A stretch of DNA of 41,138 bases. Origin: Acidobacteriota bacterium (lineage in GTDB: Bacteria; Acidobacteriota; Thermoanaerobaculia; Gp7-AA8). Below the pieces are notes generated by a model that did no database searches, was not told the DNA's origin, and was given only the letters and a program-made list of their open reading frames with translations. This document shows, piece by piece, positions 1 through 41,138 of the stretch. Location of the stretch: positions 1-41,138 of the forward strand of contig JAFAVZ010000007.1 in assembly GCA_019242175.1 (NCBI GenBank), in the 5' to 3' direction. The position numbers and the translations under genes are program-made. Numbering within the stretch: position 1 is the stretch's first letter; each line of letters begins with the position of its first letter.

Positions 1-259
1 TCATGTTCCCGAAGTAGTACTCGTGCAGGACCATGCCGTTGTACTCGAAGCCGAGGCGGCGGGTGAGCTCCGAGAAGACCGGCATCTGGTCCTGATCGAC
101 CTTGCCGGACGAGACGAGGCTCGCGATCTTTTCGTTGAGCGTGTTCGTGTTGGTGACGTAGCCCTCGTACAGCTTGAAATGCATTTCGAGCGTTTGATCC
201 GAGATGCCCGTCAAGCCGGAGAGGTTGAATGTCTTTGGCTTGTACGTTTTTGGTTCCAT
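1..259 (-). CDS. Fe/Mn superoxide dismutase-family protein, N-terminal part (C-terminus lies outside the window)
   Basis: My translation of the minus strand from the ATG at 259-257 gives MEPKTYKPKTFNLSGLTGISDQTLEMHFKLYEGYVTNTNTLNEKI...GMVLHEYYFGNM. This resembles the SodA/SodB N-terminal hairpin (I-x-x-x-T-x-E-x-H, Y-V-x-N-x-N, H-x-x-Y/F-W/F). It is absent from the ORF track because it runs off the window edge. Confidence 0.6.
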   Translation of the reverse strand, partial: MEPKTYKPKTFNLSGLTGISDQTLEMHFKLYEGYVTNTNTLNEKIASLVSSGKVDQDQMPVFSELTRRLGFEYNGMVLHEYYFGNM

Positions 260-280
260 GCGCGCCGTGCGCTGCACGAA

Positions 281-1621
281 TCACACCGCTGTGCGAAATT
301 TCGCGTACAGATACGGGTAATTCGGGCGGAACCAGTTGCGGAACGAACGGCGGATGAGCTCCGGCGCCGTCGCCGGCGATGCGCCTTTCAGGACGTAATG
401 CTCGCCGTCGAAGAAGTCGTTGGAGTAGACCGGATAGGACGGCGTCGGCTCGAAGCCGGGGAAGCCGTCGAACACCGTCGACGTCCACTCCCAGCCGTTG
501 CCGACAAGGTCGTGCACGCCCCACGCGCTCGCGCCCGCCGGATGCGTTCCGATCGGCACCGGCTCCCAGTTCGTGAAGCCGAAGTTGCCGCGCGACGGAT
601 CGGGCAGCTCTTCACCCCACGGCTGCGAACGCTCCTCGCCGCTCGGCGTGCCGTACGCGGCACGGTGATACTCCGCCTCGCTCGGCAACCGCCCACCCTT
701 CCACCGCGCATACGCTTCCGCTTCGGCATGCGTGACGTACACCGGCCAGTCGTTCGGCAACGGGATGAGGTCGAACATGCCGCGCCAGTACCAGCCGCCG
801 TCCTTCTCCAGCCAGAAGTGCGGATGGCGAATGCCGCTCGTCGCGATCCACTGCCACGCTTTCGGGCTCCAGTACGACGGATCCTGATAGCCGCCCGCAT
901 TGATGAAGTCGAGATAGTCGCGGTTCGTGACGCTGTGTGCGTCGATGGCGAACGCCGGCACTTCCGCCTTCTGCTCCGGCAGCTCGTTGTCCCAGCCGAA
1001 GCCGATGTCTTCCCGATTCGCGCCGAGCGTGGCGACGCCAGCCGGAACCTCGATGCGCTGCTGCGTCGGCTGGATTCGAATCGTGCACGCGCGCAGGCGC
1101 GAAAGCGGCCGCCGCTTCACCTTCGCCTCGTGCGGCAGGTTGTGCAGCATGTAGAGCAGCGTCTCCTGATGCATCTGCTCGTGCTCGAGAATCACGAACG
1201 CGGCCTCGGCGCCCACGAGCTGCGGAACGCTCTCGTTTTCGAGCGGCGCGTCGCACAACGCCTTCTCCAGCATCGCGTCGGCCTCTGCGCCGTACGCCTG
1301 CACGTCTTCCCGCGCGGGCCAGAGCGAAGCCGGATCCTTCACGCCGGCCTCGTCTTCGGGATCGATGCCGCGGGCGAAAAGCGTCTCGTAGTCTTCCCGG
1401 ATGCCGTCGCGTTTGAGCGCGAGCTTCATCAGCGTGTTGACGGAGAACGCGGGTAGATGTCCCTCGTAGAAAACGATCGGATTGCGCAGCGCGATCGGAC
1501 GCTCGTAATAGATCTCGGGCCTCGGGATGGTGAAGACGTCGGCGGTGCGCGCGCGGCCGCCGCGGAACCAGGCGATGAGGTCGTCGCGCGTGACGCCGTT
1601 CGGGAAGGCGGGATGTTTCAC
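281..1621 (-). CDS. SUMF1/EgtB/PvdO-family non-heme iron enzyme (DinB-like N-domain plus FGE-sulfatase domain; sulfoxide-synthase-like)
   Basis: 446-aa ORF. The N-terminal NPIVFYEGHLPAFSVN and EHEQMHQETLLYM are DinB-type His motifs. The C-terminal half has FGE-sulfatase-type motifs (GGRLPSEAEY, GVHDLVGNGWEWT, VLKGASP). There is a 21-nt gap to the downstream SOD-like gene. Confidence 0.8.
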   Translation of the reverse strand: MKHPAFPNGVTRDDLIAWFRGGRARTADVFTIPRPEIYYERPIALRNPIVFYEGHLPAFSVNTLMKLALKRDGIREDYETLFARGIDPEDEAGVKDPASLWPAREDVQAYGAEADAMLEKALCDAPLENESVPQLVGAEAAFVILEHEQMHQETLLYMLHNLPHEAKVKRRPLSRLRACTIRIQPTQQRIEVPAGVATLGANREDIGFGWDNELPEQKAEVPAFAIDAHSVTNRDYLDFINAGGYQDPSYWSPKAWQWIATSGIRHPHFWLEKDGGWYWRGMFDLIPLPNDWPVYVTHAEAEAYARWKGGRLPSEAEYHRAAYGTPSGEERSQPWGEELPDPSRGNFGFTNWEPVPIGTHPAGASAWGVHDLVGNGWEWTSTVFDGFPGFEPTPSYPVYSNDFFDGEHYVLKGASPATAPELIRRSFRNWFRPNYPYLYAKFRTAV

Positions 1622-1629
1622 GGGGCGAA

Positions 1630-2391
1630 TTATGACGCGATCGTCGCCGGCTCGCCGACGGGGACTTCGATGACGCGGAAAGGCGGCTTGCCTGGATACG
1701 TCGCCGCGAGCAACGGCAGCGCGACGTTGTAGACCGGCGCGTTTCCTTTCGTCTTCCCTTCGACCGAGCCGCGATGCGCGTGGCCGTGGAAAACGGCGCT
1801 CACGCGGTAGCGGTCGATCGGCTCTTCGAGACGGGAGGAGCCGAGGAAGGGCATGATCTCGAGCGGCTCTCCGTCGCAGGTGGCCTGGATCGGCGAGTAG
1901 TGGAGCACGGCGATCTTCTGCGGCGTGCGCAGACGCGCGAGAGCGGCCTCGAGCTTGAGCGACTCTTCGACCGTCTCATGCACGAACTTCTTGATCATCT
2001 CTTCGCCCCACGCGCCGAGCGCGCGCCGGCCGAAGCCGCCGCCGAAGCCTTTGACGCCGGCAAAGCCGACGCCCTCGATCTCCGCGCTGTCGCCGTCGAG
2101 CATCAGCACGCCCGCGTCTTGGAGAATCGCCTTGATCTCGTCCGCGTGGCCCATCTCGTAGTCGTGGTTGCCGAAGACGGCGACGGACGGAATGCGCAGC
2201 GCCGTCGTGATCTCCTTCGCCAAGACCTTCGCTTCTTCGACCGCGCCGTAGTCGGTGAGATCGCCGCACATCAGCAGTACGTCCGCGTCCGTCGTGATCT
2301 TGCTGAAGAGGTCGTGGTACGTGCCGGCGCCGTTCTTCTTGACGTGAATGTCGGCGACCGCCGCAATGCGCAGAGTGTCTCGCTGGCCCAT
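1630..2391 (-). CDS. Metallophosphoesterase (calcineurin-like phosphoesterase)
   Basis: I chose the internal ATG (MGQRDTLRIAAVADIHV...). Motifs are DIH, GDLTD, GNHDYE, and HYSP...GHAHRG. The longer track ORF (to 2802) runs through the upstream gene in another frame. Confidence 0.8.
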   Translation of the reverse strand: MGQRDTLRIAAVADIHVKKNGAGTYHDLFSKITTDADVLLMCGDLTDYGAVEEAKVLAKEITTALRIPSVAVFGNHDYEMGHADEIKAILQDAGVLMLDGDSAEIEGVGFAGVKGFGGGFGRRALGAWGEEMIKKFVHETVEESLKLEAALARLRTPQKIAVLHYSPIQATCDGEPLEIMPFLGSSRLEEPIDRYRVSAVFHGHAHRGSVEGKTKGNAPVYNVALPLLAATYPGKPPFRVIEVPVGEPATIAS

Positions 2392-3197
2392 CACTTCGCT
2401 CCGTCTAAAGCAATGCCAGCAGTCCAGTGAGCGATGTCTTCCGCCGACATCTTCCCCATTGGCTTCAGCCGCGGATCGGCGTAGCCCCACTCGTGGATGT
2501 CCTTCAGGTACTGCTGGCGGCTGATGATCGTGCCGTAGCAGACCTTCTCGGTCGCATCCGGCTGCGCGGTCTCGTTCGCGATCCGGTCGCCCAGCTCCTT
2601 CATCACCCACTGCGGCACCTGGGAGCGATGCGACGGATAGATGAAGCCGAACATCACGATGTGCGCGTACAGCGCGCGCCAAAGGTGCGCGTAGCGATCG
2701 ATGAGCCGGCGCCAGTCGAGCTTGTGGCCGACGGCTTTGATCACGTGGGCGACGTCGGCTCCATCGAACCGCTCCCGTTCCATGATCAGCCCCTTCGACC
2801 AAATCATCTCCTCGGCCGGAATGATCCCGACCGACATGCCCAGAACCGTCTCCGGGACCTGATGCTCGAACCAGATTTCGTCGACTTCGGCGACGCCGTT
2901 GCCGGCGCTGTAGATCAGATCGATGAAGTCGTCGCCTTTGAACGCCTTGCCCAGCCAGTGCGGAAAGGTGAGCTCCGCTTCATAGCCGGCTTCGCGTAAG
3001 ACCTTCGCCGCCGGCTCGAAGTCCGCGCGGCGGATGAAGATGTCGAAGTCCTTCGTGTGCCGCTCGATGCCCGTGTACCGGGCGAACGCGTACGCGCCGC
3101 CGACGAGGTACGGGACGCCGGCCTTGTCGAGCCTTCCGAGGGCGTCCTGATAAAAGCGAATGGTGTGCTCTTCGACCGCGAGAACTACGCTTGCCAT
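2391..3197 (-). CDS. Pol-beta-fold nucleotidyltransferase-family protein, function unknown
   Basis: I chose the start at MASVVLAVEE. It carries the NTase signature LVGGAYAF...TKDFDIFI (G-G/S then DxD). Its stop TGA shares one base with the metallophosphoesterase ATG (TGATG). The start codon is uncertain, because an upstream ATG also exists. Confidence 0.6.
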   Translation of the reverse strand: MASVVLAVEEHTIRFYQDALGRLDKAGVPYLVGGAYAFARYTGIERHTKDFDIFIRRADFEPAAKVLREAGYEAELTFPHWLGKAFKGDDFIDLIYSAGNGVAEVDEIWFEHQVPETVLGMSVGIIPAEEMIWSKGLIMERERFDGADVAHVIKAVGHKLDWRRLIDRYAHLWRALYAHIVMFGFIYPSHRSQVPQWVMKELGDRIANETAQPDATEKVCYGTIISRQQYLKDIHEWGYADPRLKPMGKMSAEDIAHWTAGIALDGAK

Positions 3198-3439
3198 CGC
3201 CGTGCTGAACTGCACGGGGCATGCCTTCGGTTTTTGGTCAACTTTCGACGGCGTACCCGGCGTCGACCCACGCATCGAGGCCGCCGGCGAGCGGCGGTCG
3301 GGACACGCCGCGTAGCGAAACGTCAGCCGGTCTTTTCTTGGACGATGGGTCTGTCCGAGCTGGGAACCACTTTCTTCCCCATTTGTGGCGTTCGCCACAA
3401 ACGTCCCGCATCGGTGTCTTTCGATCGAAGGAGGGGACG

Positions 3440-3613
3440 ATGCGTTTCGAGAAATACCGCGACAACCGGAAAGAGTGGCGCTGGCGGCTGTACTCCAAGA
3501 ACAACCGGATCATCGCCGTCTCCAGCGAGGGCTACGATCGCGAGGATTCCTGCGATCACAGCATCGAGCTGGTGAAGCAAGCCGTCGACGCGCCGGTCAA
3601 GTCGGCCGAGTAA
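3440..3613 (+). CDS. YegP-family (DUF1508) small protein
   Basis: MRFEKYRDNRKEWRWRLYSKNNRIIAVSSEGYDREDSCDHSIELVKQ matches the typical single DUF1508 repeat. A GGAGG sits 6-10 nt upstream of the ATG. Confidence 0.75.
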   Translation: MRFEKYRDNRKEWRWRLYSKNNRIIAVSSEGYDREDSCDHSIELVKQAVDAPVKSAE

Positions 3614-3626
3614 AGGAGCATCGGCG

Positions 3627-4661
3627 ATGGGCTTCTCGTATCGCCAGTCCGTTTCCGTCGGCCCGTTTCGATTCAACCTCTCCGGCTCCGGCGTCGGGAT
3701 GTCCGTCGGCGTTCGGGGCTTCCGCGTCGGGACCGGACCGCGCGGCAATTACGTGAGGCTCGGCGCCCGCGGCGTCTCGTATCGCTGCGCGCTTCCGTCC
3801 GCGCCAACGCCGTCGACACCGCCGCAGCCGCGGTTGATCAGCGGCGGCGTCGCAATGCAGGAGATCGAGTCGACGAGTGCGGCGATGATCGTCGACTCGT
3901 CTTCCGAGACGCTGCTGAACGAGATCCGCGAGAAACGGCGCTTGCTGGCGCTGAAGCCTTTCGCGATCGTCCTCACCTGCATCGCCATCCCGTTCGCGGT
4001 TGCGAACGGCTGGGGCATTGCGACTCTCGTCGTCGGCATCGTCGCGATCCTCGCGGCGTCGCATCGCGATCGCGTGCGCAAGACCGTCGTCATCCTCTAC
4101 GACTTCGAGGCCCATGCCGCCGAGATGTTCCGCCGCTTCGGCGAGTGGGCCGAGGCGCTGGCGTCTTCGCGCGGCGCGTGGCATGTGGCTTCGGAAGGGC
4201 GCGGACACAATCGCAAGTACCACGCGGGCGCGTCGACGCTGGTGAAACGGAACGCGACGACGATCCGCACCGCCGAACCGCCCGGCATCCGGACGAACGT
4301 CCCGGTGCTGAGCATCGGCGTCGGCAGGCAAACGCTCTACTTCCTCCCCGACCGCCTGCTCGTGTTCGACCGCACCGGCGTCGGCGCCATCTCGTACGCG
4401 ACGCTCGACATCTCCGTGAATCGCCAACGTTTCATCGAGGAAAGCAGAGCGCCGTCGGACGCGACGATCGTCGGTCACACGTGGCGCTACGTGAACAAGA
4501 ACGGCGGTCCGGACCGGCGCTTCAACAACAACCCGCAGCTCCCGATCTGCCTCTACGACGAGATCTCGCTGCGGACGGCATCGGGGCTGAACGAGGTCGT
4601 GCAGATCTCGCGCTCCGGGATCGGGGAGGGATTCGCGGCGGCGGTGCGGGGGTTGGCGTGA
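3627..4661 (+). CDS. DUF4236 domain-containing membrane protein
   Basis: The N-terminus MGFSYRQSVSVGPFRFNLSGSGVGMSVGVRGFRVGTGPRGNYV is the DUF4236 signature. A hydrophobic segment follows (FAIVLTCIAIPFAVANGWGIATLVVGIVAILAA). AGGAG lies upstream. Confidence 0.75.
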   Translation: MGFSYRQSVSVGPFRFNLSGSGVGMSVGVRGFRVGTGPRGNYVRLGARGVSYRCALPSAPTPSTPPQPRLISGGVAMQEIESTSAAMIVDSSSETLLNEIREKRRLLALKPFAIVLTCIAIPFAVANGWGIATLVVGIVAILAASHRDRVRKTVVILYDFEAHAAEMFRRFGEWAEALASSRGAWHVASEGRGHNRKYHAGASTLVKRNATTIRTAEPPGIRTNVPVLSIGVGRQTLYFLPDRLLVFDRTGVGAISYATLDISVNRQRFIEESRAPSDATIVGHTWRYVNKNGGPDRRFNNNPQLPICLYDEISLRTASGLNEVVQISRSGIGEGFAAAVRGLA

Positions 4662-4664
4662 GAC

Positions 4665-4701
4665 CTAGGCTGGCCAACGAACGCCGCGGGGCGTGCCCGC
4701 C
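4665..4701 (+). repeat. Repeat family C copy (GGCCAAC-N-CGC-N-GC-rich hairpin)
   Basis: ctaggctggccaacgaacgccgcggggcgtgcccgcc aligns by eye with 23771-23802, 37216-37248 and the reverse complement of 32609-32643. Confidence 0.6.
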
Positions 4702-4779
4702 TCGCGAACGGCACGTTGATCTACGGAAGAGTCCTTCCCGGCGGCGTGGACTCCTTCGCGTTCGGCCGCGCCCGCGCCG

Positions 4780-5616
4780 CTAGCGTACCTGCTCGATCAC
4801 GATCATCGCGCTGTTCGTGAACAGCTTGATGCTCGGCTGCGACCCGCCGCCCAACCGTAGGTACTTCTTGTTTGCGGCCCAGGTCGCGGTCGAGCATTTC
4901 TTGCAGAGGATCTCGCCCTGTTCGTCGGTGCGGGCCTCGAGCGCGGGGATCGAGCTGTCGCGTAGCTTCAGAGAGATCGGGCCGTTCTGCGTATTGGCCT
5001 CGAGGCGGCCGGAGATCTTCTCGATCGAGATCCCGCCATTGGCCGTCGACACGCGGCTCTCGCCGTCGAGCTGCGCGATGGAGATGCCGCCGTTCGTCGA
5101 CTGCGCGGTCACCTTGCCGCTCATGTTCCGGATGGCGATGCCGCCGTTGGCGGAGGCGACGTCGACGTTCGACGTCTTGGGGACGCGGAGGATCATGTGG
5201 ACCCACCACACCTGGCTCTCGCCGATCTCCGGGCCGGCGGAGACGATCTCGCCGTTGTGCACGGAAACGGTCACGGAGCTGAGCGCCCGTTGCGCCGCCA
5301 CCTCGGTCAGCGCCATCGCGTACTTGCAGATCGTGAGGCGCGCGGTCGGTTTGTCCCAGCCGCGCACCGAGACGCCGCCCTCTTCGCTGGCTCGCACCTT
5401 CACGAGGTCGATGCCGGAGAGCGCGACGTCGCGCTGCTCCTCCTGGCGCGCCTGCTTGGGGAAAGACGTGGTGTTCTGGGTGTGGAAGTGCTCGCAGTCG
5501 TCGCCTTCCTTCAGGGAATGGTCGGCGGACGTGACGATGAGCGGGCGTTGAGACGCCGCGGCTGCCGGCGTGGAGATCGCCGTCAGGAGGACAAATGCGA
5601 GCGCAGCCCCTCTCAT
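4780..5616 (-). CDS. Secreted DUF4097-family beta-strand-repeat protein (putative adhesin)
   Basis: It has a signal peptide (MRGAALAFVLLTAISTPAAAAS) and repeated NGGI(A/S)I motifs (ANGGIAIRN, TNGGISIAQ, ANGGISIEK, QNGPISLK). It is divergent from the ECF sigma gene. Confidence 0.75.
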   Translation of the reverse strand: MRGAALAFVLLTAISTPAAAASQRPLIVTSADHSLKEGDDCEHFHTQNTTSFPKQARQEEQRDVALSGIDLVKVRASEEGGVSVRGWDKPTARLTICKYAMALTEVAAQRALSSVTVSVHNGEIVSAGPEIGESQVWWVHMILRVPKTSNVDVASANGGIAIRNMSGKVTAQSTNGGISIAQLDGESRVSTANGGISIEKISGRLEANTQNGPISLKLRDSSIPALEARTDEQGEILCKKCSTATWAANKKYLRLGGGSQPSIKLFTNSAMIVIEQVR

Positions 5617-5765
5617 GAGTTTTCCAAGGCCCTGCTTCTGAAGTTACGCACCAGAAGCAGCTAAGTTTCGGTTACGGCCCGGAAGTGTGACACGGAAAGG
5701 GCGGTTTGTGGGGCGAGGCGGCTGTGGCTAACCGAAACGGACCTTCCGAGTCTAACGGCTTCGAG

Positions 5766-6353
5766 ATGGAGACGACGACCGACGTCGGCACCGTGGGCCG
5801 GGCCCGGCACGGAGACCCGGACGCCTTCCGGCAGCTGGTCGAGCGCCACAGCAAGCCCATCTTCCGAGTGGCCTATCGCATGACCGGAAACGAGCACGAC
5901 GCCGACGATGTGGTTCAGGAGACCTTCCTCCGAGCCTACAAACAGCTCGAGCAATTCGAGGAGCGGGCGAACTTCGGCACCTGGCTCCACCGCATCGCCG
6001 TGAATTGCTCGCTCGATCTCCTCCGCTCCCGCGGCCGCCACGACAAACACTACGCCGGCGACACCGCCGACGAGCTCCTGCAGGGAGAGATCAAAGCCGT
6101 CGATCCCCAGCCCGATCGCCTCCTGCTGAGCGTGGAGCTTCAGCAACACGTCACCGCCGCCCTCGAACGCCTCAGCGGCAACGAGCGGACGGCTTTCGTT
6201 CTCCGCCACTTCGAAGGCATGCCGGTCGAAGAGATCGGCAAAACCCTCGGCATCCAGGTCAACGCGGCGAAGCACACCATCTTCCGCGCCGTGCGGAAGC
6301 TGCGCGAAGCCCTGGAGCCGTTCGTGAGGTCATCCCATGCAACATCTCAATGA
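5766..6353 (+). CDS. ECF-type RNA polymerase sigma-70 family factor
   Basis: Region 2 is DDVVQETFLRAY...FGTWLHRIAVN. Region 4 HTH is MPVEEIGKTLGIQVNAAKHTIFRAVRKLR. I preferred the ATG at 5766 over the alternate start at 5706. Confidence 0.85.
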   Translation: METTTDVGTVGRARHGDPDAFRQLVERHSKPIFRVAYRMTGNEHDADDVVQETFLRAYKQLEQFEERANFGTWLHRIAVNCSLDLLRSRGRHDKHYAGDTADELLQGEIKAVDPQPDRLLLSVELQQHVTAALERLSGNERTAFVLRHFEGMPVEEIGKTLGIQVNAAKHTIFRAVRKLREALEPFVRSSHATSQ

Positions 6354-7125
6354 AGAACTGCTGGTAGCGCACTACTACCACGACGATGAAACGCCCGCCG
6401 CGGTCGAGGAGCATCTGCGCGCGTGCGGCGAGTGCCGCGCGCAGTACGAAACGATCCGCCGCGTGCTCGCGCTCGTGGACGACGCGCCCGTTCCGGAGCG
6501 CGGCGAGCAGTATGGTGAACAAGTCTGGAATCGCCTCAGATGGAAGCTCGGACGCGAGCGCCGGACGGGCGTGCGTTGGCAAACCCTCGTCGCGGCCGCG
6601 GCGTTGGTGGCCATCGCTTTCTTCGGCGGTCTGCTGTGGCAGAAGCGCAACGTCGCGCCGGCTCTTCCGGAGAGATCGGTCGCGACGTCGGCGCTTCCCG
6701 CCGCGGCGAAAGAGACCGCAAATGCAATCGCAGCCAGTCCCGATCGCGTGCTTCTCGTCGTGGTCGGCGACCACCTCGATTCGTCCGAACGGATGCTCGT
6801 CGAGCTGGCCAACGCCGACCCGAAGAAGACGCTCGACATCTCATCGCAGCAGAGGCGAGCCGTAGACCTCGTCGCGTCGAACCGCATCTACCGCCAGACG
6901 GCGGCGCAGCGCGGCGACGAACGGATCGCCGCAGTCCTGAATGATCTGGAGCCGGTGCTCGTAGAGCTCTCGCATGCCGGCTCCTCGCTCACGCCGGAGG
7001 AGGTGAGCGCCCTGCAGAAACGCATCGATGCGAAGGGGCTCCTTTTCAAAGTGCGCGTCGTGAGCGCGCAGGGCGGCCGCGCCGAGCAGCAGCGCGCGAC
7101 CCCCATCGACTCGAATTCTCTCTGA
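6337..7125 (+). CDS. Anti-sigma factor (zf-HC2 type) with one transmembrane segment
   Basis: It has an H-x3-C-x2-C motif (EEHLRACGECRAQ) and a TM segment (LVAAAALVAIAFFGGLLW). It overlaps the sigma gene by 17 nt. Confidence 0.75.
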   Translation: MQHLNEELLVAHYYHDDETPAAVEEHLRACGECRAQYETIRRVLALVDDAPVPERGEQYGEQVWNRLRWKLGRERRTGVRWQTLVAAAALVAIAFFGGLLWQKRNVAPALPERSVATSALPAAAKETANAIAASPDRVLLVVVGDHLDSSERMLVELANADPKKTLDISSQQRRAVDLVASNRIYRQTAAQRGDERIAAVLNDLEPVLVELSHAGSSLTPEEVSALQKRIDAKGLLFKVRVVSAQGGRAEQQRATPIDSNSL

Positions 7126-7135
7126 AGGAACCGAC

Positions 7136-8380
7136 ATGAAAACGATCCGCATCCTCCTCCTCTCCGCGCTCTTCGCCGCCACGGCGGCTGTCTCGGCCGC
7201 GCCGTACTTCGGCAGCGAGCGCGACGACCGCGAATCCGAAAAGAAAGAGCGGATGGTCGAGAAAGAGGAAGACCTCTACGACAAAGGCACCGACCTCCTC
7301 GACGACCACGAATGGCGCAAAGCCATCGCCGCCTTCGACGCCGTCTACAGCATGAAGATGTCCCACGCCGACGGCGCGCTCTACTGGCGCGCCTGGGCCC
7401 AGAAGCAGCTCGGCCAGCGCTCGGAAGCGCTCTCCAGCATCGCGGAGCTGCGCCAGACTTTCCCTCAGAGCCGTTGGCTCGAAGACGCGAAGGCGCTCGA
7501 AGTGGAAGTGCGCCAGCAGGCCGGCCAGAGCATCGAGCCGGAGCACGTCCAGGATGAAGACCTGAAGCTGATGGCCGTCACGGCGCTGATGCACTCCGAG
7601 CCGGACCGCGCCATCCCGATCCTCGACGGCGTCCTGAAGAATCCGAAGTCGTCCCGGAAGGTGAAGGACAAGGCGATCTTCGTCCTCAGCCAAACCTCCG
7701 ATCCGAAAGCCTTCGAGATCCTCGGTCGCCTCGCGAAAGACACCGGCAACCGCGAGCTCCAGGGCAGCGCCCTCCGTTACCTCGGCATCATGGGCGGCGA
7801 CCGCAGCCGCCAAACGCTGGCCGAGGTTTATGCGGCTACGCCGGATGTTTCGATCAAGAAGTCCGTGCTGCGCGCATACATGATCGCGGGCGATCGCGGG
7901 CGTCTGCTCACGACCGCGAAGTCGGAGAAAGACGTCGAGCTGCGCGCGGAAGCGGTGCGCCAGCTGGGCGTGATCGGCGCGCGCGGCGAGCTCGCCGACC
8001 TCTATGCTGCGGAGACGGACAAGCGCATCAAGAAGGGCATCATCCAGGCGATGTTCATCGGCGGCAACGCCGACAAATTGGGCGAGCTCGCCCGCAACGA
8101 GCGCGACCCGGAGCTCCGTTCCACCGCCATCAAGAACCTCGGGCTCATGGGCGGCGCGAAGGCCGGCGCGTTGCTGCTCTCCATCTACCAGACGGACCAA
8201 AATCAGGAAGTGCGTTCGGCGGTGATCAACGCGCTGTTCCTCCAGGGCAACGCGAAGACGCTCGTCGATCTCGCCCGCGGCGAGAAAGATCCGGAGTTGA
8301 AGAAGGCGATCATCTCCAAGCTCTCGATCATGGGCTCGCGCGAGGCGACGGACTACCTGATGGAGTACCTCAAGGAGTAG
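7136..8380 (+). CDS. Secreted HEAT-repeat protein
   Basis: It has a signal peptide (MKTIRILLLSALFAATAAVSA). The periodic motifs A(V/I)xxLG..G... (VRQLGVIGARGE, AIKNLGLMGG, VINALFLQGN) are typical of PBS-lyase HEAT-like repeats. Confidence 0.7.
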   Translation: MKTIRILLLSALFAATAAVSAAPYFGSERDDRESEKKERMVEKEEDLYDKGTDLLDDHEWRKAIAAFDAVYSMKMSHADGALYWRAWAQKQLGQRSEALSSIAELRQTFPQSRWLEDAKALEVEVRQQAGQSIEPEHVQDEDLKLMAVTALMHSEPDRAIPILDGVLKNPKSSRKVKDKAIFVLSQTSDPKAFEILGRLAKDTGNRELQGSALRYLGIMGGDRSRQTLAEVYAATPDVSIKKSVLRAYMIAGDRGRLLTTAKSEKDVELRAEAVRQLGVIGARGELADLYAAETDKRIKKGIIQAMFIGGNADKLGELARNERDPELRSTAIKNLGLMGGAKAGALLLSIYQTDQNQEVRSAVINALFLQGNAKTLVDLARGEKDPELKKAIISKLSIMGSREATDYLMEYLKE

Positions 8381-8387
8381 CTATAAT

Positions 8388-9242
8388 TTGCGCACTCCCG
8401 TGCGCCGATCCGCTGTGCTCCTGCTCCTGCTTTGCCTTTCCCTGTCGCTCGTCGCCGCGCCGCATCCTCAGGTTGCGAGCGGCGACGGCGGCGGGGGCTT
8501 CTCCCTTCTGCGCTGGATCTTCGGCTACGGATTCATTCTCCAGATCGCGGCGATCGTCGCGGTCGCGAAGCGCGGCAGCGATCGCTACTGGATCTGGCTC
8601 ATCCTCATCGGCGGCGTGATCGGTGCAGCGGCCTACTTCATCGTCGAAGGCCTGCCGGACTTCAGCCGGATGCGCACCAGCTTCAAGGGTCCGGCGCGGC
8701 GCAGACGCATTCAGGTGCTGCGCGCGATCATTCGCGACAACCCGTCTGCAGGCAATTACGAGGAGCTCGGCGAGCTGCTGTCCGAGGAGAAGAAGTGGAG
8801 CGAGGCGCGCGACGCTTTCGATCATGCGCTCGCGCAGCGAACCGACTCGCTCGATCCGTTCTATCGACGCGGCGTCGCATCGTTCCAACTCGGCGATGAC
8901 GCAGCCGCGGTGCGCGATCTGAAGGTCGTCGTCGAAAAGGATCCGAAGTACGACTACTCGCGTGCGCTATGCATCCTCGCCCAGGCGCAGGCGCGGGGCG
9001 GACACACGCAGGAAGCGAACGAGACGTTCGAGCGCCTGATCCGGACGTCGACCGCCGCCGAGTCGCTTTGCGCCGCCGCGGAGTTCCTCATCGACCAGGG
9101 CCGCTACGCCGAGGCTCGCGAGCTGACGGAGACGATCCTCGCCCGCCGCCTCACGATGCCGCGTTACCAGCAACGTCGCGACCGCAAGTGGATGGCAAAA
9201 GCGAAGCAGCTGCAACGCAAGGCGCTCCCGAAAGCGGCATAA
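8388..9242 (+). CDS. Membrane protein with PLDc_N-like N-terminal domain and TPR-like C-terminal domain
   Basis: It has a TTG start with AGGAG 11 nt upstream. YWIWLILIGGVIGAAAYFIVEGLPDF resembles the PLD-nuclease N-terminal membrane motif. The C-terminal helical repeats look TPR-like. Confidence 0.6.
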   Translation: MRTPVRRSAVLLLLLCLSLSLVAAPHPQVASGDGGGGFSLLRWIFGYGFILQIAAIVAVAKRGSDRYWIWLILIGGVIGAAAYFIVEGLPDFSRMRTSFKGPARRRRIQVLRAIIRDNPSAGNYEELGELLSEEKKWSEARDAFDHALAQRTDSLDPFYRRGVASFQLGDDAAAVRDLKVVVEKDPKYDYSRALCILAQAQARGGHTQEANETFERLIRTSTAAESLCAAAEFLIDQGRYAEARELTETILARRLTMPRYQQRRDRKWMAKAKQLQRKALPKAA

Positions 9243-9250
9243 ACGACCAG

Positions 9251-9344
9251 TTGCTGGTTACTGGTTACTGGTTGCTCGCGCTGCAGAGCTCGAAGCCCGC
9301 GAGGCGCAAGTAACCAGCAACCAGCAACCAGTAACCAGTAACCA
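9251..9344. repeat. Inverted arrays of a tandem heptamer (TGGTTAC/TGGTTGC) forming a long stem-loop; probable bidirectional terminator
   Basis: The left array is ttgctgg ttactgg ttactgg ttgctcg (9251-9278). The right array is gtaacca gcaacca gcaacca gtaacca gtaacca (9310-9344). GGTTACTGGTTACTGGTTGCT (9256-9276) is the perfect reverse complement of 9323-9343. The structure fills the whole spacer between two convergent genes. Confidence 0.85.
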
Positions 9345-9346
9345 CG

Positions 9347-10717
9347 TCAAAACGTGTGTGCGAGCAGCCAGCACAACAGGATCACGACCGGCACGTGGAA
9401 CGCGAGCTGGAGCACGGAGTAGCCGGCGAGGTCGCGCGCTTTCACGCCGAGGATGCCCATCAACGGCAGCATCCAAAAAGGATTGATCAGATTCGGCAGC
9501 GCCTCGGAAGCGTTGTAGATCTGCACCGTCCAGCCGAGGTTCTCGCCCCATTGCCGCGCGGCGCCCATGACGTACGTCGCCTCGACGACCCACTTGCCGC
9601 CGCCTGACGGCACGAACATCCCGAGCACCGCGGAGTAGATCGCGACGACGACGGGGAACGTCTCCTTCGTCGTGATCTTCGTGAACGCCCACTCCAATCC
9701 GTAGGCGATCGAGGTGTTCGAGATCATGCCGAAGATGCCGCCGTAGAACGGGAACTGGATCAACACGCCGGCCGTCGCCGGCACCGACTTGCCGACCGCC
9801 CGCAGGAACGAACGCGGACGCCAATGCAGCAACAGGCCGAGCGCGAGGAAGGCGAAGTTGAAGTTGTTCAGGTCGAGCGCCGCCAGCCCGCCTTTCTCGC
9901 GGAACTGGGTGATGAGGAACCAGAACATGAGCGCGGCGATGAGCACGTTGAGGATCGGGGTCTGCTCGAGCCGCTCGCCGGGCGTCTTCGCTTCGAACTG
10001 CTCGACCTCGACCGGCTCGATGGGGACGCCGAGGTCTTTCGCCGTCTTCGCGTTTGCGGCGTCTGGCGCGGAGAAGTAGGCGATCGCGATCGACATCACG
10101 ATGAGGATCGAGGCGAGGAGGATCGATTGCCAGGTGAAGATCGTCTGCGTCAAGGGGATCACGCCGGTGATCTCCATCAGGCGTGGCGGGATCGAAGACG
10201 GCGTTGCCTGGAGCAATGCGGCGGATGACGAGAGGCCCAGGGCCCAGACGCTGCCGAGGCCGAGGTAGGCGGCGGCGCCGATGGCTCGGTAGTCGACGCG
10301 TTCGATGCGGCGCGTGATCTCGCGAACGAGCAGGCCGGTGAAGATCAGCGAGAGGCCCCAGCTGATCAGCGAGGAGAGCATGGCGAACGCGGCGACGAAC
10401 GCGACCGCACCGCGCGGGGTCTTCGGAATCGAGGCGAGGCGCATGGTGAGCCGCGCGATCGGCGGCGAGCTGGCGACGACGAAGCCGCCGACGATCACCA
10501 GCGCCATCTGCATCGTGAAGTTGACGAGGGACCAGAAGCCCTTGCCGAACTCCGTCACGAGCGACGACGGATGCACGCCGACCGAAACGCCGGCGATGAA
10601 GACGAGCGCGATGGCGCCGAGCGCGAAGACGAAGGCGTCGGGGAAGAAGCGCTCGCATGCGTCGGCGAGGCGCGCGCCGATGCGCGCGAGCGGAGACGGA
10701 CCGTTGCGCATGGGCAA
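9347..10717 (-). CDS. Short-chain fatty acid transporter (AtoE/TIGR00366 family)
   Basis: 456-aa polytopic membrane protein. Its N-terminus (RFFPDAFVFALGAIALVFI...GFWSLVNFTMQMALVIVGG) is typical of AtoE-family proteins. Confidence 0.75.
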   Translation of the reverse strand: MPMRNGPSPLARIGARLADACERFFPDAFVFALGAIALVFIAGVSVGVHPSSLVTEFGKGFWSLVNFTMQMALVIVGGFVVASSPPIARLTMRLASIPKTPRGAVAFVAAFAMLSSLISWGLSLIFTGLLVREITRRIERVDYRAIGAAAYLGLGSVWALGLSSSAALLQATPSSIPPRLMEITGVIPLTQTIFTWQSILLASILIVMSIAIAYFSAPDAANAKTAKDLGVPIEPVEVEQFEAKTPGERLEQTPILNVLIAALMFWFLITQFREKGGLAALDLNNFNFAFLALGLLLHWRPRSFLRAVGKSVPATAGVLIQFPFYGGIFGMISNTSIAYGLEWAFTKITTKETFPVVVAIYSAVLGMFVPSGGGKWVVEATYVMGAARQWGENLGWTVQIYNASEALPNLINPFWMLPLMGILGVKARDLAGYSVLQLAFHVPVVILLCWLLAHTF

Positions 10718-10765
10718 CGATTATGCACCGCAGCCACACTCGAAAAACGACGATAGGAGTGTGCG

Positions 10766-11929
10766 ATGGCGTCTGCGAGTGCAACGGTCGATCATGACGA
10801 GATTCAACGTTGGGTGGAGGAGCGCGGCGGATCGCCGGCGCGCGTCGTAGGACAGGACGTTCTGCGCATCGATTACCCCGGCTACAGCGGCGAAGACACG
10901 CTGGAGACCATCGAGTGGGAAGACTGGTTCCGCGTGTTCGACGAGAGCAATCTCGCGTTCCTGCACGATCACGATTCCGATTCGCGCTTCTCGAAGCTCG
11001 TGTCGCGCGACAACGCCGGCGAGTTGGAAGAGGGCGGTGGCGAGTCGGCCACGACGTCGGGCAAGAGCTCGCGTTCGCGCAAGGCTTCGAGCTCGCGCAA
11101 GGCTTCGAGCTCGCGGAAGAGCGGCGCGTCGTCTTCGCGGAAGGCGGCATCGTCGAAGAAGGCTTCGCGCGGGACGAGCTCCGGGTCTTCGCGCTCGACG
11201 GGCTCCTCGCGCGGGACGGGATCTTCGCGCGGCGCAGGTTCCTCGCGCGGCACCGGTTCCTCGCGTTCCACGGGCGCTTCGCGCGGCACCGGCTCGTCGC
11301 GCGGCACTGGATCTACACGCGGCACTGGATCTTCGCGCGGAACGAGCTCGCGCGGCACGGGAACCTCGAGCAGCACAGGTTCCTCGCGCGGAACGAGCTC
11401 GCGCAGCACCGGTTCCTCGCGCGGCACGGGGTCGTCACGCTCCACGGGTTCCTCGCGCAGTGGATCTACACGCGGCACCGGTTCGTCGCGCTCGACAGGG
11501 TCCTCGCGCAGCACAGGCTCCTCGCGCAGCACGGGATCCTCGGGCAGCTCGACAGGTTCCTCGCGCAGCACAGGCTCCTCGCGCAGCACAGGTTCTTCGC
11601 GTTCCACAGGCTCCTCACGCAGCACGGGCTCCTCGCGCAGCACCGGCTCCTCGCGCGGCACGAGTTCCTCGCGCAGCACCGGCACCGGACGCGGCACGAG
11701 CACGCGTAGCACCGGCGCGAGCACGCGTGGCACGGGCTCCTCGCGCAAAGCAGCCTCCTCGCGCAAAGCAGCCTCCTCGCGTACGGCGGCTCCGTCCCGC
11801 AAGGCGACCACCTCGCGCGGCACGGCATCCTCGCGCGGCGCGGCATCTTCGCGCAAGGGCGCATCCACCCGCGGCATCACCGCGAGCAAATCCACCGGGA
11901 CCTCGAAGAAATCCTCCAAGAGACGCTAA
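10766..11929 (+). CDS. Conserved hypothetical N-terminal domain fused to a roughly 290-aa Arg/Ser-rich (GSSRST/GSSRGT)n low-complexity tail
   Basis: The N-terminus is TVDHDEIQRWVEERGGSPARV...LRIDYPGYSGEDTLETIEWEDWFRVFDESNLAFL...SRFSKLVSRD. I recognise this domain as widespread in uncharacterised bacterial proteins. The rest is hexapeptide repeats. The stop TAA overlaps the next ATG (TAATG). Confidence 0.65.
   Translation: MASASATVDHDEIQRWVEERGGSPARVVGQDVLRIDYPGYSGEDTLETIEWEDWFRVFDESNLAFLHDHDSDSRFSKLVSRDNAGELEEGGGESATTSGKSSRSRKASSSRKASSSRKSGASSSRKAASSKKASRGTSSGSSRSTGSSRGTGSSRGAGSSRGTGSSRSTGASRGTGSSRGTGSTRGTGSSRGTSSRGTGTSSSTGSSRGTSSRSTGSSRGTGSSRSTGSSRSGSTRGTGSSRSTGSSRSTGSSRSTGSSGSSTGSSRSTGSSRSTGSSRSTGSSRSTGSSRSTGSSRGTSSSRSTGTGRGTSTRSTGASTRGTGSSRKAASSRKAASSRTAAPSRKATTSRGTASSRGAASSRKGASTRGITASKSTGTSKKSSKRR
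11045..11926 (+). repeat. Imperfect 18-bp tandem repeat tract encoding the SR-rich tail (boundaries approximate)
   Basis: Units such as ggctcctcgcgcagcaca and ggttcctcgcgcggcacc recur head to tail. Several reading frames on both strands stay open across the tract (track ORFs 10810-11709, 11037-12080, 10969-11919). Confidence 0.8.
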
Positions 11930-13704
11930 TGGCCCAGACCACCGGCGACTTCCTCGTGCAACGTCTCTACGACTGGGGCGTTCGCCGGATCTACGGCTAC
12001 CCGGGCGACGGCATCAATGGCATCCTCGGCGCGCTCGGTCGCGCCGAGGACAAGATCCGGTTCGTGCAGGTGCGGCATGAAGAGATGTCCGCCTTCATGG
12101 CCTGCGCCCACGCAAAGTACACGGGTGAGGTCGGCGTCTGCCTCGCCACCTCGGGCCCGGGTGCGATCCATCTCCTCAACGGCCTGTACGATGCGAAGAC
12201 CGACCATCAGCCGGTCGTCGCCATCGTCGGGCAGTCCGCGCGTTTGGCGATGGGCGGTCACTATCAGCAGGAAGTCGATCTCCACTCGCTCTTCAAAGAC
12301 GTAGCGAGCGAGTACGTGCAGACGGCGATGGCGCCGGGGCAGATCCGCCATCTCATCGACCGCGCGATGCGCATCGCCCAGGCGGAGCGCACCGTCACGG
12401 CCGTCATCATCCCGAACGATTTACAGGAAGAGAAGATGGTCGAGCCGCCACACGCGCATGCGACGGTGCACTCCGGCGTCGGCTTCTCCTCTCCCCGCGT
12501 CATCCCGAGCGACGCCGACCTCCGCCGCGCCGCCGACGTTCTGAACGCTGGCAAGAAGGTCGCGATCCTGGTCGGCATCGGCGCGAAGAACGCCGCCGAC
12601 GAGATCGTCGAAATCGCTGACCTCCTCGGCGCCGGCGTCGCGAAAGCGCTCCTCGGCAAGTCCGTATTGCCAGACGAGCTGCCGTTCGTCACCGGCTCCA
12701 TCGGCCTCCTCGGCACGAAGCCGAGCTACGTGCTGATGAGCGAATGCGACACGCTGCTCATGATCGGCTCGAGCTTTCCCTATCCCGAATTTCTCCCTGA
12801 AGAAGGACAAGCTCGCGGAGTGCAGATCGACATCGATGGGCGGATGCTCTCGATCCGCTATCCGATGGAAGTCAACCTCACCGGCGACAGCGCCGAATCG
12901 CTGCGCGCGTTGATTCCGCTGCTGGAGCGCAAGACCGATCGCAGCTGGCGCGAGCAGATCGAGAAAGAGATCGGCGAGTGGTGGCAGGTGATGCACGACC
13001 GCGCGATGAACGAGGCGAATCCCATCAACCCGCAGCGCGTGTTCTGGGAGCTCTCGCCGCGTCTGCCGGAAAACTGCATCCTCGCCGCCGACTCCGGCTC
13101 CGTCGCGAGCTGGTACGCGCGCGATTTGAAGTTCCGGCGCGGTATGCTCGGCTCGCTCAGCGGCAGCCTGGCGACGATGGGTCCGGGCGTGCCGTACGTC
13201 ATCGCCGCGAAGTTCGCGTTCCCGGAGCGCGTGGCCATCGCCTGCATCGGTGACGGCGCGTTCCAGATGAACGGCATGAACGAGTTGTTGACCATCGAGA
13301 AGTACTGGCGCGAGTGGAGCGATCCGCGCCTCGTGATCTGCGTGCTGAACAACAGCGACCTGAACATGGTCACGTGGGAGCAACGCGTGATGGCCGGCGA
13401 TCCGAAGTTCGACGCATCGCAAGTTCTGCCGCCCTTCGGCTACGCCGCCTACGCCCAATCCCTCGGCTTCCTCGGCATCAAAGTCGACAAGCCGGAGGCG
13501 ATCGCGTCGGCATGGGACCAGGCGCTTTCCGCCGATCGGCCGTCGCTGCTGGAGTTCGTGACCGATCCGGAAGTGCCGCCGCTTCCCCCGCACATCACGT
13601 TCGAGCAGGCGAAGGCGTTCTCGTCGTCGCTGCTGCGCGATCCGAGCCGCGTGCAGATGCTGAAGCAATCGATCAAGGAAATGTTCGACTCGTTCCGCCG
13701 GTGA
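11929..13704 (+). CDS. Thiamine-diphosphate-dependent enzyme, pyruvate oxidase / pyruvate:quinone dehydrogenase (PoxB)-like
   Basis: The N-terminus is GDFLVQRLYDWGVRRIYGYPGDGINGIL...VRHEEMSAFMACAHAKYTGEVGVCLATSGPGAIHLLNGLYDA. The ThDP motif is IGDGAFQMNGMNELLT...NNSDLN. Confidence 0.8.
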   Translation: MAQTTGDFLVQRLYDWGVRRIYGYPGDGINGILGALGRAEDKIRFVQVRHEEMSAFMACAHAKYTGEVGVCLATSGPGAIHLLNGLYDAKTDHQPVVAIVGQSARLAMGGHYQQEVDLHSLFKDVASEYVQTAMAPGQIRHLIDRAMRIAQAERTVTAVIIPNDLQEEKMVEPPHAHATVHSGVGFSSPRVIPSDADLRRAADVLNAGKKVAILVGIGAKNAADEIVEIADLLGAGVAKALLGKSVLPDELPFVTGSIGLLGTKPSYVLMSECDTLLMIGSSFPYPEFLPEEGQARGVQIDIDGRMLSIRYPMEVNLTGDSAESLRALIPLLERKTDRSWREQIEKEIGEWWQVMHDRAMNEANPINPQRVFWELSPRLPENCILAADSGSVASWYARDLKFRRGMLGSLSGSLATMGPGVPYVIAAKFAFPERVAIACIGDGAFQMNGMNELLTIEKYWREWSDPRLVICVLNNSDLNMVTWEQRVMAGDPKFDASQVLPPFGYAAYAQSLGFLGIKVDKPEAIASAWDQALSADRPSLLEFVTDPEVPPLPPHITFEQAKAFSSSLLRDPSRVQMLKQSIKEMFDSFRR

Positions 13705-13734
13705 TGCTGTAACGAAAGAAGCTCATCCGTCACT

Positions 13735-13756
13735 AAACCTCCATCCAAGGAGGTTT
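13735..13756 (+). promoter_or_regulatory. Hairpin pairing an anti-SD (AAACCTCC) with the Shine-Dalgarno (GGAGGTTT) of the downstream lipoprotein gene
   Basis: aaacctcc-atccaa-ggaggttt is a perfect 8-bp stem with a 6-nt loop. It ends 2 nt before the ATG at 13759. Confidence 0.5.
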
Positions 13757-13758
13757 GT

Positions 13759-16704
13759 ATGAGGATGGTTTCCCGAACGTTGCTCGCCCTGGCGCTGCTG
13801 GCCGCTGCCGGATGCGCCTCGAGCGGAGCGAATCGCGGCAGCGGGCGCCCGACCCGCGTCGCCGCCACCGGCCTCACGGCCATGGACAGCGGTGGCCGCC
13901 CCGTCTCGCAGTTGGAGAGCGGCTCGTCGTTGGAGTTGCGGCTCGACGGATTGCGTCCCGCGACCGAATACGAAGTGCGCCTGACGCTCGATGACGATCC
14001 GAAGACGCTCGTCTCGTACGCGCGGCTCACGACCGATCGGCGCGGCGCGATTCCGCAGTTCGTGCTTTGGTACCAGTCGGGCGTCATCGGCTGCGCCACG
14101 CGCCGGGCCGACGAACGGCGCCCGATCAAGTTCCGCTCGTTCGACGAAGCGGAGAAGGCGCTCGCAGGACGGATGCTGCGCGTGGTCGCCGAGCCGTCGC
14201 CGGACGAGCGCATCGAGCGCACGCCGCGCGACCGTTTCGAGCTCGCCTTGCCGATCCGTCCGCGCAAGAGCGCGCTCATCTATCCGGCGGACAAGAGCGG
14301 CTGCCTCGTGAACGCGCTCGAGGCGCAGAACGGCGGCGATCTCTTCATCGCCGGCCGCAATTTCACGCCCGGCGACACGCTCGACGTCTCGGTCGTCGCG
14401 AATCAGCGCTCGTGGTTCGCCGGCGATCTCGTCACCGACGTCACCGGCGCGGGCTTCGCCTCGGCGCCGAAGCGCGTGACCGTCGGAAGCGACGGACGCT
14501 TTCTCGTCCGCGCGTGGGACGCGCCGAATCAGCAGCGCGGCACGTACGATCTCATCGCGCAGAAAGTCACCGGCCGCGTCGCCGATCTGCAGCACGTCGA
14601 CGTGAAGGACATCATCAGCTTCGGCTCCGACACCGGCCTCATTCTCTATCTGCTCTATCCGCCGGGCGGGCCGCAGCAGGATCTCGCCGGCCGCCCGCTC
14701 TCCGGCTTCCCCTACTTCGAATATGCCGACTCGTTCGCGGACTCGGACGATACGGTGTGGGCGGCGGTCGATCCGACGTACGTGCCGCCGAATCATCCGG
14801 GCGGGCAGTACGCCGGCTTCATCGTCGTGAATCATCGCACCGTGCCGGGCTGGGATCCGAACCAGGGCGGCTCGAATGCGATCGCCGACATCTCGCTCAA
14901 CAATCACGTCGAGGTGATGCCAGTGAAGGGCGGCTGCATCAACGTCTCCGAGACGCAGATCTGGCCCGCGCCGGTGCCGAAGGGCGAGTACGACGTCGTG
15001 GTCGACTTCGGCGCGCAGCCGGCGAACACGCAGGCCGCGTGGCAGGGCGATGGCACGTACGACGCCGCGCTCGACTTCCTCGACGGCGCGATCCAGAAAG
15101 GCTTCGTGGTGACGGAGGATCCGTGGGCGGTGGGAGCGACGCCGATCGGCCAGGCGAGCTACTCGTTCGACGACTTCTTCCCGTCGATGGGCGACCCCAA
15201 CACCGGGCCGAAGAACATCGACCTGCGCGCGGTCGTGCGCTATCCGGCGACGGCGTCCGGCCTGAACACGCCGGTGGCGCCGGGCGCGCATCCGTTGTTC
15301 GTGATCGAGCACGGCAACCACGGCTTCTGCCGCGTCTGCACGGACAACACGCTGTACTACGACCGGCAGAGACAGAAGGCGCTGGGACAGATCACCGTGG
15401 CGCAGTTCAACGCGATCTGCAGCGTGTACACGCACGCGACGTGTCCGGACCGGACGAAGAACCACGAAGGCTACATGCACCTGCTGGACGATCTGGCCAG
15501 CCACGGCATCATCGCCGTGTCGATCGACGCGTACGACATGACCGGTCCCGTCTCGTCGTGGATCAGCGAACGCGCGGATCTCATCCTGAAGCATCTCGAG
15601 ATGTGGTCGCATCTCGACGACGCGGCGCAGTTCCCGACGTATCCCGATCCATTCGCCGGCCTGTTTCACAATCACGTCGACCTGACGAAGATCTCGGTCT
15701 CCGGCCACTCGCGCGGCGGCGAGGCCTCCGTCGTGGCGTACCAGCACAACGCGCAGTTGCCGAGCCCGTTCTCCATCAACTCCGTCTCCTCCATCGCCCC
15801 GGTCGACAACCTCGGCGCCACGCTTCCGGGCGTGCCGTACTTCGTGATCCTGCCCGCCGCGGATGGCGACGTGCAGGATCTCAGCGGCGCGCGCATCTAT
15901 GACCGTGCCGGCACGACGGTGAACGGCAACACGACGAAGAGCGGCATCTGGGTCTACGGCGCGAATCACAACTTCTTCAATACCGTGTGGGCCGCGGATT
16001 GGGACGACTACAGCGACTCGCACATGGCCTGGCCGCCGCGGCCCGACTTCATCCCCGCCGCGGACCAGCAGAAGCTCGGCGAGGCGCATCTCGCCGCATT
16101 CACCCGCACCTACCTCAACAACGAGACGGTGTATGAAGACATGCAGCGCGGCCGGCTCACGTTTCCGTCGACGGCCGGCCGCAAGGCGTACGCTTTCCGC
16201 CACGAGACGCAGCATTCGACGCTCGACGCCGGCAACGGCGGAGGCGGCGTAGCCAGCGGCGGCTCGGTCTTCGCCTCGGTGCAAGCCACCACGCCGCATC
16301 AAACGCTGGTCACGCGCCTCGGCTGGCCCAGCGGCACCGCGCAATACACCTACACCGTCCCTCCCGCGCAACGCGACACGACCGGCAACGAAGTGCTCTC
16401 GTTCCGCGTCGCGCAGACGAACGCCGCATCGAATCCGGCGGCGGGCAATCAGGACTTTCTCGTGGAGCTCGTCGGCGGTGGGAAGACGATCGGCACGTGG
16501 TCCGGACGCTTCTTCGCCATCCCCAAACCGTACGCGCATCCGGGCAGCATCAAGAACGTGATGACGACCGTGCGCATCCCGCTCCATTCCTTCATCGTCA
16601 ACAACTCGGGACTGACCCTGGACAACGTGGACACGATCCGTTTCCGCTTCCTCAGCCCGACGACAGGAGAGATCTATGTGGACGACGTCGAGTTCTCGCG
16701 CTGA
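13759..16704 (+). CDS. Large lipoprotein with an alpha/beta-hydrolase core (GHSRGG nucleophile elbow) and extra beta-rich domains
   Basis: It has a lipobox (LLALALLAAAGCAS). HPLFVIEHGNHG and VSGHSRGGEAS resemble chlorophyllase / PAF-acetylhydrolase-type serine hydrolases. The C-terminus (IRFRFLSPTTGEIYVDDVEFSR) looks like a carbohydrate-binding or jelly-roll module. Confidence 0.6.
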   Translation: MRMVSRTLLALALLAAAGCASSGANRGSGRPTRVAATGLTAMDSGGRPVSQLESGSSLELRLDGLRPATEYEVRLTLDDDPKTLVSYARLTTDRRGAIPQFVLWYQSGVIGCATRRADERRPIKFRSFDEAEKALAGRMLRVVAEPSPDERIERTPRDRFELALPIRPRKSALIYPADKSGCLVNALEAQNGGDLFIAGRNFTPGDTLDVSVVANQRSWFAGDLVTDVTGAGFASAPKRVTVGSDGRFLVRAWDAPNQQRGTYDLIAQKVTGRVADLQHVDVKDIISFGSDTGLILYLLYPPGGPQQDLAGRPLSGFPYFEYADSFADSDDTVWAAVDPTYVPPNHPGGQYAGFIVVNHRTVPGWDPNQGGSNAIADISLNNHVEVMPVKGGCINVSETQIWPAPVPKGEYDVVVDFGAQPANTQAAWQGDGTYDAALDFLDGAIQKGFVVTEDPWAVGATPIGQASYSFDDFFPSMGDPNTGPKNIDLRAVVRYPATASGLNTPVAPGAHPLFVIEHGNHGFCRVCTDNTLYYDRQRQKALGQITVAQFNAICSVYTHATCPDRTKNHEGYMHLLDDLASHGIIAVSIDAYDMTGPVSSWISERADLILKHLEMWSHLDDAAQFPTYPDPFAGLFHNHVDLTKISVSGHSRGGEASVVAYQHNAQLPSPFSINSVSSIAPVDNLGATLPGVPYFVILPAADGDVQDLSGARIYDRAGTTVNGNTTKSGIWVYGANHNFFNTVWAADWDDYSDSHMAWPPRPDFIPAADQQKLGEAHLAAFTRTYLNNETVYEDMQRGRLTFPSTAGRKAYAFRHETQHSTLDAGNGGGGVASGGSVFASVQATTPHQTLVTRLGWPSGTAQYTYTVPPAQRDTTGNEVLSFRVAQTNAASNPAAGNQDFLVELVGGGKTIGTWSGRFFAIPKPYAHPGSIKNVMTTVRIPLHSFIVNNSGLTLDNVDTIRFRFLSPTTGEIYVDDVEFSR

Positions 16705-17152
16705 GCTGCTTTTCGTTCTTCTGATCGCCGGCTGCGCGACAACGCCGGAAGTGGCGCCCGAGGCTCCGCGGGCGGAGTTGCGGGCGGCGTCTCGGGCGAC
16801 GGCGGCGCCGCGCGCAGACGTCGCGAACTTCGACGGCCCGATCGAGATCGCGTCCGCAACGGTGCGCGTCGCTGCGGAGATGCCGGAGCTGATGCAACGC
16901 ACCGGCGCGAGCCGCGACATGCGCATCCTCGACGTCCGCACGGAACGGCCGCTCGATCTCCTGCGCGACGCCGCCGCGGTCATCGTGCTCGACGGGCAGC
17001 CGCTGAAGGAGACGATTCCGATCGACGATCAGCATCTCATCGCCGTCGTGCCTTCGTCGGCCGTGCGCGGCGAGAGCTCCATCGCCGTCACCTACCTCGG
17101 CGCGGAGTCGTACTCGATGTCGCGGAAGCGGGTGACGGTGCGGATGCCTTGA
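16676..17152 (+). CDS. Small lipoprotein, function unknown
   Basis: It has a lipobox (LLFVLLIAGCATT). It overlaps the preceding gene by 29 nt. Confidence 0.5.
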   Translation: MWTTSSSRAELLFVLLIAGCATTPEVAPEAPRAELRAASRATAAPRADVANFDGPIEIASATVRVAAEMPELMQRTGASRDMRILDVRTERPLDLLRDAAAVIVLDGQPLKETIPIDDQHLIAVVPSSAVRGESSIAVTYLGAESYSMSRKRVTVRMP

Positions 17153-17210
17153 CGCCGCAGATCGCGGATGCCTTGACATCCGGGCATGCGTCACGCAGCG
17201 TTGCGGGCGT

Positions 17211-20200
17211 ATGCGAGACGAAGTCCGCCGCTTTCCCCCGCTCGACCTGCACCGCTCCGGTCCCGTGCCGGAGCGGATCGAGCACGAGGATCGCGTCCAG
17301 CACGTGAACGTCGAAGCCGCAGCGCTCGCGGAGGCGCTGCGGCGCAACGTCAAGGGCGAAGTCCGTTTCGACGACGCGTCGCGCGCGTTGTACGCGACCG
17401 ACGCGTCGAACTATCGCCAGGTGCCGATTGGCATCGTGATTCCGCGCGATGCGGACGACGTCGTCGCCGCGGTCGCCCTCGCCCGCGAATACGGCGCGCC
17501 GATCCTCGGCCGCGGCGCGGGCACCTCGCTCGCCGGCCAATGCTGCAACGTCGCAGTGGTGATCGACTGCTCGAAGTACATGCACCGCATCGTGGAGCTC
17601 GACCCGACGGCGAAGTTCGCGCGCGTCGAGCCGGGCATCATCCTCGACGATCTGCGCAACGAGGCGGAGAAACACAACCTCACGTTTGGCCCCGATCCAG
17701 CCACGCACTCCCACTGCACGATCGGCGGCATGGTCGGCAACAACTCCTGCGGCGTCCACGCGGTGATGGCCGGCAAGACCGTCGACAACATCGAAGAGCT
17801 GGACGTGCTGACGTACGACGGCGTCCGCATGCGCGTCGGCAAGACGAGCGACGAAGAGCTGGAGCGCATCCTTCGCGAAGGCGGGCGGCGCGGCGAGATC
17901 TACTCCGGCCTGCTGCGCCTCCGCGATCGCTACGCGAATCTGATCCGCCAGCGCTATCCGAACATCCCCCGCCGCGTCTCCGGCTACAACCTCGACGAGC
18001 TCCTGCCGGAGAACGGCTTCCACGTCGCGCGCGCGCTCGTCGGCACCGAGAGCACGTGCGTGATGGTCCTCGAGGCGAAGTGCCGCCTGGTGCATTCGCC
18101 CCCCGCGCGCACGCTCGTGCTCATCGGCTACGACACGGTCTATCACGCCGCGGACGACGTTCCGCGCATCCTCGAATTCGGCCCTGTCGGCCTCGAAGGC
18201 GTCGACGATCTGCTCATCGAGGCGGAAGTCGCGAAGAACCTGAATCCGATCGGGATCTCGATGCTGCCGGAAGGCAGCGGCTGGCTCTTCGTCGAGTTCG
18301 GCGGCGAGACGCAGGAAGAGGCGAACGACCGCGCGCGGCAGATGATGGACAAGATCGGCGGCAGCGTGAAGTCATTGCGCATGTTCACCGATCCCTTCGA
18401 GCAGAAAGCGGTGTGGCAAGTCCGCGAGTCGGGCCTCGGCGCCACCGCCTACACGCCGGGCAAACCGCGGACGTGGGAAGGGTGGGAAGACGCCGCCGTC
18501 GCGCCGCAGAAGCTCGGCGGCTATCTCCGCGACCTGCGCAAGCTGCTCGACCGCTATCACTACGTCGGCGATCTGTACGGCCACTTTGGGCAGGGCTGCG
18601 TCCACACGCGCACGAACTTCGATCTGCAGACGCCGAACGGCATCGCGAAGATGCGCGCGTTCGTCGAAGAGGCGGCGGATCTCGTCGTGTCTTACGGCGG
18701 CTCGTTCTCCGGCGAGCACGGCGATGGCCAGTCGCGCGCGGAGCTGCTGCCGAAGATGTACGGCGAGGAGCTGATGGGCGCGTTCCGGGAGTTCAAGTCG
18801 CTCTGGGATCCGGAGTGGAAGATGAACCCGGGCAAGGTCATCACGCCCTACCACATCACCGAAAACCTCCGCCTCGGCAGCGACTATCGCCCCTGGTCGC
18901 CGAAGACGCACTTCCAGTTTCCGGACGATGAAGGGCGGATGGAAACCGCCGTGTTGCGCTGCGTCGGCGTCGGCAAATGCCGGCGGATGGAGATGGGGAC
19001 GATGTGCCCCAGCTTCGTGGCGACGCGCGAAGAAGAGCATTCGACGCGCGGCCGCGCGCGGCTGCTCTTCGAGATGTTCGAAGGCGAAGTCATCCCCGAC
19101 AACTGGCGCAACGAGGCGGTGAAAGACGCGCTCGATCTCTGCATCGCATGCAAAGGTTGCAAGGGCGAGTGCCCGGTCGGCGTCGACATGGCGACGTACA
19201 AGGCCGAGTTCCTCTCGCACTACTACGAAGGCCGCATCCGCCCCCTCGCCGCATACGCGATGGGCTGGATCCACATCTGGTCGCGTTTCGCGCAATTCGC
19301 GCCGGGGTTGGCGAACGCGATGATGGCCTTCCCCCTCACGCGCAAGCTGCTGCATATCGCGAAGGAACGGCAGATGCCGCGGTACGCGGAGTCGACGTTC
19401 GAGGAGCGGTTCCGCAAACGCGAGCATTCGGAGTCGCGCGAGTCGAAGCGGCGCGTGATGCTGTGGCCGGACACGTTCAACAATCACTTCCATCCCGAGA
19501 CGGCGATGGCGGCCGTGGAAGTGCTCGAGGCGGCGGGCTATCACGTGACGCTTCCGCGCAAGCCGCTCTGTTGCGGCCGCCCGCTCTACGACTGGGGCTT
19601 TCTCGGCATGGCCAAGGCGCAGTTGCGCGAGATCCTCGACGCGCTGCAGCCGGAGCTCGACGAAGGCGTGCCGATCATCGGCCTCGAGCCGAGCTGCATC
19701 TCGGTGTTCCGCGACGAGCTGCCGAATCTCTTCCCGAACGACGAAGGAGCGAAGCGGCTGGCGAAGTCGGCGATGACGTTGAGCGAATTCATCGCGCGCG
19801 AAGGTGACGCGTTCCATCTGCCGCGCCTCGAGCGCAAAGTGCTCACGCAGGGCCATTGCCATCACAAGGCGGTGATCGGCTACGCGGGCGAAGTCGGCTT
19901 GATGAAGAAGATGGGGCTGGAGGTCGAGCATCCCGACTCCGGCTGCTGCGGCATGGCCGGCGCGTTCGGCTTCGAGGAAGAGCATTACGACGTCTCGATG
20001 CGCATCGGCGAACGCGTGCTGTTGCCGAAAGTGCGGGAGGCCGAGCGCGACACGCTGATCGTCGCGGACGGATTCAGCTGCCGCGAACAGATCGCGCAGT
20101 CGACCGGCCGCGAGGCGCTGCATTTCGCGCAGGTGCTGCAGATGGCGTTGCGCGAAGGCCCAGCCGGGCCGCGCGGCGAGCTGCCCGAGGAGCGGTACAA

Positions 20201-20306
20201 CGAGAAACGACCGCTGTTCCCCAACTGGCCGAAGGTGCTCGGGCTCGGAATCGCCGCCGGCGCGCTCGTCGGGCTCGTAGCGCTCTCCCGGAAATGGCGG
20301 AAGTGA
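17211..20306 (+). CDS. FAD-binding oxidase fused to an Fe-S/CCG domain (GlcD-GlcF-type 2-hydroxyacid dehydrogenase-like), with a C-terminal TM anchor
   Basis: The FAD-binding PCMH region is PRDADDVVAAVALAREYGAPILGRGAGTSLAGQ. Two ferredoxin-type Cys clusters are present (CVGVGKCRR...MCP, CIACKGCKGECP). CCG-like Cys motifs are present (LWPDTFNN, PLCCGRP, GHCHHKA, SGCCGMAG). The hydrophobic tail is LGLGIAAGALVGLVAL. Confidence 0.85.
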   Translation: MRDEVRRFPPLDLHRSGPVPERIEHEDRVQHVNVEAAALAEALRRNVKGEVRFDDASRALYATDASNYRQVPIGIVIPRDADDVVAAVALAREYGAPILGRGAGTSLAGQCCNVAVVIDCSKYMHRIVELDPTAKFARVEPGIILDDLRNEAEKHNLTFGPDPATHSHCTIGGMVGNNSCGVHAVMAGKTVDNIEELDVLTYDGVRMRVGKTSDEELERILREGGRRGEIYSGLLRLRDRYANLIRQRYPNIPRRVSGYNLDELLPENGFHVARALVGTESTCVMVLEAKCRLVHSPPARTLVLIGYDTVYHAADDVPRILEFGPVGLEGVDDLLIEAEVAKNLNPIGISMLPEGSGWLFVEFGGETQEEANDRARQMMDKIGGSVKSLRMFTDPFEQKAVWQVRESGLGATAYTPGKPRTWEGWEDAAVAPQKLGGYLRDLRKLLDRYHYVGDLYGHFGQGCVHTRTNFDLQTPNGIAKMRAFVEEAADLVVSYGGSFSGEHGDGQSRAELLPKMYGEELMGAFREFKSLWDPEWKMNPGKVITPYHITENLRLGSDYRPWSPKTHFQFPDDEGRMETAVLRCVGVGKCRRMEMGTMCPSFVATREEEHSTRGRARLLFEMFEGEVIPDNWRNEAVKDALDLCIACKGCKGECPVGVDMATYKAEFLSHYYEGRIRPLAAYAMGWIHIWSRFAQFAPGLANAMMAFPLTRKLLHIAKERQMPRYAESTFEERFRKREHSESRESKRRVMLWPDTFNNHFHPETAMAAVEVLEAAGYHVTLPRKPLCCGRPLYDWGFLGMAKAQLREILDALQPELDEGVPIIGLEPSCISVFRDELPNLFPNDEGAKRLAKSAMTLSEFIAREGDAFHLPRLERKVLTQGHCHHKAVIGYAGEVGLMKKMGLEVEHPDSGCCGMAGAFGFEEEHYDVSMRIGERVLLPKVREAERDTLIVADGFSCREQIAQSTGREALHFAQVLQMALREGPAGPRGELPEERYNEKRPLFPNWPKVLGLGIAAGALVGLVALSRKWRK

Positions 20307-22246
20307 CTCCCGCTGTCATCCTGAGCCACGAAGACGGCGAAGGATCCGCACCTTCAGGCGCGTATGAACCCATCTCCGCGTATGCGGTGATCGGCGACAC
20401 CCGTTCGTGTGCGCTCGTCTCCGCGCACGGCTCGATCGACTGGCTCTGCTGGCCGCGTTTCGACAGCCCCTCGGTTTTCGCGCGTCTGCTCGACGCGTCG
20501 CGTGGCGGCTTCTTCTCGATCCGTCCCGCCGCGCCGTTCCGCGCGGCGCGTCGCTATCTGCCCGGGACGAATGTGCTCGAGACGACCTTCGTCACGGAAA
20601 GCGGCAAGGCGACGCTGACCGATCTGATGCCGGTGATGAGCGAGGAGCTGAAGAAGCAACGCCTCGCGCCGTTCCGCGAGCTGCTCCGCCGCGTCGAAGT
20701 CGCCGAAGGCTCGATGGCGTTCGTCGTCGAGTACGTGCCGCGACCGCAATACGCGGCGGTTCCCGTCCGTCTCACGATCCGCGGCGACGAAATCTTCTGC
20801 ACCGATGGACCGGTCGCGGTGCATCTCCGCTCCGAGGTCGCGCTCGGGATTGAAGGCGACACGGCCTCGGCGCGCTTCGCGTTGCAGCAAGGCGAACGGC
20901 GCGATTTCGCGCTGGCGTTCGACAGCCACTCGCCCGCGATCGTGCCCCGCGTCGGGGACGAAGCGACGGACTCGATCGAACGCACGGTCGAGTTCTGGCG
21001 CCAATGGGTCGAGCAGTGCATCTACCAAGGCGAGTATCGCGACGCCGTCGTGCGCAGCGCATTGCTCCTGAAGCTGATGTCGCACGCGCCGTCCGGCGCG
21101 ATCGTCGCGGCGCCGACCACGTCACTGCCCGAGTGCATCGGCGGGATTCGCAACTGGGACTACCGCTTCTGCTGGCTGCGCGACGCGTCGTTCACCGTCG
21201 CCGCGCTCGACGGCGCGGGCTTCGAAGACGAAGGCGGCGCATTCGTCGACTGGCTGCTCTACGCCACGCGCCTCACCCAACCGAAGCTGCAGGTGCTCTA
21301 CGACGTCTTCGGCGAGTCGCGCGTGCCGGAGCACGAGCTGACGCATCTCGAAGGCTACATGGGCTCGGGGCCGGTGCGCGTCGGCAACGGCGCCCGCGAC
21401 CAATTCCAACTCGACATCTACGCGGAAGTCCTCGGCGCCGCCGAAGAGTGGATGGCGCGGGGCGGCAAGCTCGACGACGCGAAGATGTCGCAGGACGTCC
21501 AACGCATGCTGATCCGCCTCGCCGATACGATCGTCGATCGGTGGCAGGAGCCGGACAGCGGCATTTGGGAAAAGCGTTCCGGCCTGCAGCAACACGTACA
21601 CGCGAAGGTGATGGCGTGGGCCGGATTGCAAGGCGCGTTGCGCCTCGCCGAGCACGGCATCATCAGCAGGAAGCGGGTGGACGTGTGGCGCGCGACGGGC
21701 GAAGAGATCCGCCGCGTCGTCCTCGAACGCGGGTTCAACACGAAGCTCAACTCGTTCGTCAGCATCTTCGACGGCGACGAGCTCGACTCCAGCCTGCTCT
21801 ACATCGCGCGCGTCGGCTTCCTCGCCGCCGACGATCCGCGCATGCTCGGCACCATCGAAGCCATCCGCGCCCGCCTCGGCCGCGACGAATTGCTCTACCG
21901 CTACGACATCGAAACGAAAGATGGTCTGCCGCCGGGCGAAGGCGCGTTCCTCGCGTGCAGCTTCTGGCTCGTGGAGGCGCTCGCGTTGGCGGGCCGTCGC
22001 GACGAAGCGCACGTCGTCTTCCGCAAGCTCCTCGCCCGCGGCAACGACCTCGGTCTCTTCTCCGAGGAGGTCGACGTCGCCAGCGGCACGTTCCTCGGCA
22101 ACTTCCCGCAGGCGCTGACGCACATCGGGCTGATCAACGCCGCGCTTTGCCTACTCGCCAAAGACGGTCGAGACACCCCACGTCAGGCCGCCGAAAACCG
22201 CGCCGCCCAGGAGCGCGTAGGGGAGGATCAGCCCAAAGTGCAGTAA
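20294..22246 (+). CDS. Glycoside hydrolase family 15 protein (glucoamylase/trehalase-related)
   Basis: YEPISAYAVIGDTRSCALVSAHGSIDWLCWPRFDSPSVFARLLD is the canonical GH15 N-terminus. Also present are IRNWDYRFCWLRDASF and FPQALTHIGLINAA. I chose the ATG at 20294, giving a 13-nt overlap with the upstream gene. The upstream part of the longer track ORF is an artefact. Confidence 0.85.
   Translation: MAEVTPAVILSHEDGEGSAPSGAYEPISAYAVIGDTRSCALVSAHGSIDWLCWPRFDSPSVFARLLDASRGGFFSIRPAAPFRAARRYLPGTNVLETTFVTESGKATLTDLMPVMSEELKKQRLAPFRELLRRVEVAEGSMAFVVEYVPRPQYAAVPVRLTIRGDEIFCTDGPVAVHLRSEVALGIEGDTASARFALQQGERRDFALAFDSHSPAIVPRVGDEATDSIERTVEFWRQWVEQCIYQGEYRDAVVRSALLLKLMSHAPSGAIVAAPTTSLPECIGGIRNWDYRFCWLRDASFTVAALDGAGFEDEGGAFVDWLLYATRLTQPKLQVLYDVFGESRVPEHELTHLEGYMGSGPVRVGNGARDQFQLDIYAEVLGAAEEWMARGGKLDDAKMSQDVQRMLIRLADTIVDRWQEPDSGIWEKRSGLQQHVHAKVMAWAGLQGALRLAEHGIISRKRVDVWRATGEEIRRVVLERGFNTKLNSFVSIFDGDELDSSLLYIARVGFLAADDPRMLGTIEAIRARLGRDELLYRYDIETKDGLPPGEGAFLACSFWLVEALALAGRRDEAHVVFRKLLARGNDLGLFSEEVDVASGTFLGNFPQALTHIGLINAALCLLAKDGRDTPRQAAENRAAQERVGEDQPKVQ
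20315..20347 (+). repeat. Repeat family A half-copy (GTCATCCTGAG...GGCGAAGGATC) inside the GH15 5' end
   Basis: gtcatcctgagccacgaagacggcgaaggatcc matches the left half of the full element at 36241-36315. It translates in-frame as VILSHEDGEGS. Confidence 0.7.
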
Positions 22247-22486
22247 CGACGGCCGCGCGATCGCCTCGATGACCGCCGCGCCGCCGCAGGCGATGAGCCC
22301 CGCCGCCGCGCCATTCCGAAACGCCTCGGGGCGCTTCAGCTGATTGCCCGTCGGGATCGCGAGGATCACGCCGATGGCAATCCAGACCCAATGCTCGATG
22401 CCGACCGTGATGCCGGCCGCACTGGCAGCGCCGAGGGCGAGGCCGACGACGATGACTGGCGTGATGACGCGCCAACGCAGATCCAT
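22151..22486 (-). CDS. Small hydrophobic membrane protein (about 3-4 TM)
   Basis: 111 aa, strongly hydrophobic (VITPVIVVGLALGAASAAGITV, WVWIAIGVILAI, LILPYALLGGAVFGGL). Its 3' end overlaps the GH15 3' end by 96 nt on the opposite strand. Confidence 0.5.
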   Translation of the reverse strand: MDLRWRVITPVIVVGLALGAASAAGITVGIEHWVWIAIGVILAIPTGNQLKRPEAFRNGAAAGLIACGGAAVIEAIARPSLLHFGLILPYALLGGAVFGGLTWGVSTVFGE

Positions 22487-22489
22487 GCG

Positions 22490-22963
22490 CTACATCTTAT
22501 AGAACGTGCCGAGCACGAGACCGTAGAGCGCGTGGGCCACGACGGCCACGAAGGGCGTCCAGCGACCGTAGTTCGTGGAGAGGAATCCGGGCGGCTCGAG
22601 GAGGCGCGTCGGCTCCGGGCCGCGATAGTCGGAGACCATGCGCGGATGCACGCCGGGAAGAATGGGCAGGAGCACGACGGCGACGAAGAAGCCCTGCACC
22701 GCGCCGGCGAGCGCGCCGAACCACCACGAGGCGAAGCCGGCGGTCTCGAAGAAGAGACCGAAGACGAGGGCGAAGACCCATCCGTTCACGATGTGCACCG
22801 CGACGCCCAGGATCTTCGCCTTGTCGCGGTCGGCGGTGAACATCGTGCCGAGGATGAACGGGATGTCGATCCGGGTCAGGCCGAGCGATTGCCCGGCGAC
22901 CGTCGTCGTGAGCAGCACGACGGACGCGGCGAAGCCCCAGACGAGGATCGACGGGTAGTTCAA
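22490..22963 (-). CDS. Membrane protein, function unknown (4 predicted TM)
   Basis: 157 aa with hydrophobic helices (ILVWGFAASVVLL, VHIVNGWVFALVFGLFF, WWFGALAGAVQGFFVAVVLLPI, FVAVVAHALYGLVLG). Its stop lies 3 nt upstream of the next gene's start. Confidence 0.6.
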   Translation of the reverse strand: MNYPSILVWGFAASVVLLTTTVAGQSLGLTRIDIPFILGTMFTADRDKAKILGVAVHIVNGWVFALVFGLFFETAGFASWWFGALAGAVQGFFVAVVLLPILPGVHPRMVSDYRGPEPTRLLEPPGFLSTNYGRWTPFVAVVAHALYGLVLGTFYKM

Positions 22964-23013
22964 GACGGAAGCGACGGATCACAGGCCGCGAACGGCCCGT
23001 GACCCGATCGACG

Positions 23014-23493
23014 TCAGATGTTCTCGCGTCCGCTGTACGGCTGTTCGCGATTCGTCTGCGTGTCGTTGCTGCTGCGCAGACGATCGTTGCTGCTGCTGTT
23101 GTTGTTCGGACGGTTGCCGCCGGCCTCGAAGCCGCTGCGCTCGCTCACCGTCTGGCGCTCGAAGCTCTGGTCGGTGTTGCGCGTGTAGTCCGCGCCACCC
23201 GAGGTCGAAGGAGCGATGCCGTTGTTGTTGCCCGGGATGTCCCGACCGTCGCCGGACGCCGCCGCGCGGGCGCGGGCTCCGCGGCTGTGGCCGCCTTCGC
23301 GGCCGATGGCCGACATGTGCGCGCGGTCGCGGCTCACCGCCTCGCCGCCTTTGCGGCCGGCGACACGCGCTTCGTCGGTCGTGAACTCGTGAGCGGTGCC
23401 TTTCGCGTGAGCGGCACGGCCGCCCTTGCTGGCAATCTCGCGCTGCTTGTTCGGATCCATCGATGCAAAACCGCGCTTACTGGTGTTGGCCAT
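23014..23493 (-). CDS. General stress protein with KGG repeats (YciG-like), N/S/R-rich tail
   Basis: Repeated motifs are REIASKGGRAAH, HEFTTDEARVAGRKGGEA and IGREGGHSRG. GGAGGA lies 8 nt upstream of the ATG. Confidence 0.8.
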   Translation of the reverse strand: MANTSKRGFASMDPNKQREIASKGGRAAHAKGTAHEFTTDEARVAGRKGGEAVSRDRAHMSAIGREGGHSRGARARAAASGDGRDIPGNNNGIAPSTSGGADYTRNTDQSFERQTVSERSGFEAGGNRPNNNSSSNDRLRSSNDTQTNREQPYSGRENI

Positions 23494-23770
23494 GATGTCT
23501 TTCCTCCAGGTCAGATAACCGTTTCTCCATGCCTCTTGGGCTCATCCAAATCCGTTCACGAAATGTGCCACGGATCGGGCTGGCTACGCCGTAACGCGCA
23601 AAAAAGTCGCGTCGAGCAGTTGCGGCAAACGCATGCGCGATGATGGTTATTAGTTGTTGGTCGGCTGTTGGCAGGGAGCTGGGGGAGGGAGAACGCGGCA
23701 GCGCGTCTCGGTTGCTCGTCGCTTTTCGGAACTGGAGAGGATCCCGGCTCGCTAGTAGGGTCGGCCGAGG

Positions 23771-23804
23771 CTAGGCCAACCAGCGCACCGGGCCGTGCCC
23801 GGTG
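23771..23804 (-). repeat. Repeat family C copy; GC hairpin (CACCGGGC-ACG-GCCCGGTG on the minus strand) abutting the tRNA 3' end
   Basis: Plus-strand sequence is ctaggccaaccagcgcaccgggccgtgcccggtg. The 8-bp stem shares bases with the CA of the encoded CCA. Confidence 0.65.
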
Positions 23805-23895
23805 GCGGAGAGAGAGGGATTCGAACCCTCGGTAGAGCTTGACGCCCTACGACGGTTTAGCAAACCGTTGGTTTAAGCCACTCACCCATCTCTCC
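23803..23895 (-). tRNA. tRNA-Ser (anticodon GCU), CCA encoded
   Basis: I folded the reverse complement by hand. Acceptor is GGAGAGA/TCTCTCC. Anticodon stem is ACGGT/ACCGT with loop TTGCTAA. It has a long variable arm (GTAGGGCGTCAAGCTCTAC), a T arm GAGGG-TTCGAAT-CCCTC, and discriminator G plus CCA. Confidence 0.9.
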
Positions 23896-23963
23896 ATGAG
23901 GATGCCGAATGCGCGGAATGGTAAATGCGGCCGCGCGGAACTTCAATTCCTCGCATCACCGGA

Positions 23964-24031
23964 AATGTAGGGCCGGCTCTCCGGCTGGCCCGAGGTCGAT
24001 GCGGGGCCGGCTGGAGAGCGGGCCCTACATT
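23964..24031 (+). repeat. Repeat family B full copy (AATGTAGGGCCGGCTCTCC...GGAGAGCGGGCCCTACATT) followed by a T-run
   Basis: The imperfect inverted arms are about 27 bp, separated by about 11 nt. TTTTTT follows immediately. Confidence 0.75.
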
Positions 24032-24063
24032 TTTTGTCGGCAACGGGTACCATCCCGGCGCTC

Positions 24064-26703
24064 ATGTCTCTCACCGCAGGGACGATGCTGGGACCGTATC
24101 AGCTCGTAGCCGAAATCGGCTCGGGCGGCATGGGCCATGTTTTCCGCGCGACCGACACCCGGCTCGAGCGCGCCGTGGCCATCAAGATCGTGGCGCCTTC
24201 CGGCTGGAGCGATCCTGCGCTCCGGCAACGGTTCCATCGCGAGGCGCGGGCAATCAGCTCGCTGAGCCATCCGAACATCTGCGCGCTCTTCGATGTGGGT
24301 GAGGTGGTCGTCGACGAAGTATCCGTGCCTTATCTGGTGATGGAGTTCCTCGAGGGCGAGACGCTCCGGGAGCAGATCGAGAAAGGGAAACTGTCGGCTC
24401 GGAAGGCGCTCGGTTACGGCGCGCAGATCGCGGCCGGGCTCGCGGCCGCGCATGAGAAGGGGCTGATTCACCGCGACCTGAAGCCCGAGAACGTGTTCGT
24501 CACGAAGGACGAGCAGGTGAAGATCCTCGACTTCGGGCTGGCGAAGAGCAACGCATCCATCGCGGAGACCGGCCCGAACATGAAGACCCGGGTCGGCGAC
24601 GTCGTCGGCACGCCGCATTACATGTCGCCCGAGCAGATCCGCGGGCAGACGCTCGATCACCGGTCGGACATCTTCTCGTTCGGCATCGTCCTCTACGAAA
24701 TGTTGACCAGCCGGCTGCCTTTCGCGGCGCGGTCGGCGGTGGAGACGATGCACGCGATCTTGCGCGAGGAGCCGGCGCCGCTGAGCCTCGTGCGGCCCGA
24801 GCTGCCGGATTCTGTCGAGCTGCTCGTGCAGCGCTGCCTGGAAAAGGAGCCGGCGAACCGGTTCGCGTCGACGAAGGACTTGTCGTTCGCGCTGGACGCC
24901 ACCGCGCGCACGTTGGGATCGTCGCCGACGCGCACCCGCAAGCGCTCCAAGCCGCGCGTCGAGTTCCCGCGCAGCGGACGATTGTGGGTCATCGGTCTCG
25001 TCCTGATCGCGTTTCTGATTGCGGCTGGCTTCAGCCTCTTCGACCGGCCGATTCCCGAGCCGGCGAAGTTGCGCACGCTCACGTATTCGGGCCGCGATGG
25101 CTCGCCCGCGGTCTCCGCGGATCGGAAGCTGCTCGCGTTCGTCTCATCGCGCGACGGGCGGAGCCGGATCTGGCTCGAACAGCTCGCCGATGGAACCGAG
25201 GTGCCGGTGACGGCGGGGCCGAACGACAGCGCGCCGCGTTTCTCGCCCGATGCGTCGCAGCTCCTGTTCACGCGTGCGACCAACAGCGCCTTCGCGCTCT
25301 ACCGTATCGCAACCCTCGGCGGCGAGCCGCGGAAGATCATCGACAATGCGTTCGACGGCGATTGGTCGCCGGATGGGAAACGCATCGCGTTCGTGCGCAA
25401 CCGCGCGGAGAAACAGCAGCGGCTGTCGACGCTTTGCGTGGCGAACATCGACGGCAGCGATCTGCACGAGATCGTCGCCGCGCCGGAGGACGATCTCACC
25501 GCGCCCCGTTGGTCGCCGGACGGCGCGTCGATCGCCGTCATCCGCAATCCGCATTTCACGAACAGCGGCTCCGTGCTCGTCGTCGACGTCGCGTCGGGTG
25601 ACAAGCAGGTGCTCGCGCGCTCCGAGCCGCACGGCTTGTTGTCGGGCGTCGCGTGGATTCGCAATGGCGACGCGGTCGTGTACGCGGAGCTCGACGCATT
25701 GACGAGCGGCATGTTGCGGCGCCGTTCCGGCGGCGCCGCGATCGTGCTGCACGAGCTGAGCGGCAATGCGACCGTGCTGATGCGCAACGCGCACACCGCC
25801 GCCGACACGCTGGCCATCGCCGGGCCGGGGAAGCTCGTGTTCTCGGAAGACGTCACGCGCCAGAACCTGCGGGAAGTCGCGATCGACGGCGGCGAAGGGG
25901 CCGACGCGCGCTGGCTCTCGCGCGGGACGAGCATGGATCGCCAGCCGTTCTACTCCGCCGACGGCCAACGCGTCGTTTTCACGTCCGACCGCAGCGGCAA
26001 CGTCGATATCTGGGAGCTGACGCTGGCCACCGGCGGACTGCGCCGGCTCACCGATCACGATGCGATCGACTGGGATCCGTATCTCGCCGCGGACGGCACG
26101 CTGTTCTTCAGCAGCGACCGGGGCGGGCACTTCGAGGTGTGGCACGCGACGGCCGATGGGCTCGCGCCGAAGCAGGTGACGCGCGACGGCGTCGATGCCG
26201 AGAATCCGTCGCTGCCGGCGTCCGGCGAGTGGGTCGCGTACGACTCGAGCAATCCGAAGACGGACGGGCTCTGGCGCGTGCCGCGCGACGGCGGCGAGGC
26301 GCACATTCTCTTCGCCGGCGAGACGATCCATCCCGCGATCTCCGCGGATGGGGAGCTCGCCGTCTACCAGCGTCCGGAGGAAAGCGGTGGCAACGCGGTG
26401 GACGTCGTGAGCGTGCGCAACGGCCGCGTGCAGACGCTCGCGAACGGTATGACCGGGATGCTCCGCGCGCGCTGGCTCGGCGCGACGCACACCGTCGTGT
26501 TCCGCGACGGCAACACGTTCGTCGCCCAGGACTTCGCGTTCGACACCGATACGCGCTCGACCCGCCGCGTGCTGTTGCGCTTCGATAGCGACGCCGTACC
26601 CGACACGTTCGCCATCTCCCCCGACGGCAAACGCGCCGTGCTCTCCATCGTCAACGAAGCCTCTGCCGTCATGGTGACCGACGGGCTCAAAGGCGTGGAG
26701 TGA
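24064..26703 (+). CDS. Ser/Thr protein kinase with a TM segment and a C-terminal TolB-like (PD40/WD40-like) beta-propeller
   Basis: Kinase motifs are GSGGMGHVFRA, VAIK, HRDLKPEN, DFG and YMSPEQ. The TM segment is LWVIGLVLIAFLIAAGFSLF. Repeated PD40-type motifs are present (P.SPDG..AF, FSSDRGG.FE.W, FTSDRSGNVDIW). I preferred the ATG at 24064 over the TTG at 24034. Confidence 0.85.
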   Translation: MSLTAGTMLGPYQLVAEIGSGGMGHVFRATDTRLERAVAIKIVAPSGWSDPALRQRFHREARAISSLSHPNICALFDVGEVVVDEVSVPYLVMEFLEGETLREQIEKGKLSARKALGYGAQIAAGLAAAHEKGLIHRDLKPENVFVTKDEQVKILDFGLAKSNASIAETGPNMKTRVGDVVGTPHYMSPEQIRGQTLDHRSDIFSFGIVLYEMLTSRLPFAARSAVETMHAILREEPAPLSLVRPELPDSVELLVQRCLEKEPANRFASTKDLSFALDATARTLGSSPTRTRKRSKPRVEFPRSGRLWVIGLVLIAFLIAAGFSLFDRPIPEPAKLRTLTYSGRDGSPAVSADRKLLAFVSSRDGRSRIWLEQLADGTEVPVTAGPNDSAPRFSPDASQLLFTRATNSAFALYRIATLGGEPRKIIDNAFDGDWSPDGKRIAFVRNRAEKQQRLSTLCVANIDGSDLHEIVAAPEDDLTAPRWSPDGASIAVIRNPHFTNSGSVLVVDVASGDKQVLARSEPHGLLSGVAWIRNGDAVVYAELDALTSGMLRRRSGGAAIVLHELSGNATVLMRNAHTAADTLAIAGPGKLVFSEDVTRQNLREVAIDGGEGADARWLSRGTSMDRQPFYSADGQRVVFTSDRSGNVDIWELTLATGGLRRLTDHDAIDWDPYLAADGTLFFSSDRGGHFEVWHATADGLAPKQVTRDGVDAENPSLPASGEWVAYDSSNPKTDGLWRVPRDGGEAHILFAGETIHPAISADGELAVYQRPEESGGNAVDVVSVRNGRVQTLANGMTGMLRARWLGATHTVVFRDGNTFVAQDFAFDTDTRSTRRVLLRFDSDAVPDTFAISPDGKRAVLSIVNEASAVMVTDGLKGVE

Positions 26704-28075
26704 AGCGCTCCCGCCAGTCGCGCCGCGCGTCGACCGCCGGCGGCTTGATGTCGCCGAGGCGTTGTTCGCCGGTCATGGCCGCGAAGTAGTCGGCTTCGCG
26801 CACGCGCAGGACGTCGAGCGCACCGAGTTGGCCGAGGCGGCGGCAGTAGTCGTAGTGGAAGCTTTCGCGCAACGCGTCCTCGAGACGCGCAACGTCGACC
26901 GGTGCGTCGGCGTCGATGAAGAGAGTGTAGTGATCGCCGTCCAATGCGAGCATCGCGAAACGATGGGGCGGCAACGTGCGGGTGAAGCAGTCACGGACGA
27001 AGACTTCGTTCAGCTTCTCGCCGAAGTGATCGACGACGCGTTTTCTGCCGAGGAAACGGAGCAGCGGGCACGAGCCGGCGTAGCCGACGATTTCCACGAG
27101 GTCGCCGGTCTGGTAGCGATACAACCCGCCGCCGGTGGTGAGCACGATTTCGCGAACGTAGGGGCGGGCTTCAGCCCGTCCGGACCGGCTGAAGCCGGTC
27201 CCTACCTCCATCAACTCCACGAAATGCGATCGATACGCGAGCGCCGGTGCCGCGGCGCCGATGGGAATCGAGACGACGCCTTCCGTCGAGAGCAGACCTT
27301 TCGGCTCGATGCGCACGTGCGGGAAACGCTTCGCCAGTTCCGCGGCCGCGGGCGCAGCGCCGGCGTCGGTCCAGCAGCTGATCGTGCGCAGGTTCGGCCA
27401 CTCCGGTTGTTCGTCGCCGAGGAGCAGCAGGAGAAAGCTCGGATGCCAGACGGAGATCAGCGACAGCGAATGGCTGCGCAGCAGATGCGCGAGCGTGGTG
27501 CGCCGAAACGCGTCGATGTCCGCGATCAAGCGAACGGACGAGGGAACGGCCTGCACCGCGCGGACGAGCGCGCCGCGGAACTTGCCGACGTATTCGTCAT
27601 CGCCGTCGAAGCCGATGCGGATCCCGTTCGCCGTCTCCCGCGGTCCGACGCCGACCGGCGACAGCGACCAATACGCCGGCCCACTGAACGCGCGCGGCTC
27701 GGCGCGGAACGTCGAGACAATCCACGTGGCGATCGCGCGCGCCACCTCGGTGCGCAGCGAGCGCGTGTACGGAATCAACTTCGTCGCGCCGGTCGAGCCG
27801 CTCGTCGGCTCGAAGTGCTCGATCGGCTCCGCCGTCAGCGCGTTCGCCTCGATGTACGGCGCGAAGTCTTCGTACGTGCGCAACGGCACGCGGGCGACGT
27901 AATCCTCGACGCTGCGGATCGACGCGAAATCGTGCTCGCGTCCGAACGGCGTGTCGCGATTGCGGCGCACGATGCGCAGCAGAATCTCGCGTTGCACTTC
28001 CTCCACGCGATGCAGCCCGGCGCGGAACGCGAGCGCCTCGGGATACGACGATGCGATCCACGCCGCGTTCGCCAT
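26687..28075 (-). CDS. GH3-family adenylating enzyme (acyl-acid amido synthetase-like)
   Basis: It carries the adenylation motif EPTSGSTGATKLIPYT, plus VPLRTYEDFAPYI and TTGGGLYRYQTGDLVEIVGY. I chose the start at MANAAW. Its 3' end overlaps the convergent kinase gene by 17 nt. Confidence 0.75.
   Translation of the reverse strand: MANAAWIASSYPEALAFRAGLHRVEEVQREILLRIVRRNRDTPFGREHDFASIRSVEDYVARVPLRTYEDFAPYIEANALTAEPIEHFEPTSGSTGATKLIPYTRSLRTEVARAIATWIVSTFRAEPRAFSGPAYWSLSPVGVGPRETANGIRIGFDGDDEYVGKFRGALVRAVQAVPSSVRLIADIDAFRRTTLAHLLRSHSLSLISVWHPSFLLLLLGDEQPEWPNLRTISCWTDAGAAPAAAELAKRFPHVRIEPKGLLSTEGVVSIPIGAAAPALAYRSHFVELMEVGTGFSRSGRAEARPYVREIVLTTGGGLYRYQTGDLVEIVGYAGSCPLLRFLGRKRVVDHFGEKLNEVFVRDCFTRTLPPHRFAMLALDGDHYTLFIDADAPVDVARLEDALRESFHYDYCRRLGQLGALDVLRVREADYFAAMTGEQRLGDIKPPAVDARRDWRERFTPRL
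27158..27205. repeat. Repeat family B variant (GTAGGGGCGGGCTTCAGCC...GGCTGAAGCCGGTCCCTAC) inside the GH3 CDS
   Basis: The inverted arms are visible in the sequence. The corresponding minus-strand translation is VGTGFSRSGRAEARPY. The length is 48 nt. Confidence 0.75.
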
Positions 28076-28110
28076 CGCGGCGCAAATCGCCACGCCAGTG
28101 GCGCGAGGGT

Positions 28111-28848
28111 TCACCGCAGCATCCGCGCGCCGGCGGGCGTCAGGTTGTCCTCCGCCACGCGCACGATGCACGCGAGCTCGTCGCCCCGCGCGTGGCCGGG
28201 ATTCGCCTCGAGAAAGAACCGCACGTGCGGATCGTGCGCGGCGCGTTCGCCGGCATCCGCGAAAGCCGCGCGCAGAGGCGACGGCGTGGCGAGCCGCACG
28301 ATCCCGGTCGCGCGATCGTACGCATCACCGAAACGCCGCACGGCAACACCATCGAGCAAAGACGCCAGCTCGGAAGATCGATGGTCGAAGCGCGGATGGA
28401 ACTCGCGGAAGAACACCGGCAGGAAGCGATACGTGCGATAGCCGCTGCTGATGAGAAACCAATAGACCTCGCCGTCGGTCCGCTGCGCCGCGGCGCGCAC
28501 GTGATTCACCCAAAGCCGCGACAGCTCCGGCGTGCCCCGCCGTTCTTCCGCGACGATCGTGTCGCCAGAGAAAAAGATGTCGCGCCCGTCGTGCTCGAAG
28601 CGCATGAGCGTGGAGAAGCCGTCGATCGCACCGCGCGCGTCGCGCAACACGATCACCCACTCCTTCTCTTCGAGATCGCGTTCGAAGACGGCGCGCGCGG
28701 TGCCGGAAAAGTACGCGGCGAAGAGCGCGAACATCTCGTCGCGGTCGCGCGCGGAGAGATCCCGCCGCAGCACCACCGCGCCCGCTTCGGCGATCGGCTC
28801 AGAGCGTGGCGAGCTCGAGGCGCGCAGGTCGAGAATCGAGTCGGTCAT
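28111..28848 (-). CDS. GNAT-fold-like acyltransferase, possibly N-acyl amino acid synthase / LuxI-like (tentative)
   Basis: About 245 aa. FERDLEEKEWVIVLRDARGAIDGFSTL and IVAEERRGTPELSRLW resemble GNAT / autoinducer-synthase-fold proteins. The start is uncertain (28848 or 28875). It overlaps the upstream gene by at least 50 nt. Confidence 0.45.
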   Translation of the reverse strand: MTDSILDLRASSSPRSEPIAEAGAVVLRRDLSARDRDEMFALFAAYFSGTARAVFERDLEEKEWVIVLRDARGAIDGFSTLMRFEHDGRDIFFSGDTIVAEERRGTPELSRLWVNHVRAAAQRTDGEVYWFLISSGYRTYRFLPVFFREFHPRFDHRSSELASLLDGVAVRRFGDAYDRATGIVRLATPSPLRAAFADAGERAAHDPHVRFFLEANPGHARGDELACIVRVAEDNLTPAGARMLR

Positions 28849-29848
28849 GGAAGTCGTCTCCGTCGTCCCAGGCAACGGTGTAGATGTCGCTGCGATATTC
28901 GATCGGCCGAAACGCGCGTGCCGCGGCGAGCAACGGATCGCGCGACGAAAAACCGAGAAGCAGATGATCGAGCCGCCGTTCGGCGGCGAGCTGCAGCAGC
29001 TGCGCGATGAGCTCGCGCGCGATCGATGGATCGTCGTCTTTCGCGCAGAAGAACGAGCCGTACGCCGTACGCAACGCGCTTCCCGGCCGGGGCAAGCGCG
29101 GACCTCGCGTCACGAGGTTGTAGAACGGGCGGGCGGTGGCGAGCAGGCGATCGTAGGCGTCGATCACGGTCTGCTTGTACGCACTCTGATCCCACAAACC
29201 GGCGACGCCGACGATCTCGCCATCGCGCTGCACGCTGACGAAATCCACCCCGGGCGGATCGTCGAAAAGCGGGAAGAGCTGCCGCCGCGGACCGTGCGCA
29301 GCAAGAAAACGTAGGACCGGCTCTCCAGCCGGTCCAGCATCAAATATTGGGCCGGCTGGAGAGCCGGCCCTACGTTTCACTCCGATCGCGAGCGTGAACA
29401 GCGAATCGAGTAACCGATACCGAGGCATCGACGGGCGCCGTTTTCCCACCAGCACGCCTTCAGCCTGCGCGTTGCCGGAGACGATCGTCGTCACGTAGCC
29501 GCGCGCGCGACCGTCTGCGTGCAGTTCGCGCAGCATCGCGAAGCCGCGCGCGACGAGCGAGCGGCCCTGGTAAGAGGGATCGACGCGGAGTTGCCCGAGG
29601 TAGCCGACGTCTTCCCGGATGCCATTGATGTACATCGGGCGGACGGCGCGACAAGCGAGGCCGACGACCCGGCCGCTGTCCCGCGCGACGAGTACCTGCG
29701 TGAAGGGTCCCATCGCCGCACAGCCCGCGAAGTAGTCGGGCTCGCGTTCGAGGCGGATGCGGATGCGGCCGGGCATCGCGCTGTTCGCGAGCAGCGCGCG
29801 CAACGCCGCATCGTCGCCGGGCGTCGCGACGGAGAACGCCACGCTCAC
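28799..29848 (-). CDS. GNAT-family N-acyltransferase with a C-terminal extension domain
   Basis: The acyl-CoA motif is LRVDPSYQGRSLVARGF (Q/R-x-x-G-x-G/A). The GTG start forms a GTGA overlap with the upstream radical SAM stop codon. The long track ORF (to 30625) is an artefact upstream of this start. Confidence 0.65.
   Translation of the reverse strand: MSVAFSVATPGDDAALRALLANSAMPGRIRIRLEREPDYFAGCAAMGPFTQVLVARDSGRVVGLACRAVRPMYINGIREDVGYLGQLRVDPSYQGRSLVARGFAMLRELHADGRARGYVTTIVSGNAQAEGVLVGKRRPSMPRYRLLDSLFTLAIGVKRRAGSPAGPIFDAGPAGEPVLRFLAAHGPRRQLFPLFDDPPGVDFVSVQRDGEIVGVAGLWDQSAYKQTVIDAYDRLLATARPFYNLVTRGPRLPRPGSALRTAYGSFFCAKDDDPSIARELIAQLLQLAAERRLDHLLLGFSSRDPLLAAARAFRPIEYRSDIYTVAWDDGDDFHDRLDSRPARLELATL
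29311..29373. repeat. Repeat family B full copy inside the GNAT CDS
   Basis: gtaggaccggctctccagccggtcc-agcatcaaatatt-gggccggctggagagccggccctac. It is read in-frame on the minus strand as RRAGSPAGPIFDAGPAGEPVL. The length is 63 nt. Confidence 0.8.
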
Positions 29849-31203
29849 GCGTTCCCTCCCACGCGCAACAGCGGCCCGCGGAACGCCTCGTCGCCGAGCG
29901 GGTAATCGCGACGTTGCGTGACCTCGCGGCGGATCAGCCAGTTGATCGTGAAGAAGTTCGACCACATGTACGCCGACGAGCCGTTGATCCGGTCGAAGCT
30001 GCGGCGCCAGATCGAGCGCAGGCTGTAGAACTCCTTCCGCGCGCTGATGCAGCCTTCCTTCACCTCGTTCGCCGTCATCCCCTGTGGCGTGAACGGCACC
30101 ATGCCGTAGCGATAGTCGGGATCGAGCCACCACTTGTCGAACAGCAAACGCCCTTCGCGTTGCAGCCGATCGTAGAGCGGCGTGCCGGGGAACGGCGTGA
30201 GGTGATTGAACGCGACGATGTAGAAGTTGTGGCGCTCCGCGAACGAGACGACGTCGTGCACCGCCGCCGGCGAGTCGCCGTCGTAGCCGACGATGAACGT
30301 CACGTACAGACGGATCCCGAAACGCCGCAGGTTGCGCAACGCGGCCTCGTAGCCGCCGCCCATCGTGTTGAACGACTTGTGCATCTGCCGGAGGTTCTCC
30401 GGATTCAGCGACTCGAAGCCGATGAGCAGCCCCTGGCAGCCGCTGTCTTTGAGCAGCTGCAGCAGCTTGTCGTCGTATGCGACGTTGATGCTGGCCTGGC
30501 TCACCCAGCGGATCTTCAGCGGCGCCAGCTTGCGGTACAGCTCCTTCGCCTGCTCCAGGTTCGACGTGATGTTGTCGTCGACGAAGAAGTAGAGCGGCTT
30601 CTGCATGCGCCGGATCTCGTCGCACACGTCGTCTGCCGGGCGGCGCGTCTGCGTGCTGTTGAAGTACGCCTGGATCGCGCAGAAGTCGCAGCGGAAATGG
30701 CAGCCGCGACCCGCCTCGATGAGGCCGAGCGGCAGATAGCGTTTGCCGTGGAAGATCGAGCGATCGGGAAACATGCCCGCGAGTTGCGGACGCTTTGCCG
30801 TGCGGTAGATCGGCTTCAGCGTGCCGTGGCGCGCGTCGTCGATCACCTCCGGCCAGATGCCTTCCGCCTCGCCGATCACGACCGACTCCGCGTACTGCGA
30901 AACCTCGTCCGGCATCAGCGTCGCGTGGAAGCCGCCCATCACGACCGGCACGCCGCGCCGCCGGTATTCGGATGCGATCTCGTAAGCGCGACGCGCCGTG
31001 TACGTCTCGACGCTGATCGCCACGAGATCGGTCGGCTCGTCGTACGGAATCGTCTCCATCCGATCGTCATAGAAACGCACGTCGACGTCTTTCGGCGTGA
31101 GGCCCGCGAGCGCGGCGGGAGCGAGCGGCTCCATCTGCCACGTGCGGATGTACTTCTCGCCGATGCGATGGCCGATGGAGGGATGGACGAGGGTCAGGCG
31201 CAT
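29845..31203 (-). CDS. B12-binding-domain radical SAM enzyme (class B, DUF4070-like C-terminus)
   Basis: The N-terminal cobalamin-binding-type Rossmann region is DLVAISVETYTARRAYEIASEYRRRGVPVVMGGFHATLMPDE. The radical SAM motif is GRGCHFRCDFC (CxxxCxxC). 452 aa. Confidence 0.8.
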   Translation of the reverse strand: MRLTLVHPSIGHRIGEKYIRTWQMEPLAPAALAGLTPKDVDVRFYDDRMETIPYDEPTDLVAISVETYTARRAYEIASEYRRRGVPVVMGGFHATLMPDEVSQYAESVVIGEAEGIWPEVIDDARHGTLKPIYRTAKRPQLAGMFPDRSIFHGKRYLPLGLIEAGRGCHFRCDFCAIQAYFNSTQTRRPADDVCDEIRRMQKPLYFFVDDNITSNLEQAKELYRKLAPLKIRWVSQASINVAYDDKLLQLLKDSGCQGLLIGFESLNPENLRQMHKSFNTMGGGYEAALRNLRRFGIRLYVTFIVGYDGDSPAAVHDVVSFAERHNFYIVAFNHLTPFPGTPLYDRLQREGRLLFDKWWLDPDYRYGMVPFTPQGMTANEVKEGCISARKEFYSLRSIWRRSFDRINGSSAYMWSNFFTINWLIRREVTQRRDYPLGDEAFRGPLLRVGGNA

Positions 31204-31207
31204 GGGA

Positions 31208-32539
31208 TCAGGCCGCGCGACGGCCGGCGGGCAGCGACCAGTCGCACGTGTAGTAGCGATTCAGATGATGCGCGTAAAAGCGGTAGCCGAGATTGGCGGG
31301 GATCGCGATGCCGAGCTGGACGCGGGCGCCGGCGAGCCGCTTTGCGATGCCACCGTACGAGTACGTCATCTTCCACGCGCGCTCCGTGCCGCGTTGCAGC
31401 TCGTCGGCGGTCATGCGCGCCGGTTGATACACGACATGCTGGCCGTCGTAATAGCTCCAATCCGTCGTCAGCAAACGCCCCTCGCGTCCGAGGCGGTTGT
31501 GGAGCGGAGTGCCGGGGAAGGGGGTGAGGATCGCGTAGCGCGGCAGATCGATGTGCGAGTCGATCGCGAACTGCGCGGTGCGCTCGAAAACGTCGGTCGT
31601 GTCGTCGTCGAAGCCGAAGACGAAGCAGCCCTGGATCGCGATCTTCCGCGCGTGCAGCCGTTCGATCACCGTCTTGTAGTCGACCCGATCGTTGAATTGC
31701 TTGCGCGTCTCGGAGAGGGCGCCGTCGCTCAGCGACTCGAAACCGAGGAGAAGGCCGGAGCAGCCGCTTTCGGCGGCGAGATCGAGGAGCTCGTCGTCCC
31801 ACGCGATCATCGTCGTGGAGAGACCGCCCCAACGGACGCCGAGCGGCGCGAGCGCGCGGAACAGCTCCTTCGCGTAGTCGGTATCGGAGATGAGATTGAG
31901 ATCGAGGAAGATCAGCTTGCGGGGACGCATCTGGCGGATGTCCGCAATCACGTCGCCGATCGGTTTCTGCAGCGGCCTTCCCCACGCCGACGGCACGACG
32001 CAGAACTCGCATTTGTGGATGCAGCCGCGCGTCGCCTCGATCGTGTGCAGCGTCACGTACTCCTTCGCCGGCAGCAGATCGCGTCGCGGAAACGGCAGAT
32101 TCTCCAGCTTCAGATGCGGCGACTGGTCGTAGCGTTTCTGCAGCCGGCCGGCCGCGAAGTCACGCAGCAACTGCGGCCAAGTCTCCTCGGCATACCCGAC
32201 GACCGTTGCGTCCGCGTGCTGCATCACTTCCTCGGGCATCAGGGTCGCGTGGACGCCACCGATGACGACCGGCACGCCGCGCGCGCGGAACTGCGCGGCG
32301 AGCTCGTAGGAACGCGGCGCGGTGCCGGTGATGGCGCTGATGCCGACGAGGTCGACGTCGCAGTTCGGATCGACGTCGCCGATGCCCTCATCCATCAAAA
32401 CGACCTCGGCATTCAGGTCGGGCGGGACGAGCGACGCGAGCGTGGTGAGCGTCAGCGGCGCATAGCGCAGCGACTTTTTCCAGATGCCGCTGCGGTGCCG
32501 GTAGAGCGGTCCGCGAGGGGAGATGAGGGCGATCTTCAT
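31208..32539 (-). CDS. B12-binding-domain radical SAM enzyme (class B), paralogue of the downstream gene
   Basis: Motifs are DLVGISAITGTAPRSYELAAQFRARGVPVVIGGVHATLMPEE and TRGCIHKCEFC. I chose the ATG at 32539 (MKIALISPRG, parallel to MRLTLVHPSIG of the paralogue). The track starts it 6 nt earlier at a TTG. Confidence 0.8.
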   Translation of the reverse strand: MKIALISPRGPLYRHRSGIWKKSLRYAPLTLTTLASLVPPDLNAEVVLMDEGIGDVDPNCDVDLVGISAITGTAPRSYELAAQFRARGVPVVIGGVHATLMPEEVMQHADATVVGYAEETWPQLLRDFAAGRLQKRYDQSPHLKLENLPFPRRDLLPAKEYVTLHTIEATRGCIHKCEFCVVPSAWGRPLQKPIGDVIADIRQMRPRKLIFLDLNLISDTDYAKELFRALAPLGVRWGGLSTTMIAWDDELLDLAAESGCSGLLLGFESLSDGALSETRKQFNDRVDYKTVIERLHARKIAIQGCFVFGFDDDTTDVFERTAQFAIDSHIDLPRYAILTPFPGTPLHNRLGREGRLLTTDWSYYDGQHVVYQPARMTADELQRGTERAWKMTYSYGGIAKRLAGARVQLGIAIPANLGYRFYAHHLNRYYTCDWSLPAGRRAA

Positions 32540-32596
32540 GTACAATACCGACCGGTATGGAAGCTACGCCCGCCGCCCGGGAATGTCAATGCGTGG

Positions 32597-32865
32597 GTGT
32601 CATCCTGAGGCGGGCACGGCCCGCCGCGTTGGTTGGCCAAGCCTTTACGAGGCTTGGCGTCTTCGCAACTCTCGATGAAAGCGATGACATCGCGGGGGAC
32701 GGGTGGCGGCGTGGGGACGGGCTTCAGCCCATCCTGGGACCGGCTGAAGTCGGCCCCCACATTGATGTCATGAAAAGCCGCAGAGACGGCGAAGAATCTC
32801 CGGTTCCAGGCGAGCCGCGCCCGTGCCGGGAGATCCTTCGGCGTCTTCGCGCCTCAGGATGACAC
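32597..32865. repeat. Composite nested repeat: a family A element bounded by perfect 16-bp terminal inverted repeats, interrupted by family C, a 9-bp-stem hairpin, and family B
   Basis: GTGTCATCCTGAGGCG (32597-32612) is the exact reverse complement of CGCCTCAGGATGACAC (32850-32865). Inside are family C (32609-32643), GCCAAGCCT-ttacg-AGGCTTGGC (32635-32657), family B variant (32711-32760), and the family A inner arms GAAGAATCTCCGG...CCGGGAGATCCTTC (32791-32839). Confidence 0.8.
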
Positions 32866-32869
32866 ATCG

Positions 32870-33421
32870 ATGGCCACGCAACGCACACGCCTCGGCGTCC
32901 CCACCCGCAACGCGGTGGATTGGGAGGAGGCTGCGCTCGACGCGATCGCGGCCGGCGGTCTCCGCTCCGTGACGATCCCCTCGCTCGCCCAGACGCTCGG
33001 CGTGACCAAGGGCAGCTTCTACTGGCACTTCGCCTCGCTCGATGAATTGATCGCAGCCGCGCTCACGCGCTGGGAGCTCGCTGACAAGGCGACGCTCGCG
33101 ACACTCGCCGCGATCGAGGATCCCGCGACGCGATTGCGCGCGGCATTCGAAGAGGCGATGCAGCTGACCCGCGCCCAGGCGCTGTTCATCGCGCTCAATG
33201 CGACGCCCGACGATGCGGTCGTCGCGACTTTGCGCCGCGTGTCGCAACGCCGCATCCGCTTCCTCACCGCCGCGTTTCGGGAGCTGGGGCTCGAGGCGAA
33301 AGAAGCGCGCGAGCGAGCATTGCTCGCCTACACCGCCTACCTCGGCGCCTTTCATCTGCGCCGCCAGGCGCTCGACATCCCGACGTACGTTGCGCACGCC
33401 GCGAGGACGCTCATCCCGTGA
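32870..33421 (+). CDS. TetR/AcrR-family transcriptional regulator
   Basis: The N-terminal HTH is AALDAIAAGGLRSVTIPSLAQTLGVTKGSFYWHFASLDELI. 183 aa. Confidence 0.85.
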   Translation: MATQRTRLGVPTRNAVDWEEAALDAIAAGGLRSVTIPSLAQTLGVTKGSFYWHFASLDELIAAALTRWELADKATLATLAAIEDPATRLRAAFEEAMQLTRAQALFIALNATPDDAVVATLRRVSQRRIRFLTAAFRELGLEAKEARERALLAYTAYLGAFHLRRQALDIPTYVAHAARTLIP

Positions 33422-34359
33422 GGCCGCCCGAGGTGGTGCCGGCCTGGTACATGGCGGCGCCGTCACGCGCATTGAAGCCGGGGCGCACATTGCGCTTCCA
33501 GCTCGGCGATCTGCCGCTCGTGTTGTTCCGCGGACGGAACGATCACGTCGTGCATGCGTTGCCGGCGCATTGCCGGCATCAGGGTGTCGATCTCGCGCAT
33601 GGCGCGGTCGTCGGCGATTGCCTGCGTTGCCCGCTGCATCACTGGGAGTATCGCGACGCGTGCGTGCGTATCGCGAATGCTGCGCGTGTGCCGGCGGCGT
33701 TTCAGCGCGCTCACTACAAAGTGATGGAACGCTACGGGATGATCTTCGTGCATCCCGGCGTCGAGCCGACCGAGTTGCCGACGTTCACGCCGCCGGACGA
33801 AGAGCTCGCGTTTCTCAGCGGCGCGCAGGTCGACCTCGATTGTCCGTGGTACGTGCCGCTCGCGAACGCGTTCGACATGACCCATCTGCGCACGGTGCAT
33901 CATCGCGAGCTGCTCACGGCGCCGGAGATGACGTTTCCCCGCCCGATGACGTTCGTCGTGCGCTACGCGACGTCCGTCATCGGCAGCAGCTGGCACGACC
34001 GCGCGATGCGTGCGCTTTCGAGCAATCACATCGAGGTGATGATCACCTGCACGGCCTCGATGCTCCTCGTCGAGTCGTCGGCCGGGCGCACGCGGAGTTA
34101 CCTCATGGTCAGCCTCCGGCCGCGGCCCAACGGCGGCGTTTCGATCCTGCCGCTGTACGCCGTGCCGAAGCGCAGAAGCGGGCTGCATCACGCGCACGTG
34201 CGCGCGGCGCGAGCGCTGTTCAACGCGTTCCTGCGGCGCGACGTCAGCCCGCTCTCCGGCATCCGCTTCCCCGAGCCTTACGTCGATCCGCACGACGCGA
34301 CGATCGACGCCGCCTACCGCCATCTGTGCCGGCTTCCGGCCTATCAAAGCGAGGAATGA
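33418..34359 (+). CDS. Rieske [2Fe-2S] non-heme iron oxygenase
   Basis: The Rieske motif is C-R-H (AHCRHQG) then C-P-L-H (LRCPLHHW). The mononuclear iron motif is D-x2-H-x4-H (FDMTHLRTVHH). The GTG start forms a GTGA overlap with the tetR stop. Confidence 0.8.
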   Translation: MRPPEVVPAWYMAAPSRALKPGRTLRFQLGDLPLVLFRGRNDHVVHALPAHCRHQGVDLAHGAVVGDCLRCPLHHWEYRDACVRIANAARVPAAFQRAHYKVMERYGMIFVHPGVEPTELPTFTPPDEELAFLSGAQVDLDCPWYVPLANAFDMTHLRTVHHRELLTAPEMTFPRPMTFVVRYATSVIGSSWHDRAMRALSSNHIEVMITCTASMLLVESSAGRTRSYLMVSLRPRPNGGVSILPLYAVPKRRSGLHHAHVRAARALFNAFLRRDVSPLSGIRFPEPYVDPHDATIDAAYRHLCRLPAYQSEE

Positions 34360-34955
34360 TGATGAGAAGACTGCTGCCGATGCTCCTGCTGATGTCCACG
34401 CTTCCGGCGATTGCCCAGGCGCCGCCCGCGCCGAATCCCGACGAACCGGTGCACCAGGCGTTGCGCCAGCTGAAGGCGACGATGGCGAAGGCGCTGAACG
34501 AACGCGACCTGAACACGATCGTCGCGAACGTCACGCCGAACGTCGTGTTCACGACGATGAACGGCGACGTGTGCCACGGCCCGGCGGAGATCCGCGCGTA
34601 CTTCGACAAGATGCTCAACGCGCCGGGACACATCGTCAAGAACCTGACGGTGTCCTTCGAGGCCGACGCGCTCACCGACCTGCACGGCGGCGACACCGGC
34701 ATCGCGTACGGCAGCTCGAACGATCACTACGAGCTGACGAACGGCCAGGTCTTCGACATCCACGGCCGCTGGAGCTGCACGCTCGTGAAGGAAGGCGACC
34801 GCTGGCTCATCGCGAACTTCCACTACTCCGCGAACGTGTTCGACAACCCTATCCTGAACAAGACGAAGCAGTGGGCGACGTGGGCCGCCGTCGGTGCGGC
34901 GATCGTGGCGTTGCTGGTCGGCTTCTTCGTCGGACGGCGCACGCGGCGGGCATGA
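34356..34955 (+). CDS. Secreted or membrane-anchored NTF2/SnoaL-like (DUF4440-type) protein
   Basis: It has a signal peptide (MMMRRLLPMLLLMSTLPAIAQA) and an NTF2-like core (ALNERDLNTIVANVTPNVVFTTMNGDV...GRWSCTLVKEGDRWLIANFHYS). The C-terminal TM anchor is WAAVGAAIVALLVGFFVG. ATGA overlap with the Rieske stop. Confidence 0.6.
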   Translation: MMMRRLLPMLLLMSTLPAIAQAPPAPNPDEPVHQALRQLKATMAKALNERDLNTIVANVTPNVVFTTMNGDVCHGPAEIRAYFDKMLNAPGHIVKNLTVSFEADALTDLHGGDTGIAYGSSNDHYELTNGQVFDIHGRWSCTLVKEGDRWLIANFHYSANVFDNPILNKTKQWATWAAVGAAIVALLVGFFVGRRTRRA

Positions 34956-35830
34956 AGATTCCGGGCGGCCTGAACGTCGCGCTGACCGCGCTCGCCGCGG
35001 CAGCGTGTTGCGCGCTCTTGCGCATCGCGTCGCACGGCGCTTCTCATGGCGCGTGGTGGCTGCTCGCGCTGGCCGCCATTGCATTCTCGTTCACGAACAA
35101 CACGATGTTCTCGCTGCTGCACGAATCCGTGCACGGCATTGCCCATCGCAACCGTCGCATGAACGAGATCGTCGGTACGTTCGCCGCCGCGTTCTTCCCC
35201 ACGTCGCTGTCACTCCAGCGTCTCTTCCACCTCGGCCACCACGCCCACAACCGATCCGATCACGAGCAGTTCGACTACCTCCGTCCCGGCGATCGCCCGT
35301 GGCTGAAACGCGCGCAGTGGTATTCGATCCTGACCGGGCTCTATTGGCTGTTCGTGCCCGTCGGCGCCGTGATGTTCGCGCTCTGGCCGAGCTTCTTCGC
35401 GAAGCCGTTTGTCGCCGCGCGCCAGACCGGGGGCGCGTCCGTGTTCGCGTTCCTCGACAACGCGCCGCGCACGCGCATCCGGCTCGAAGCGCTGTTCGCG
35501 ATCGCCGTGCAGGCGTCGTTCTTCTTCGCGCTCGGCGTGACGTGGCGCGGTTGGCTCGCGTGCTACGTGGCGTTCGCCGTGAACTGGAGCTCGCTGCAGT
35601 ACGCCGATCACGCGTTCTCGCCGCTCGACGTCCGCGAAGGCGCGTGGAACCTGCGCGTGAATCCCATCACGCGGCTGCTGTTCCTCAACTATCACCATCA
35701 CCTCGCCCACCATCAGCACCCGCAAGTCCCGTGGCTCCACCTCGGACGTTTCGTCGACGGACGCGCGGAACGGCCGCGGTTCTGGCGCGTCTATCTCTCG
35801 ATGTGGCGCGGCCCGCGCCCGATGCCATGA
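34952..35830 (+). CDS. Membrane fatty-acid-desaturase-family di-iron enzyme (desaturase, hydroxylase or ketolase type)
   Basis: Three His boxes are present: HESVHG, HLGHHAH and HHHLAHHQH. It has multiple TM helices. ATGA overlap with the upstream stop. Confidence 0.8.
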   Translation: MKIPGGLNVALTALAAAACCALLRIASHGASHGAWWLLALAAIAFSFTNNTMFSLLHESVHGIAHRNRRMNEIVGTFAAAFFPTSLSLQRLFHLGHHAHNRSDHEQFDYLRPGDRPWLKRAQWYSILTGLYWLFVPVGAVMFALWPSFFAKPFVAARQTGGASVFAFLDNAPRTRIRLEALFAIAVQASFFFALGVTWRGWLACYVAFAVNWSSLQYADHAFSPLDVREGAWNLRVNPITRLLFLNYHHHLAHHQHPQVPWLHLGRFVDGRAERPRFWRVYLSMWRGPRPMP

Positions 35831-37200
35831 AACGCTTCCTGCTCTTCGGTGTGCTGTTCGGCGTGTGCTACAGCGGCGCGTCGTGGCTCGCGATGCAGCG
35901 CGCGTCGCTGCCGTCGTGGGCTTTTCCGTTCGAACAGCACGTGCCGTTCGTCCCGTGGATGGCGTATGTCTATCTGACGATCATCCCGGCGTTGCTCGTC
36001 GCGCCTCTGCTGCTGCGCGACGAGCTGCGCGCATTCGCGACGACGCTCTGCTGGGAGACGGTGATCGCCTGCGCGTTCTTCGTCGTGTATCCGCTCACGA
36101 CGAGCTTCCACCGCCCGCCCGTGTCGATGCTCGCGTTCCGCGTTGCTGATGCGTTGAACCTCGAGGCCAACGAGTTTCCGTCGCTCCACGTGGCGTTCGC
36201 CGTGACGTGCGCATGGGTGTACGGCCGCCGCCGCAGAGGTGTCATCCTGAGCCCCGCAGAGGGCGAAGGATCTCCTCGCAAGAGCCAGGAGATCCTTCGC
36301 TTCGCTCAGGATGACAAGAGGACTGTTTTCTGGATCACGTGGTGCGTTCTCGTGAGCGCCTCCGCCTGGCTCACGTGGGAGCATCAGCTCATCGATCTTC
36401 TCGGCGGCGCCGTTCTCGCCTGGGCGTGCATCCAACGCGAGATCGTGTGGGCCGAGCTCTGTTGCCTCGTGCAATGCGCGCGATTCTCGCGACGTCACGT
36501 GCGCTACTTCGTGATCTTCCTCGCGATCTGGGGGCCGTCGTTGCTGCATTGGCGACGAACGCGCGTCATCCGCTTCGCGTTCGTCACCGCGCAGTGGATC
36601 GACGATCTGCTCGACGGCGACCGCCCGTCGAAACGCGACCCGTTGCTGATCGTCGACGAGCTGCTCGCCCGCCGCTTCACCCGCGAGCCGTTGCCGCGTT
36701 TGATGGCCGCGCTCTTCCGCGAACTGAAACCACAGGACGAGTTCCTCGACCTGATCCGCGAAATGCGCCTTGACCGCCTCCGCCTCGGCGAGCGTTGGAC
36801 CGCGGCGCCGCTCGAGGAGCATCACCGCCGCACGTTCGCGCTTTCCGTCGACCTGATGCTGCAGCTCACCGGCTGCCGTACGCGGGCGACCGAGGTGATG
36901 CCGCTCGTCGATGCGCTCGCGTGGTGCTCCGTGTTCCGCGACCTCGACGACGATCTCGCGAAGGGCTTGATCAACATCCCGCTCGAGGTGACCGACGCCG
37001 AAGCATGGAGTCGGGACGAACATGCGCGAGCGTTGCGGACGCTGCGCGAGAGCGAGAACGCGATTGCCGCACTCAGCGATCGCAAGGCCCAACGCATCCT
37101 CGGCGTGTTCCAACGCTCCATCGAAAAGTTCGCAGCGGGCCGCCTGGAGAATCGCGAGGCTGTGTCGACGGCTCAGGACGGCAGACCGGCCGTTCCCTAG
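35827..37200 (+). CDS. Fusion protein: N-terminal PAP2_C/sphingomyelin-synthase-like membrane domain plus C-terminal squalene/phytoene-synthase-like (class 1 isoprenoid synthase) domain
   Basis: The N-domain has FPSLHVAFAV and WEHQLIDLLGGAVLA (the S-x-H and H-x-x-x-D type motifs of PAP2_C). The C-domain has two Asp-rich motifs, AQWIDDLLDGD and VFRDLDDDLAKGLINIP, resembling SQS_PSY. ATGA overlap with the desaturase stop. Confidence 0.6.
   Translation: MKRFLLFGVLFGVCYSGASWLAMQRASLPSWAFPFEQHVPFVPWMAYVYLTIIPALLVAPLLLRDELRAFATTLCWETVIACAFFVVYPLTTSFHRPPVSMLAFRVADALNLEANEFPSLHVAFAVTCAWVYGRRRRGVILSPAEGEGSPRKSQEILRFAQDDKRTVFWITWCVLVSASAWLTWEHQLIDLLGGAVLAWACIQREIVWAELCCLVQCARFSRRHVRYFVIFLAIWGPSLLHWRRTRVIRFAFVTAQWIDDLLDGDRPSKRDPLLIVDELLARRFTREPLPRLMAALFRELKPQDEFLDLIREMRLDRLRLGERWTAAPLEEHHRRTFALSVDLMLQLTGCRTRATEVMPLVDALAWCSVFRDLDDDLAKGLINIPLEVTDAEAWSRDEHARALRTLRESENAIAALSDRKAQRILGVFQRSIEKFAAGRLENREAVSTAQDGRPAVP
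36241..36315. repeat. Repeat family A full compact copy inside the PAP2-like domain CDS
   Basis: gtcatcctgagccccgcagagggcgaaggatctcc-tcgcaagagcca-ggagatccttcgcttcgctcaggatgac. It translates in-frame as VILSPAEGEGSPRKSQEILRFAQDD. The length is 75 nt. Confidence 0.85.
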
Positions 37201-37215
37201 TAGGCGCCGCAAAGC

Positions 37216-37248
37216 CTATGGCCATTAGCGCGGCGGGCCGTGCCCGCC
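37216..37248 (-). repeat. Repeat family C copy; GC hairpin (GGCGGGC-ACG-GCCCGCC on the minus strand) abutting the tRNA 3' end
   Basis: Plus-strand sequence is ctatggccattagcgcggcgggccgtgcccgcc. The 7-bp stem includes the tRNA discriminator position. Confidence 0.65.
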
Positions 37249-37334
37249 GGAGGAGGTGGGATTCGAACCCACGGTACGGTTGCCCGTACGGCGGTTTTCA
37301 AGACCGCTGCCTTAAACCACTCGACCACTCCTCC
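37248..37334 (-). tRNA. tRNA-Ser (anticodon UGA), CCA not encoded
   Basis: Folded by hand. Acceptor is GGAGGAG/CTCCTCC. Anticodon stem is GCGGT/ACCGC with loop CTTGAAA. It has a long variable arm (GTACGGGCAACCGTAC), a T arm GTGGG-TTCGAAT-CCCAC, and discriminator G. Confidence 0.9.
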
Positions 37335-37364
37335 AGGCTTGGCGCGGTGAAGGCGAACAGCGTG

Positions 37365-38483
37365 TCACGGCAAAAGATTCACGTCCAGCGTGATCTTCAG
37401 CTTGAGGCGGCGGTGACGTTTCAGCTCGTCGATGGAGAGGTTCAGCGGGATGCTGACCTCCTTCGTGAGGCCGTCGCCGGAACGGCGCTCGGCGGGGGGA
37501 GCGGGCGGCGCGGCGACTGCCGACGGGGCGGAGTCGAGGGAGGGGAGCGAGTCGAGGATGCCGGGTGGGAGCGGGATTTCGATCGAGGCGAGCGGCACCT
37601 CGATCGGCGGAGCCACGGGGGCGAGGCCGGGCGTGCTGAAGTAGTCCGAGACCTCGTCGTCGGAGTCGCTGTTGAACGGGTTGACGAGCTCCGTGGCGAC
37701 GAGCGGGATCGAGTCGTCGTCCGAGGCGTCGTCGACGACGAAGCCGGGCGAGGAAGAGGTGACTGGCGGCGGGACGGGAGGTGGGGGCGCGACCGGCGGA
37801 AGGTCGTCGTCCCAAAGCGAGTCGACCGGCGGCGCGTCCGACGCGCGCGCGTTCAGGATCTGGATCTCGCGCTCGATCGGCTCCGTTCCTTCCAGCCCGT
37901 ACTTGCGGATGAGATGCGCGAGCACGAGCTGCGTGATGCCCTTCAGCGTCTCCTCGACGCCGATCCCGGTCGTGGCCACGGACTCGAACGTCGGCACCTT
38001 CTGCTTGTTCAGCTCCGCGTCCATCGACGCGGTGTTCATCGCGTTCGGCAGATCGCGTTTGTTGTACTGGATCACCAGCGGGATCTCGCGGAGGCGGATG
38101 CCCTGGCGTTTCAGGTTGTCCTCGAGGTTCTGCAGCGACTCCAGGTTCGCGTCGAGCGCGAAGTCCTGCGAGTCGGCGACGAACACGATGCCGTCCGCGC
38201 CTTTCAGCACGAGCTGGCGCGTCGAGTTGTAGTAGACCTGGCCCGGCACGGTGTAGAGCTGCAGCTTCGTGCGCATGCCTCGGATCTTGCCGAGGTCGAG
38301 AGGGAGGAAGTCGAAGAAGAGGGTGCGGTCCGTCTTCGTCGCCAGCGAGAGCATCTTGCTCTTGTTGTTCGACGGCAGCGAGTCGTAGACGAACTGCAGA
38401 TTGGTCGTCTTCCCGCAAAGACCGGGACCGTAGTAGACGATCTTCGCGGTGATCTCTTTCGTTGCGTAATTGAAGAGGACCAT
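37365..38483 (-). CDS. MglA-family Ras-like small GTPase with a roughly 180-aa Pro/Asp/Ser-rich C-terminal extension
   Basis: The first roughly 195 aa align by eye with Myxococcus MglA: KIVYYGPGLCGKTTNLQ (P-loop), DRTLFFDFLP, LYTVPGQVYY (switch II) and IQYNKRDLPNA (NKxD). The low-complexity extension ends in KEVSIPLNLSIDELKRHRRLKLKITLDVNLLP. Confidence 0.8.
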   Translation of the reverse strand: MVLFNYATKEITAKIVYYGPGLCGKTTNLQFVYDSLPSNNKSKMLSLATKTDRTLFFDFLPLDLGKIRGMRTKLQLYTVPGQVYYNSTRQLVLKGADGIVFVADSQDFALDANLESLQNLEDNLKRQGIRLREIPLVIQYNKRDLPNAMNTASMDAELNKQKVPTFESVATTGIGVEETLKGITQLVLAHLIRKYGLEGTEPIEREIQILNARASDAPPVDSLWDDDLPPVAPPPPVPPPVTSSSPGFVVDDASDDDSIPLVATELVNPFNSDSDDEVSDYFSTPGLAPVAPPIEVPLASIEIPLPPGILDSLPSLDSAPSAVAAPPAPPAERRSGDGLTKEVSIPLNLSIDELKRHRRLKLKITLDVNLLP

Positions 38484-38534
38484 GGGGTCGTTTCTTGCGA
38501 CTTGAGGATATCATCCACCGCCGCGGAGGTGGAG

Positions 38535-40136
38535 ATGCCCCTGATGCGGTACGCGGCCGTTGTACTCCTTTTCCTTGCGGCGTTTGCGGCCTGGGGCGAT
38601 GCGCCCGGCGTCTACGCGATCACCGGCGGCACCGTGCACACGGCGGCCGGAGCGGACATCGCGAATGGCGTCGTCATCGTCCGGGACGGATTGATCGAGG
38701 CGGTGGGAGCCGGGATTCCGGTGCCCGCAGACGCCTCCACGATCGACGCCAGCGGGATGCACGTCTATCCCGGTCTCATCGACGCTCAGTCGTCGTTGGG
38801 CTTTCCGGTCGCGAGGAATCAACGAAGACGCTTCGGCGGCGGCGCGCGCAGCGCGGCGCAGGAAGGGCCGGCGCTTCCCGACACCTCGCCGTCGTTCCTC
38901 GCCATCAGCGCCGTGAAGCTCTCCGATGACGATCTCGATGCCGCGCGCTCCGCGGGCATCACCACGATCGCCACCGTGCCCACGAACGGGATCTTCAACG
39001 GCCAATCCGTCGTCCTCAACCTCGGCGGCGGGAGTGCGGAATCGCGGGTCGTGAAGACGCCGGCGACGACGCAGGTCTCGTTCAATACGCGGCCGTCGAA
39101 CACGTATCCCGACTCGCTGATGGGCGTGATCTCGTACATCCGCCAGTCGCTGCTCGACGCGCAGCAGTACTCGGCCGCGCGCACCGTTTACGACAAGTCG
39201 CCGGCCGGGAATCGGCGTCCCGAGGAGAACCTCGCGTCGCAGGCGCTGGGTCAGGTGCTGCGGCGCGATCTGCCGGTGGTGTTCAACGCGAACGACGAAC
39301 TGATGATGCGCCGCGCGATGGCCATCAGCCGCGAGTTCAACCTCCGGCTCATCCTCGCCGGCGCGCGCCAGGCCTATCGCATGCCGGACGAGCTCAAACA
39401 GGCAAACATCCCGCTCTTCGTCTCGATCAACTGGCCGAAGGCGCCGGCGGACAAGGACGACCGCGAGGAACAGCCGCTGCGCGTGATCCGCGATCGGCAG
39501 CTCGCGCCGACGTCGCCCGCATCGCTGGCGAAGAGCGGCGCGGCGTTCGCGCTCGTGACCGGCGGTGCGAAGTCCGCCGACTTCGCGGGCGGCGTGCGCA
39601 AGGCGATGGACAACGGCCTCTCCGCCGATGACGCTCTCCGCGCCACGACCTTGTGGCCCGCGCGCATCCTCGGCGTCGACCGCCAGCTCGGGTCGCTCGA
39701 GAAGGGGAAGATCGCGAACGTCGTCGTCACCGACAAGCCGATCTTCGCGAAGGACCGGCAGGTCAAACGGCTGATCATCGACGGCCGCGAAGTGCACGTC
39801 ACGCCTGCTGCAGAACGGAAACGCGGTGCGGCCGGACCAATCGACGGCACGTGGAGCATCACCGTGCGCGGCTCGCAGGGCGACGTCGCGATCAGCGCCA
39901 CGCTGCACGGAGAGGACGGCAAAGTCACCGGCACTTTCAGCGGCGACGGCGGCTCGGGCGAGGTCCGCAACGGCACACTCGACGGCACCACGATCGAGTT
40001 CACGATCACCGCGAAGACGGCGCAGCAGGAGACCGGCGACTGGGTGTTCCACGGCACGGTCAGCGGCACCTCCATGACCGGCACGGTGAGCACGAACCTC
40101 GGCACGTTCCAGTTCACGGGGAGCAAGGCGAAATGA
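38535..40136 (+). CDS. Secreted amidohydrolase-superfamily protein lacking the canonical HxH metal motif, with a C-terminal beta-rich extension
   Basis: It has a signal peptide (MPLMRYAAVVLLFLAAFAAWG). VYPGLIDAQSSLG replaces the usual PG(L/I)IDxHxH. GGAGGTGGAG lies upstream. The long track ORF (from 36795) is an artefact upstream of this start. Confidence 0.7.
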   Translation: MPLMRYAAVVLLFLAAFAAWGDAPGVYAITGGTVHTAAGADIANGVVIVRDGLIEAVGAGIPVPADASTIDASGMHVYPGLIDAQSSLGFPVARNQRRRFGGGARSAAQEGPALPDTSPSFLAISAVKLSDDDLDAARSAGITTIATVPTNGIFNGQSVVLNLGGGSAESRVVKTPATTQVSFNTRPSNTYPDSLMGVISYIRQSLLDAQQYSAARTVYDKSPAGNRRPEENLASQALGQVLRRDLPVVFNANDELMMRRAMAISREFNLRLILAGARQAYRMPDELKQANIPLFVSINWPKAPADKDDREEQPLRVIRDRQLAPTSPASLAKSGAAFALVTGGAKSADFAGGVRKAMDNGLSADDALRATTLWPARILGVDRQLGSLEKGKIANVVVTDKPIFAKDRQVKRLIIDGREVHVTPAAERKRGAAGPIDGTWSITVRGSQGDVAISATLHGEDGKVTGTFSGDGGSGEVRNGTLDGTTIEFTITAKTAQQETGDWVFHGTVSGTSMTGTVSTNLGTFQFTGSKAK

Positions 40137-40157
40137 ACGACATCATCGGGATCGAGC

Positions 40158-40201
40158 GCGGGCGTCTCGCCCGCGACCCGCGGCACGTCTCGTGCCGCGG
40201 G
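40158..40201 (+). promoter_or_regulatory. Two tandem GC-rich hairpins, each with a TCT loop, between the amidohydrolase genes
   Basis: gcgggcg-tct-cgcccgc (40158-40174) and cccgcggcacg-tct-cgtgccgcggg (40177-40201) have perfect 7-bp and 11-bp stems. No U-tract follows. Confidence 0.6.
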
Positions 40202-40216
40202 ACCGCGAATACCGCC

Positions 40217-41138
40217 GTGAAATCGACCAGGAAGGCCGCCGGGCGAGACGCCCGACGGCTAGCGGGCGGGACGCCCGCGCTCCTGCTCTTCCTCCTCGCG
40301 GCTTCGACGCTGCGGGCCCAGGACGTCACCGTCATCCGCAACGCCACCGTGCTCACGATCACGAAGGGACGCATCGACCATGGCTCGGTCGTCATCCGCG
40401 GCTCGAAGATCGCGGCCGTCGGGCCCGACGCGCAGGTGAGCGTGCCGGCCGGCGCGAAGGTCATCGACGCCGCGGGCAAGTTCGTGATGCCGGGCATCAT
40501 CGACACCCACTCGCACGCCGGCGTCGACGGCAGCGTCAACGAGCTCTCGTTGCCGAACACCGGCATGGTGCGCATCCAGGACGTCCTCACGAACGAAGAC
40601 ATCAGCTCCTATCGCCAGCTCGCGGGCGGCACGACGACCGCGCTCGTGCTCCACGGCTCGGCGAACGCGATCGGCGGCCAAAGCCAGATCGTGAAATGGA
40701 AGTGGGGCCATCCGATCAGTGAGTGGCCGGTCAGCGACGCCCCGCGTACGATCAAATTCGCCCTCGGCGAGAATCCGAAGTCCTCGAACTTCCGCCCGCC
40801 TCCGGGCATCGAGCAGCCGTATCCCGCGACGCGCATGGGTGTCGAGGAAGTGATCCGCAAGTCGTTCCTCGACGCGAAGGACTACATGGCGAAGTGGGAT
40901 GACTACGACGCGCGCCGCAAACGCGGCGAGACGCCGATCCCGCCGCGCCGCGACCTGCTGATGGACGAGATGGCGGACATCCTGCGCGGCAAGGTCGACG
41001 TCCACTCCCACTGCTATCGCTCCGACGAAATCCTCATGCTCCTCGGCCTGGGCGACGAGCTCGGATTCAAAGTGCGCGAGTTCCAGCACGTGCTCGAGGG
41101 CTACAAAGTGTCGCGCGAGATCGCGGCGCACGGCACGG
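40217..41138 (+). CDS. Secreted amidohydrolase (intact HxH motif), 3' end outside the window
   Basis: My translation gives VKSTRKAAGRDARRLAGGTPALLLFLLAASTLRAQDVTVIRNATVLTI...KFVMPGIIDTHSHAG...ALVLHGSANAIGGQ. It is absent from the ORF track because there is no stop in the window. The start is uncertain. GTG 40217 gives a clean signal peptide. The in-frame ATG at 40133 (ATGA overlap with the upstream stop) would read through the hairpins. Confidence 0.65.
   Translation, partial: MKSTRKAAGRDARRLAGGTPALLLFLLAASTLRAQDVTVIRNATVLTITKGRIDHGSVVIRGSKIAAVGPDAQVSVPAGAKVIDAAGKFVMPGIIDTHSHAGVDGSVNELSLPNTGMVRIQDVLTNEDISSYRQLAGGTTTALVLHGSANAIGGQSQIVKWKWGHPISEWPVSDAPRTIKFALGENPKSSNFRPPPGIEQPYPATRMGVEEVIRKSFLDAKDYMAKWDDYDARRKRGETPIPPRRDLLMDEMADILRGKVDVHSHCYRSDEILMLLGLGDELGFKVREFQHVLEGYKVSREIAAHGT

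Follow-up and report, generated by a model that had tools for sequence, protein, structure and literature searches.

Is the 457-residue protein considered here a genuine union of a PAP2-type membrane domain with a domain of the squalene/phytoene-synthase (SQS/PSY) fold, and what could such a union be for? The window, meaning the whole 41,138-nucleotide stretch of Acidobacteriota DNA that was analysed, carries it as a single open reading frame with a stop-free translation, and the features discussed below are collected in Table 1. An earlier note on this DNA had described an unusual fusion of a PAP2_C/sphingomyelin-synthase-like domain with a SQS_PSY-like one, and had proposed that a single polypeptide could couple prenyl-diphosphate chemistry to phosphate or head-group transfer at the membrane. 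The motifs that it quoted are all found in the protein: FPSLHVAFAV (aa 117-126), WEHQLIDLLGG (aa 184-194), WIDDLLDGD (aa 257-265) and FRDLDDDLAKGLINIP (aa 370-385). Its view that the architecture is uncharacterised also holds, full-text literature searches on the architecture and the gene set having returned no characterisation and nothing relevant; the lipocone paper touches on PAP2 only in passing.

This is an intact gene, and the fusion that it encodes is both conserved and recurrent. The start codon overlaps the desaturase stop codon by 4 bp (ATGA), the GC3 of 0.84 resembles that of the adjoining genes, and the N-terminus MKRF(L/V)LFG is common to the protein and its closest homologues. 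The AlphaFold model (pLDDT 90.1, pTM 0.83) consists of two confident domains joined without a linker, helix 188-202 continuing directly as helix 204-223. Could the fusion nevertheless be an assembly or frameshift artefact of two neighbouring genes, with orthologues split in two, as the earlier note had envisaged? One Bacteroidetes locus, L028, does have the two parts as separate genes. Against an artefact stand the continuous, linker-free frame, the high inter-domain confidence, the fused forms in several phyla, the same fused protein in more than 100 full-length homologues (420-500 aa) from independent JGI, ENA, NCBI and Logan assemblies, and the 53 fused clusters among the 148 new representatives in the best 150 C-domain matches. 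The artefact reading is refuted by this evidence, and we give it practically no credence.

Table 1. Features of the fusion gene, its operon and the linked divergent cassette, in window coordinates
Feature	Position	Strand	Basis
Divergent cassette: two B12-binding radical SAM genes, intervening genes, GH3 gene	26687..32563	-	Pfam
GH3-family gene	26687-28324	-	Pfam
B12-binding radical SAM genes	31208-32563 and 29845-31260	-	Pfam
TetR-family regulator at the head of the coupled operon	32870..33421	+	Pfam TetR_N, 40.9 bits
Rieske [2Fe-2S] oxygenase	33418..34359	+	Pfam Rieske, 54.9 bits; conserved in loci L001-L022
NTF2-like (DUF4440/SnoaL) protein	34356..34955	+	Pfam; adjoins the desaturase in loci L001-L022
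Membrane di-iron FA_desaturase-family gene, upstream of the fusion	34952..35830	+	Pfam FA_desaturase, 94.3 bits
PAP2_3 :: SQS/PSY-fold fusion gene, 457 aa	35827..37200	+	Uninterrupted frame, AlphaFold model, homologues
Six-helix PAP2_3 (SMS/IPC-synthase-like) membrane domain, aa 1-203	35827..36435	+	Pfam, fold matches, hydropathy
PAP2 C2 motif PSLH (His121)	36178..36189	+	Conservation
75-nt palindromic repeat element, in frame (25 codons), cytoplasmic TM4-TM5 loop	36241..36315	+	Inverted arms
PAP2 C3 motif EHx3D (His186, Asp190)	36379..36396	+	Conservation
SQS/PSY-fold (class I isoprenoid-synthase fold) domain, aa 204-457	36436..37197	+	Fold matches, profile against PDB
First Asp-rich motif DDLLDGD, aa 259-265	36601..36621	+	Conservation; aligned to HpnC DDLGD
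Second Asp-rich motif RDLDDD, aa 371-376	36937..36954	+	Conservation; aligned to HpnC QDIDRD

The N-terminal domain belongs to a different family from the one first named. In Pfam it passes the cut-off of PAP2_3 (PF14378, 29.3 bits against 27), a match also precomputed for many homologues, while PAP2 (PF01569) stays below its cut-off at 19.2 bits and PAP2_C (PF14360) gives no match at E<=1. The likeness to sphingomyelin synthase survives at the level of fold. When a separate model of the domain was ranked by re-scoring with a structural aligner, the best matches were human SMSr (8ijr_A, Z 15.0) and yeast Aur1 (9ivc_A, Z 13.1), both aligned over all six helices (residues 1-203); LpxE (Z 12.8) and PgpB (Z 11.7) align only from residue 28-32 onwards, and the lead of SMSr and Aur1 over them is just 1-3 Z units. 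All 14 chains at Z >= 8 are PAP2-superfamily proteins, followed by other haloperoxidases of the superfamily (Z 5.7-7.3) and, from Z 5.6, by unrelated folds. With the whole model, Foldseek gave no match at E<=1e-3, and SMSr/Aur1 entries held ranks 5, 10 and 11.

The active-site residues agree with this placement. PSLHV does not vary among 105 close and 21 distant homologues; H186 and D190 are likewise invariant, and so is S179, seven residues before H186 (S-x6-H-x3-D). The His-His-Asp triad is thus present without the Lys/Arg clamp that holds phosphate in lipid-phosphate phosphatases: the C1 motif K-x6-R-P lacks a Lys seven residues upstream of Arg96, which is itself conserved in the Thermoanaerobaculia clade only and lost in distant fused members, and the residue following Ser179, where the C3 clamp Arg would stand, is Thr or Ala. 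A vanadium haloperoxidase was also considered for this domain and rejected, because the Lys/Arg ligands of vanadate and phosphate are missing and such entries reach just Z 5.7-8.1. The evidence supports an SMS/IPC-synthase-like PAP2 domain at the superfamily and fold level.

The C-terminal call needs similar qualification: the fold and the two Asp-rich motifs are as the earlier note had said, but the SQS_PSY profile (PF00494) scores only 18.5 bits (E 1.7e-3), under its cut-off of 26. NCBIfam assigns the protein to no family, and a single-sequence PDB search with it returned nothing at E<=10, HpnC being reached by the domain profile alone (E 6e-3, both Asp motifs aligned). What holds up the weak call is the behaviour of relatives, five of 15 aligned ones matching SQS_PSY (best E 1.7e-7; 22.2 bits for the Roseateles homologue), together with the HpnC profile match, the structural match to HpnC and the invariance of the motifs. 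Within aa 203-457 the domain superposes on HpnC (4hd1) with Z 17.7 and an rmsd of 3.4 A over 225 residues at 21% identity, ahead of LvqB4/CqsB4 (Z 16-17), CrtM (Z 15-16) and human SQS (Z about 14). Structure prediction returns both the SQS/PSY and the PAP2 folds that the earlier note had expected, whereas of the two profiles only PAP2_3 clears its threshold. In the first motif D260 and D263 are invariant and D259 and D265 at least 90% conserved; in the second R371, D372 and D376 are invariant, and so, across phyla at 31-45% identity, are R223, R226, R319 and R371. All 120 domain sequences checked contain the second motif, and 106 of them have the first in its strict form DD..D.D. Two positions depart from the canonical pattern. 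The near-invariant His332 aligns with the Tyr of the HpnC YCxxxA segment, and an invariant Ser with the Asn ahead of the second HpnC motif. The Tyr of the YCxxxAG segment is the catalytic base of the first half-reaction, so its replacement by His makes canonical head-to-head chemistry doubtful, and the true substrate may not be a prenyl diphosphate. A divergent SQS/PSY subfamily, defined at the fold level, is the assignment that the data support.

How do the two domains sit in the membrane? Hydropathy and the positive-inside rule predict six hydrophobic helices with the N-terminus inside, the predicted inside loops holding ten Lys and Arg residues and the outside loops three. On this basis of hydropathy and charge counts, the His-His-Asp site would be exposed to the periplasm, with the synthase-like domain in the cytoplasm. 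Sites on opposite faces make direct hand-over of a substrate unlikely, and with it the idea of prenyl-diphosphate chemistry coupled in one pocket. The cytoplasmic TM4-TM5 loop also carries the palindromic repeat, which has about 99 matches in the genome and is missing from a homologue that is 84% identical; aa 139-149, within this insertion, are the sole low-confidence internal segment of the model.

Within its own family the fusion is less unusual than it had seemed. Among the 148 newly returned representatives in the best 150 C-domain matches, 53 are PAP2 fusions, three join a desaturase, PAP2 and the C-domain, and seven join a desaturase to the C-domain, so that it is attached to a membrane domain in at least 63; the remainder are standalone or fragments. 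These architectures are interleaved on the tree, where well-supported branches force at least nine changes, a number that would be too high to the extent that N-terminal truncation of metagenomic gene calls, which may account for some of the "standalone" representatives, has produced them. Carriers of a fused form come from Thermoanaerobaculia, Holophagae, Planctomycetota and Gammaproteobacteria and include the isolate Roseateles sp. NT4. The C-domain is patchily distributed: of 301 genomes sampled from the phylum of this DNA, three have it. Outside this phylum the desaturase can be part of the PAP2-SQS protein, as in the single-ORF triple fusions of L017, L018 and L020. In L028, PAP2, desaturase, P450 and SQS-like proteins are separate genes of one cluster. 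Two further loci, L026 and L027, have a PAP2 gene and no SQS-like match in the locus; a 293-aa ORF preceding the PAP2 gene of L026 was considered as an SQS-like homologue and dismissed, having no motifs and 22% identity. Where sources name the homologues, they are called "phosphatase PAP2 family protein", "membrane-associated phospholipid phosphatase" or "hypothetical protein", and such names hide the C-terminal domain.

Gene context was taken from related loci, with tblastn and our own ORF calls. The fusion gene is the last in a translationally coupled operon that runs TetR, Rieske, NTF2-like, desaturase, fusion, the TetR and Rieske genes overlapping by 4 bp. The Rieske, NTF2-like and desaturase genes lie beside the fusion in L001-L022 in varying order, and this core recurs in Acidobacteriota, Planctomycetota, Proteobacteria, Myxococcota, Bdellovibrionales and Bacteroidetes, often adjoined by the GH3/B12-radical-SAM cassette (L003, L012-L014, L018, L019, L021, L022, L026 and L027). 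In five of five genomes with the fusion and no adjoining GH3, a GH3 gene lies elsewhere, and in five related genomes lacking the fusion no GH3 orthologue was found (no match in four, a 31%-identical homologue in one). The NTF2-like protein begins with a signal-like segment and ends in a hydrophobic anchor. By sequence, the Rieske protein matches SxtT/SxtDIOX and KshA best in the PDB; against named families it gives weak, partial matches only (SdmA, SxtT, KshA), which identify no substrate, and the desaturase likewise (CrtR, GntB, CrtW). The cluster ORFs scanned include no prenyl-diphosphate synthase and no CrtI/HpnE-type or cyclase genes, and the genome, which is 86% complete, gives no match to a squalene-hopene cyclase; a carotenoid or hopanoid operon is therefore not supported. 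One canonical SQS_PSY gene lies elsewhere in this genome, adjoining murJ.

What role best accommodates these observations? The reading that we favour, although it falls a shade short of an even chance, is a two-domain inner-membrane enzyme that acts at two distinct steps of a single pathway, uncharacterised and scattered horizontally, by which a lipid or isoprenoid is modified. At the cytoplasmic face, the synthase-like domain would bind and ionise an allylic (prenyl) diphosphate, and would then attach or rearrange the isoprenoid unit on a pathway intermediate that the desaturase-family di-iron enzyme and the Rieske oxygenase would also work on. The lipid would have to reach the outer leaflet before the PAP2_3 domain could act, either by passing the phospho-head group of a membrane phospholipid on to a hydroxyl of the lipid through a phospho-histidine intermediate, or by hydrolysis of such a group. 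Fusion would serve co-localisation and stoichiometry, and not substrate channelling; the functions are separable, the C-domain also being found standalone or fused to a desaturase alone (seven representatives among the best 150 matches). A wider reading, tentative and in our view rather unlikely, takes the whole gene set (Rieske, NTF2-like, desaturase, PAP2_3 and SQS-fold, usually with the GH3/acyltransferase cassette and sometimes with B12-radical-SAM genes) to make an undescribed class of membrane lipid, oxygenated and containing isoprenoid or amino acid, with a phospho-head group added at the outer leaflet and the fusion protein supplying the isoprenoid and head-group steps. The fusion would then be a bacterial counterpart of sphingomyelin/IPC synthase acting on a non-sphingoid acceptor.

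Two other functions have to be weighed against the two-step pathway enzyme. The domains might form a synthase-phosphatase couple, in which a lipid diphosphate (presqualene-diphosphate-like or prenyl) is made or held by the SQS-like domain and then loses one or more phosphates to PAP2, leaving an alcohol or monophosphate, much as in terpene-synthase/phosphatase pairs, or as undecaprenyl diphosphate is made inside and dephosphorylated outside. Consecutive steps would suit a recurrent two-domain fusion; PgpB and LpxE, both clear fold matches (Z 11.7-12.8), dephosphorylate polyprenyl diphosphates, and PgpB entry 8bm3 has farnesyl pyrophosphate bound as a ligand. HpnC (4hd1), a hydroxysqualene synthase and the best SQS-fold match, acts on presqualene diphosphate, and Arg96-Pro97 resembles the end of a C1 motif in the Thermoanaerobaculia clade. 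Yet the clamp residues C1 Lys and C3 Arg are missing and Arg96 is not kept in distant fused members, the predicted topology puts the active sites on different sides of the membrane, the SQS-like domain often occurs in fusion with a desaturase and without PAP2, and the L026 and L027 clusters hold a PAP2 gene with no SQS-like gene detected; we consider such a couple unlikely.

Nor does it seem probable that the SQS-like domain has lost catalysis altogether and serves as a cytoplasmic lipid-binding, regulatory or scaffold module, docking PAP2 or the desaturase to partners and leaving PAP2 alone catalytic. Non-catalytic members of the SQS_PSY family do exist, such as the complex I assembly factor NDUFAF6, and the score under the SQS_PSY cut-off, the exchange of the catalytic-segment Tyr for His and that of the second-motif-region Asn for Ser would fit. 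The invariance of the four arginines and of both Asp-rich motifs across phyla, with the motif counts given above, is however the pattern expected for metal-diphosphate binding and not for a scaffold, and it leaves this reading very improbable.

Both domains come from well-studied superfamilies, and still the subfamily, its fusions and the gene set have no assigned function, although their conservation extends from Acidobacteriota to Bacteroidetes and Proteobacteria. An SMS/IPC-synthase-like bacterial transferase combined with an isoprenoid-synthase fold and membrane oxygenases points to unexplored lipid chemistry in soil and freshwater bacteria, and possibly to a new lipid class. Roseateles sp. 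NT4 offers a cultured carrier of the triple fusion.

Several known systems share parts of this arrangement. The linked cassette recalls the OlsH/OlsI ornithine-lipid pathway in having a GH3-family enzyme, OlsH being the sole characterised bacterial GH3 with a lipid role; that paper makes no mention of a PAP2, Rieske, desaturase or squalene/phytoene-synthase partner (PMC12493201). The cassette GH3 scores 66.8 bits on the NCBIfam OlsH model, far under its cut-off of 620. With the PAP2 phosphatases PgpB, LpxE and LPP1, the N-domain shares the superfamily fold (Z 10.7-12.8), the histidines of C2 and C3 and the C3 Asp, but it lacks the Lys of C1 K-x6-RP and the C3 Arg, and its helix 1 is left unpaired in the alignments with them. 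It is closer to SMSr (8ijr/8ijq) and Aur1 (9ivc, 9vj4), with which it has in common the six-helix PAP2 core, the triad without the C1 Lys/Arg clamp and, as predicted here, a topology with termini inside and active site outside. Identity to them is nonetheless 12-16%, with no PAP2_C match, the host is bacterial with no sphingolipid genes seen in the cluster, and, unlike SMS/IPCS, the domain bears a cytoplasmic synthase-fold domain.

That second domain resembles the HpnC/SQS_PSY family (CrtM, CrtB, HpnD, squalene synthase) in its all-helical class I fold over the C-terminal 254 aa and in its alignable Asp motifs. It differs in the extension of the first motif to DDxxDxD, in the His for Tyr and Ser for Asn, in its sub-threshold Pfam score, in its frequent fusion to membrane domains, and in having no FAD-type desaturase, cyclase or HpnD-like partner among the scanned cluster genes. 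The carbazole prenyltransferases LvqB4 (7vws) and CqsB4 (7vwt), soluble enzymes from the secondary metabolism of actinomycetes, lack a membrane partner domain and share 14% identity with the C-domain; they match it as strongly as CrtM does (Z 16.1-16.8), and they illustrate that the SQS fold can prenylate a non-prenyl acceptor, the kind of reaction proposed here for the C-domain.

The fusion protein P0001 is an intact, two-domain protein of 457 aa, encoded by one open frame whose ATG overlaps the stop codon of the upstream gene by 4 bp and whose GC3 (0.84) is in line with adjacent genes. Of 5.8 billion proteins searched, 160 were matches, more than 100 of them full-length homologues (420-500 aa) from independent JGI, ENA, NCBI and Logan assemblies. 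Most taxon-named homologues are labelled Thermoanaerobaculia. Several proteins of 742-783 aa carry an extra N-terminal FA_desaturase domain. The single frame and these independent homologues bear out the unusual fusion that an earlier note had read from the DNA, and all the motifs quoted there are present in the frame. The PAP2-SQS fusion is recurrent: among species-representative genomes, 16 Thermoanaerobaculia/Acidobacteriota loci have the fused gene, which is also found at 34-39% identity in Gammaproteobacteria, Planctomycetota and Holophagae MAGs, the isolate Roseateles sp. NT4, another proteobacterial MAG and a Thermoanaerobaculaceae MAG. Of 301 genomes sampled from the phylum, only 3 were found to have the C-domain, which marks the gene set as accessory and patchy in its distribution.

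In Pfam, P0001 exceeds the cut-off for PAP2_3 (29.3 bits vs 27) and falls under those for PAP2 (19.2 bits) and SQS_PSY (18.5 bits, E 1.7e-3, vs 26); PAP2_C, the family first proposed, is absent from the matches. Neither NCBIfam nor a single-sequence PDB search gave a match. Putative catalytic signatures of both domains are conserved in alignments of 24 and 105 members, where FPSLH (His121), E-H-x3-D with His186 (Asp190 being invariant in A1 and A5), QW-DD-LD-DR (aa 256-266) and WCS-x2-RD-x3-D-x3-G-x2-N-x-P (aa 366-385) are invariant. The AlphaFold model built on the 105-sequence alignment is confident (pLDDT 90.1, pTM 0.83), with pLDDT <50 in just two segments, aa 139-149 and the final six residues (452-457). 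The N-domain, modelled on its own (pLDDT 89.2), was searched against 48,161 representative chains, and all 14 chains at Z >= 8 belong to the PAP2 superfamily. Alignment with SMSr (Z 15.0 and 14.4) and Aur1 (Z 13.1) spans all six helices; that with LpxE (Z 12.8), G6PC1 (Z 12.3) and PgpB (Z 11.7) starts only from about residue 30.

The best match to residues 203-457 is HpnC (Z 17.7, rmsd 3.4 Å, 225 aa aligned, 21% identity), ahead of the squalene-synthase-fold carbazole prenyltransferases LvqB4 and CqsB4 (Z 16.1-16.8), CrtM (Z 15-16) and human squalene synthase (Z about 14). HpnC is likewise the sole credible PDB match (E 6e-3) to A4, a 15-sequence C-domain profile from five phyla that includes triple-fusion and standalone members. 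DDLLDGD lies over DDLGD and RDLDDD over QDIDRD, and the near-invariant His332 aligns with a Tyr of the HpnC segment YCRYSADPVG. Because of this profile match, and since 5/15 A4 members match SQS_PSY in Pfam (best E 1.7e-7), the C-domain is, judging by its sequence, a divergent SQS_PSY-superfamily branch in which the putative metal/diphosphate ligands are kept and catalytic-segment residues altered. The suggested squalene/phytoene-synthase-like domain thus stands as regards fold, Asp motifs and the profile match to HpnC, but P0001 itself stays below the SQS_PSY cut-off.

The sole internal low-confidence segment of the model is the site of a 75-nt palindromic repeat that adds 25 codons in frame to the PAP2 domain, in its predicted cytoplasmic loop between TM4 and TM5; the outer arms are GTCATCCTGAGC/GCTCAGGATGAC, with a 17-nt inner hairpin. 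The window's own genome has about 99 matches to this repeat, many as tandem arrays, and the 84%-identical homologue P0002 does not have it. Other repeat-derived in-frame inserts occupy exactly the same loop in related genomes: a longer relative of the element in L014 (VILSPGEGDGS...AQDDTR) and a different element in L001 (HPALRATLSPQAGRGD...). It seems that palindromic elements can land in this loop and be tolerated there.

Coordinates of the fusion gene, its neighbours and related features
Feature	Location	Remark
TetR	window 32870-33421	
Rieske	window 33418-34359	
NTF2-like	window 34356-34955	signal-like N-terminus, C-terminal hydrophobic anchor
FA_desaturase	window 34952-35830	
Fusion	window 35827-37200 (+)	
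75-nt repeat	window 36241-36315	
tRNA-Ser(UGA)	window 37246-37335 (-)	46 bp past fusion stop codon, opposite strand
Small-GTPase-like gene	window 37365-38483 (-)	Arf/Ras Pfam matches; long Pro/Asp/Ser-rich tail
Small-GTPase-like copy	L002:12276-13190	56% identical
Homologous gene region with loop insert	L014:7845-8495	
Homologous gene region with loop insert	L001:6203-6874	
~915-aa protein	L017:4468-7203	
~915-aa protein	L020:5288-8038	
GH3 orthologue	G303:C331:7814-9409	3 in-frame TGA codons
GH3 orthologue	G302:C3:4321564-4323084	2 in-frame TGA codons
PAP2 gene	L028:3322-3978	
Desaturase gene	L028:3959-4918	
Cytochrome P450 gene	L028:4911-6155	between desaturase and SQS-like genes
SQS-like gene	L028:6152-6964	standalone
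'Putative cyclase' (PF04199)	L028:7011-7970	opposite strand, just downstream of SQS-like gene
Radical-SAM remnant	L013:10169-11008	truncated, after fusion gene
Second SQS-like ORF	L013:16879-17805	standalone, 308 aa

The fusion belongs to a conserved gene set across several phyla. In the window it closes a series of five genes, each overlapping the next by 4 bp, with a GH3 gene and two B12-radical-SAM genes divergent upstream. Searching the fetched loci by tblastn, Rieske, NTF2-like and desaturase genes were found with the fusion, in varying order, throughout L001-L022; the radical-SAM/GH3 cassette adjoins it in about half of these, in various orders and orientations, and is also adjacent in Bdellovibrionales and Myxococcota loci with a PAP2-only gene. 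The proteobacterial loci L017 and L020 are without B12-radical-SAM genes and instead encode a protein combining an RnfD/NqrB-like membrane region, FG-GAP repeats and an ASPIC/UnbV domain. All five genomes with the fusion but without adjacent GH3 have a GH3 orthologue elsewhere (47-59% identity); in five window-family genomes without the fusion, GH3 is unmatched in four and has only a 31%-identical homologue in the fifth, in what is a small sample of related, non-independent genomes. The in-frame TGA codons in the six-frame matches of GH3 orthologues from two fusion carriers could reflect pseudogenes, frameshifted matches or sequencing errors. Downstream of the fusion, the small-GTPase-like gene recurs in L002, and synteny therefore reaches beyond the operon.

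An exhaustive C-domain HMM search of 1.84 billion representatives yielded 500 proteins at E<=1e-3 and 178 at E<=1e-30. Among 148 newly returned representatives of the best 150 matches, 53 are PAP2-SQS, 3 desaturase-PAP2-SQS, 7 desaturase-SQS, 83 standalone or fragments and 2 of other architecture. The architectures are intermixed when 120 domain sequences are placed on a quick maximum-likelihood tree, and well-supported branches force at least nine changes between standalone and PAP2-fused forms. Gene calls cut short in metagenomic data may account for some of the standalone entries. One standalone gene was verified, in the Bacteroidetes locus L028, where four separate genes follow one another. 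An Atlas structure search also found a cluster of about 533 aa (340 members, mainly Myxococcota), most with both PAP2 and SQS_PSY. In the Thermoanaerobaculia contig L013, the second SQS-like ORF lies about 6 kb beyond the radical-SAM remnant and immediately precedes an intact radical-SAM pair, as if the cluster had been partly duplicated or rearranged around a 1100-aa ORF inserted there.

Across 21 homologues, distant PAP2-only relatives included, PSLHV, Ser179, His186 and Asp190 are invariant, and Arg96-Pro97 is confined to the Thermoanaerobaculia clade; the C1 position has no Lys, and no Arg follows Ser179. Hydropathy gives six helices, and K+R number 10 in predicted inside loops vs 3 outside; the N-terminus and the synthase-like domain, which begins at residue 204 without a linker, are therefore predicted to be cytoplasmic and the C2 and C3 motifs to lie at the periplasmic leaflet, the position they have in PAP2 enzymes of known topology. 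Desaturases of the FA_desaturase type end in the cytoplasm, and the triple fusions fit this topology. The favoured reading is that the fusion joins two separate steps of one pathway: the SQS-fold domain would perform a cytoplasmic step dependent on a prenyl (allylic) diphosphate, and the SMS/IPCS-like domain a phospho-head-group transfer, or hydrolysis, at the periplasmic leaflet. A couple of lipid-diphosphate synthase and phosphatase is possible as the main rival, with a precedent in undecaprenyl diphosphate, which the cell makes internally and dephosphorylates on the outside. In favour of two separate steps, the PAP2 site has no clamp for a terminal phosphate, the predicted positions of the two sites are on opposite membrane faces, and there are clusters with either domain alone.

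A full-text literature search found no paper on the PAP2-SQS architecture or its gene set, in agreement with the earlier doubt that it had been characterised, and no gene of the set has a characterised orthologue. Where given, source names are 'phosphatase PAP2 family protein', 'membrane-associated phospholipid phosphatase' or 'hypothetical protein'. The desaturase matches CrtR, GntB and CrtW only weakly and partially, the Rieske protein matches SxtT and KshA, and against the OlsH model (cut-off 620) GH3 reaches 66.8 bits. The fusion is an uncharacterised subfamily and architecture made of known superfamilies, and with its gene set may mark a new lipid pathway. Its N-domain shares the His-His-Asp pattern of SMS/IPC synthases, whereas lipid-phosphate phosphatases carry a full K/R/H/R/H/D set that it does not.
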